This document shows positions 1 through 64,000 of a DNA stretch of 64,000 nucleotides, piece after piece. Every line of letters starts with the position of its first letter. The first letter of the stretch is position 1. The stretch is from assembly GCA_965153455.1 (NCBI GenBank), contig OZ234493.1, forward strand, positions 3,224,001 through 3,288,000, read 5' to 3'. The notes under the pieces are model-generated. The model worked only from the letters and a program-made list of their open reading frames with translations. It searched no databases and was not told where the DNA came from. The DNA is from Sphagnum compactum (lineage: Eukaryota). The translations under genes and the position numbers were made by a program.

Positions 1-179
1 AGTCATGATATCGACTATAGTTGCAAAATGATAATGCCATGTGGCAGCACAATGTCTTTTATAACTACATAGTCATTAACATGAACTTGTAGTTATAATT
101 GTAGTAAAAAAAAAATAGTTGTTTTATTAACCGGTTGTAAAACCTAAAATGTGTTGTTGGGGTTTTTTTAGGCACCATT

Positions 180-1260
180 GAGCTACTCTTGGCACCAAAA
201 GTAGCTCGGTTGTGCATAAAGAACGTGAGTTCAAGCTTAGGTCCGATTTTGAATTCGAACTTGAACTTGGGTTTTTTATGTTTTTTGGTTATAGACCTTT
301 CCAAACTATTCTTGGCATTAAGAGTAGCTCGGTGATGTAAGAACTCGAACTTGAGCTCGAGATTTTTTCTTTTGTCTTAATTTGTGTTTTTGTTTTTGTT
401 TTTTGCAAGTGTCATTGAGTTATTTTCGACACCAAGAATAGTTTTATTGCGCATGAGGAACCCAAGCTCAAGTTTGAGTTTTTTTTGCTACAAAGGTTGT
501 TGAGCTACTCTCAACATCGAGAGTAGCTCAATGATGTAAGAACTTGACCTCAAGCTTGGGTCCCAAATTGCACCCGAACTTGAGCGTAGGTTTTTTGTTT
601 TATTTTTATTTTTTATGTTCTTATTTTTGCAAGTGTCACCAAGCTACTCTTGACACCAAATTAAAGTAACTCAGTTGCACATGACAAACTTGAGTTCAAG
701 CTCAAGTGTTTTTTTTCTTTAAATTAATTTTTATTCTTATTGTAGACCTTGCCAAGCAAGAATTGACATCAAGAATAGGTTGACAATGCAAGAAAAACCT
801 GAGCTTGAATTTGAGTATTTTGTTTTTTGTTTTTCATTGTTTTTGCTTTCTTGTTTTCATAAGCATTATCGAACTACTCTTGATGCCGAAAGTAGCTTAC
901 TTGCGCTTGACAAACTTAAGCTTAAGTTTGATTTTGATTTAGGACTCAAGATTAAGCTTGGGTTTTTTGTTTTTTGTTTATTTGGTTTTTTTTTTTACAA
1001 GTGTTGTTGAACTATTCTCGATGCCGAGAGTAGCTGGTTGCACATGGGGAATTCGAACTCAAGCTTGGGTCTAATTTTGGACCCAAATTCGAACTCAGGC
1101 TTTTTCCCAAATTTTTTTGTTGGAAATATTGTTGGGCTATTTGGCCCAGTGCAAGATGATCTTGAGACATGAAGCTTGTGTTTTATTTTGAACCTAAGCT
1201 TGAACTTGAATTTTTTGCTTTTATTTTTTTTGGTTTTTTGTATTTTGTAGGTCTAAGTTC
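180..1260. repeat. Degenerate tandem array of ~85-140 bp units, each with a ~28-bp palindrome (GAGCTACTCTYGRCAYCRARAGTAGCTC), a second GAGCTC/AAGCTT-rich element and a T-tract
   Basis: Palindrome copies read at 180-207, 303-330, 417-444, 502-529, 641-672, ~754-782 (decayed), 871-898 and 1009-1036. The sequences between them are related (gaacttgagctcaagcttgggtcc-like). Confidence 0.85.
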
Positions 1261-1455
1261 GAATATGATTATAGTTTCCGCTTCCTTCCAAAGTAGTAGT
1301 CTAATAATTTTCGATTTGTTTTATAAGAACAAGTGAAAGAATCATTCACCATGGCCCCCGCAAGTGAAACAATGGAGGTCAATGTTCAAACATCACATTA
1401 ATTAATTTACATTTTCAATTTGCTTGTTAGGTATTGATTCATTTTTTCTTTCAAG

Positions 1456-4400
1456 GTTCACAAGTTTCAGAGGCTCCCCAACCCGTGGATAACATGTCCA
1501 TTGATAGGACTATCTAAACTGTCCAACAACAAAAGTTTAATTCGACTAAAATCCTTACAAGATGTTTTCGAGGAGGAAAGCACAGATGAACATCCCCGTG
1601 TGCAAGACGATTTCCATGCCTATTGTGCATCTTGCTTTCAAAATAAATGTTTTGAAAATGGAGTAGACATTTCAAAGTGGATACTATGAGGGAGATAAAA
1701 CATTTTATGTATTTACCCTGAATTGGAAGGGAGAGGAGGCATTTCTTGATTCTTATGTTGATTATTGGAATGCCCATTGGCATTCTGAAACGAGAAATTT
1801 GAGAACCTCATTCTTGGAGATCTAGATCCCAAGTTTTTTTCAAAGTGGATGTTTTTTGTGTGGGATGGCAACCATAGGCTGTAGGCCTGGTTGCCTTACA
1901 TCCAATGTGTGCACAATGAGGATCTTGAATGGCATTACTCAGTGGGTTTTAATTTGTTCGATACCTCACATAGTCTTGTTGAGCTCCTCATAGCCATGAC
2001 AAACCTAAGTAAGTTAATTTCCACCCTTCAATGATGTGTTGAACTTTTAATGGCATTCAAGTACGTTCTCTTTCAAAGCTTTGATGTTCTTAATTCCATG
2101 AAATGAATTCCTTCCTTGTTCCCAAATTCATGGAGTTTGATCATGTGCATCCAAGCCTTATGCATGAAATTTTCCACATCCAATCCATTAGCATCATTCT
2201 TCTAGAGCTATTCCAGAATGTTTTCTTAATGGATGTTTTCAAGAAATGCCAAAATAAATCGCACAAGACCTGGCATTCCTTTACATTTGAGACTTTTTTT
2301 TATTACATGTACAAGATTTGTAATCTTCTTTTCCCCATCCTTCACTGGGGAGTCCCCTCATTTCATCTTCTTATTTTTTTAGTGTTTGTTTCATTTGTTT
2401 CGTTTCTTTTCTTCTTCTTGCAAGGGGAGATCTTTTTAGTTGCTAATGTGGTAGTCAAGCTCTACTATGAAGAAATTCCTAACCCCGCAAAAAGGTCCAC
2501 AACCAATCTTCAAGAACACATGGAGAAGGCTATGGAGTAAGTTTGGAAGGACCGTCATTTGGCTTTCTACAAGCACCTTCCAGTTTGTGACCCAGCTCTT
2601 GGTCCATATTTCCTCAAGGAGATTCAAATTCATTATGACATAAATTTAGAGCTCGAAATGCTCACAAAAAAGCTTCAAATGTTGGCATACTCTTGTGTGA
2701 GTCCGTAGTAAAAACTCTTCTAATTCAAGCAAAGCAATAAGTCCTTTGTGCTTAGGGAGGCAAGGAAATTCCCCAAGCAAGGATTCTCAAACCAACGATT
2801 TGACAATTGGCTCCACAAGGCCACTTTTTGGCACTAGGTATTATTTCTTCCTCTATCTTGCATGCTTTGTTGTAACTTTGTCATTATTAGTTGTTGATCC
2901 ATTTAATTGTTTCATGCAATTGGAGGTTGAAGCTTTCAAGCAAGTTATGTCACTACAATCACAGATCTTGGATTGAGTGAATGGGATCTTCCAGAGATTA
3001 TCTCGCTTGCATCTTACATTCAAGAATGGTGGCAAACTATTTGGGAGATCTATTTTTTTGTGAGTTTAAGCCACCTAGGGACGACATGCGGAAAAACAAA
3101 TCACGGGAATAACAAATAGGAGGGAAGGAGGCTTTAAAATGAATGCTCCATAGGTCTACCATTTTGTTCCTTCTTCTATTACATCCATTATTCCCCTACT
3201 CTCAGTGCTAAGAGTAGAGGATGAAGAATAGTTCAGAATTCCAATCTTTTATTGCAACCTTCTTTTTTGTTTTTTGTAGGTACTTCTATCATGTCCTTCT
3301 TCCCATGGGAGCCATTGTCCAACTTCCCCTCCTCTTTGAGATTTGGCATGATCCTAAAATGAATAGGCGCACCATGTTTCATAAGGACCTTCTCAAGGAC
3401 TAGAGCTTCTCGAACCTTATTGATTACGGTTGGTATTTAAATTGTTTGAAGGACAACACTATAGTTTCAAAGTTTTCATTATGTTCTCAGAGTTCTCATT
3501 AGAGTTCTTTCCCCAAGAAATTTTACAAACTTCTGCAAGCATTCATATGTAGGAAATGAAGAAGGGGTCTACTTTGGAAGAAAAAAAATAAATTTGACAA
3601 AGCTAGACCTAGTTAGTGCACTGAATCTAGCAAGGAGATTTGCTTCAATGCAACTCTAACTTCTATTGTTGATTTGAATATTTCGGAATAGATCATTGAC
3701 TCCATGCCACCTTAGTTGGGTGGCCCTTTTTCTTCTCCATTTGGCATGCCGAACTCAAATTTTGAAAGCATGTGCCCAACTTGATTCACCGTCGTTCACC
3801 CAACTCCCCTTGTATTTCCACCTTTTAGGCCCCCTAGATAACATTATACTACTTTTCCATTGTCCTATTGATGAATTTCCAAGGAGATGGTTGATTCTAA
3901 AAAATGGCAGCAAGCATTTGAGAAGATTTTTATGTTCATTCATGAGGTCAGCCTATTTCAATGCATGCCACCTTTTTGTGATATTTTCCATTTCCCAATT
4001 GTATGTTGATTCTTGTATCTACCCACTTGTGTGCAAATCAATCCTAAGGACAAGGTGAACCATGTTCTTGTTGAGGGAACATTCTTGTTCCTTTGTTCTC
4101 CATAGAAATCCCCCTTTGGAACAAGTGAAGGGAAGATTGGATAATATCAATTTTTGATTTTGTACAAAAAAAAATTTGATTCTTGATGGGGATGTGCTTC
4201 TGTTCCACCCAAATGATCTTCAAGTTCTCAAGGAGATCAAGTCCTATTTGGAGAGCTATAATTTTCATATTTGCATGAAGTGGATGCTAATCAATTCTCT
4301 CCCAGTTGTAAGCTTTGAGGACCCCTCCTTGAAGGTATGAACTCCCATATTTTCTCTTCTTTCTTTGCATTCATATTCAAACATCCTTTTCTCAAATATT

Positions 4401-5008
4401 GTTTTTTAGAATGTTGTAGACCTTTGTGGGTTGGGTGACTTTTCTGGTTAGGGTTGTCAATCCCTCATCCTTTGCAATGAACTCGTTTCATTTTTCCCTT
4501 CCTTCTAAACATTTCCTGCAAAAAGGTATCAATGTTTTTGAAGAGGATGTCCTTTACAATTGGACGGACCATGTCCTCCATGTCTATGTCCAAGACTGGA
4601 AAGCCATTTTGAACGGCCAAGGAGCTCCATCCACTCACTCTCTAGGCCCTCATTTAAGTGTGTTCCAAAATAGGATCTTTATTGCCGACTTGTTTGCATC
4701 CCCAGGTAAAACATGGACTTGGGAGAGGGGACATAGCAAACTTGTTATGTCCTCCCAATCTCATGTTTTGTTTGTTTGTTGTTACTTTTGGTTTTCATTC
4801 ACATTTTTTTTGTAGGCAATAACATCAAGGCATGCCATGCCTTTCACCATCATATTTTGGCTCTAGAGCTAGACATGGACATCTTCACTAAGTTCTAGAA
4901 CCCCTGGTTTTTGTTCCCATCCTTGAGGCAACCTGCCTAATTGTTAACATTGATGATGAAAATTCCCTAGTGAAAAGGCAACCAAGGAGAATCTTGGATT
5001 GTGAGTAA
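1456..5008 (+). pseudogene. Decayed spliced gene: ParB/Srx-like N-terminal domain plus C-terminal beta-class (N4C/N6A-type) DNA methyltransferase domain
   Basis: From 1586: MNIPVCKTISMPIVHLAFKINVLKME*TFQSGYYEGDKTFYV...WNAHWHSE. From 1801: ENLILGDLDPKFFSKWMFFVWDGNHRL*AWLPYI. At ~4100-4335: IPLWNK*REDWIISIFDFVQKK/NLILDGDVLLFHP. At 4586-4705: GKPF*TAKELHPLTL*ALI*VCSKIGS/IADLFASPG. A GT-AG intron (4706-4815) is followed by GNNIKACHAFHHHILALELDMDIF. Many stops and frameshifts; both ends approximate. Confidence 0.7.
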
Positions 5009-5770
5009 GTTTGCTTCTATTTATTTTTTTCTATTTCAATTTCTTGCTCTTCCATCTTCCTTCCTTCAAGTCCTTATGCTATGGACTTGTTTTCAAATGC
5101 AAAGGTGTCCCCAAAATGCTACCTTTTTTTGTAATAAAGGATTTCAACTCTAGTCCCCCAAAGGACTTTTTATTACCTTCATATGTTGAAGCTCAAGCCT
5201 AAGTCTTTGCTTCCGAGGTTTCACCACCTAAGGTTAAGAATCCTTTTTTGTATGATCATGTAGTCATAACTTCATAGATGATGAGGCATTGGAGTGAGAT
5301 AGGTCATCTATTGTTGAACTCTGGGGTGGACCGCTTTGGCATGAGCCTTTGTGTGGTCTTCAGATCGGGTGGAGAGCTCTAATAAAGAAGTAATTTTCTC
5401 TTTTAAATTCTTATGTTACATTTTTTTGTATGACATTTTTTACTTTTCTTGCCCCTTTCCCATCATCGCGATTCCAATGTGAAGTTTTTACTTTCCGACA
5501 TATATTATCCATTGGAAATATCTAACATTCTTTATATTACAACATTCTCTGATTCACACATGTGGCCCTACTAATTACATGTGTAAATGAATATAATAGT
5601 TTCCAATGAATATTTATGGGAAAATGGCACTATTCGAAAAAAATCAAATACAGCCCATGTTTGGTGTTACACGGACATAATATTTAGTTTCCAAAAGGAT
5701 GAATGTTTGAAAGCATATGATTAATCAATTATGGACTTACATTTTTTTCAAATTTTGTGTTTCTATTTTT

Positions 5771-6280
5771 ATCACCCACTTTTCACCTATTCTTGGTGCC
5801 GAAAGTAGAGGATCGAAAATTGTTGAATTATCCAAGTAGGTTACTTAATGTCTCACTTTTCACAAGGAGTTAGGGATAGCAAATTGTTGGCCAACTTTGA
5901 GTTTTTTTTGGTGGCAATTTGGCCCAAAGTTTTTAATGAATGCTAGAACTTTGAAGTTAGGATATTAGTTTATCCAAAAATTTTGGCTCTTGGGGTTTAA
6001 TTTGCAAAATAATTAAAATTTGAAAACATACTCAATTCACGAATTCAAATTTTGGTTTAAAAATTTTCTCAAATTATGATTGAAAAGATTGCAATAATTC
6101 CTTACTACATAATGGCCAATGTGTATCATCCTATGTCTTTGTTATTTTCATCACCCAATTTTCCCCTATTCGCGGTGCCGAGAGTAGAGGATCAAAACTT
6201 GTTGAAGTGTCCAAGTAAGTTAGTTAAGGTCTCGTTTTACACTAGGAGTCAGGGATAGAAATCCTTGGGGCCAACTTTGA
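5771..6280. repeat. Diverged ~130-bp direct repeat (5771-5900 and 6150-6280), each copy carrying the same palindrome as the array at 180-1260
   Basis: atcacccacttttcacctattcttggtgccgaaagtagaggatc...ggccaactttga versus atcacccaattttcccctattcgcggtgccgagagtagaggatc...ggccaactttga. Confidence 0.85.
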
Positions 6281-9200
6281 ACTTTGGTTTATAAAATGTT
6301 CTACACGTTATGCTACTACTTCTTCTTCTTATTATCACCGGTATCATCTTTATCTATGTTGGACATACTAAGTAGTGTCAACTTCTCTAGGTGTGTTACT
6401 TGCATCATTGGAATTTGTTTTTGTCCTTGGTGATGTTGGTTTCATGCCTTCCTATTCTTCATCTATCATGACATCTTCAAAACATATTGTTTCTAGCATG
6501 TTGTTTTCTTCTTCGTCATCCAATATCGTCATTCTGCCACATGTGCATGATTTAGAATCCTCTTCCTCCACCTCGCTGCTAGTTGTATTAGCCTCCACCA
6601 ATTGGTCCATTACCACGGAGTGTGAAAGTATTGGTGTTTCATATGGATCATTTTTTTCATTTGAATCGTTTCTTGTCCATTTTTAAAAAAATGATTGAAT
6701 CGTTTTTTTTTTGGGGTTCTTGGAATTCAAACAAGTAATCACATTATTGATAAAATCGTGTTATGAAATTTTTATTTGTTGAGTTTGTTGGCCATGGATT
6801 GTCTTTAGGTGGTTACGGCAAGTTGTTTAGAAACTCCAATAAACATTTTGAACATTGTCCCATATATTTTGTAATCTTGCAAGTGGTTAGTAGATGCCTA
6901 ATATCCAACCTCTGCATGGAACTCTGCATTTACACTCTTTAGCCTTTTTTTTTCTACAAAAGGGTACAAATTCAAATTTGATGGTGTTTGACAAAAGTGC
7001 CATGGATATGGATATCGTGACATGATGCAATGAAAAAGTTCTATCCTAGGTTTTTTTTATAAAACCTTTCAACCTCAAAATAAACACTAGATTGAATGCA
7101 CATAATAACCCATTTTAGGAATGGGTTGGTGACATATTTGTAATTGTCCACTCAAATTTTTCATTTAAATTTAGCTTGACAACCATTGGTTTTGAATGGA
7201 CCATTTGGTTGGTAGTGGTGAGTTTAAAACAATAGCACATGCCAAAACAATTCCTAATGACAGAATAGTTGCATGTGTTTCAACAACCACAAAATCATAC
7301 ACTTGCTCATAATAATCATTTATTGCTCCGATTTGATATTTTCAATGGTTGTTTGCCTCAACAATCACTACAAATTTGTTCAGCATGCAATTTCAATATT
7401 CAAGTTCAACCCTCCTTTTATTTCTTTTTTCACAATTGAATATTTCCTTTTGAGGTCACATACTTTGAACAAATATTCATATTAACATGTGTATTGAACC
7501 ACAATTTAATGCAAATAATGGGGTTTTGGTTCCTTTTTCATTTTTTGACACATTTTCATATTCGACTATCGTACACCTCTTGTGATTTTGGGGATGACCT
7601 TATCATCTAACTATTCACTAAATGTTTTAACATTTTGTTCTTTAATTTTTGTGGCACCTAGGTTCGCTTGCCTAGAGTTGCATATAATCATTTTTGGGGT
7701 TTCATGAATTATGTTGGTAGCAAGTTGCCAAGGGTTACCAAATCCTATGTTGACAAATCATTCAATAAGCATGTGAAAAAATGTTTGGATTCAATTTCTT
7801 CATATTTGTGCATTTTTTGAAGAAATCCATGGCATGTGTAAACATCGCCCAATTGTAGTTTTCCATATCCTCCTTGGAAATGTTTATAGTCTGTTTGAAC
7901 AATGCAAGATTTTTTTTGTTCATTTTTGCATTTGCCCATCACCATGTCGCCCATTCATATGTTTCATCAATTTTCCTTTTCCATTTTGTTCACCATGTTT
8001 TGATTTCTAGTAGTTACCAAAAGGGGACTAGCTAGGTGTCATTTGTTGGATATTCCAAGGATTTTTTTGTCATCTCACATATTCTATTGAGTATGCTGGA
8101 AATTAATGTATCTTCAATCATAGATTCCAAGGTGTTTAGTTTGACAATTGGTGTCTATTTGCTTCTTGCCTTTGTAGAATAGAAATTTAATAATTGTAAA
8201 CATGTGGTAGAAGTAAAAAGGATGCAACTAGGCAGTAAGGGTGGAGTAAATGCAAATTTAGATATAGATCATGCAAATTAGTAGTAGAGGGGGGAAAGAA
8301 TGCAATTTGATTATATAATTAACAAGAATGGTCCTAGATGCAAGAGGTTGAAAAGATGCATGAAAATTAAAAAAATCATTAAATGGTGGTATAGACAATG
8401 TAAAATATCATCAATTATCTCATATTGTTTCAATTTCTAATGGGCACATGCCTTTTGGTTGTGAATAGGTAGTGTTTGGATTGGCACATACCTCTTGGTG
8501 GGTCAATAGGTTTATATGCCACATTCTATATGGTTTAAATGTTCCAAAACTTAATATATATCATAAATGACTAATAGTTTTATTGAAGATTATTCAACTA
8601 ATTTTTTAGATTTTTTAGGAAAACTGAGCATATATGTGTGTGTATGTATGTATTAGAATTAATTCTCAAAAGTTTAGGATCCATGGTCATAAATTAGAAC
8701 TAGTTTTTTTTTTTTGAAACCTGTCGATCATCTATGTGCCTTTATGATAAACTGTCCAACCTGGGTTTATCAGGGACATGCAATTTTGTACCACAATTTG
8801 GCAATTTGGCTCTAACAAACAACAACAAATAAATGATATGTTTATGCCACGGTACTTGCTAAAAACATGATGTGGGTGTGAAACTGGCATGGGGACTTAT
8901 TGTCTTCTCTTAATTTTTTTGTCATTGGACTTGTTGCAAAAGTATGGAACTCTAGACATCGTCATGCCAAAGGCATCTGAAGTACCATTAAACATTGTGA
9001 TGAATAAGACATGGGACAAAAAACTTATCTATGAGTTTGTTTATGATTCTTGATCTTGTAATTTTTTAGTTCAATTTCTTTTTGTTGGATCTCCATGGTT
9101 CCTTTTGAGTATACAATACAAGTTAGTGAAAATTATTGTCCTTATTTAAGAGGACAAATTACTTATACTCATGGTGTTTGCACATGTAGCTTATTCCTTA

Positions 9201-9794
9201 AGAATGAGAGGGATAATATGCCTATTTTTAGGTGTAAGACCCCTCCCACTATTTGGTCTCATGATCTACATATTTTTAGTTCATGAACACATTCCTCTCA
9301 TTTTTTGCAATGGGTAAAGTCCAAATGTGAGAAACATTCCCAATACATAGTGTGAGATGTAGCTATTACCTTGGCCTACACCTCTTTGGGTAAAGCCCAA
9401 GGGTGGGCAACATTCCCAAAATATACTTCATATTAAGCTAATATATAGTATGACTTGAAGTATGACTAAACAACATTTCATGTGTCAATTTTTTTTAAAA
9501 AAATCAATATAAAATTTTCCATCTTTTTTCTTTTGTTTAGTTTTCACCCCAAAAAAAAGATTGCCAATGCTCAAGAAAAAGTTCATCCAATTTCATTCTC
9601 ATCCACATTTTCATCTTGAAATGTCATTCATCCATGAACACGTGGTAAAATCCACATCATCATATATTATGTCCCATGTGTCAAATAATATTCTCCAAAT
9701 ATTCCATCAACATCAACAAAATATTCCAAAAAAGATTCTATCGTGCTCACCTACTCACTGCTCACACTCACACATTCACGAAATAACATCCCTC

Positions 9795-10450
9795 CATTAA
9801 TGTTGTCTTTTCAATAATGTAAAGTTCACAAAATGTTGGCAATGATGCTAAACCCATGTTCCAAAGGGCTAGGGCTATTCATTGAAGGAAAGAACATTAC
9901 AAATTGTAGGTGAATATGATTAGCACATGTTGTTTCCACTCTGGGTACATGCATTTTAATTTTTAAACCCAAGTGCTACAAGTAAAAGAGCTCTTAGTTG
10001 TACATAAAATAATATTGAAGGGGCATCACTATATCATTTCATGGAAAGATGAGGAGATGACATTAATGGTCACAAAACAATTAAATCGTTTCAAAATCAA
10101 GAAAGTCGGTGAAAAGGAATGCAAGGATCTTTTTGAATAGTGACAAAATCATGAATTGTATTTTTTATGTGTTGGGTTTGTGTCAAGACAAAATTTGGGG
10201 ATTATTGGGTCATTGATTGAAGTAGAAAGAGTTTTCAACATAATGCCCATATTTGCATAAATCTTCAATGCTCTTGTTTGGGGATAGAAACTCTTGAACT
10301 ACAAGTATAAGCATTTACAAAAATTGGCTAAAAGATGTTCATATGAGTTGTGCATTATCCATGGATGAATTCGACAATATGGAAAAACCCTTCAAGAGGA
10401 AAATGAAGATGTCATGGTAAAATTGGCCTTCTAAAGTTGGAAGAGGACAA
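9795..10450 (+). mobile_element. hAT-superfamily transposase remnant including the C-terminal dimerisation domain
   Basis: From ~9833: MLAMMLNPCSKGLGL, matching the hAT LDPRFK region. From 10081: LNRFKIKKVGEKECKDLFE**QNHELYFLCVGFVSRQNLGIIGSLIEVERVFN...IYKNW, matching the hAT DPLxWW..FP..AR..L...S...ERxFS pattern. Disrupted; no TIRs identified. Confidence 0.75.
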
Positions 10451-10899
10451 CATCAAATTTTGGGTATATTCTTTGTTGCCTTATTGATTTTTTACAAGTT
10501 CCATAAGTTTCTATTTTCAAGTTTCATTTTTTAATTAAGAGAGACACAACATAGCCAACATAATATTATTTTTTGTAAAATTGCAAGGGTTGATGGTGTT
10601 TGTTAGATTACAAGGAATCATGGTCTTTTTACTAGAAAAATTAGTCAATGTTTTTTCACTTTAGTCTTTTTGCCCCCCCTTGTTCCAGTAATGAGCAAAG
10701 TGGACAAGCTATTTTGAACCTGTTCATTTTGACTATTGTTTTTTGTACTATTGTTTTGAGCATTGTCAATATGTTAAAAAAAATTGTCAGTTTTAAATAG
10801 TGATTTTTTGGGCCAAAAATGAAATAAAATTGTTTCATTAAAAATATTAATATTTATTTTAAAACAATTTTGATAGTCGTTTATTAATGCAAGTTAGGT

Positions 10900-11345
10900 A
10901 AATAAGTAATAGGTAGGTTGAAAGTAAGTAAGTAGGTAGGTAGCCTGCCTATTAACCTACCTACCTTAACCTACTTATCTACCATATTATATGTTACCCA
11001 ACTTAGTTTAAACTAACCTAATTAACTAGGCATGTGAATAGGTTGCAAATATTAAAAGTTGAACCCTTCACCTCCATGAAAATAAACTAAGTCCTTAAAC
11101 AATGGATCATAACCCCAAAAGATAATTTTTTTGTCAATTTATTCATTTGACATTCTTATTCCAATTCATGGTACATAAATAAGTGTGGGTAGGTGATAGG
11201 TAGGTTAGGCTAGATAAGTAGGTTGGGGGGGGTAATTATTTAGGCTAGGTTTACCCCACCTATCCACCCACCCACCTACATATTTAACCTATTAAACCTA
11301 AGTAGGTAGGTTAGGCCTTGTGAGTAGGCTAAATAGGTTAGGTTA
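10900..11345. repeat. Low-complexity TAGG/CCTA-rich repeat in both orientations
   Basis: Runs such as aggtaggttgaaagtaagtaagtaggtaggtag and ctgcctattaacctacctacc; probably a non-autonomous element relic. Confidence 0.55.
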
Positions 11346-14300
11346 ACTATCATATTATAAATTTCATATTATAACATTTATTGAATTATAATAATTTTAA
11401 ATTATTACATGTTAACTATGTTATATTATAATTAAATTATAACTATTATCTGCCCACCTTCCCATGCAATAAAAAAATTGGTTAGGCTAGGCAATTTTTG
11501 GAAGGTGTATGGTCAATTTGATTAAATGTTATGTCAACATGGCCAATTTGACTAAACCTTGGCCATTTTGACTAAATGTATGGATTGACATTTGGTTAAA
11601 AATGTCACTTTAATCAAAATAATTAATCAAAGTAACCATGTGGTTTTCATGCCTCAAACTTTTAGTCAAAATGGACATCCTTTTAAAAAAATAAAATCAA
11701 AGAGGACACTTTAATTAAAGTTGAACCTTCTAAAACACCATGATTTCTTGTATTGTTAAGTTACTTGTGGAGGATGGTGATTGGAGCTAATGTTGGAGTT
11801 GTTGTTATTGGAATTACCTTTATGGAGTTGTTATCAAAATTGAATTTAATTAATTTGATTCCTACTTGGATATTAGTTTTTATTAGATACATATATACTT
11901 AAATTGATGTCATTTTGATCCATCCATTGATGTAAATGAACGACCCACATTTTGATTTGCACTTATATGCAAATATTTTCTTTTGAATTTTGCTTATGGA
12001 TTTTAATTTTAGATTTTGATTTGCATTTGGTAACTTATCCATGAAATGTTTGCCCAAGTTCTTTTCTAACATTGCACAACTGTTACATCATTTGGTAATT
12101 CTAAATTATATATTTTAAATTTTGGTATCATTCATAGTAAAATCATTTTAATTTTTGGAAATTTTCTATTTTTTTTTAATAAATGTGATAGTTAAAGAAT
12201 GTAAGCTAAGAATAATCATTTTCACCACTATCATGCACATTAAAAAAATTAAAACCTAATTAACCAAACTTGGTTAATTGGGAATTTCCCAACTCTAAAT
12301 ATTCAAAAAATTGGATTTGAGTTTTTTTGAATTGATGAAGGCCCAAATGCAACAACTTGATGACCAATCCATTATTTGGATTGCAATGCACCCTTTTTTT
12401 ATTTTGATTCTAGAACTCAAATGTCTCAATTTGTTTTAATTCTTTTTCCCCATTGAAACAAACCAAATGTTCACTATTTATAATGACTTTGGGGTGTTAG
12501 ATATGTTCTTCATCATTTGAAATGTGATTTGGTAATAAAATGTTTGTTGATGTGTTTCTAAAACAAAATTTGAGCATGCATGCTTTTTTTTAGCCACACA
12601 CAATCACCTTCCTTCATCACTCTTCATGCTTTCAATTGAATCTAAAAATTCAAAATACATATATGATGCCAAAATTCAATGCAAACATAAAATTAAAATT
12701 AAGTTTAGGAAGTTTTAAATATTTAAATTATAATAGGATGGGAAAATGTAACATTCCTTAAATAATACCTCCAAATAATACTCTCTTTGATGCACACAAT
12801 GAGAGAAATTAACACATAGTGTACCTTCGAGATATTTGGCAATTGATAATCAATTTGATTTTACAAGTTATTGAAGGAATGAAAATTATACCATAGTTCT
12901 CATTTGCATAACTCACCAACCTAAATTCCATGTATGGAACAAAATGTTAATGAAACCTTGAAGCATAAGAGGGAAAGAACAAATTATGTTCAATGTAAGC
13001 TTTGAAAGGTCATTTATTAAACGAACAATAGGTGTGACAATCTTGATTCGAAAGGAAGAAAAAAAATGATATTCACACATCTAAAATGTTCCCATCAATC
13101 AACACCATGATTAAACATACAAATGAACTACTCATGCTCAAACAACTTTTAGAATAACATTAATGCCCATGCAAAACATCCAAGTCCTTCAACCAAATTG
13201 AAACAAAAATCAAAACCCTTAACTTATAAAGTATACCAATTAGAGCAACTCTTGCAATGCATTGTATTTGAGGTGGGATTAATATTTACCATATCCAAAT
13301 TTAGTTGTAATGCTCCCCCACCCATAAACAATAATTTTTATAATACACACAAAGGGAGCAATCATTGAAACTCTATGTTTCCCTCATAAGCTTTCTAGAT
13401 ACATACTTATAATTAGAACTTTAAAACTTATATTCTTACATTTAAATGTGTTTTGAAGTGAACAAAAAATGAGAAAAAATTGTAAAAACGCAAATCATGT
13501 TTTCACATACAAGAGATTAAAAGAAAATGACATACTTGAAACAATTGATGATTCACACACGATTAACATTTTACATATGAACATGACAACATGTTGATAT
13601 TAGATGCAAAAGATAATCATATATGTCCCCATCCACATCCAACTATGCACAATAAATTGAATACAAGGATAAGCCTCAATTCCATGACTCAAAAGGTACA
13701 AGAATTTTTTTTATACAACCATGAATAGTAAATTATATCATAACCAAAGGACATAAAGAGGAAACAAATTGCACATAGCTTACCACAAGAAGCTTTGAAA
13801 ACCACTTGAAACATGAAATATTGATGAAAATTATGAAGGTGCCTTCCAAAAACAACTACGTAAAACATATAGACTGAAAAGCGCAATAATTAAACAAAAC
13901 CATCCAAAACATTGAAGGCTTGGGAAAACAAATAAGGCACCCACATGAAAAGAATTGTGGTAAAGCAAAGCACTTACGTTTCATGAGAGCTATTTGAATA
14001 GTGGTAATTAGAAAAAACTAAAAAAAATGAAGATTTCAAGGAAAATATTGAAACATCATTCAAGGAAAACCGTACAAAACATGGAAACACTATTTCAATA
14101 ATATGACCATTAGTTAGACTAAAGTTTGAACACTACCATATAAAACAAATTTAGATCATTATTTACCAATAAATTTTAAGTTTCAACCCATCAAGTTCAC
14201 TCACTATTTGTTAATGACACCTCATAAATATGTAGATGCCAAGCACAAAGGGATTGATTCATATGCTAATAGAACGAAATATATTTTCCAAAGTTAAAAC

Positions 14301-15519
14301 AATCTTAATGTTTTGGGCAAAATCCAATTGGTAGTTTTTGTCAATGACTTGCATCTTCTAAAATTATTCATCTTTGTCAAGGAAGCCCATGTGGTTGGTT
14401 TACTCTATACTTTCAACCAGGTAAAATGTTAAGAACCCATCAACATGACATCATAATACTACACCTACTTTTGAAAACCATTCATTTTTAATGCATCAAT
14501 AACCTTGATCATTTGATTACCCATTATGTAACAAAACACAAATTGTAATGTTCAAAACCTTTGTGTTTGAGGTGTTCATGATGCGAACCATGACATCGGA
14601 ATGTTAAAGGAATTGTTTGAGCAAATGGAAACATTAATAGTCCACCTAATATATAAGAGGTAAAACCATTCAAAACCAATGAAATAAACAATTGAACATT
14701 TAGTGCACATAAACTTGGTTGTCACTTGTCACCTTTTAACCTTAAAGGAAGGAAGCAATATAAACAAATTGGTACAAAGCAAGGGAGGTGCTTAAGGATT
14801 GCCACCACAATGGTTCCATCATTCTCTCCTTAATCACTTGAAACCCAACAATGGGGATTTAACTAAAAACAACCCCAAAATGTAACACCACCTCAAACAA
14901 TGCAATGGCACCAATATGAACATTGTCAATTTCATTAAGAATGACCCAAAGATTGGCACTAAGTTCTTTACTCAATAATATATGGACAAGCATAATGACA
15001 TTTGTCAACACAAGCATCCATGACAATTATCCCCCATCACCTTCACATTCACAATTGATGAAACAACAAGCGGCAAATCAAATGGTTACAAGTTTGATAA
15101 TGGAGTGGAGACAAATCAACTAGAAACTAATAAGCCAAAATTTAGGTTGACAAATTGCAACAAGTTATTTTGGTATTAGTTGCATTAGGAAGTTAGGCAA
15201 TTGCAAGAATTTTAAATTCATGATAAATGACTTTTACTTTCACGACTCTTTTTTTCATACAAACTCATGAAACGCCATCCCTATACATAAATTGAATTCT
15301 TTTTTCTTTTTCCACAAATCAAACAATTGCCATATGATAGTTGTGGAATCCCTTGCCAAATTTTAGTATCTACACTTTCATTTCCTAATATAGTTGATGA
15401 AATGCAATAACATTAGTTTTGTGAATCTTTAATAATGATGTCCAAATTTTTAATTTTTTTTGGAATTAACAATTCAAAAATTTAATCCTCTATGATGATT
15501 TTTATCTAAAAGAATGGAG

Positions 15520-16215
15520 AACTAGGATGATATTTGTGCCAAAAAGTAGACCGCTAGGATGAATTTATGTCAAAACAGTTTGGATACTAGGATGTAATTT
15601 TGTCCAAAACAATTAGACCACTAGGATGAATTTGTTTAAAAAAGATTAAACCACTGGGGGGATTTTTCAATCCTAAATAGTTAGACTAATAGGATGAATG
15701 TAGTCCAAACCACTAGGATGAATTTGGTCCCAAAGGAGTAGACCACTAGATAATTTATGTCCAAAAAGATTAGGCCACTAGGATAAATTTACATGTCCAG
15801 AAAGAGTAGACCACGAGGATGAATTTACATGTCCAAAAGGAAAGGAGTAGACCACCGGGATGAATTTACACATCCAAAAAGAGTAGACGATGAGGATGAA
15901 ATTTACATGTCTCAGAAGAGTAGACCACAAGGATGAATTTACATGTCCGAAAGGAGTAGAACATGAGGATGAATTTACATGTCCAAAAAGAGTACGAGGA
16001 TGAATTTACATGTCTAGAAGAGTGGACCACGAGGATGAATTCACATGTCGGAAAGGAGTAGAACATGAGGATGAATTTACATGTCCAAAAAGAGTAGGAG
16101 GATGAATTTACATGTCTAGAAGAGTAGACCACGAGGATGAATTCACATGTCGGAAAGGAGTAGAACATGAGGATGAATTTACATGTCCAAAAAGAGTACG
16201 AGGATGAATTTGGAC
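15520..16215. repeat. Minisatellite of 31-40 bp units (AGGATGAATTTACATGTCC..AGAGTAGACCAC) with a 102-bp higher-order repeat
   Basis: About 19 units. Units A(31)-B(35)-C(36) occur at 15965-16066 and again at 16067-16168, followed by A at 16169-16199. Units decay towards 15520. Confidence 0.95.
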
Positions 16216-16637
16216 TAAATTAGGGCCCCACAAACAAATACTTACGGATTCTTTGAAAATATTGAAACTAGTAGGCGGAGATGGGGAGGGGGGGGGGGGG
16301 GGGTGGGGAGGGTGCTTCAAATTCGTTCCAGTTTTTTTCCCCATCCTAGAAACAAAGGCCGCACTGGTATCCACCCCGTTACAGAAAGACAAGTCATAAT
16401 TCAATAAATTAAAAAATCGGAAAACTGTCTCTGTAAGTCTGGTAGTCTGGTTTCCCCCTCCCCTCCCCCATCCTTCTTCAGTGGGCTACTTAATTCTTTA
16501 TAAAGAAAGAGAGGGGGAAAAAAAAAAAAAAGCACACACACACACACACAGAGCCCAGGCAGGGTTGCCGCGCGGGAGTAGACAATGGGCAGCAGCCGCG
16601 CGGCGGCCTGATTGAACAGCGGTCAGACCACCCTCCC

Positions 16638-16645
16638 TTTCCCGC
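16638..16645 (+). promoter_or_regulatory. Consensus E2F site TTTCCCGC in the GC-rich promoter region of the TCX gene
   Basis: Exact match to the plant E2F consensus, ~650 bp upstream of the ATG. Related sites GCGGGAG (~16572) and CTTCCCGC (~16709) are nearby. Confidence 0.5.
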
Positions 16646-16854
16646 GCGGCCTCTTTCCGAACCGCGGTAGGTGGTAGTGCCTCTGACAACGACCGCGGTC
16701 CATCTCTCCTTCCCGCTCAGCAAGCGCGCTCTCTTCTCCTGCTCTTTGTCTGCTCTTTGGCAGCCTCCTTCCCTCCCCTCTCCCTCCCTATTCTCCCATC
16801 CTAAATTTGTGTTTCCAGGAATAGCTTGTCCTGCTGCGATTCATTGACTGCCTA

Positions 16855-16857
<3 letters not shown>

Positions 16858-16890
<33 letters not shown>
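16858..16890. repeat. (CT)n microsatellite in the TCX 5' leader region
   Basis: Perfect (CT)16 run. Confidence 0.95.
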
Positions 16891-16893
<3 letters not shown>

Positions 16894-17295
16894 GTCTTCT
16901 TCCCGATTCACATTCTATCATTGACTATTTTTTTAAGGAAGCTGATTCTTGTACCTCTGCAGTTCTTTCTTCTTCTTTCATCTCTGTGTCTGTATCGCCT
17001 TCCTGCTGTGACTACTGTAATACATTTTTTCGGTTTGGTGACTATCATGATACGGTAATTGGAAATGCTGCTTCTCTTAAGCTCTCGACGTTGCTGCAGC
17101 TAGACGTTTTTTCTAGCATGAGTGAATTTTGTTATACTAGTTAGTCGGTATGCGAACACTCCTGCAAGAACGAGACAGGCGAACTAGACTTCATCGGGAC
17201 CGATGCAGCTGCTGCTTCTATGGCCTGATATGTTGTAATGCAAATGCGTAGGGCTTTGAGCATCTCTCGTTGCTCAGGGCGATCAACGACACAAA

Positions 17296-20200
17296 ATGGT
17301 GACGAGAGGTGGCGGCAGAAGAGGTGGAGGAGAGAAAAGCAAAGAAGTGGATGGAGCGAAAGACATTGGCTCACCCGATAGACGCGATCCTATAGCTGCA
17401 TCAAACCATCAGGTATGTGTTTGCATTTCACGAGAAGTGTCACTGAAGTCCGTGGCTTGCTTGTGACATTAAGGATTGAGTGTCGTCGGCTAACAATCTT
17501 GCTGATCTATGCCCACGATCATAATGAGATGAGGTACAGCTGATATGTTCTGGGAGGAACGTTCATGGCAGTAGGAGGAAACTGAAACACTGGAACTCTG
17601 GTTTGCACCAAGTGTCCATCAATTCATCTGCTCATCAACATTCGAAGACCTGAGTGCTGTTGAGCATTAGGTTCCGTAGCAGCTTGCTGCTGATTGTATT
17701 TTGGAACTGCGCTATTACAGTTCTTTTTTCTTAATGGTAGTCAGCAGGATTGGTAATTAGGCCTGATAGATTGTCAATTTTTCTCTCTGCATGGCAGTGG
17801 TGTTGATGGACCAGCAGTGAGCCTCAATCCATCCTTGAATGATGTGATTGTCTCTTTTAGGGTCCTGAATTCTGCAGCAGGGGTGAAAAAGGGAGCTCAA
17901 ATTATGAGCCATGATGGTCTAACATTGGAAGGAAATGATTTTGGTGTTGCAGGAGTCTCCTCTCTTCAAATACCTGTGCAATTTATCTCCAATCAAGCCA
18001 CTGAAAGCTGTACATGTTGCACATACCTACAATGAGCTAACCTTCCCACCTGAACCACGCATATTTGCATCTCCTCGCAGCACCCAGAGGGCTTCATCTA
18101 GTTCATTAAAGAGGTAAGTAAGCAGGAGAGTGGTGATTGAATCTTTTTTCAGATGCACTGTAGGGCTTGTGGCTGATTCATCTCCAGTACATTTTGGCAG
18201 ATTTGTCCAGTTGTCTGCAGGCTTACCAGACTGATGCCCCATGTTCATAGTCTTTCTCGGTTGCTCTACTAAATTAGCTCATTGCTCAAGAGGATATGTG
18301 CTTGGGAACTAGTGTGCAAACTCTTATATTGACTGTTTCCTTCTGTCTATTCCAGAGTTGTGGTTTCAGAACGTGAGATCAAGTCGCAGTTTGCAAACAT
18401 TCGGCAAGCGGTGAAAGCAAATCCACAAGATACTGCAGTACCTAAGTTTGAGAAAGTTGCAGAGTTCAATGAGGATCATTCAGCTAGGTTGTGGATGTAT
18501 GAGGAACAAGCTGAAGCTTCCCTCAGGGCCAAATTCTTACAAGACTTCCCTCCAGAGATGGTTGATTCTGTGTCAGTGATCATCAATGACCAAGTTTCAG
18601 AGAGTTGTGATGGAGGATTGAAGAGAAGCTCTGCCTTGGACGCTGGATATCGTGATCATCATCTGAGTGTTAGACATGGTGGGGAGGCTGAACTTGATCA
18701 GGACACCACAGCAATGGCATACCTCTTGGCTGGGGATCAAGACTTTGAGCCCCAAGACAAAGAGGATGATTGGTCTGAGGACTCACTGGAAGGCTCTAGG
18801 GTATCTGCATGCCGAACATCTGAGTATCCAAAAGCTCTTAAGGATGATTTTTGTGAAGATGTCAATGTGGACATGAACACTCAGCTGGCTAATGAGGGGT
18901 CTGTTCTACAAGATCAATCAATGGTGCTGTCTCACACGGTATGATGGATGGCCTCAAACGGATCCATTTGCAATTGAAACAATGCATCTTAGAATGCCTG
19001 TATTGATTACCTGTAGTATGGAGGCCTCTAAGAAATTGACAAGTCTGTGTTCATTATTCTTTTCTGGCTGTTTGTCTACTTCTAATGTCTGATAATCATC
19101 CAAGACAACACCTTTATGACTTAAGTCATGAGACATGTTTGTTGTGGATCTGTTGCCCTGCCAAATAGATGAGAGCTTGGTCAGGGCATGTTGAAAGTCT
19201 CCAATGGACACAGAAGTTCTTGATCAGAAATAATGTATGAATGTGCAGGTCAATCCATCTGGGCAGCACCGAGGATTTCGAAGGCGATGCTTAGATTTTG
19301 ACACATCTGTAGCAAGAGGAAAGAATTTGGATACAGGCAGGAGATCATTACGACGCAGGCAGAGTATTGCAGATGTTTCTCCCTCAGTCGCCAGTGCTTC
19401 TGCTGCGGTTTCCTGTGAGAGAGCATCTGCAGCAGTTGATGCGTCCATGAGTGGATTCTCAATGTCTATGAGTGATCTGCTGAATGCAAAGGAGTGCGCA
19501 CAGGCAATGTTTAATTCTAGTGCACCTGCTACAGGTATTTTTGCTCTCTTGAGAGTGGTGCTGCTGATGTTGCTCCCTTCTAGTGCCCCATATGGGTTGG
19601 ACGTTCAAACTACTGTTAGCGAACAGCTTTGTCTCCATACTGGCATCAGCACAATATCTTGGTTTCTACTGGTTTTGTAGGCACATAATAATTGGAAAGA
19701 TGTACAGTAACCAATGGTCTTTCCACTGGTGCAGGAACAGTGGGCCTTGGTTGCAATGGTAGTGCTGGAGCTGCATCTGGCCTGTTACAAGTCTCTGGTT
19801 GCTGCATTACAGCAGGGTTGGAACCTTCTTCTGTTTCAGGTTGCTCAGGTGCACCTGTTTGCAGAACTCAAGATCTCAGCAAATGTGAAGGAGGCAATCA
19901 CACATTCAACGAGTCTAGCAACCAGGGTTGTAATCCTCTGGTGATGCCTTCCGGAATTGGCCTTCACCTTAATAGCCTTACTAGCAGCATTTCTTTCAAG
20001 CGGGACTTTCATTCAACTAGAGTTGGAAACTCAGAGGGAACCTTGGCATCAATTTTGGGAGTTGAACCATTGAAATCTGCAAGTCTCAAGGGCGATCAAT
20101 CTGATGTCTGTGCCCAAGTAGGCATGGGAAATGAGGGTCCCCCTGTGATTGCAAGTCAGAGTTTTGGTTCTGGAGTGGCATCATCATCACAAAGGAGCCA

Positions 20201-23200
20201 AACAGGGAAACAGTTTTCAGAATCTTTGCTGGGCAATAATAGTTTAAAGGTTGACACTTTGGACTTCCCGTCCCTGGATCATGAGAGTTATGGACCACCA
20301 GAAGGCAGCCTATCAGTCACAGGTGGAGATGCTATGGCTGGCTGCAGGAGTATAATTGGGCAGACAGGATTGCAAGAGCAGCAGACTGACCTTTTCCATC
20401 AGAGTGAGGTGGAAACTCCAGAAGAGTTTCTGGACAGTCCACAAAGCTTTAAGAAAAGGAGGTAAGTCTTGAATTTATTGAGATAAGCCACTGAACCTTT
20501 ACAACTTCAAGAAAAGGATCACCTGCCTTCTTTTGCGTAATTGCCTGGAGGGGAATTGCCTATCACTGGTTGTTTACCCTTGGCATGTCACTGCTAATAG
20601 TTCATGTAGGTTGTAAGCAGCTATCTTGAGTCAGTGCTTGGCAAGAGTTCTCCTTCCAGAGTAGGAGGTCACGTGAAACTTGATTTGTGCAGGCGGAAAT
20701 CAACAGTAGCTTCAGGAGATAAGTCTGGAGAAGGCTGCAAACGCTGTAACTGCAAGAAGTCCAAGTGCTTAAAATTGTGAGCTTGCGAAACACCAGCTTA
20801 CTTTTCTTGTCTTGGTTTTCTGAAGCACATTAAGCACGGAAAGTAACCTCAGAAGGACCAGTAGGATTCACTCATTGAAGTCTGGATTGTAGACATCTGA
20901 TGCCTACATACAAGTCCATCATTCCAGTATAAATGCTCTGCATAATGAGGTGTATTACACTTACAGAGTCATATGTTGATAGTTGCACTGATGCTGTCAA
21001 GATGTGGACTCCTCCTGGTGAGAAAGGAAGCTCTCTGTCAGGTTTTCAGATTCAGTGTGGTCTCTATGGTCTATGGCTCTGATGTGGCATATTTGAATAT
21101 TTTATCATGTGAAATGAATAATTTGTTGTGTTGCCAACATGCCCTTTAAATAGCTAGGATGAACTATGTTGTCTTGTTTGACCCATGCCATCTTGTACCA
21201 GCGTACTCACCCCATGTTGCACAAAAGTTCAAGCTCAATGAGAGACCATCATTGCAGTTGCTGGATCAATTATGGTTTTATTTGGGATTTGGAATGGTGT
21301 ACTGATTTTGCTTTTGATATTGAACTGTGTGACAGATATTGTGAATGTTTCGCTGCTGGCATATACTGTGTGGGCTCCTGTGCATGCCGTGAATGTCTCA
21401 ACAAGCCAGAATTTGAGGAAACAGTTCTCAACACCAGGCAGCAGATTGAATCACGCAATCCACTTGCATTTGCCCCAAAGATAGTTCAGGCTGCTGAGAT
21501 GTCCCCAACACCTGGGGTAAACTGTCTTATTATACCATTCACATTCTCCATCTGAATCCTGATTTATTTCCTTACACATTCAATGAACATGTGCCCAATT
21601 GCTCATTTATTTCCTTACACAACTGACCTATTTTCAAAAGTAGCAGACCTTGATGCAGTTGTGGGGTTTTGTAGGAAGATTCTATGGATACACCAGCATC
21701 AGCCAGACACAAGCGTGGTTGTAACTGCAAGAAATCTCTTTGCCTTAAAAAGTACTGCGAGTGCTATCAGGTAGGTGTCTGTTTGGCCTCACTGACCCTA
21801 GTGCTGTGTCTGTTCCTTGCTGCAGCTCATTCCTGCATTTGTTTTAGTCAACTCAGAACATTCTCTCTAAGGGCTGTGCAGCATTGTTGATTACCTCTCT
21901 GGCATCTATTCTGTTACAGCATCTTATAAGCTCATTCTGGCACAGCGATAGTCCAGGCTTGTGAGGCTAGTACCTTAAGAGTAAGCAAACAGGGTACTCA
22001 GTATGTATCAATGTTTCCAACAGCTAGTGATCAAAGACATTGAACAAACTTCTCATGCAAGTTCTTTTTCTGTCTGCTTCATATTCTCTTGGTGGTGCTA
22101 TTGTGCAAAGTTTTAGATGTCAGAGATATTTGAATTTGACAGAAGCACCAGTGGATCTGGTTGTGCAGGCAGGTGTGGGCTGCTCAGAGGGCTGTCGTTG
22201 TGAAGGTTGCAAGAACATGTTTGGCAGAAAAGAAGGTAATGTCTTTCATTTCTACCTTTTCCCCACATTGTAAAAAGTATCTGTACCACATCATGATTGC
22301 AGTTTCAAGAATATTATTCAATCTGCTTGTGGTTAGTTCCTCAGTACTCAATACTAGGGATAGTGCTATGGAACTGTTTGCTATGTCAGTGTCCTGCCCT
22401 TGCAACTGCCTTTGTATGAGTGGTAAGTAAATGCACGTTTTGCAAATATCATAACAAGAAGATTTGGTGGCACTGCAGGTCTATGGGGTCTGTGTGCCAG
22501 ATCCAAGACTGTACTGTTCAACTGAAATGCATTAGTTTTGACAAATATATTGTCTTGTGCTTTGCTGTGACATCATTAGAGCTCTATGATGCATGAACGC
22601 TTTCTGTGACCCTAAGGAGTTCCACTCAGCAGTGACAGGCATGATTTGTCAGTTTTTAGGGAATGAATGCTTCATTGCATCTGAGTGATGCCAGAGAAAC
22701 AAAAATGTTGAATGTCCAGTTTTTTGTCCTTTGTAACAAGGTTCTGATATCCATTCATTTAGGGGACCTCATCTAGACCATGTTGTAGGGTTTGAGCAGT
22801 CTACATTGTCAAAGGCATCCTTCCAGACTATGGTAGTTACTGGGGCATATTTGTGAATGTTCACTGTCCATGCACATTGAGATACAAATTGGATCTAACT
22901 GTCAAATTATGGATATTCTCTCAGAGATGCATACAAGATCTCTGATGGGCATGTTCCAAGAGGTCCAGATTGGCCTGGTGTATTAGTCAGAACCTTGGGG
23001 ATATCCAACAGATTCAATTATGGAGCTGAGGACCAAGGCATAGGTTCTACCTACAGTTGTATTGATGCACAAGCAACAGAATGTGATGAGTATCTTACAT
23101 TTCATGTCATTGCATGTCTTTTCTGCAGGATCCAGAGAAGAAGAAGAAAAGGATGGAAACCAGGTTTTCACTATGCAGGAGGAGCCTCAAGCAGATGACC

Positions 23201-24401
23201 CAATTGAGTTGCTGAATAGAATGAGTGGCAAATCAGAACAGTTCCGGTCCAGTGGGAACAAAAATATTTCTCCAATCACTCCATCCTTTGAGAATGATGG
23301 GTATGAACTTGCGAGGAATTAATCTATTCCTGTTTGTAAGCTCCAGAATTGCAGTATGTTAGAAATACATGTCACATTTTGAGCCCTTGAAACTGTTTGC
23401 TCTGGAAACCCTTGCTTTGGCCAAAATTGGAAGTTTAGGGTATTCTTTGGCCAAATTGGCTTCCCCAATTTTGATGGATTGCTGCTATTCCTATTTGAAT
23501 TTGCCACAACTATCTAACAGATCACCATTGGGACATGATGTTTTTGTGCAGGATGGGGCTGAGATCAGCAAGCAGGAAGCGTGCTCCTCATGATGAGCAT
23601 TGCAGTTCTCCCTTACTGCATCAGGCTGGATCAAGGCTATCCAAGTTTCCAACCTGGTTCTCAAATACATTAGATGGATTTCAGTTGGCTGCTTACTCAC
23701 AAGGTGCAATGGAACTCTCAATGAGTGGAGGGGGTGAATCCCCTATGACTACCATGAATCTCTCAAGGATTGGCCATCTTTCTCCTCAATGGGAAGGCCT
23801 TGCTGACATTTGCACCCTGACACCGCTGCCAATGGCCCCACCTCGGCCCACACCAACCTCTGTCACAACCTTAGATAGGTCTGGACTGTCTCCCTGTTTT
23901 AGTTCACAGTTAATTGATCCCTCATGTAATGGTGGGTCTTCTGCCACCAGACACAATCATAGTCTGGGCAAGCTGCTGAGAAGGTCACCACCCAGATTTA
24001 GACAGCCAGCTGCTCGGTCTCCATTGAATTTCAAGACTCAGCAGGATAGATGCAACCAGAATCAATCTTTGTCTTCAACCCATCTGTCACAGGAGCACTC
24101 ACAAGGTGGGAAACACAATGCTCTGTCAATCAATTCAAGTGGAGAAGATGATGACATCCATGATTCCTTGAGATGCCCAGAAGTTGCTTCTCCACTCCAG
24201 ACCACCATCACCAAGTCTGGGTCCCCAAATCAGAAGCGGGTGAACCCACCACGACAAGGTGGTTCCCTGGAGCAGGGGCCAAGTAAGGCTGGTGGTGGAA
24301 TGCTGATGAGCTCGTCTCCTGGGCTGAGGAGCAGTTGCAAATTCACTCTCCAGGCACTTCCCTCCCTGCCACCACTGACTCCACCATTCAGTTGCAGTTG
24401 A
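17296..24401 (+). CDS. Tesmin/TSO1-like CXC (CRC/CPP domain) protein, LIN54/DREAM-type, ~1107 aa, 11 exons
   Basis: Exons 17296-17412, 17953-18113, 18356-18938, 19249-19534, 19735(or 19708)-20461, 20693-20776, 21336-21516, 21675-21770, 22169-22235, 23129-23300, 23552-24401; all GT-AG and in frame. Motifs: [37 protein letters not shown]1 [19 protein letters not shown], hinge [15 protein letters not shown]2 [29 protein letters not shown]. Confidence 0.93.
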
Positions 24402-27400
24402 TTATGTTTATGTGGGAATGCATTCCTGGAAGTTTCTTATAAGACTAACTAGCTTTTTGCATGTGGTTGGGTTGCTGATGTTTTTTTGTATTTGTGCAAT
24501 TGCAGAAGTGTAATACTACAAGTTATATATCCCCCTGATCTCACCTTGTATTTCCAACATCATACGTGTCTGTTATAAAAAAGGCTGAGCCACAAGCAGA
24601 CTAGACTTCTAGTTTATGTTGGAAAATTTTGCCATGTGACTTCTGGCTGGTACATAAACGAGTGTCATCTGCTAGTTATTGCAATGTCTCAATTAATAAA
24701 TCATATTTAGTTCTGTGTGGGTTGTGGTTAGAAGTTATAGATTCCTTAACTGCAGGCAGATATAGTTACTCCTATCCTCTCCAAGCTTGTACAATTTCAT
24801 TTGTCTTCTTCCCTTTGCTTGACTGAGATGTCAGACCCTGCAAAGCAAATGCAGAGTAACTTTGTGGTCCTTGTAATGTGGAGTTAAAACAGTATGTGTG
24901 CCCATTTAATGGAGCTTCTTAGGACTTTTGTAGTGTAGGTATACTTTATATCCCAATGTGTGAGCTATCTGTGCCACATAGTATTGTTCAAGAGGAAGAC
25001 TGAAATGTATCAAACTTCATTCACTGAGGCTTGAAAAGGGATCCTTACTTGGAATCTGAAAGTAGTTGCTTGTGAGCTTTTTTTTTTCAGTTAGCCAATG
25101 CTAGGCAGTCTATCTGGTTTTCCAGGTTTTGTCTCCTGATTGTCTGTTATATATCGAAGTCCTTTTAAGCAAGCATTAGGATCTCTGCTTGGATTGTTTC
25201 TTTTGTTGGGGAGATGATTCTCGACATAGTTATTCAACTCCACTGTGCATATGGGATTGACTTGTTACTTTGTATAGTAGGGTGTGTTTTCTTGTCGAGT
25301 TCTACTTCATGGTTATATACTTGTTTGTTCATGTTGCATATGTGATTGACATACATTGTATGGTTGGCTAGGTGTTTTCTGTCGATCTCTACTGTTCTTC
25401 ATGGTTATTTGCTCCGTGTTTGTCCATTGTTGCACATGGTATTCACTTGTGCTGCATAGTTGGCAATGCTTTTTGGTTGATCTCTACCGTTCGTTTTGAG
25501 TTTAGATGTTGCATTAAGTTAGCTTTTTGGGCCCCCCTCTGAATTTCTATTATACTCTGATGTTGGTGTTCTCATCATGCATACTCTCTTCAACACTAGT
25601 CCTCTTGTAATTCTAGTTTGTTTTCTAGAGCACTACGAATTTTGACTAACCACCGATCATTTATTTCAGTCCATTGGTTCTGCTACATATTCTTTTTAGA
25701 TCTCACAATGGGTACCGCATTGAAAGCTTGTGGAGTTGTGAAGTGTACTAAGGGACATTCATGTATAAACTATAAACAAGAGATTGAAATGATAAAATCA
25801 TGTTTCTTTTTTAATTCACATAGGAAGTGTATAGTATTGTAAACTGGATTGTAATCATAATAAGATGGGTATGTGCTACTGGCCACAGCATAGACAATGT
25901 GCAATATCATTAATATTAATTTTTTATACTAGCTTTTTAACTTTTTGGATAGGTTGTAAAAACCTGTCACCATTTAATGCTAAATCGCTCTTGGGTTGGT
26001 CATTTTTTGTTTGGAATAAAGGAACAATTGCATCATTTCCTTGGGTCATGACCAGTTTTTTTTTTTCAAATTTCTAATGGTGGATATCTCTACCTTTTGT
26101 AGATAGTTGAAAAATCAACAAATTTTGTTCAACTGGATAATTTTTTGTTGCCAAGTGGTGAAAGCTTGCCAAATAGAAAACAAGGCACAAGGCCCAAGAT
26201 TGAAGATTTTGTAGATACCAACAATGTACAACCAACAAAAAAAGTAGACACCTTTTTGAAAAAATTAATACATCCATGCCTAGAAATTTTTTTCAAAAGA
26301 AAAATGGGGTGTATAAAGAACCAAAACTTCTATATACCTAAATCATATAATCTGTTCCCAACATGTTCCCAAAGTTCCAAACAGGTTCTGAAAGTGTTCC
26401 CAAGAGTACCACACTTTATCCCACATTCTTTGCCCAAAGTTCTCTTCTTGTGATCTCTTGTGACTGACTCTTTGTAGGAAGCGCCAAGGAGAGGACTACA
26501 ATAATAAGTCTATTTTTGGAGTGCCCATATTTTGTCATGGGCCAATCAAAGAGTCATAACCAGAAAAAACTTTGGGTCCCACAACTAATTAGTATACCAT
26601 AAACCCACTATTATTAGGAACTTGCCCCTGACAAGGGGTAGCATTACAGTGAAGGGCCCTTAACAGTCCCACATTGAGTTTGACTACTATGTATACAATT
26701 AGTGTACAGGTCACTTTTCTGCTGTGAGTGGGAGATGCTCCTTACCAGGTGGAAGTGCTATTACTAGGGTGTTGTGAAAAGGCTTGGACAATGGTCATGA
26801 CAGAAATAGATATACCCATCTGCAGTATCTGCATGCTCATGTAGGTGTGAGTTGGCAAGGAACAAAATAACTGCAACAGCAAACATTTGGTAGAAAGCAG
26901 TACAAATACAAACACATCAAGGAGCAGAATATAAATATCTTTTTTGAATACAAAACCAGTTTCACTCTGCCAAGACAAGCTCCACAAAAAGGTACAAGAG
27001 TGTCATAGGAATATCATTTCATAACTATTTCGTACACAAAAGTTGCATTTCTATTTCACAGAGCTACCAAGTTTTAGTAACTACTATTTGCATTTTTTGT
27101 TTTGACATTGCTACAGTCATTCCAAAACAGCTTTGGCTAAACCAGAAGCGCTCCTTTTTTGCATTCATGTTTTCATTCCTACATTTGTTCCAAAACTTAA
27201 CCAAAAGTGCTGGATGTGTGCCATGCATCCAAGCTCAGGAAAATCTTGAACACCTTCCCTGAGCTTCACCCCATCCTGAATCTCTCTCTCCACTCACCCT
27301 CCTCACCATGAGAGTTTGTACAGTATGTTCTAGACCAACACTGAGAGAGCAACTGTTCCAACTCCTTGAATAGCCCCTCTATATCTCTCTCATGGACTCT

Positions 27401-27468
27401 CTAGCTTGCTGCTGCTGCCGCCCTCATTGCCCTCAATTTTCGACAGCCCTCACAATTTGATTCCTTTG

Positions 27469-30400
27469 TCAATCAAAATGGTGGTAAAGGTCTTTTGGTG
27501 TACGCTGGCAGTCATGATCAGATTCACTATCAGATGAGCTCAGGCCAGAAGAAAGGTTGCCAACACTGCCCACCTGAAGGTCTGTTGCATTGTGACAGTT
27601 GCTGGAGTTTTGCATTGCTCTTGACACAGTTGTCAATCGCATGCGCTGAACACAAATCAGATACACATCCACAATTCAATGACAATTAAACTTACATGAC
27701 CATGGTGAAATGAGAGCAAAAGATATAGTTTCTGATGAGGGACAAAGACATAGGAACAAAAGACCATGAACAATGCCATTATTCAGCTGGTGACATAAGA
27801 AAACAGTCTGCCATTTACAACTACCCAATAATCATTGAAGGATGAGACTTCCAAGCCACTTCAGGATATCCTACCTCCTGATAGAAAGCACTGATCTCCT
27901 CCTCAGTCAGTGCTTCCTCGCCATCCTCAGCATTCTCCTCCCAGCCAAGTGACCTCAAAAATGCGGTCTCTTCTTCTTCAGAGGCAGTGGCAACACTAGA
28001 AGTTACACTTGGTAAGACCTCAGGCCCAAAAAGCTCTTCATTTGGCCCTTCTTGCATTATCAATTCATGAATACTACTCTCTGTTTCCTTTTCCTCCACA
28101 TTTACATAAAATTTATCAACAATGGCAGGTATATCACCATTTGAGATCATTGAACTCAGCTGAGCAGCCCCATTTTCCAGCTGAGCAGAATCAAACAGCG
28201 AGTCCCCCTCTGCACCATCTGGGGATGAAACACCCCGTTCACCAAGAGAGGCCACAAGCTCTTTGCTTCTGACAAGACCACTCTTTTTTGTTGTTATTAC
28301 ATCCTGGTTATCTTCAGTATTGAGAGCAGAACCTACACTCGCCTTCTTTCTAAGTGCATTGAAGAAATCAACACGATTCTGTGTTGGCATAGGGGAACGT
28401 CGGTCATCTGTTCCAGCCACTGTGCCATATAAACCATCTCTGGAGCGTGAACCTCCAAGATTCCCATCCACAGTCCCTAATGGAAGAGAAAGAGGAGGGA
28501 TAGGTACTGCACGACGATCCAGCAGTTGCATTTGCTTCCGTGGAGTATAACCTATGTTCCCTCCCCCTCCTGATGCATTCCCAACAGCCAATCCAAGACT
28601 GGCCCCAGTTGATACTGGTCCAACAGGAGATGAATTGGATTTTAAGGCACTGTTCAATTGAGTTGATGGCAAAACAGAAACAATCTCTTTGTTCATTTTG
28701 TGGTCCAGGACCTTGCCACCTTGCAAGGGCTTGGAAGTCTCTGAACGCTGAAGGGCTGGCATGCGATATGGGGAGCCCAACACCTGAGATGAACCCATTG
28801 CCTGTCTTCCTTTTGTACCAACAGGTGGTGCAACAACATCCGGTGCATGGGCCACCTTTGGTTTCAGCTTTTCCCGTGGGCTAAGACCCTGCACACATGT
28901 ACATGTTCAGATCTTGAGCCTTCATCACTGAACCAAGTGACAAACTCTTACACACATGAGAATACAGAACACTAAAGGCAGCATTGACATGATCTCATTC
29001 TGATCAAGGAAGTCTGAAAGAGGTCGATGACAGTCAGGAGCAGCCAAAGTCAGGCGGAATTGAGTTCATGTCTCAACCCCAAGGCAGGTTGTGTACACCT
29101 ACCTTGCAAGGTACACACCAATAAAATGTAGAAACTTTGATCTTCACAGGTCAAAGATTCTACAAAGCTAATGACAGACCGAAATTCATCCCCATCTGGA
29201 TACAATGAACTTTTGAGAAAGTACTGACTGTACTTTTGAAGTAGTTAGGAATAACCAACCATGTTCTTTGGAAGAGAAGGTCTCATTGGTGTAAGTTGTC
29301 GTGACTGCTTCAATGCCAACTCCTCCAGCCTCTGTGTCTCCGCTGAGTGCTGACCAATGATGATTACCAGTCAATCAAGAATGCAAAAAACTAGGATACA
29401 AATCAACTTTAGACCTCCCCACCATCTCAAAACATATAACCAGTCCAAATTGCCTCCTTACAATAGTGCCTTGACATTTTCCAAATCCTCAAGAAACACT
29501 TTCCAGAGGAGTAGCAAAAGCAGTCAGGAGGTCAAAAGCACAAACATAGAACGACACTGGCCAGCATGTTAAGTAGGGAAATGCAAAGCAAGTAGAACCT
29601 CTGATATCTTCTCACCTGAGGAGGAGTGCGAACACGAGGTGGAAACTGTACAAGAGCATCCACCATCTTTGGGGGATTTGCAGAGTTACTATCAGAGGTT
29701 GTGATGACCATTGCAACAGATGATACAGAGCTCATATTGTTGGTGGTTGGACCAGCTACTACTGTACCATTGACAGCAGCTGAGCTTCCCATAGGAGCAG
29801 ATGGTGCCTCAGCTAATGCTGAACTCCAACCTTCTGCACCATTACTACCTCCACTACTTCCTGCTGCTGCTGCCAAACCATAATTGGGGCCACTGGATGG
29901 CAGTCCTGGAGAAGAAGTAGAGGACCTAGTCCCATCAAGCCTTGTAGTTGATGAACCTTGCCAAAGTGGCCGTGGGCTCAAAACATTTGGCTGCACCACA
30001 ACTCCAGTAGCACCCTTCTCTTGGGCACCAAGAGTTGGAAAATTGCGCTCAAATGCTGCTTTTTGCATATTGCTTGTCAGACTACCACTACTTGCTGGTG
30101 CCACACTTGGGAGGCCTCCAAGCTCCCCAAAACCCATCTTCTTATCACCATTTCCTATTGCACAGGCCATTGAACTCATGGAGAGGGAGGATGAAAGTGG
30201 CAGAGGCTCTGCTTCATATCTAACCCCTAAATTTGGCCCCAAACCAGGCCTCCGAATCGGCAAAGCAGTATCCAAATGCTCCCGGTGTCTGTCCCACTCA
30301 TCCTTACCTCTGAACCCCACTACCCTATCTCTGTCTCGTCCATCACGGTCTCTGTCAGAATCCCAACCCCATTCTCGATCTGAATCTCGTTGTGCATCCC

Positions 30401-31316
30401 TGTCTATATACTCTGCTCCCTCATAGCTGCGGACTGCAGGACTACGGTCAAAATGTGCATAACCCCTCAAGTATGGATCCTGATCCTGCAGAGGCCTTTC
30501 ATTCACGCTGCTCCTTCCTCCACCCACAACTCTTCGATCTGCTCCTGAATGATAATGGCGATCAGAGAGAGCTGAGAAGCTTCGCAGGGAGTCAAAGTCA
30601 ACATTGCTAGCTCTTGTATTCAAGCCATGGGTTTGTACACGCTGCCATGAAGAGAGTAATGCCCCACTTTCATCTGCAAACATGCACAGGAAGTGCTGAA
30701 ACATGTCAGGAAGTGGATACACAATCTGCAGCACAGGCGCATGGAATTCCCTTGAATGAACATATAGGAGAGTATCATACTTCCCATGTATACACAGCAA
30801 GGACATTGGCAGCATACTCTCCCTTCAGTCAGAAGCCCCAAATACATTTCATCAGGGCTTTAAAAACTGTACACTGGAAACCCTTGCAAAGAAGGCTGAT
30901 TCCTACTGTGTTCATAAGAAGCCACACTTTCTCACAGGAAATGCATATCAGCATCTGTGTACAAGAATGTACACAGATGCGCTCTACCCAAAGCCCCATG
31001 GTGCTGATGAGCTGTGGTGGGTAGTCCAATTTCTAACAATTGAGGACCTTTGCATACCTATATTTCAAGCTACATGTCTTCTGCTCAGTCACTTTGAGGA
31101 CAAACATGACACCTACTTTGCAGGGCTACAATATGATCACTGCAAAACAAGCACAACCTGGAAACATCAAGAATGATATAGTTCACCACAAAGGAGGAAT
31201 AGAGCAGGAAACAAACCTTGGTGGACCACAGAAGGTTGCACATGATGGGTAGCCCCAGCAGTCCCACTGGCTCCCTTGAGCCATTCTGGCACCAAGGATG
31301 GCTCCCTTCTATCCAT
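27469..31316 (-). CDS. Uncharacterised low-complexity plant protein (resembles the Arabidopsis At1g36990/At4g08510-type family), ~812 aa, 5 exons
   Basis: Exons 31316-31217, 30673-29616, 29349-29260, 28888-27875, 27645-27469; GT-AG, in frame. Recognised blocks: MDRREPSLVPEWLK, FERNFPTLG, GWSSALAEAP, QRLEELALKQSRQLTP, DFFNALRKK, EEETAFLRSLGWEEN, LTEEEISAF. Family assignment is from memory. Confidence 0.85.
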
Positions 31317-33749
31317 TCGTGCCACTGACCATGATAGTAGGTCTGCTGGTGGGATCCCCAGCCTATCCTTCTTCTCAACACCAAATACTTCCCACTTGCT
31401 GCAGATTATGATGACCGAGAGCAAAGTTTACCTCTTCCTCTATGATACTACCCCAGATCCGCAGCACACAGCAGACCATTATAGTAGAACAAATTCGGGC
31501 AAGATCACCCAAATGCTTCTTTCTGTCTGCAGGCTCAACTCTGTCATGCACCAAAGAGGTCGATGCTTATCTCACAGTCATTCCCCAACAGCAGGCTGGG
31601 GTGGTCTGGACCCGAGATACCCTCCTGTTGCAACATGCAGCAGCTTCTTGCATACTACGTAGTCCTGCTGTAAACTAGGAAAATCTCACCAACAAGATTT
31701 TCCAGGACCCATTTCTCGCCCAAACATTTCAAAGGTTCAGTTCCCCGAATCTATTGACCACACAGGGTGTAGCTTCAACAACAACAGACAGACCCAAGCC
31801 GTCGTCTAAACCCAAAACCCAGGGACACATCCACACGAGGCCGAGGCACCCACAGCAAGCCTTCAGATTTCAACCCCCGTCTGGTATCAAACCCGGGAGC
31901 TGAACCCTAAAAATTCCACCACTACTGCAACGCAATTGAGAACTGACTGGTTCTATGCAATCCTCTTTCTCCCGGCCATTGACGACGCTCCAACCCTCCT
32001 TCAGGTAGAGTTCAACAGCACATTGACTGTTTTACAGCGAGAAAACTTCACTCCCTTCGAAGTTTTGCGACAAACCCAAACATGCACCTCCGTGCAATTG
32101 TCTCTATGACTCCCAAAAGACTCCTCTCCTCTTCTCACCACCGCTAAAAGAAAAATCACCACTGCAAAGAAACCAGATGAAGAAACCCTAATAGGGGCAC
32201 AACAGTCCGCCAAAGACGTAGCAGCTTCTCCAAAAAAATTCTGGCGCTATTGCGCAGTAATCGACCTCTTCTGCGCAAATCGAATTCCCTGCTACAAACT
32301 ACACCTGGAGGCTCATCACGGCCAAGTCGTAATACAGCGGCAAGAGTCGGTCTAATCAGACTACCCTTTTCACCGTCACCAGAAACTCCACTCCTGAGCA
32401 ACAACTCCCAAACCCTAGTTCTTCACCTTCCCTACCTTCACACACAAAAAAACACGAAATTCAACAGAACACAACCTTCAATTCAAAAAAAAATCAGAAG
32501 CAAAACTGGTTTCTCCGAACACCACCGGAAAGCTCTCAAGACGTCTCAAGACCTCATCATCATGCAGCATCACAAAAATGGAGGTCTCCTCTCCCTGTCA
32601 ATGACTATATAATTGCAGCCGTTCTAGAAGGCTAGTGCAGCCCGTTTTGGCAGGATTTGTTAAGGAATAGGAGAAAGAAAGCTGTATAATGTAGGAAAGG
32701 AGTCGAGGAGAAGAAAGCAAAGAGATGTCACAGGGCATCAAAAAAAATTCCAGTTGTTCGAGAGAGGCTAAAGCGTGTGCATCTGTTGTGTGAAGGTGGT
32801 GGAGATGGCGGTGATACGGCAGCGCAAGCGAGCGAGCGAGCGAGCGAGCAGAAGACGAAGAAGAACAATGAAAGAACGAGAAGACAAGAACGACCCAGGA
32901 AGGGCTTCGCGAGTTCCGCCGGGTATGTGTAAATTCCGACGTGCGGAATCACACTACTCACCGCTGGCTGACCCACAGTGAACCAGCCACGGTCCCATCC
33001 ATTGGATGCCCCTTCTGACTCAGTTGTGGATGAACCTCAACCTGAGTTAAATCTCTTGGTTCCACATATTGTGTAAAGTTCCAACACATGGAATTCCGCA
33101 GCTCCTCGGTCAGCCATTGGCTTGCTCGGAGCCAGAATCAACCAAACACCGCCCGCTGCCCGCTCCATGACGTTAAAGTCAGGAAACCAGGTTAAAATCA
33201 GAGAACCATGATTTTAACCCCCTGACTATTTTGGGCAGGCATTTTTCTTTTGACCGGCTACTTCGGGCAGCTCCTCATAAAGGTTCTTAAGCAGGTTCTC
33301 AATCCCTGGAGGAAGACAATTTTGGCTGCGGGCACAGCTTTGACAGGCACCATGTTGCTCATGGCACCATGTGGCATCATGCGGTGAGAAATTTCGGCAT
33401 AAATTAAGTTTATTTTTTATTTTGTCGAATTTTTGAAAGTTTATTTATTACTTGTGCTGAAATTTTAATAATTATTATAAAATTAAACTCTGAAATATTC
33501 AACTGTCAGGTTTGAATTTTAGACCTGCCAATTCTTTGAATTTAAGAAGAAAAACCTTGTATATAAAAATCTAGGACGAAACCCATCCATCAAAAGTACA
33601 AGGCAAATGAAAGTGCAAGTAGACACAACCCACAGAAAAAACAAAAGCAAACAATCAACTAAAATAAGGTTGAAGCCCTACGCAAATAGGACCCATGGCA
33701 ATGAAATGACGATCAACGATAACAAATAAACCCTAAGACGAAAGAGCTA

Positions 33750-36330
33750 TCACTTGCCACAAATCGACTAGTGACAAAGGTGCACTAGCTATGATGTGTG
33801 GAAGAGATGAAGAACCCCAACCAAGTGCAATAGCCTGCTAAATAATCACTATGGTTTGTGCACGTTGCAAGGCTATGGACACATGTTATCAATAGTAAAA
33901 AAAACCATCAAGGGGAACTAAAGAAGACCGTTGATTACACACGATAGTGGTATGTGCACAAGCAGTTGAAAATGAATCAAAACGAGAATGAAAACACCCA
34001 TACGTTTCAATAGCAAAGGGAATGAAATCATCACCTGGTGCTTGCATGGCGTATGATCATGTCTTCTCTTGAGTAGCCACCATTGCTGCATGTGCTGTTA
34101 TTGTCGATGCTCACTACACCATATCTATGCAAGTCAAATCAATAATGGCAACATCCATCAAAGTTTGGAAGCCATCTTTGGTGATAAGGATATCCATTTG
34201 TCGTTGGATGTGGCGAGGGAAAAGGTGTGAGACCTCCCTTTGAACATATGTTCCACTCTCTAAAATAATAGTTGTAATAGTACCTCGAAGTGTATCATGG
34301 ACTGATGTACACTCACTTTCACAAGGGCACCAAAACAAATGAATACCTAGTTCGTTAATGGTATGACCACACTAACACTATGACAAATGGGCAACCATAG
34401 GATGTGTCAAGTCAAGATGGGTACATAATGTTATAAGGAAGTGGGTTGAGGATAAACAAAATGCAGGTGTGGTACGACAAGCTAATAACTAAGTGTTTGC
34501 CCCTAGACTTTCACATGAGCGAAAATGTGCTCGCATGATATTTGAAGGAACGTCTATTAGAAGTGAAGCAAACTTTTGCTCATGTAAATGATCCGCCAAA
34601 GAAGCATGTAATTAGGATAAGACTAAATCACTAGGTTCTTAAAGGGTGGGATTTGAGAGCAGACAACCTGGGGTAACATGGCTCGTGTATTTTACAATGC
34701 CATCTAGAATGGGAAAATGCCAATTTCAACATGTGCTATTACATCCAAAAGAATAAGCTGATCATCCTGTTGGAAACAAATGACAAGTGTAGGAGCGATC
34801 AGTGCCCAACATCCCAAGAATGTGGGGGTAGCAATCTGAATTATGGAAAGGAGGCCAAACCCACCCAAAGAAGTAAGAAAAGTGGCTTGACAATGAGCTA
34901 GGTGATTAATAAAACCAACAAAATATCCTCCACCAAGTAATTTTTCCACTGTAGTTATGTTACGAATATCGAATTCAATGTAGCGCTGCAAAATACCTGG
35001 AAATGGAAACATTGTACAAAGCAAGTAACTAGGGCATTAAACATAGCACAATGAGAGCATCGCAAAAGTCGCCTAAGGATTTACAAGCATAGAGAGATAG
35101 ATCTCATCCCAAGATCCTCATGAAGAGCTTCAAGCATAAACGACTCAATAAATGATTTGGATCCCACTGGTGCGCCCAAAATACAAAAATTTAAGTTGGG
35201 AGTAAAAAAACCAGGAGGAAGTGATATAGAGTGGTCTCCCTCGTGGAGACCAAATTACACATTTTGTTAGCTGCACTAAAAACCCTAATGCCGAAAACTT
35301 TTGCTCTAATCATAAAAAAACAAAAATCACATTTGATGCGGAACCTACTATATGTGTGTCATCTGCTAGCAAAAAGAAAACACAAGTTGGGTGCGCTATC
35401 ACTGTATGGTGAATAACACAAAGGTGAACTAGAACAAATAACATTCCTCCCAATGGGTCCCTTTGTCGTGTACCTGATTGCGATGAAATGACTATGAGAT
35501 CCCCATGTCCAAAGGCTTGAGAAAAATACAATAGGGATGGGCATGCATAAAATTGTCAAACAAATGGGAAAAGTTGATGTAGAGAACTAGGCAAAGACCA
35601 TAACTCTTGAAAAATGGCTGATTGTGACACCGAATTGAAAGAATTGCAAACATCCACCTGTAGCACCACCCAATTTAGATGCAAATCTAACATCATTCGA
35701 ATGCCATGAACCACTATTTCACACCTACCATGAATTGTTACACCAAACTAATGAGGACTAAAATGTTTTGCAAGAGTATCTTTAAACTGAATAACCAATG
35801 TGTGGGCAACTAAACTATAGGTCACCTCATCAATTGCGATGGGACGTATGCCTCAAGATTACTTCTCTAATGTTAAAAGTTAAAATGCAAAAAACAAACA
35901 CGATACTGAAGGTGGAACATGACCTCGAGCAATGTGCTCACGTCCTCGAAAAAGAGGTCAAAACCACTCGCAAAATCATATGGGACAAAACAATATCATA
36001 AAAGTTTATACACCATACCTAAGGGGCCACTAGAAGAAAAATGTGGTGAACAAGCCAAAGCAAAGATAAATGCCTCATAATCTAAAGAAACCTCCGTCTT
36101 AGGATCGAAATCATCAATGAAAGGGGGGATATCAACTTTAACAAGTGGATGGAGATGGCAAAGGATTCCCATGGTCTCATCAAATGGGGCTATATGTGTG
36201 TTCGGAGTTAATACACATATTATTTGAGTGTGCTCCCTTACATGAGCAAGGGCTCGTGTGTGGCGCAATCGTGTTGATGGAGGTGAGGTAGGATTTATAG
36301 TCAATTCTAAACATCTATAAGAAGTTAAAG
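33750..36330 (-). mobile_element. Degenerate non-LTR retrotransposon with RT and C-terminal restriction-like endonuclease (CRE/R2-group type)
   Basis: Minus-strand motifs in order: SSSGPLG, GIRPIAIDEVTY (~35850), VVLQVDVCNSFNS (~35660), SGTRQRDPLG and LADDTHIVG (35310-35531), CCHC-like HLFWCPCESECTSVHD, QRQMDILITKDG..DVAIID, FIPFAIETYG (~34000). Many stops; element ends not resolved. Confidence 0.85.
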
Positions 36331-39300
36331 CGAATGTTCTAATTGTGTGCTCTTCCTATAAGGTCTCCTAGCCGCCACCCATGTATTGATGCAAACAAGG
36401 ATGAATATTTTGGTGGCCTTTTTCACCACCCCTTGAAGGAAAGGACAAAAAAAAAATAATAATAACAAAAAAAATGCAAAGCTACAATATCGGAAGGATT
36501 GGATGCTAATCAAAATAAAGGGATATGTAAAGGGCATTGAACATCAACTCTAAGATTGTACATGATATGTTGGTATGAACAAGGACGAAGTAAACCCAAA
36601 TGAAAAACATCAATGATGTGTATGGATGCAATCTATGTCCATGCTGAAGAGGGAGGAGAACATGGTAAGTTGGCATGGTATAGTTGAGGGTAACATTACT
36701 TTTGAAATAGATAGTTGCCTATGAACAGTGCATGAAAGTTGGTGTCGTGTTAAACCCCTCCCTGCACTAAATAGATGACTATAAAATGGACAAGGAATGC
36801 AGGGTTGCAGAGGAGAAAACCATACGATAGAAACTGGAGAAACTCCTAGTGGTGTGGCGGGTGAAATGGAAAGAGTGCTAATGGACCAAAAAAGGATGAG
36901 GGGACTAGATGCAGTAAATTGAAAGGGATGGGAATGATGGGCAAATGGATGGAAGTTGAAACACAACTATGCATAGGGGTAAAACTAACTAGTAGCCCTC
37001 CATTAGGTGCCTGCTAGGAGGGTTCGGATGCCCGATGATGTTTTAAGGGACAAAGAACCAATAGAATTTACCATTATTATCCCTGACATAACATATTTGG
37101 TTTAAAATGGAGACCTTAAACACTCATCTTGAAAACCCCTATTCGAAAAACCCCGCAATCCTCCTCAATCTCTAAAATTAGTATTTAAACAAAAGAAATA
37201 CTTTCAAAATGAGAAAAAATTAGAAGGGGACACATGGAAGTAGACTCAGAAAAACCTAAGGAATGGGTGGAAATAGCAAATGAACCTAGCTACAAAAAAA
37301 CCACTATTCGTGTGTGTGTGTGTGTGTAGCTGCTCAAAGGCCTTGCTCGCATACCTTGCTTATTCTGCCTTTCCCCATCTTGTTCTGCCTCACTTTGTCT
37401 TGCCATGTCTGCTCTGCCTTGCCCTTGCCATATTATGATTTGATCCCTCTGTATCTTGAAGGCTCAAATTACATAACTTGAGTATAGAAAAAACCCTAAC
37501 CCCTAAACCTTAAACCATTGATTTCTTTCTTGAGGCACTGTTAAACACTATAGACTGTCACACAAAGACAGCAAAATCATGTTTATTATTTTGTATAAAC
37601 TTTGTGTGTTGAAAATTTCTGAATTAAAAAACCAACCGCTGAGTTAAGATTTGAGATTTAATAAATTATTCGACGATTTGTTGCTGTATCCATTTGGGTG
37701 CTACTGTACCATACAAAATAATTTGTTCCAAGAAAAAAACAAAACAAAGAAGATAATGAAAAATGAAATGAAAAAATTGAGATGAATAGGCAATAGCAAA
37801 GTTAGAGGGCATCCCTTTGTTTACGGGCACTAAAACAAGGGCAGTAGCCTGAGTTTTATGCGACCCAAAAAACAAAAGCAAAGGAATGTAAGTTGGCCTT
37901 GCTCTTCCCTTGTGTGTGTGTGTGTGTGTAAAAACTTGACCTAATTTGGAATCCAACAAGTGACAGGCACCGATTCACAAGGTGTGAAGATTATGCTTTG
38001 TGAAGTGTGCATTTGCAAACTACGAGGAAGATTGTGCCTTGTAAGGAACCTTCAAATTCAAAAAAGCAAAATTAGGTCAGGGCTTTTTTCAAAGGATCTC
38101 AAGTGACAAAACCCCTGTTTCTGGACCAAAGGAACCACCATTGAAACCTAATTCAAGAATCTGTCTACCATTCTTAAAGTGGAATTTAGAACCTGAACTG
38201 GGGTGTTTTAAAACTCCTCTTTCAAAAGGTTCAGGTTCTTTAGGTACACAAATTATAATTCTATTATAAATAAAATAAATTTGATCTTACATTTTAAACA
38301 AGTTATTACATTTGATTGATTGTTATATAATTTATTAATATTACATAATTTTTTTATTTTGGAGTGTGTGTGCTAGTTGAACAAACTAATTGCATTTATA
38401 AAAAAAATTGGGTTTAGTTGTGTGTAATGAAGATGGAACCATTAAATTTTTTCAATGTAGATAACATGGACATAAAAAAGCACATGTTAATTTATTTTGT
38501 TATATAATCATGTAGATGGGTAAAGAAAAAAATGAAATAGTTAGGCTTGGAAGAGGTATATTTTGTTCACTTTGCTTGTTTCTCTTGTGACAATAAATTT
38601 ATTTTTCTTGGTTTCATTAAGTTTGCCTTTGTCTTGCCTTTGTCTTGCCTTTGCTTTTTGCTATGCTTGGCTATTACTCTATTTGACTTTGCTTCATTTT
38701 GTTCACCTTCCATTCAATTTGTTCAACTTTCTTATATGAAGTCTTTCCTTGACTTTGTTTTTCCATTCTTTGGCTTGTGTTTGATTGGATTTGTTCCTTT
38801 CTATAAATCTTTATGGAGTTCCATTTTGTTTTGTTGTTTCACTTGGTTTGGCTTTACTTGTCATTGTTTTGCTTTTCTTTCCTTTGCTTTTAGATTTTTT
38901 CTAACTCGGCTTGATGTGGGTTTTCCATTTATCTTTTCCCTTTCTTTTGCATGGTTTTCCTTTTTTTCCTTTCTTTTGATTTCCTTTGCATGTTCACCAG
39001 TTGCATGTTGTTGCATGTTGCTTGTCACTACTTGTTCCTTCTTATTATTGCGGTCATGCTTTGCCTTTCGTGCTTTCTACTAATATATATTCCTATATCT
39101 TAGGACATCCAAGGATCTTATATATGGATTTGGCTATCAATAATATTTTTAATTTGTATTTATCATATGTTAACTTTTGTTTACCCATTTTTCATTTGGG
39201 CTGGTGAATGGTGTTTTTATGTATATTTACAATTTGATTCTAGTTTATCATCATGTGGATTAGCTTGCAATATCATTTGATTCAATGACATGCGTGAATA

Positions 39301-42300
39301 TATGATTGGGTGAACCCATTAAAACCACCTCAAAGAAATGATAAAAATTTTAAAATTGGTCAAATAATATTTTTGGGCTTTTCTTTATTTTATTTTTTCA
39401 ATTATAGATTGTCTTTTTCTCATGTTTATCCATTTCATGTGAAAATATTTTTATAGCTTAAAGTTTTTATTTAAATAAAAAAAGGTGGGAATCATTACAA
39501 ATTAATATTCATAATTGACCTAACCCCTTAAGGAATCATGTTCTTGAACTTTGGAAATTCATAATTAAATAATAATTATTTTATTAATTATCTAATAGTT
39601 AAATTGAAGTAAATATCATCTAAAATAGTCTTAAAATCATATCCAAAAATAAATAAAATCAAACCTTGTTTCTAAAGTGTTTTTGATCAAAAAGTTAAAG
39701 GAAAACAACCAATGTGACATTCATGAAATTTTTGTAAATGCATTGAATAAGAACATCAAAATTCAAAATATTTTTTATATTATTACAGTTTTAAAGTCTA
39801 TACAACCTAGTTAATATATTGAATTAATTTTTTTTTATACTTTTATAAATTTCAATAAGTGTAAAAAAGTGTGTATAAAAATGAAGATGTGATGTTCTTA
39901 GTGATACCACCCAATCAACTTTCACCCATGTAAGGTTTTCCATAATAATAATTGAAAAATCACATACAATCCAATATAATTCAAATTGGAATTGATTTTG
40001 AATGCAACCTCATCCCAATATATTTCATATGTTAATTATTTAATTTATATAAGATAGATAATCATTGGGCATTGTCTTCGTTCATAAAAAAATTAAATTG
40101 ATGTTGAAACCAATGTAGTGTGGGGATTTCCTTTGAGGAGAATATGCAGTCTTAAATTTTATATATTTAAAAAATATGATAACCCTTTTAGGTAGGATTT
40201 AATTTGTTTTAATGGTGTTAAGACCTTCAAATATGGCTCCCTTTTACTTTTCACGTACATGATGGTTATTGAATATAAGGGCTAAGCTATTTTGAGAAAG
40301 ATGTAGTTTCGGATGTGGTTAAGGTTTAGGTTATATTTTATTCAAGTTGAGTAGTCAAACTAGTTTTCCTATTCATCACACAAACTATCCCAAAAAATAC
40401 AACAAGAACAACAAATTGAAATACATGTTTTGAAACAAAATGACATTCAATTTGTCACATTATGTTATAGTTTCAAGGACATGAGGAAGATGATGGTGGC
40501 CTCTGAAGCACATCCCCAAAAGACAATTGAAACAAAAGAGCAAGACCAGTGATAGGAGGAAAGAAAAGCTCTAGAGGAGAAAGCTTAGAGGAGAAAACTA
40601 TGGGGGGTAGGAAAAAACTTAAACCCTAGAATACCCAAATTTGCTTAAACACTTCAACCCCAAGGCAGTCCTAGATTAGATCATTCCAATGGATCCCCAG
40701 GTTGGTCATTTTGGTTCCAACCAGGTTTTTGCCTCCAAGTGAGTTCTTGGTTAAAGTTCCTAAGGCAGTTTTGGGGTCTAACCTAGATTCCAAAACTCAA
40801 CCTTGATACCCAAAACCTGAACTTTCAGTTGTAACATTGTGATCTAGAAACTCTCATAACACTAGTTGAAACTTGAAGTGTATTATATCTCTAGCACTTT
40901 CCAAAAATGACATTGAATTTGATTCAAAACTCTTAAGTTTGGGAAATCAATGAATGCAGACCACACCAAACAACATGCCACATGGTAGTTTGGATATATC
41001 GATGATAGCCTAATCGAGTTCAATGACTAGATTCCTTTTCATGGAACTTTTGAGTTCAAATGCATGCCACAACTTGTACATAAACCCACCTACATTGGTA
41101 TAGTGATAAAAATCGGAATCTTTCTTGGGTTTGTTGGGTTATTTAACCCTTCAACTAAATGAGGATCCTTCAACATTTCCCAGCTTAATTATAACCTATA
41201 AGGGGGCCTCAAGGTGAAGTGCTGGTTCACATGGGCTACATCCCTAGAAATCACTTCTGCAATCATGTGACCGATGTTGAGGTGGACTATAGAAAGTATT
41301 GGATTTGTTTTAAATTTTTGTTTATAGTTTTGGCAAGGATTAAGGATTTCATGTAGCCAAAATATTGTTTCGGGAAAAACCCTTTAATCTCATGACCAAA
41401 GGATATTCTAGTTTGATTTTTTTGGAAATTTTAAAAAATGGCCAAATTCTATATGAAGTTCCAGTAGGTAGCTAGAGGGATGCTTAAAATTCTTAGTTTC
41501 ATATTTTCTTTATAGCCATATTTGGCTAAATTCTCTTACGTGATAAGCCCCTGCCCATTACCTTCAGTAAGGCACCTGGTGTGCCCACTAGGGCAAGCCA
41601 GGTGGTGACACACCCAACATACTGGGCAAGGCTGCAACCATTCCGTGACATTAAGAGGTCTGGGGTGGCAGATTCAACAATTGAAAAAACATAACAAATC
41701 ATGTTCAAAAGAAAATTTGGTCACTATTGAAGTGTATGATTACCAGAAGATTACATCATATAACATGATCAAGAAAACAACATAATCTGGCACCCACGAC
41801 CTTAGTATTATCGTGTTTCTGTGTTATTGACATTATGCTATGTTCTTTATCCTGAGGTATATTGCAATTAACAAATTTTTTGGTCATTTCATTTCTTGTT
41901 GAAATTCATGATTTGAACAATAAAGTTATCTGTAAAGTCACCTTCTCTTTCACCCCCTATTCCCTCTGCTTTTACCCCCTATCCTCTCTTTCATTGGTAT
42001 CCACAAAGTAAGGAAATTTTATTAAATCTCAGGATGAAATGCTGAGTTTCAGCATTTAATGCACAAGGTTCAAGAGTAATTATAGTAGTTGTACAAGTAG
42101 GAGCAGTGAAAATATATGTAGAAGCAGTGGAAGCGCTCCGGAAAATGAAAAGACCCCATGAAACTCAGTTTACCACCAAAATTGGTGAAAAATCGTTTGG
42201 GTCCCAGTCATTACCTTTTGTAAAATTTTCATTTCCAGTTTTGCGTTTGATGCCCTATTATGCTGAAATCGGCCATTCTCGCCCCTTAATTGCCTGACTT

Positions 42301-42740
42301 TACAGATAACTGTAATGTACAAAAAAGTTTACCCATCACCATCTGTATTTTGTCTATCATGGGTGAAATTCATTGATCACAATCCAATTTTGCATCTGGC
42401 CTGGTATTGAAAGATCAATATAGTACAACCAAATATCAAATGGTGACACATGGCTCATGATCCATCTAGGTCAGTAACTTCATATCCTCAGACTGGAACT
42501 CCCTATGCAGAGAACTCTGTGAGCACATAAACCCTACAAAATAAGTCAACTCCATATGCCCATAGCAAATGACATCACGATGGTAAAATTTACCACTGAA
42601 TCATATAAGGACCTTACTGTGAGAGGAGAAACAAGGTCCTAGCACATACTGGAAACATTACTCCTAAAGTTCCAAATTGTCAGTTCTACGGACACATTTT
42701 ACAATGTCGTAAAATTGTGCCTGAAACCAGTTTCCACCTT

Positions 42741-45700
42741 CTAGGGCTGCTGTACAGGAGCATAGACCGAGTACCTGTTGTGACCCGGAGAGAAGCTTGG
42801 ACGGTCAGACACAGATGTATGATGCGTTTGCATTAATGGATACCCCATATGCACACCCAGCCCATTCCTGACATTGTTGCTCCCTGCTTGCATCCCTACA
42901 TTTGTTACTGGCCAGTAGTGTGACAAAACCCCATCAGGAAAGCCATGCTGTGAATTGTGCAGTTTTACTAAGGGCTGGTGGGAAAAAGGTGTAGTCATTT
43001 GCCTGCTATCTGCAAGACTGTCACTGTTGCAATTGCCTTCCATGCCGTGCAAGTATGAGAGATCCACATCTGCAGCCCTCTTGGTGCCATCCACCTCAAG
43101 GCTGCTAACAGCACCCATTCCATCCGCACGACGCTGGCCATAGTGGTTGAGTGTGTGCAGTCCAGTGTGTTGCCCGAGAATTGAAAGATGGTGGTTCAAC
43201 CCTTGACTTGCCCCAGGGTGCTGCAGCATCGCACTAAAAGCCATGCCAAAGCCTTGATCATCCTCTAACAAGTCATTAATAATGTCAAGGTGAGGAAACT
43301 CTTCTGACATTACAGTCCCGCTGTTCATCGATTCCCTCAGTGTCACCAGATTGGGTGCATGCCTGACCCCACCCAAACCTGTATTTTCATGCAATAACCT
43401 TTCATGTGACTGCTGGTGGTGATGTTGAGAGATAATCATATGCTCAACTCGAGGATACATCAAATGTTGCCTTGCTTGCTCTAGCTCATCTTGCTCATGA
43501 GAAAATATCTGATGAACTGGTGGCTGCTGTTTTGACTTTAAGAGACTCTCCTGTATCTGTTTCTTTTGCAGCTGCTCTTGCTCTTGCTGCTGTTGGTGCT
43601 GAAGCATCTCAGGAGTGACAGTTCCAAATGTAATGCCCACTGGGGAGCACCTGCCTCCTGCACTCTCTTGCCCACTACAGTCATCTTGTGAAGCCAAACT
43701 ATGCCCTATATATTCAGTTCTTGAGGAGGATATAGGTGAACTTGTACTTGCTGCTGTAGTTGAGGGTACCAAAGGGGGTGATGATACCAGTGTAGAAATG
43801 CTGGAAGTGGCTGGAGTGCTGACCTGATTTGGCACGGAGTGCCCATTTGAGCTGCCCATATATGAAGCTGATCTCTGCACCCCTGGTATGGGTGCTAGAA
43901 TCCCTCCCATTACACTAGGTGCCAATGTGACAGGGTATGTAGTGACACCAAGAGAACCTTTCAGCTTGCCTGCTGCAGCATTTCTATACAAGGCATCAAC
44001 AGGAGGGCTATTAGGGGTAACTGACTCATTGCTGTGAGATCCCCCATTGGCTTCAACCCCATTTCCTACATGCCCTGTGGCCCCAACGCAGTGAGAGACT
44101 GGAAAAGGAATAGCTGGTTTATCTCCCAAGCCCAGCACACTAGTTGGTTGGGCGGGTCCTACTGCTGGGGAAGTGCTTGAAGTATCCTCAACCCCTGCTG
44201 GAATTAAAAGCACAGATGGAAATGAAGGAATGCCCATGTGTGATGGAGAAGATGGTTCATTTTTATGACTTCTTCCTGGGGCATGCCTGTCTGCAACAAC
44301 ATCCAGCTTTGCTGTATTGACACCAAAACTGCTTCTAGTGTTGTCACCATTGCTGCCTACATGAGATGGAAACAATTCACCTACAGGTGATAGGTGGCCA
44401 TTGGACGTCACAGAGTGGCCATTCATGGTTGGCATTTCCTTACTAGATCTTGTTACCTTTTCACCATCAGGAGTCTCTGCACCATCTGAAAGAAGTGAAG
44501 AGGTTGAAACTTCACTTCTGCTCTCCTCTGCATGAACAGAGCCTGTGCTACAAAGGAGACCAAGCCCTGATGTATCAGAAACTTTTTCCAGTCCCATCTG
44601 GTGCTGAAACAGACTCAGCCGCTCTTGTAGAAGGACCACTTCCTCCTCCTGCACACCAACCGTGCATGCAACTTCATTCAATGGAACTCAAACACTAGAC
44701 CTTGAGCCCATCAAATGTTACTAGCACAGCTGCAAGCCATGAATCCTGCCAAACAAAGTCTTGTCTGCCCCTTCAGATAACAAAATGACATATGGCGCAT
44801 GGAATATACCTTTTCAAAGAGGCGTTGCTCAAGCCAGTGCACCCGCTCCTTAAGAGAAAGGATGACTGTTTGGGTATCAACCCCTGCAAGGCTACAGCTA
44901 CTGCTAGCCTTAACAGGACCACTGAGATCCATTCCAGTCAATTGTGCAATGCCTTCAGTCTCCATAAAGTTCCCAACAGTCTCATACACCTCATTATCTG
45001 CTCTGCTTCTTCCTCTACACCATTCAGCAGTAAATCCACAGTAAGCATTTTGGGTTTGTCACAGAAACCAACAAAAGAAGTATCCCTGGAGCAGAACCAA
45101 GATGTGAGAAACATAACAGAAAGAAGAACAACATGAGTAGGACAATGAGAAGGATGAGCCTTCTCCAGAACCTAGTGTTCAGCCAAAGTATCACATTTCG
45201 CAAATACCCTACAGCACAAGGAGAAGAGGAAACAAACCTGCTAGAAGTATGATTTTGGTCTGTCATGCTGGGTTGTGAGTCAAATGAGTCATTCAAAGAG
45301 GGCCGCACCGATGGGAGGGAATCTGATGAGCAAGTGGAGGAACTATCATCTAAAGCTGAAGCTTGGTGCTTCAGTTCATCCTTCCCATTCTGTGCCAAAC
45401 CCTCTTCCAAAACTGCTCCGCTGAATCCTGCAACTTCCATTCCACTTTGACCATATGAGCCAGCCCCTCTCTCCCAGCCTGTGTGGTCATTATCTCCATC
45501 CTCCATTGCCAGTCCCAATGTGCCCACCACATCAACTACTGTATCCATCCCACTTGAATCATGTTCTTCCTTTCCTGTGTCTGCAGGGTTAAGCAGCAGG
45601 ATTTCAGATTCCTTCAGTAGCCTTTCCTTTGGTCTCAAAACAGCAGATTGCTGTTGAAAACTTTCCTGTTCCAACTGAGAACATTTCTCCTCAGGCTCTT

Positions 45701-48700
45701 TATCCTTCTCCTTGCGATCCTTCCTCCTTTGTTTTGCCTGCAGACACACACTGCCATAATAAAAAAATAGACCAAAATGGTGAAGCTCAGGTGGTCACAA
45801 CAGGCAACCAAGTTTCATCTCAGAATATATTACAACTGGTCTTCATCTGGAAAACTTCTGAACTTCTCACTTCATCCCTCCATAGGAACTGAACCTGTTT
45901 CTTTCTGGAGCGCTTCTCTCTCTCAGCTGCCTCACGCTTGGCTCGAAGTTCAGTCTCAGCTTGCCCTGCAGCTTCTTCCTCTCGGATTAGCTCTTCCTGC
46001 CTTTTCAATGCAACTGCCTCCCGATATGCAACTTCCACACGGTTGCTGCACCATGCAACTCCACATAGTTGAGAGAGGTTGCAAAACATGATAAGAAATA
46101 CAGGAGACCTAGAGTATGTATTTCTTGTCACAATGGAGGCATAGGTATTGTCACATTGCCACCTACGTGTAAAGATGGGCAAGCACAAACATTTCCACGG
46201 TGCGTCTGCCAAGTTCTGTTAGCCGCTGCTCATCACGTTCCACAGAATCCTTCCCAATATCATCTGCAGCACTAATATCCTGAAGCCCACCAACTACTGT
46301 AAGCTCCCAATCCTACTGTAACTGTGTTTCTAACAAAGAGGACAATATAGATCTTGGTTGTATTTGAATGAATAAACTAAGGAAACTAATGAATGAAAAC
46401 ACTTGTCTCTTAGCAGAGGGCATGTGTAAGGTAAAAAAACAAAAAGTTCAAAACATGCATGTTGGTATCAAGGTCATGTGCAATCAAGCACTGAGAGAAG
46501 CATGGAAAGAAGGATAACCTTTGTTCGACTTTGTGGACCCTTGTCATCCTTGTATGGGGGTAGTGTTTCAGACACAACACGCTCCAGCAACAACAACACA
46601 TCCCCAGCAAGCACAAATGCATCCTTGTCCACCCAAACCACAAGACTGATGGTCTCCTCCATATCTACTCCATCTGCCTTTCCCTTCTTACTGTGGCTCC
46701 TATAGGCAAGGGCCTTGCACCCACTGTAGAGGGCATCCATAACCAAAGTTGAGGTCACTTCCTTCTCATTGAAAAATCGCTTCACAATTGCCTTCAATAT
46801 CACATCAGTCTTCTCATGTGCTAACTGCCAGCGAGTGCCATCATCCACTGCCGACCAGAATGCTTGAAAGCTGCAGATAAGGCACGTGTTCCAGAAGTTG
46901 TCAATATCCAGGACATTTCACTCTCTCCTACTTATTTCTATACACACATTATACACATGATATAAAGCAACTCCCTCTCCATAATTTGGTTTGTTTCTCT
47001 TGCCCTTCACTTTCTTCTCCAAAACAAACTGCAACTGATATGACAACGGCAAGTTCATATATATATCTACAAGATTGCAGAAAAAAGTCCACAATAACAT
47101 TTTGAAGGTAACTGTTCTGTCAGTTCCAGCAAAACGAAAACTAACATGACAAGAATGAGTGCAATCATAACCTTATGAATGTCATTCACAAAGATCAGAC
47201 CATCACCTTCATCACAAATAGCAGTGACTAGCTCCCATTACTCCCCACTGACTTCATCAGCTCTGACAGTGGGTGTAGATAGACATATATAATCTGCCGA
47301 CATTTTTTGGCAAACAATTATACAAAAAAACTGCATCCTGAGTTTCTGTTGCATTTCTGGAGGCAAGCTATTGGTTACAGCAAGCAACTACATACACCTG
47401 CAGCCTCTCTCTTGCCAAACAATCATATAAAGATTCAGTTTTGTTCTACCTGGTCCACCTAGCTGTGTCTTCCACAAGCTTTCCCAACTTCTCTCGCTTC
47501 TCTTCCACAAATCGTCGGCAGATGCCTTCAACATTTGTCAAGTAGACACGTACAAGCTCCCTCCGATATTGGGAATCCAGGCAGCGAAATGGGCAGTGGG
47601 GATTCTCCCTGTGGGAAGAGTAAAAGGACTGGTGAAAAAGCTAGTGGACATCACTCATACTCCTCCACTTGCCTGTTGCAATGGATGAATATTGAGAAAA
47701 TTAGCAAAACTTCCTTCAATACCAGTTTATACTATGTAAGTCATGACAAAGGCACAGGCAGATACCTGATAACCTGCACTTGGGCTTTGATGACAAGCGT
47801 GTTGGCCACTGTAAAACCGTCCAATATTTTTGATAGCTCCATGAACTTCTTCCAGCCCCAATCATGCTCCTTTTTGCAAAACCTATGTAATGTGTCTGCA
47901 GCCCCAAAAAACTTGTAAGAAAGTTGACAGTCCACAAAAAGAATACTGCAGACAGCATCATGAGTGCACTGGGCTATGACTCTTAAGACAGACTGGGGAG
48001 ATATTCCTGGGCAGTAATCTAAAATGTAGAAGTATTGAAGGCAGACAAGCAGCCGAGAGGTTTTAAGATGCGTGCAACCATCACCAATCACTCAGGAAAA
48101 AAAGATACCAACTGTCATTTCACCCAGAACATCCAATCCTACAGATGCAATGGTGACAAGTGATTAATCTCGATTCTCTGCAGGCTAAGAACATTTATAA
48201 AGACTGCCTACAATCAAGTCACCAGGTAAAATAATTGACAAAACATCAGCTGCCCGACCCTATATAAACTTAGCTAGAGAGGCTTCATGTACACAAGCAC
48301 CCAGTGCAGAGAACCCTAGGACAGGACCACAAAACCTCATGTCTTCAATAGCAATGAAAGCTCATGTGACCTTAAGATAAGACCTGAAATGACCTCAACT
48401 CCTGGAAAGGGGTCACAATTTTCACTTGATACACTGGCCAACGCAACCATTAAAACTAGTCTGGTGCCATTCTCCACAACATCCACAACCATCCACAATC
48501 ATCCACAGCCATTATCTTAGAGGGTTCAGTTATGGCAACATTACCAGAGTACTTTGACTTTTTTAGATCCTTATTGACAACAGCAATAGTGAACTGAGCA
48601 AAGTGGCTCCAACCTGCAGCACCATGAAAAATAAACAACATCCACCAACATCATCTGGCAGTTTCCCTGCGAAAGGGAAACTCAGGACAAAGTGTAGGAA

Positions 48701-50759
48701 ATTGACCAAAAAAAAAAGAGATGAAAACAGTTGTTAATCTACAACAATAACCAAGAGAGTTCGTTTGATCTATTACCAGGTAAGAGCTTGTCATAGTCGG
48801 CAACACACAGAAACAGTGACAGATGGTTGCAAACATCACACCCTTGAGGATAAACAAGGATATACCTGGCAAAAAGGGAAAAAACAAGCAGGTACACTTA
48901 GACCTTTCTCAAACAACCTTACAAAAACAGTAACAATCTCTTACCAGACACTTCTCTTACTCCTCACAAGGCAAACATACCCACTGCTACATAGAACAGG
49001 AGACAAAGCAAAACACTTCAAGTATCTCCCATTAGTGATGAAGAAAGAACCATCCAAGGTAACAAAGGTGCAGAGATATTGAAATGAATCTCTGACGAGG
49101 GCTGCTTGAGATTCCTGTAGATCTCACTTGCGGCCAAAATCAGAAGTCTGTGAACGTTCCAGACCAATGCAGCTAAGATGTTGCTTGCTTTAAATTGAAA
49201 CTATCAGGCAAGCAGCAGAAGATCTCAACATGCTCCAACAAACTTTCCCCAGGAAAAACATCTCACCACTTGTAGCCACCAACTTCAAAGACATTGCTGC
49301 GAAGCTCTCGTTTGCTAATTTCTGAAAAGTTCTCAATCTTCCATGTGAACTTCCCATAGAGATCAGTTGGCTTTGGACCTGCATAAATACCTTCTCCTGG
49401 AATTAGCACTGCCCTTGCAAAATCATCAACAGCACCCTATAACTGTACAAGAATATCAGGCTCCAATCCAGAATGAAAGCTGTACATTCAGTACATGAGC
49501 TATAGAAGGTCATGAATGACTAAAACTTGGTTCAAGATCAAATGTACCCAATCAAAGTGAAAGGCAAACCAAATAGAACCAACCAGAAAGATTGATCAAC
49601 AATACATTCAAATTGAACATCTCTCACCATGCAACACCAGCAAAGAATCAAGAGCAATACCTCAAAGTCCTGGAGTTAGGCTAGTGGCAAACAGCCACAT
49701 CACAAGGTTTTGAATTGATGGCTATGAGGAGCTAGGGGGAGGAGGTTCTGGATGTTTTAACAAAGTGCTAGTTCAAGTGCCTATGTCTGGGCCATGAGAG
49801 TGGAAGTGCAATGTGGTGCAACTGTGTCCACCCTAACATAAAAGGATAGGGTGTAAAGTCGTGATCAGTGGCAGACTGCTACCTTCAGTTCTGATCCTGA
49901 GCTTAGTAGACATCAATGAGTTGCTCTACTGGTGTAAACCTATTGATTGATCATATGTTGTTGAGTAAACAGAAGGCACCAATTTCACAGGCAAATAACA
50001 TAGTTGATTTGGGAGGTTGGAACTACAACCTTGAACCTTGCCAACCAATTACACTACCCCAAAATCAACAATGCTCGACCACAAACCCTAATTCACAACA
50101 TTAGCAATCCAGAACACTTTTGGAGAAACAGACTTGATCACAAGGACTGAGGAGGACAAACAAAGGTTTCCAGTAAACAACAAACAGAAATCATCGAGAA
50201 CTACAGAAACAAGGTAGTAGGAGCAGAGTCAAGGACGTGAAGCTGAACCATAGAAGGCCCTGGCATAAAACATAGCAACAAATGTTCTTGTGCAGAAAGA
50301 TGGGTTTTTTTTCAGGTGAAAGGCACAATAGATTCTAGGAGCACCGAAATAATTGTCGTAATGCTGTGTGCACATTCTCACATGCATAAACCTTGGCAAA
50401 CGGGGAACGCATAACCGACTAGGGCTATGAGAAAACCGAAACCTAAACTGAATCAGTATAGCTCTACGTTCAGGCATCGCGACAATATGGCGGTGCACGG
50501 AAACAATAGTATTTCGAACAAGACAGTGAAAAAATATAGAAGATTGCAAGAAGAGCTACCTACCAGTCATGGAAGACGAATTGAAGTCATCCTCCTCATC
50601 TGTGTCCCAGTACGCAGGCGAAGTCGAAGGTGGCGACGCCTCGAGCTGCTCACGTGAGCGCCATTCCGAAATAGAATCTGATGAAGAATTCATTTTTGAC
50701 GACATGGGTCCCTCGGACATCACACTTCCCCCTATATCTCCCCTGGAATGACACGCCAT
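42741..50759 (-). CDS. MATH/TRAF-domain protein of the TRAF1a/b (MUSE13/14) type, ~1327 aa, 12 exons
   Basis: Exons 50759-50564, 49378-49267, 48865-48777, 48613-48545, 47895-47766, 47608-47450, 46870-46519, 46279-46167, 46045-45895, 45737-45238, 45014-44810, 44648-42741; GT-AG, in frame. Motifs: EWRS.EQ..PPSTSPAYWDTD, YGKFTWKIENFSEISKRELRS..FEVGGYKW, HDWGWKKFMELSK, EAVALKRQEELIREEE, EEFPHLDIINDLLE. Confidence 0.93.
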
Positions 50760-51202
50760 CTCTACTACCAGAAAACTCCTCGTCCGTCTCTTCTCTCCCT
50801 CTCTCTCTCTCTCTTCCTCACCCTGTTACAAACAACCTGGAGAAGGCCTGCGAGAACCAACCTCTGGCTTCACATCACCATTTCCCTCACTCCACTGTCA
50901 AACCCTAGGCAGCAACCACCCCTACAAACTGGAGTTTCAAACCCTAGCCCTGTCTATATATAGATTTTTTGGGTTTTCCCTCGCATATTATTGTTCGTCA
51001 TACTCTCTCCTTCCTCACTCGCTCCAGAAGACGAAGACGCAAAAGAGCAGCAAACTCAATTCAGGGCGTCAGAGCTTTCTGTGGTGCGAATGGATTCGAT
51101 GAGTGGAGAGCGCGAGAGGAGAGGCGGAGGGACAGCGAGAGAGAGAGAGAAAGCGCGAGAGAGAAGAAGGGGGTGGAATGTTCGGAAAGGGCCGGGCCGG
51201 GA

Positions 51203-51232
51203 AACGGTTTGCGACCCGGTCAACGGAAACGG
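51203..51232. promoter_or_regulatory. Cluster of three AACGG (MSA-core-like) motifs upstream of the MATH/TRAF gene
   Basis: AACGG at 51203, 51222 and 51228 in a GC-rich patch next to the CT-rich 5' leader. Confidence 0.3.
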
Positions 51233-52352
51233 CCGTATTGCAAAGTGTAAAGATGATTAGCAATTGACTTTTCTTTTTCTTTTTCTTTTTTTTTCTTTTT
51301 TTTGGGGGGGGGGGGTTTTGAGTTGGCCAACAGAATGCCCCTTTTTGATTGGGCTTCAGAGAATACCTACTTCCTTTCCTTAGCAAATGGTTTTTTGGTT
51401 ACCATAAGAATTTGGAGTTTTGGTTTTGTTGATATTGTGCTTAGATTCATTATAGAGTATAGTAGCTTAAGGTATTTTTATAGGCCCCTACATAATTTAA
51501 TAATAGGTCTATTTTTATATGAGGATTATTGAAAGATGAATATTTTGGCTTGTGTTGAAACTTGAGATTAGTTACAGAGTTATATCATATCTTGAAGGAT
51601 TTTGGTTTTTTAGAGGATTTGGTTTGAAGATTATATTTCTGCATGGTGAAATATTTGAATTTTCATAATTCTTCTTTTGCCTTAAAATACTTTATTAATG
51701 TAAATGGCAAGGCCAGAGTGTGACATGCCCCTTTTGTTTTATGTTTGGTATAGGAGAAGGGTCTACGTCTAGGGTTTAGGTTTAGACCCTTCACTTCCAC
51801 CAACAAATGGCAGATTTTTAAACCACTTTTCAGCACTCTTTTGATGCCTTTTTTCGTTGTACATTATGAGTATTACAATGCTTTCATCATTTTTCCTCTT
51901 TGTTTTTGCTTGATTTGATGAGCTTTCTGGCGATTGTCATAAAATAACCAGAAATCATATTTTTTGATTGTGTTTATGGGTCTTTACGTGCTTTGTGTCA
52001 ATAGTTGTAGATCAAGTTAGAAGTTTGTTGTCATCTTTGCATTTTGTGTTTCCATGCATTTGTTTTTTTTTTTTTAAGGTGCCTTTCACTCCGATGCATT
52101 TGTTGTGTTTGGTTTATATTTTGATTTTTCTTAAACTCTTGTGTTTTTTTTTCATATTGTTCAGATTTTTTACAACTTTGTAAGTCAAAATTGGTAGTTT
52201 CTATTTGTGTATTTATTTATTTTTGGTTTTGGCATTTGTCTATTGTGTGTAGCTCCATTGATGCAATTTCCTATATCAAGAGAGTTGCAACGACAATGAA
52301 ACACAAAAGCTAAGATTGGTACATCTCTCATGAAAAAAAAAGCTCATGCAAG

Positions 52353-52508
52353 TGTTGTTGGGAAGTAAGAGAAAAAAAACAATAAAAATAAAAAACATAG
52401 AGAGAGAATGAAAGAATGATTGGTAGATTGTGTTGTTGGGAAGTAAGAGAAAAAAAATTATAAAAATAAAAAACATAGAGAGAGAATGAAAGAATGATTG
52501 GTAGATTG
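52353..52508. repeat. Near-perfect 78-bp tandem duplication
   Basis: tgttgttgggaagtaagag...gattggtagattg at 52353-52430 and 52431-52508. Confidence 0.95.
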
Positions 52509-53087
52509 TCTGACAAACCACTCATGCTACAAGTGGTAGTGAAGGGTTGGATTTTTGTTACCTTCATCGTTGTTGAAGAGGGTGAGTTGTGTGAAAGGAA
52601 AGATCAAAATGAAGTTTTGAGTTGTTATGCCCTCTTACATAGTTGAGGTCATGGTTTGATCGATTCATGAAACATCTTAAAAAATAAAGGTTCTTTCTTC
52701 ATTTTTCACTTTTAGTGTTCTTATTTGTTGTTTTTGTTCACTAGCAAAATGTCTTGCAACTGCTTTTCACAATCCCAACAAGTGAATCTTAACCATTATC
52801 TTGGTAAGATTGAAACCAATAAGCATCTGCAAAATACATTTAAAAAAATTTGTCAATTTTTTACATGTACACAATAAAGCACCAAGGTTGTGGCATTTTT
52901 AAAAATTAAGGGGTTTGAAGATGAGGTGCATGCATTGTGGGAGCTAACGAACCCTTGTATCATTGGTGCAAGTATATTGAACCTAACTAATTACCCTATT
53001 TGTCATTTGTTCAAGTATATTAAAACTTAACCTACTCAAACTCACAATCTGACAACTTGTGGACTCCTCGGTCACTTGCCCCAAGTA

Positions 53088-55042
53088 CAGTAGAACCTCC
53101 GTATAAAGTACACCCTATTTGCTCCAAAAACAAATCTTCTTGTACCTTATAGAGTAGGTGTACTTTATGTAGAGAAACCCTAACCCTAGGAAGAATCCCT
53201 AACCTTCAACCCAAAATCTGAAACTCTTGCTTTCTTGCAATTGTAGTTCTCTAAGTTTTTCGATCATTGAAAGTACTCATATATCTTTGATTGCTTTAAA
53301 GCAGAATTATAAAGGTCTTTAAAAGTCACATTCAAGCTAAGTAAATCAAGCTCCTCACTGAAAAGTGAATGGACTTTTGTGAACGAAATCAATTGAGTTA
53401 CCATGTCTTTTGCTTCTGCGATAGAAACGACTTTTGGAACTTCAAGTTGCTCCAAGTCTTCCAATTCAATCGATATTTCTTCTACTTCATCGTCATCAGC
53501 TAATTTAGTGTGCTCTTCAACCAGTTGATGGATAAGGTTTTGTTCCTCAACAATCTCGAACTCTGGTAACTGCTCCTCAATGACAAGATTGGGTTGTGGG
53601 ATGCCGATTCTAACTGCAAGCGCTACGAGCTCTTCTTCTTGTGTAACAATCTCATTGAGCTCTTGAGCCTCTTCTCCATTGATAACAAAGTCGCATTTAG
53701 AGAAGCACTTTTGGATTGTCTGAGCTTTCACCATTGATCATGATTTGTCAATGAATTTGATTACATCTAAAACAGTCAACTTTCTAACAAGGTCTGATGC
53801 ATGCTGTGAATCATTGATGTTGTCCAATATGGACAGGACTTCAAATTTCCGGGACAGCACCTTTAGACTTCGAATGATGCCAACGTCAAGGGGCTAGAGA
53901 ATTGAGGTCAGATTTGGCGAAAAATAGCGCAGCTCAACGTTCGTCAGATTCGTGGCCTTGTCAACAATATGCACTGGAGCGTTATCTAGAAAAAACACAA
54001 TCTTGCGCCCTATTCTCTTCAAGTATTCATCAAGCTCCTTTAGGTACTGATTGAAAATCGGATTCGTCATCCAAGCTTTCGCACTGTTTGTATACTTGAC
54101 TTTCAATTTGCTCATGTCTTGTCTGCGAAAATGCTCTTGGGTTATTGGATTTGTCGATTATCCATGGCGGCAATTTCTCTCCCAGTGTAGAACACGTCAG
54201 GACCACTGTGATCCGATCCTTTCCTTGTTTTCCACCCTTGCACGACTGCTTGACATGACTTATAGTTGAATCTGGCAGCGCACGAAAGAAGAAACCCGTT
54301 TCATCCATATTGACCACGTTTTTCAGATCATATCCAATCAGAAGAGTTTTTAAAGACGATTTCCATTGTTCAGTGTGCTTAAGGTCGACATTTGAGATTC
54401 TCCGCTGATCTTATATGATCGGACATTGTTACGTTGTTTCCATTTCTGCAGCCACCCTTTCGAAGCTAAGAAGTCACCACCTTTGACTCCCAGTTCGCTA
54501 GCAATGTGTTTGGCCTTCCCTTGCAAGATTGGTCCACTTATCGGATATCTTCTCGCACGAACTATTGCAAACCATCTCTATAAGATAACATTAACGTCGC
54601 TCTGCTTGACAATTCTTGCTTTTGATAAGGAACGATTGCTTTTTGCTTCCTTTAGTATTAAGTCTTTGTTTTCCTTAGTAGCCTAGACTGTTCCTTTGGA
54701 AACGCTGAATTTATCAACAGTAGCTCTGATGCTATGTCCCTCATCAAGATGTTTGACGATGGCCAGTTTCGTATTCAGATCCACCACCTTTCGCTTCTTC
54801 TTCTCGGGCTCCATTGCCGGCAAGAACAATTAGTGCCAAAGAGAGACAGATGTACCTTATATGGAATTGCGTGACCACTCTGTGGCCTGACGTTGGTGTA
54901 CTTTCAGTACCTAATGGAGGTGTACTTCTTGTAGAGAGGTTTGAATATAGATAAATAAAGGGGTTTGTGCTATTTTAAAACATTTGTACTATTTGCGGAG
55001 GTGTACTTTATATAGGCTATACCTTATAGGGAGGTTCTATTG
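53088..55042 (-). mobile_element. Full-length pogo/Tigger-like DNA transposon (IS630-Tc1-mariner group) with TIRs and TA target-site duplication
   Basis: Left end TA|CAGTAGAACCTCCGTATAAAGTACACC. The right end reads CAATAGAACCTCCCTATAAGGTATAGCC on the minus strand and is followed by TA at 55043-55044. GGTGTACTTTAT/TGTACCTTATA subterminal motifs repeat at both ends. Confidence 0.93.
53264..54814 (-). pseudogene. pogo/Tigger (CENP-B-like HTH + DDE_1) transposase, inactivated
   Basis: MEPEKKKRKVVDLNTKLAIV.., RWF..R.RRYPISGPILQGKA, FLASKGWLQKWKQR, NMDETGFF, KDRITVVL, AWMT, FFLDNAPVH, *PLDVGII. Stops at 54683-54685, 54578-54580 and 53894-53896, plus frameshifts. Confidence 0.92.
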
Positions 55043-57496
55043 TATATTGAACCTCCTTTAATGTCACCCATCTAAGATGTTAAATATTGCCTAATGAATT
55101 TTATCTAGGTTTTTTTTTATGTGCTTTGCATGATTTTGCATAAATTCACATAGTTTTACTAATTTTGTCAAGTAGAACAAAATTTAAACTCTTTAGGGTT
55201 TTTCATGTTTTATTGTTTCATAACATCTTTCAATAGAGAGTAAAAATGCTTGCCACCATCATATTGTACAATATCGAATAATTGTAATGTTGTTTTTAAA
55301 AAAACCCAAAACTAAGGTCAAACCAACCAAACCTTACCAAAATAATGAATAACTCTACATAATGTGTTGCAAGAACACCCAAACAATGTTCATTAAGGGG
55401 TATTTAACATCTTTTATACCCAATGCTATTCAAGTCAAAGTGAGACGAAATTAAATATCTTTTAACAAACCTTAATCAAGATTGTATTTTTGCAACCTTG
55501 TGTGGTTCTATGCAATTTTTTGTGATTTTGTGTGCTTTATAAGGCAAGATTAAAAATATTATTATTATTAGTTTACATGTTTTATTGCCTCACATCGATT
55601 TTGAACCCAACGCCTCTAAAAAAAGAATGAAGATAATTATAATTAGTTTATTTATGGGGATTGAAAAAAAAACAATCTTTTACATTAATAACCTTATAAT
55701 TAATTGACATCAATCAAATGTTGCAACAAACCCAGATAATTTCACATAGGGCATAACATTGACATCCAAATAGAGCTTGTTAAAGGATATTTAGAGTCTT
55801 ATGTAGAAGTGGTCTTAATTTCAAAGTTTTTGTGGAAACCCAATTGAAAGAAAATCATAATTTGGGAGAAAAATAGAAATCAATGTCACTCACTACTGGT
55901 AAGCTTTACCCATGTAATTTATAAAACATGAGACTAAGGTTATCACAAACATAAACATAAGAAGATCACAAGGCATGGAAGGTGAGGATTTTTACACCTA
56001 TTCTTTGAGTGCGAGGGAAATTATGACTACTTAGGAGTAGGTGAGATCTTACAACTTTAGGTAGGCATAATTTCCTTCCCCTTCTAAGCATAATCCTTGC
56101 TCTTTTTTTTTAAAGAGAGATATTCATAGATATAAAGTACTTGCCAAATTCACTAGGAAGGCTTTGCATAAACGTAAGGTAAAGCCCTCAGGTGAGGGCA
56201 TTCCCAAACTATGGGGCCTAGGACAAGGTGATAATTGAGTTCAGCCTTGCATTTTGGGAATGTCACCATTTGTGGGCATGAGGTGAAGAATATAGTGAAC
56301 ATATGTAGATATGCGGTGTGGGAAGGGTTGTTTCACCTCCTCCTTGAGAGTGGGAGGGATTTTATATGCCTATGAAAGAAACTCAACAAGTTGAAAACAT
56401 ACATCATAAAACTTATGTTTGGAATGGAAGGGATAAATTACCTAACTGGGAGGATTGAGATTAGGATGTAGGGTTTAGAGGCAAGGCAATCATGAAAAAT
56501 GAAAATTTTCTGTTCTTTTGGTTGTACATGGTCTTCTTTCATTCTTGTTGAAAGTATCATATCGTAACTCCACTTTCCATGGCAAACTTTAGGGTTAAAG
56601 ACTAATGGGTTTGGGGTTTAAAGTTGAGACTTTCCATGGAAAATGATAATGATAAAAGTTAGATTATGTAAAAATGAGACAAATTGAAAGAACAAAGGGA
56701 GATATGGTTTTCGATCAACCATCAAGGTTAGTGTTGATGCAGTAAATTTCAATGTTATAATTTTGAATCAAATAATGATATGATAGGAAACTTGAAAATT
56801 TGGAGGATTGACGTTTGAATGTTTGGAAAAGTAGACCTATCTATCACCAACTAGCATTAGAACCTCACCTAATTCATAGTGAAAGAAATGCATAGTCATC
56901 AAATGATTTTTTTGTTGGAACATGTTGGTGCACACTGCTCCAGTTCCATTCCATGCTCCAGCTTTTGGCACCAATCCCCTGCAGCAAGATCATACATTCG
57001 CCTGCTTCTGCTACCAGTTGCTTTGCTACAATACCACACTTGCATCCTGTTGCATCTTGGAGCTCCACCTGTTGCAGAACTAGATATTTACCACCCAACA
57101 CAAGTAGCCTGTCCACTGAATTGTGACAAGCAGAATTCCAACCATTTTCACCCAGAAGTTGTCTAAATGTGCTCTTTCACTGGTTGGTCTCAGCATGCTT
57201 AAGACTTCTCCTGAAGCTTCAATCATATATCCAACAGTATGACCACAGGACTTCATGCACTCTGAGTGGATGTGGACAATGTCATGCTTTTGATTATCAT
57301 CAGCCAAGTCAAAGATGGCCCCTTTACACTGAGATTCTGAGAGCTTCTGCTGTACTCCCTTGTCTAACTATTGTATCTTCCACCATTGCCTCAAATAGGT
57401 TCTAGCTACACAATGTGAGATAGAAGTTAAGTATGTCATGAAGCTGTTCAAACTGACACATGCCACAAAAACCAGATAGCAAAAGAGGAGAGAGAC

Positions 57497-60400
57497 CTAG
57501 TCTTCATCACTGTCACTGACTACAACACGTCGGCGTGCTACTGGCTTCTTCGCTAGCCAGGGTTCATCCTCCTCCCTATCTCGTTTTGACTTTCGGTCAT
57601 CATTATGCCTCTTTTCCTACAAAATTGACATGTTATTCAAGATCAATGCCAGCAAAAAAGACAAATCATCGAGCGCCTGGTATTTCTCTGGGCAGATACT
57701 CAGAAACCTATGCTTATCTATGTCTCTCTGCAAAGTAAGCATGGCATCTAATATCAAAACACTAGCTATATGTGCTACTGTCTACCAAGTGGAAAATTTT
57801 GGCACATAGATCTTGCATTTTGCTCATTATGTTGGTTTTTACACAAGTTTTACCATGTAAAGGTTCTGACAGAATGCAAGGAAGTGGGCATCGATTCCTA
57901 CCTCACGTTCCACTAGCTTGCCATGTCCTGCTGAGCTCCTCTCATCCTCATTGTCTGTCTCCTCTGCCTCCCAACCTACATCTTCCATCTCTGCTTCATC
58001 TTGATCATCATGAGGATCACTCGCACGTGCAGATGGTTCTCTGTCACTCTCGTCAGAAACATCATCATATTGGGAGACCTCTTTTGGGAGTTGTTGCCTT
58101 GCCTTTGGTTTGCTAGAGGGCACCCTTGAAGATAATTGCTGCAACAAGGAAAACAAACTGAAATAATAAGGCAACACTTCATCTGTTTGCATTTGACCCT
58201 TTCCATATTCAAATAATCATGATGTAAGTTCTAGACTTTGCTTGAGCTTCAGTCTTGCAAGAAAACATCCACTATCAATTGCTGAAAATGTCTATAACAA
58301 AGTCTTTGGAGAACACAAAGGCAATGTTTACTCACTTAAGGTCCATTATTGAGTACGGCATCGCCAACAAACCCATGTACTCTGAGCTATGCCCAATAGT
58401 CACAACTATATACTGCTTCACCTTGGTAGAAAATAGTACAGAAGCATTTTAGCAGCAACTCCATCACAGCAAAAACAAGGCCATGAGTTGATGCACATGA
58501 AAAGCAACAACCAGGAATACCTTTTTTGCACTGAGAATTTTCCTTTCTGCACGCTCCTCAGCCTCTAATTGCTCCTGGAACCTGCGTGAGTCTCTTCTCT
58601 CCGAGTAGTCCACTTCATCCTCCTGGACATGTTCTGAACATGTCAAAACAATCTCTCTCCCTCATATGTATCTCTCGCACAATCAATTCCTCCCCATTAG
58701 GCACATTGACCACACAGACACTGGCAGTAATCAAATAGATATACCAGGTGCAACCTGATCATACTCATTTTCAAAGCTCCCTAAATGAACTCAGGAATGC
58801 AAGGTAGAAGCAAATTGTCTTGCTTAGTCAATTCTATACACTACCTCATCCAAAGCACCCTCAAGATAACCAGGAGAGAGCTGTTGATTTGCCTCCTGTT
58901 CATGCTCATAATCACTGATCCGTGGAGCAAACCTCCGTAAGACCTTTTCTTGCTTACGTTGCAAATCCTCTTTGCTCCGGATTCGTTGCTCAGCAGCCTA
59001 CAAAAACCTCATACCAACACCATCAAAGCTCCCTTCTCCTGTCAAATAGGGATCCATCACCACTTTTGCTGGAGCTTTGACTTTCCTACAACAAGAATAT
59101 GTTGGCAAAACAATGTCCCATCCTTTGCTAAAAAAGGTACTTTGCATTTTTTCACCTTCAACACTGCACCATCTACTTACTTGTGTAGGTCTGCACCTCC
59201 ACTTTTAAAAATCAGGAGCATACATGGGTTATGACTAATCCTGGAAAATCTTCCATGTTAGTTGTGGAATAGACTTTCCCAAGCAAGGAAGGCAAAAGGT
59301 TGAGAATTCAAGGACATGAGACCCACACAAGTCTACATACCCTTTCCTTTGCCTCCTTCTCCTTCTCAGGGTCAACCGTGCTAATGGCAACCTTCTTGAC
59401 TTTGTAGACCTTCTTGTGTCGTGAATCAACCAGAGCAGTGAGCAAACGATGTGACTTGGATGTCAATGATGATGGCATGAATTTCATCTTCCTCAACAGC
59501 TGGCCTTGAGATTGCAATATACTCTGCAAAACCACATCAGCACCCTGAATGCCATCATCATAGATGCATGGAATAAGGGCAGAACAAAGCTTAGGAAGAG
59601 CATCTAATCTTCCATTGTCTCCTGTTAAGTATGTCTTACAAATTACCCCTCCTCCCTTAGAGTGTGAAAAGACCTTGGGATGGCGGAGAAAGAGATGGGA
59701 CTGGTCCTGGTGGGCATCTTGAACTGAGAGGTCAAGGACTTCACTTCCAAGAAGCAGTTGCATAGTGCCATCGCTCCATTTCACAAACCGTGCATTGCTC
59801 TCGTACTACACCACAGACCTCATAGTGTCATTCAAGGCAGTGGAGATATACATGGGAAAAGTGGACAATGCCATGCCTATGCATAGTTGTCTATGCTGAG
59901 AATACATACAAAACATCAGATGTACATATACAGGTAATAAAGCATGATGGATAAGAACCAATTCCAATTGTTCTCCAGGAAGTAGAAAGGTGAAACACTC
60001 TGTAATCTATCACCACAACTGTTGGCAAGAAATTGCAAACATACTCTCACTGTCCACGCTTCCAAGGCCTCCAGCCCTCCTATTAGCATAGCCTCTTCTT
60101 TCACTCCCAAAACCAAAATAGTGCAGTGGGCCTAGCAATAAAATTACTTCTACACACTCCTAGTGAAAGTTGTGACATGTTCTTCTCTTCTTGGTCTTGT
60201 GTTGTCTTGCAAGCTTCTATAGAAAATGGAGGCACTGACCGAGGTGGTGCCATCATCATTGTGTGAAGCACGCCAACGTACAACATTGCCCTCAAGGCGC
60301 AGACGTTGCTTTCGACCAGTGACATCATCAGTCACAAACATCTCCTCAGCCACGTAGGTATTGGGATCAAATGGTTTCACATCAATGTCCATAATGTTTG

Positions 60401-62467
60401 ACAATCTTACAACATTTAGCTGCATTTTCACAACCATTAGACATATTTAGTGCTCTGGAAAACAAGCCTGTAGTTTCCCCATATTCTCTGCTCTCTTTCT
60501 CATACTCTACCTTGAGAATTTTTTGTATAGAACTGACATTCTCACTTTGTTATAGCCCTCTGTCTACTCTTGTGGTTTCTCAGTGTTACTTCACAATAAA
60601 TTTCCAAAGCCTATTATGGTCTAGGTGTTACAGTCTTTCCTCCTCATTTACAGTTTGATACAAGTTTCAAAGGCATCACAAAATGTGAACACCAAACCCC
60701 AGTTAGTAATGACAACAATGCAGTAATGAAAGCTACAGAACATAGCATGCCTGATCAGGTCTGCCTGGTGGGCACTGCAATGGAACTTCCAGGTGCAGTG
60801 GGGGCCCCATTGGCTTCTCATGCTTCTGCTCAACCCGTCGATCATCCTCAGAATCATAGCCTGTATCTCCAGCCTCATCATCACCCACAATATCCCTGGG
60901 CTGGACTCCAACTTCCTCTCTTTCCTCCTCTGAGCGATCCTGCTGGATCCTCATTGCACCCCTTAATTGTTATTGCAGGCTCAAAATTTCCACAGCACTA
61001 CAGGAAGCCAATGCACTGTAATAGCGATGGGGAAAAAAATGCACTCCAGAGACTTTAGGGTAAAGATATTGCCTCAGAACTGTCCCGAGAGCCTTCTTCA
61101 TGCCTATGATGCTCCTCAACCTCTTCAGATTCCCCCTCTTTATCAGATTCACCAAACACATCATGTGCCTCCGATCCCTCCACTCCCTCCCTTGGCTCAT
61201 CTTGTTGTTGTTCTTCCTCTCCCTCACTGCCTCCAAAAAATCTTGAATTAGAATGTCCATCACAACAATAAGTGAGACCCCTTACATGAACTGCTTGACT
61301 TCGAATTGATGTTGCAAAATTTACCTGCCCTGCCCGAGTTCCTCAACATCCTTGTCCTTGTATTCCTTGTGAGTAGCAGCCTGATACCAGTGCTCTGAGC
61401 TACTGGCACTTTCCTCAACCTCTTTCCTTTCACTCTCACTCTCCACATGATCCTCTCCATCACGATCCACATCACTCCCACCTCTTTCACCTTCGCTCTC
61501 TTCTTCTACTTTTGCCCTTTCAGACCCTGCATCTCCCTCTTCTGAGGCCACCTCCCTTGCCTGTGGGATGTTTGGTCATCCAATTTTAGAAATTGCAGGA
61601 AAAGCCCAGCAGAGCTCTCCAATCTCACAGAACTCACAATAACCAATCACATTACCCTCTCTCAATCAACATTGACACACTGCATTACACAGGTAGACTA
61701 AAATTACCAATCCAGAGACTAATGAGAAACATTACATACAATGACAGTACTAAGTTCTGCCCCAACGCACATTTCATGTGCCACAAAAAAACTTCTCAAC
61801 AGAATTTTTTGCATATCTCCTCATGTGCAGCTCACTGTTGTATAGATCCATTAAGTGAACACATCGCTGCTCGAGGACGGACTACAACACTTGCATCCTA
61901 AAAGGAGTTCAGGTGAATGCCTAGTGATTAGTGCCTGAAGACCCCCCGACTAGCTTAAAACCTTTTTGATCACAAGATGAGACTTCGATGCAAATGCCAA
62001 ATAATCCAGAGAGCTGCATAGTTTGAGCATCCAATTCCATAGCCATACCGATCATCCTGAAGCTAGTTGCATGGCGATGAAGAAAGGAGGCCGCCTTAAA
62101 GGAATTGACCTAATCCTGAGCAGACTGAGGTTTGCAGATAAAAGCTCTATGACCGACAGAAATGCCCGGGTTATCATACGGGCAGTTCTTCGACAAGCTG
62201 CTCTACTCTCAATTCTAGCTACAAGAACTTCTCACTATACTCGCTCTGCCACTGGAGTCGGAAAACACAGGATGCGGTTTCGTGATCGGAGAACTGGCAC
62301 AGCAATGGTCAGGTACGAGAGGAACAAGGGGACGAAGGTGCACTTACAGAGTGATCAGACGCATGATCTGAAGCAGCCGGGCGCACAGCCTCCGGCGCGT
62401 CGTCTGAATCTTCAGACTCAACACCAAAAAGAGTCTCCATCATCTCGTGCCGCTTCTCCTCCCCCAT
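57497..62467 (-). CDS. LEO1: LEO1/VIP4, PAF1 complex subunit, ~606 aa, 11 exons
   Basis: Exons 62467-62348, 61560-61325, 61241-61073, 60939-60751, 60419-60240, 59805-59674, 59523-59341, 58997-58845, 58622-58521, 58138-57902, 57616-57497; in frame. Motifs: MGEEKRHEMMETLFG, GPPLHLEVP, SNIMDIDVKPFDPNTY, ESNARFVKWSDGTMQLLLG, KMKFMPSSLTSKSHRLLTALVDSRHKK, C-terminal VVSDSDED*. The exon 3/4 boundary is the least certain. Confidence 0.93.
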
Positions 62468-62785
62468 CTCGTCAACCACCGCACGCACAAGACGATCACA
62501 ACTCTGCAAGTTTGCTCCTCCTCGTCCTCGGTCCTTGGCCCAATCTTTCACAAACCCAAGGTACGAAGCCTCTCTCACAAGCAATGATTTTCTTCTCCAA
62601 GGTAAGCCCAGTCTCTTGATATCTCAACGATTGCGACAATCGACAATGCAAACTACGACAAAGTTCCGCAGTGAGAGAGTCGTTCAACAAACCGTCTGTG
62701 AATCAACGATGGTGAAACCCTGAGGCTACTACAGAGGGTCCCCAAAGCAGCAGAAAGCACAAAACCCACCCACCTATTTGGCATT

Positions 62786-62963
62786 TAGGGTTTAGGAGGA
62801 CCTCACTCATGTCTGTTCATTTTCCCTCTCTTAAAGTCTAAAGAACTGGTCCATAGGGTAATGCCCGAGCCCATCGGCACTACTGAAATAATGGGGTTTG
62901 ACTCTGTAGATACATAATTTTGGGGGTGGAAACAGGAATTTGGGGATGAAAAGAAGGGCCCAA
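62786..62963 (-). promoter_or_regulatory. Telo-box (AAACCCTA) plus site II (GGCCCA) module upstream of LEO1
   Basis: TAGGGTTT at 62786-62793 and GGGCCCAA at 62956-62963, a common pairing in plant housekeeping and proliferation gene promoters. Confidence 0.45.
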
Positions 62964-64000
62964 AGGCAAGATTATTTTTTGCCCATAACTCTATTGCCTT
63001 AAGTTTGTTGAGGGTAAAATTTATTCTCATCAGGTATTTAGGTGAAAGCACTCATGGTGTAACAAGTTTGCCGGGTGGGTGTAATTTATCTATCTATTTA
63101 TTTATTTTTATTTTTAAACCCTGCGGGCCTTTGGAATGGGACATTCTCAAAGTTAGTCTCAAAATTCGAGCCCAAGTTCAGGTTTTGCCTTTGGTAGGCC
63201 CTCCTTTAAGTTATTAATAACATATTATTTGTTTTGGGGTCAATTGGTTCACATGTAAAATCATTGATGTCAAAGTGGGGATCAAGGCTTCAACCATTCA
63301 TATGCTTCTTCTTTTTTAATATCATTTTTTTCATGTTTGCCTCCTTTCTCAAGCTAAAACTTAAAAGTCAGACCACCATGGACGAGCATAGAACACAATT
63401 CTTCAAATTCTTGGATTTTACATGGCCATATCTGGAGAAAAAAAATTAAAAAAATCTGCCCCATCAGCACAGAAGCTCAACAAGAAGGAAAACAAGAAGA
63501 AGATATAGGGTTCACTTTTGGGTTTGCTTTGCCTTCGATATTTTGTAAGGTTCTTAAGAGTAGATTCATTGGTACGAGTATAAATGGTCAATAGATTAAC
63601 TTCAGATGACGTTTAAACTATGAATAGCATGAAATTGAATTTGGAAATATAAATATGCACAACATACTTTGTTTTGAAAAGGAAAGAAATAGGATTGATT
63701 TTGAACAATCATTCACAATGATTGGTTCATGTGATGACATTTAATTAATCCTCATTATATATTATTTGTACAAGCATTTAACCCCACCGTATCCCAACCA
63801 ACATCACTTGCCAAGCAATGGTTTTTTTTGGAATTTTGGTTGGTAGCCAAAGTTGCAATCATCCATAAAAAAATGTAGAAGAAATGGCTTTTATCCTTGG
63901 AAAGATTTATTCAAATGTGGTTATAAACCAAATATGAAGTGCAAATTTTTAATCATCATTCTATCTTTTTGGCTACACATTAAAAATCAAATATGAAAAT

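Follow-up and report, generated by a model that had tools for sequence, protein, structure and literature searches.

Genes pairing a ParB-like domain with an N4C/N6A methyltransferase have been published as accessory genes of transposons in brown, red and green algae (PMC12477816). For instance, the Ectocarpus element Sola1-1_Ec32 carries an accessory gene whose 1,104-aa product combines the two domains (PMC12477816, Dinatale et al. 2025). In Bostrychia, Plavaka elements are described as encoding PAG2, an N6A methylase associated with a SET domain, and PAG3, a ParB-like domain associated with a 2OG oxygenase, with tandem inverted repeats located beside PAG3 (Petroll et al., bioRxiv 10.1101/2025.02.11.637652). 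Furthermore, two eukaryotic enzymes are reported to write 4mC: MpDN4MT1a/b of Marchantia, which has a TSPPY motif and is encoded by a sperm-expressed tandem gene pair (bioRxiv 10.1101/2021.02.12.428880), and N4CMT of bdelloid rotifers, which is fused to a chromodomain (PMC8885841). Since the algal accessory genes are already published, the family reported here is an added case of a known pairing and only its land-plant member is the new part, which makes the novelty lower than a preliminary description of this DNA had implied.

The window (the whole stretch of 64,000 nucleotides of Sphagnum compactum DNA that was analysed) carries at about 1559-5290, on the + strand, a decayed copy of a multi-exon gene, itself part of a repeat that is dispersed and measures at least 8.5 kb (about 1300-9773). 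Its features, in window coordinates, are as follows.

178-1036, no strand: array of palindromes of about 28 bp, core CTAYTYT-N7-11-ARARTAG (repeat family D1, inverted pairs I1-I3).
1559-2019, +: exon 1 relic, ParB/sulfiredoxin (Srx)-fold domain (tblastn of P0001, P0002, P0003 and P0015).
2124-2339, +: exon 2 relic, onset of the middle region of about 600 aa (alignments with L001 and L004).
2553-2828, +: exon relics of the middle region, interrupted by three in-frame stops (L004 alignment, periodicity).
3272-3445, +: exon relic of the middle region, interrupted by one in-frame stop (L004 2218-2967, E 5.2e-5).
4057-4355, +: core exon of the methyltransferase-like domain, covering motif IV to about motif VIII (profile Ea, tblastn).
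4574-4705, +: exon encoding motif X and the SAM motif I (L013 and L030 by tblastn; frames read).
4706-4815, +: phase-1 GT-AG intron, which immediately follows the final motif I glycine (sequence reading).
4816-4895, +: motif II exon, NNIKACHAFHHHILALELD (profile Ec, E 3.9e-14).
5074-5290, +: C-terminal tail exon relic, ..LPSYVEAQA*.. and NPFLYD (L004 4121-4483, E 2e-5).
5300-9773, no strand: downstream part of the repeat unit, without recognisable coding content (blastn).

The preliminary description had proposed a dead, intron-bearing fusion of a ParB/Srx domain and a beta-class amino-methyltransferase at 1456-5008. The folds and profiles of intact relatives bear out this fusion and the relic does lie there, but the tail exon falls beyond the proposed limit and the repeat unit extends to about 9773. 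Of the two results named in advance as overturning the reading, no significant match to ParB or amino-methyltransferase folds and halves that are never collinear in other copies, neither was obtained. The peptide strings quoted at the time are all present at their positions and, judged from the sequence, they and the matches described below lie far beyond chance expectation. The copy has accumulated some 13 in-frame stops and three or more frameshifts, and stops and frameshifts fall within the exons aligned with the family; the window copy is dead, without a function of its own. It is collinear with the apparently intact genes of two metagenome contigs (L001 and L004), in which every homologous exon is open, and is related to proteins of 1,100-1,250 aa from the liverwort Riccia sorocarpa and to proteins of Adiantum ferns. 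Family proteins match positions 1550-2100 by tblastn (E 1e-19 to 1e-33), the piece 1789-2034 reaching 65% identity (E 7.4e-26), and profiles built from metagenome loci match 4158-4337 in the core exon (profile Ea, E 2.3e-23) and 4737-4895 (E 3.9e-14). Mismatches show codon periodicity in the bins 1800-2700 (p 1e-4 to 8e-20), in line with selection on the intact copies. No Pfam family was recovered when the three read-through frames of the window were scanned directly; the domain calls are based on the intact relatives.

Within exon 1, matched by the corresponding exon of L001 and L004 with E of about 1e-19 to 4e-20, the N-domain profile aligns at 1556-1663, 1789-1881 and 1885-2013. The string IPVC...MPIV...GYYEGDKTFYV (about 1592-1720) is in another frame than DGNHR (codons 1864-1878), with stops at about 1664-1666 and at 1882-1884 (TAG) and a frameshift near 1786-1789. 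The exon 2 relic aligns with L001 606-929 (E 6.7e-6) and L004 1071-1325 (E 2.3e-4), its bin having a periodicity of p 4e-8. Further into the middle region, where periodicity reaches p 8e-20 in bin 2400, 2619-2828 aligns with L004 1617-1958 (E 3.2e-7) and 2553-2693 weakly with Riccia P0158 429-472 (E 0.88). The core exons of L004 and L001 cover 4078-4176, 4188-4301 and 4194-4355 by tblastn; IPLWN (4108-4122) is followed by a stop at 4126-4128 and by a frameshift near 4157-4164, then ILDGDVLLFHPNDL, with ILDGDVLLF at about 4176-4205. The next exon, disrupted by three in-frame stops and one frameshift, reads GKPF*TAKELHPLTL*ALI*VCSK at 4586-4670, then IADLFASPG, and is matched by L013 (4574-4684, 54% identity, E 2.8e-10) and L030 (43%, E 1.9e-7). 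The phase-1 intron that had been proposed is confirmed: with GT at 4706-4707 and AG at 4814-4815, it separates IADLFASPG from NNIKAC...HILALELD, and the motif I exon of both L001 and L004 likewise breaks off right after ...TG, the following exon beginning with xxI..C..L.RHI.A.E. The motif II exon (50% identity with L004 3837-4106) is cut short by a stop at 4896-4898. By eye, LP.Y..E.A and NPF.DD are also seen in the tails of Riccia P0184 and P0190.

These relatives form a land-plant gene family with many copies, whose intact products of about 1,000-1,250 aa comprise three parts, an N-terminal ParB/Srx domain, a middle region of about 600 aa and a beta-class methyltransferase-fold domain, and end in a short conserved tail. 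Its named members come from Riccia sorocarpa, with full-length models of 1,089-1,244 aa, and from two Adiantum species; the N-domain profile retrieves 888 representative proteins at E<=1e-3 (388 at E<=1e-10). The DGNHR motif is near-invariant in the family. Searches of the middle region revealed neither an HTH nor another DNA-binding domain. Intact copies are intron-rich, with many exons and conserved intron positions. The N-domain exon is still open in just seven of the 46 distinct copies, and the dN/dS of 0.08-0.18 in the four pairs of these N exons that yielded a value with dS>0.05 indicates that intact copies are under purifying selection.

The N-terminal DGNHR domain is predicted to fold as a ParB/sulfiredoxin domain. 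For the AF2 model of the relative P0006 (pLDDT 86.5), the leading PDB matches found by Foldseek are Noc, ParB, PadC, sulfiredoxin, SbnI, a serine kinase and KorB, with probabilities mostly of 0.6-1.0 and E of just 0.02-0.9. An aligner independent of Foldseek retained 14 of 48,161 chains at Z>=2, the top 12 of which are ParB/Srx-fold proteins, led by KorB (rmsd 2.5 A over 90 residues) with a middling Z of 7.8, in the range that this aligner calls common. The N domain goes wholly unrecognised by Pfam, and the fold is assigned because the list of structural matches is almost purely ParB/Srx.

The C-terminal domain has the circularly permuted (beta-class) fold of N6A/N4C-type amino-methyltransferases. 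The family profile matches M1.HpyAVI across the whole domain (E 1.2e-5) and CcrM (E 0.02), and PHROG DNA methyltransferase families match it down to E 8.7e-7. Pfam N6_N4_Mtase scores 23.7-26.2 bits on three Riccia proteins, slightly under its curated cut-off of 26.7 bits. A moderately confident model (pLDDT 58.2, pTM 0.59) gave 96 Foldseek matches at E<=1e-3, CcrM being the best (E 6.7e-11), with HpyAVI, BceJIV, MboIIA, RsrI, rotifer N4CMT (E 2.6e-8) and PvuII among the others.

The preliminary description had suggested that intact relatives might write 4mC or 6mA while cautioning that no DPPY/SPPY was visible. The caution was justified. In the window copy, CSC*GN stands at the site of motif IV (about 4063-4080), the TGA at 4072-4074 destroying the motif, and (D/N/S)PP(Y/F/W) is absent at this site from 14 Riccia, 2 fern and 18 metagenome-locus sequences. 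The motif is D-x-P-x-G/N in 14/14 Riccia and 2/2 fern sequences and D/N-x-(P/L/H)-x-G/N in the 18 distinct metagenome-locus segments that span it, so that the second proline and the aromatic residue are missing from every sequence examined. In addition, the group nearest the window has a degenerate glycine-rich SAM loop (CHAMTG, WNASTG, FITSTS). Active N6-adenine or N4-cytosine methyltransferases marking the element or the genome would agree with the fold and motif order, the conserved acidic residue of motif II, the FAGGWG motif I of Riccia, the strong purifying selection and the existence of functional eukaryotic enzymes with this fold (MpDN4MT1, bioRxiv 10.1101/2021.02.12.428880; N4CMT, PMC8885841). 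However, MpDN4MT1 has a canonical TSPPY, and writing by family members is doubtful on these motifs. Because D-x-P-x-G/N replaces (D/N/S)PP(Y/F/W) in all the members examined, a standard 6mA/4mC writer is a less likely reading of the C domain than a module that binds DNA or SAM and whose catalysis is altered or lost.

The dispersed repeat was compared with the other copies of the family. From about 1304 to 9773, the window is collinear with several loci at 71-77%, and the part at 5300-9773 shows collinear blastn matches of 70-77% to L067, L070-72, L038, L030, L043-46, L033-37, L019/20 and L013-17, all ending at about 9737-9773; a counterpart of 8538-9420 is missing from the other copies. Six-frame translation of 5001-9802 gave no significant Pfam family, the downstream 4.5 kb shows translated similarity without strand bias, and no Rfam family was found in it. 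Directly upstream of the gene relic, palindromes are spaced by 85-230 nt in an array that reaches past the left limit of the judgeable window, which starts inside it. The strict pattern occurs seven times in the window (183, 306, 505, 874, 1012, 3196 and 5787) versus a mean of 0.05 in 100 shuffles, with extra palindrome copies at 5773-5835 and 6152-6214, and comparable arrays precede the N-domain exon in L035, L059 and L077. Transposase-like ORFs, seen by eye near L048 and L053, are not common to the copies.

We consider that the window relic is most likely a former accessory gene of a DNA transposon-like element comparable to algal Sola1 and Plavaka, i.e. a pseudogene copy of a land-plant ParB-methyltransferase-like family of such genes (probability of about 0.6). 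The ParB-like part and the middle region would bind the palindrome arrays of the element itself, as ParB binds parS, a step that we purely infer; the methyltransferase-like part may then act on, or retain, the palindrome DNA and so could influence the chromatin state of the element. The mobility previously ascribed to the module is likely in view of the dispersed repeat, but neither a transposase nor terminal inverted repeats nor a target-site duplication was found for the unit. This would also fit an ordinary host family expanded by lineage-specific birth and death, the 8.5-kb unit being a segmental duplication, as would the many introns, the low dN/dS and the presence in a liverwort and ferns. 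In Riccia, the annotation lists the paralogs as normal genes, located on several large contigs, and ORFs resembling ordinary host genes were seen by eye a few kb upstream of the copies in L013 and L042. We nevertheless regard this alternative as unlikely, although less so than methyltransferase activity of the intact members, given the few copies with an open N-domain exon, their dispersal beside unrelated sequence, the discrete common 3' end, the non-coding flanks that are 70-77% identical across subfamilies and the same architecture in an algal transposon accessory gene (PMC12477816).

An integrated virus or phage-like relic, such as a giant-virus insertion carrying a ParB-methyltransferase gene, is very improbable. 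Phage ParB-terminase loci are reported typically to have ParB-linked methyltransferases (PMC4738411), and the nearest named Atlas clusters after the plant family, as scored by a language model, are phage/plasmid ParB_N + N6_N4_Mtase fusions, at 0.82-0.83, below the reliable score. However, the many exons with conserved intron positions argue against this origin, viral genes were not seen in the flanks, 45 pattern matches in a viral contig collection gave no confirmed case and tblastn against 50,697 phage records returned only a 46-residue motif I match (E 0.03). A prokaryotic or phage ancestry of the module, as put forward in the preliminary description, may be hinted at by the fold and profile likeness and by these weak Atlas leads; limited pattern scans of viral and prokaryotic contigs found no close relative of the family. 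As to two unrelated adjacent relics or chance motif matches, to which only the empty Pfam scan of the window frames would lend weight, this explanation is refuted by homology E-values of 1e-14 to 1e-33 and by the collinearity of the halves: among the 46 distinct locus clusters, 21 had at least 3.5 kb of downstream flank, and in 16 of them the methyltransferase core exon follows downstream in the same orientation (motif II exon in 11) with no wrong-strand match, while 8 of the 13 Riccia proteins retrieved with a C-terminal query also contain the N domain.

Compared with the land-plant family, phage/plasmid fusions have the same order, ParB-like then beta-class methyltransferase, but are much shorter, at 372-530 aa for those in the Atlas, and have no counterpart of the 600-aa middle region; Pfam recognises both of their domains, and they normally keep DPPY. 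M1.HpyAVI, CcrM, M.MboIIA and M.RsrI share the fold and the motif order IV ... X-I-II, but the PP-aromatic core is missing from the family, whose lDlPsg sits on the DPPYN of HpyAVI, and the ParB-like domain and the long linker belong to the plant family. MpDN4MT1 and N4CMT share the eukaryotic beta-class fold; a ParB-like domain is not part of the cited descriptions of either, and the motif IV test passed by the TSPPY of MpDN4MT1 is failed by the present family. In Plavaka, as far as the cited preprint describes it, ParB-like and amino-methyltransferase domains are likewise transposon cargo and inverted-repeat arrays adjoin the ParB gene, as the palindromes at 178-1036 do here, but each of the two domains there belongs to a protein of its own and has other partner domains, the host is a red alga and the elements carry a DDE transposase. 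Sola1-1_Ec32, likened here by its published description, has a 21.5-kb element with a Sola1 transposase on the opposite strand, of which we found no equivalent; it shares with the land-plant family the two domains in one protein, of 1,104 aa versus 1,089-1,244 aa in Riccia, and the location in a long repeated element.

Direct reading of the sequence recovered every peptide string listed in the preliminary description, each at its coordinates. The DGNHR codons occupy positions 1864-1878 of the window, with a TAG stop behind them. The C-terminal strings are located at 4108-4205, 4586-4705 and 4816-4874, and a phase-1 intron runs from GT (4706) to AG (4815), starting immediately after the final glycine of the SAM motif. 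Pfam assigned 0 families to the three read-through frames of positions 1456-5010. Therefore, the domain interpretation was tested via relatives and not on the window alone. When mapped on the exons of two metagenome loci, L004 (4,830 nt) and L001 (3,912 nt), in which all homologous exons are open, the relic resolves into eight segments:

1559-2019, plus strand, relic segment 1 (exon 1)
2124-2339, plus strand, relic segment 2
2619-2828, plus strand, relic segment 3
3272-3445, plus strand, relic segment 4
4078-4355, plus strand, relic segment 5
4574-4705, plus strand, relic segment 6 (placed by tblastn)
4816-4895, plus strand, relic segment 7
5074-5211 and beyond, plus strand, relic segment 8 (tail exon)

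In-frame stops in the aligned segments number about 13: exon 1 has two, 2619-2828 three, 3272-3445 one, the methyltransferase core exon two, the exon of motifs X and I three and the tail one, and a premature stop lies at 4896-4898. One of the two core-exon stops, TGA at 4072-4074, destroys the motif IV site of the window. Together with at least three frameshifts, these stops bear out the earlier view that the window holds a dead copy, which is without function. Its motifs follow the order of the beta class of amino-methyltransferases (4063-4355, then 4574-4895), motif I being IADLFASPG and motif II ..ALELD.

The in-frame piece 1789-2034 matches four proteins, the best of them at 65% identity (E 7.4e-26), and these have in common the pattern IPLCR..M..VRP....GY..G...FY.S...W...W...NE.FE....MFFVWDGNHRL.AW....WHYSV. 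Against 1.84 billion representative proteins, an N-domain profile made from the four gave 888 matches at E<=1e-3, 388 at E<=1e-10 and 45 at E<=1e-30. Most of these matches are short and end at one common profile position, which is what single-exon gene calls on short contigs would give. Named members are few and come from the liverwort Riccia sorocarpa and the ferns Adiantum nelumboides and A. capillus-veneris. In the language-model Atlas, the nearest neighbours of the Riccia protein are two Streptophyta clusters (62 and 55 members).

The Riccia protein P0158 (1,207 aa) carries the DGNHR domain at residues 169-323, a long middle region, for which Pfam, PDB sequences and the Atlas gave no match, and a C-terminal domain with motif IV at 961 and motif I at about 1,130. 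With its residues 930-1207 as query, 13 more Riccia paralogs were found (50-94% identity, on contigs of eight different sizes). Eight of the 13 also have the N domain; the remaining five appear to be truncated gene models. One Riccia protein, P0193 (1,048 aa), has two tandem N-terminal DGNHR domains (173-300 and 381-497), which reflect either a genuine duplication or a merged gene model.

Metagenome contigs were scanned by pattern for family copies; 145 loci were confirmed, and 80 of them were kept. The same kind of scan with the N-domain pattern, by which only close relatives are detectable, confirmed none of 45 pattern matches on viral contigs and none of 59 on contigs of prokaryotic genomes. 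Furthermore, a tblastn search of phage records with P0158 returned just three records, each with a 46-residue match to motif I at E 0.03. For the C-terminal half, a Riccia-only profile was too distant from the six-frame translated loci (best E 0.017), and profiles seeded from the C-terminal exons of L001 and L004 were therefore used. These match the window at 4158-4337 (E 2.3e-23) and 4737-4895 (E 3.9e-14). Since the profile of the motif X/I exon gave just two matches, this exon was checked by tblastn, which aligned window 4574-4684 at 54% identity. A homologue search among longer proteins with window 4158-4337 gave 16 candidates, none of them significant.

Most copies are decayed, and the N-domain exon is open in only 7 of the 46 clusters that remain when near-identical loci are collapsed. 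Among these seven open copies, the four pairs yielding a value at dS>0.05 have dN/dS of 0.08-0.18. Codon periodicity of the mismatches between the window and the copies is strong in bins 1800-2700 (p 1e-4 to 8e-20). Hence, the intact copies of the family are under purifying selection.

The N domain was modelled with AF2 from a 47-sequence alignment, with P0006 as its first row, at pLDDT 86.5 and pTM 0.75. With this model, Foldseek gave no match at E<=0.001 in the PDB; E values start at 0.02, with probabilities mostly of 0.6-1.0, and the leading rows are nearly all ParB, Noc, PadC, sulfiredoxin, SbnI, free serine kinase (SerK) or KorB. VIA-align, which is independent of Foldseek, placed 14 of 48,161 chains at Z>=2, and the first 12 are all of the ParB/Srx fold. 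The best is KorB (Z 7.8, rmsd 2.5 A over 90 residues); PadC (Z 7.5), the N domain of pNOB8 ParB (Z 6.5) and Arabidopsis sulfiredoxin (Z 6.5) are also among the matches, as are SspE, Spo0J, BrxU and Osa. A D-G-x-H-R-type motif at a strand-to-helix turn is the nucleotide/phosphate-binding site of this fold, and each of the residues G, N, H and R in DGNHR is either invariant or conserved in at least 90% of the 47 aligned sequences. By sequence profile, none of four short and nine longer members matched a Pfam ParB family, even with E allowed up to 1-10, and the sole Pfam lead in the N-domain scans was a DndB match of P0030 at E 0.19. A match of the N-domain profile to ribosomal eL24 among PDB sequences (E 0.0032, 52 residues) was taken as spurious. 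The assignment of the N domain to the ParB/Srx fold is thus supported by the purity of the structural match list and the near-invariant DGNHR, the scores themselves being middling.

The C-terminal domain of P0158 matches positions 168-218 of the 221 of Pfam N6_N4_Mtase (PF01555) at E 5.2e-5. The scores of P0158, P0156 and P0159, at 23.7, 26.2 and 24.8 bits (E 5e-5 to 9e-6), fall slightly short of the curated cut-off of 26.7, and one of the 13 Riccia paralogs (P0185) has a precomputed match. A family profile (alignment A4) covers the whole domain of M1.HpyAVI, its positions 663-874 aligning with residues 19-228 at E 1.2e-5; the same profile gave E 0.02 for CcrM and non-significant values for M.MboIIA (0.53) and TTHA0409 (0.82). 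PHROG families of DNA methyltransferases also match the domain, up to E 8.7e-7, and NCBIfam gave one DNA methyltransferase match only, below threshold. The AF2 model of the domain is moderately confident (pLDDT 58.2, pTM 0.59). With it, Foldseek found 96 PDB matches at E<=1e-3, led by CcrM (6.7e-11) and followed by M1.HpyAVI, M.BceJIV, M.MboIIA, M.RsrI, rotifer N4CMT, M.PvuII, Type III Mod subunits and then METTL3. Motif IV precedes motifs X, I and II in the Riccia, fern and locus sequences, as in the M1.HpyAVI alignment, and this is the order of the permuted beta class. These results support a Rossmann-type methyltransferase fold of the beta class for the modelled C domain. The interpretation first made from the window, a ParB-like domain with a beta-class methyltransferase, is thus supported by structure matches for both folds and by profile matches for the C domain.

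The preliminary description had also suggested that intact relatives might write 4mC or 6mA. This is doubtful, since none of the members examined has a canonical catalytic motif. In the M1.HpyAVI alignment, the family residues l-D-l-P-s-g sit on the D-P-P-Y-N of the enzyme. The site reads D[LM]P[ST]G in all 14 Riccia sequences, DVPFG and DFPIG in two fern proteins, and DYPEN, DIPEN, DVPRN, DIPRN, DIPWN, DVHGN, DILGG, DMLGG, DVLGN or NILRN in the copies of the metagenome loci. Among the Riccia, fern and locus sequences examined, none has a (D/N/S)-P-P-(Y/F/W) motif IV, the second proline and the aromatic residue being absent. On the cofactor side, the motif I aspartate and the motif II glutamate are retained, and the motif I glycines only partly so. 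Riccia has IDFAGGWG (SAM loop FAGGWG) and ..IVAE, and the locus copies nearest the window have LDCHAMTG, LDWNASTG or VDFITSTS with ..ALEED. The fold is present and its defining motif IV fails; hence we do not class the family as functional N6A/N4C methyltransferases. Judged from its residues, the unusual catalytic motif predicts altered or lost activity, and the family warns against taking such genes as evidence for 6mA or 4mC in plants.

Whether the two halves form one gene can be read from the loci. Of the 46 clusters, 21 extend at least 3.5 kb past the N-domain exon. Sixteen of these 21 have the methyltransferase core exon on the same strand, 1.85-6.7 kb downstream, and 11 of the 21 have the motif II exon downstream as well. 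Matches of either exon upstream or on the opposite strand were absent from all 21 clusters. The five clusters without a core exon downstream are L048, L053, L057, L060 and L074. As had been proposed from the window, the ParB-like and methyltransferase-like halves thus belong together, being collinear in 16 clusters of 21.

Similarity between the window and the other copies extends beyond the gene. Positions 1304-9773, approximately, are collinear at 71-77% nucleotide identity with L067/68, L070-72, L035 and other loci, and the block 6283-8538 is common to more distant subfamilies at 70-77%. All matches end within about 40 nt of window position 9773, at a common ...ATAACATCC motif, after which the sequences diverge. 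The gene copy is thus part of a dispersed repeat unit that measures at least 8.5 kb and has a common 3' end. The 4.5-kb tail (5300-9773), which looks non-coding, has 70-77% nucleotide identity between subfamilies, a level that equals or exceeds the 63-66% of the coding exons of distant subfamilies. In this tail, six-frame Pfam searches of 5001-9802 gave nothing significant, the only match being KH_PARP14_4 at E 0.15, and Rfam found no family in window 1-10500. Its translated matches fall in all frames and on both strands, with no strand bias (plus 3,267 versus minus 3,593 bits; 3,316 versus 1,854 for the gene as control). Codon periodicity was weak in bins 6900-7800 (p 0.03 to 2e-5), and these were not counted as a gene.

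We found no transposase common to the copies, and neither terminal repeats nor a target-site duplication were identified. Sola-type transposases may be without a Pfam model. Several loci contain transposon-like frames of their own, recognized by eye: a hAT-like transposase relic (L048, 2173-3618) and a SWIM/MULE-like ORF (L053, 760-1269), each private to its locus, and a retrotransposon integrase-like ORF (L038, 20054-20356) that is not common to copies. Host genes, also recognized by eye, lie 3.6-6.4 kb upstream of two copies, one B-box zinc-finger-like (L013, 3630-4106, minus strand) and one receptor-kinase-like (L042, 1465-3213, plus strand), and the 5' reach of these copies is therefore limited. 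In L019, L030, L031, L034, L040 and L063/L073, the region 1.5-5 kb ahead of the N-domain exon contains a segment of about 820-900 nt that recurs in both orientations, in some loci with several copies. This segment may belong to a larger version of the element or may be an independent repeat.

Upstream of the gene relic, the window begins inside an array of palindromes of about 28 bp. Their strict core occurs seven times in the window, for a mean of 0.05 in shuffles, and all seven lie between 183 and 5787. L035, L059 and L077 have similar arrays, located upstream of their N-domain exons at a distance of no more than 1.5 kb. A 63-nt repeat bearing the palindrome is also located inside the element, at 3182-3244 in an intron and at 5773-5835 and 6152-6214 in the downstream tail, and positions 5764-5882 and 6143-6261 form a pair of 119-nt direct repeats with 84% identity.

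Elsewhere in the window, a 648-aa open frame on the minus strand (42741-44687), rich in S, Q, G and H and with no Pfam family, looks like a large host-gene exon with low-complexity sequence. The region 18333-30824 is richer in GC (0.40-0.47); its several open frames, 200-430 aa long and located on both strands, have no Pfam match. Tandem repeats comprise five copies of a 102-nt unit (15764-16219) and two copies of an A-rich 78-nt unit (52352-52507). Two short repeats are common to other loci in inverted orientation: 51431-51738 (L060/L061 and L033-37, 81-87%) and 39543-39801 (L018/L032, 72%).

Taken together, the most likely reading of the window gene is that of a dead accessory gene of transposon type, ParB-like plus methyltransferase-like, and of a land-plant member of a kind described in algae. 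A more far-reaching proposal, which we consider unlikely, would be that land plants (liverworts, ferns and moss-like metagenome genomes) harbor an old and partly active family of large elements whose sole recognizable gene encodes a ParB-like protein that would load on the palindrome arrays of its own element, joined to a re-tooled beta-class module (D-x-P-x-G/N for DPPY). Such a protein would let the element recognize itself, for 'element-marking' or against silencing; its substrate or chemistry might differ from 6mA/4mC, and the element would perhaps be mobilized without a classical transposase. The full-length Riccia sorocarpa proteins, the palindrome arrays as candidate binding sites and the unusual catalytic motif offer experimental handles, and the function of the accessory protein is thereby testable in model-adjacent bryophytes.

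Our literature search found no published land-plant description of the family; supplements or Iyer et al. 2011 may contain one. The known bryophyte 4mC writers, MpDN4MT1a/b of Marchantia, have, in the part of their account used here (bioRxiv 10.1101/2021.02.12.428880), the motif TSPPY, which is absent from every family member examined. Some eukaryotic clades of N6A methyltransferases derive from phage ParB-terminase loci according to the list in Iyer et al. 2016 (PMC4738411), the consulted sections of which make no mention of a land-plant ParB fusion.

Cargo genes of the ParB-plus-amino-methyltransferase type have recently been noticed in giant transposons of brown, red and green algae, and the products of such cargo have been proposed to form a new accessory-protein class, whose role would be to bind the element that carries them and alter it epigenetically. 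In the excerpts of Dinatale et al. 2025 (PMC12477816) considered here, an accessory gene is carried by the 21.5-kb Ectocarpus transposon Sola1-1_Ec32, the authors suggest that accessory proteins of this sort may bind and epigenetically modify the element that encodes them, and Iyer et al. 2011 is cited for green algae. In the corresponding portion of the Bostrychia preprint (bioRxiv 10.1101/2025.02.11.637652), Plavaka elements carry as cargo PAG2 (N6A methylase and SET) and PAG3 (ParB-like and 2OG oxygenase), and tandem inverted-repeat arrays adjoin PAG3. The two-domain protein of about 1,100 aa of the Sola1-1_Ec32 type has a counterpart in Riccia P0158, with 1,207 aa and both domains. Compared by description only, and within those excerpts, the algal kind and the plant family are alike in architecture, size, repeat context and adjoining inverted-repeat arrays. 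A family with the algal architecture is now shown in land plants, where it is abundant and mostly decayed, with some copies intact.
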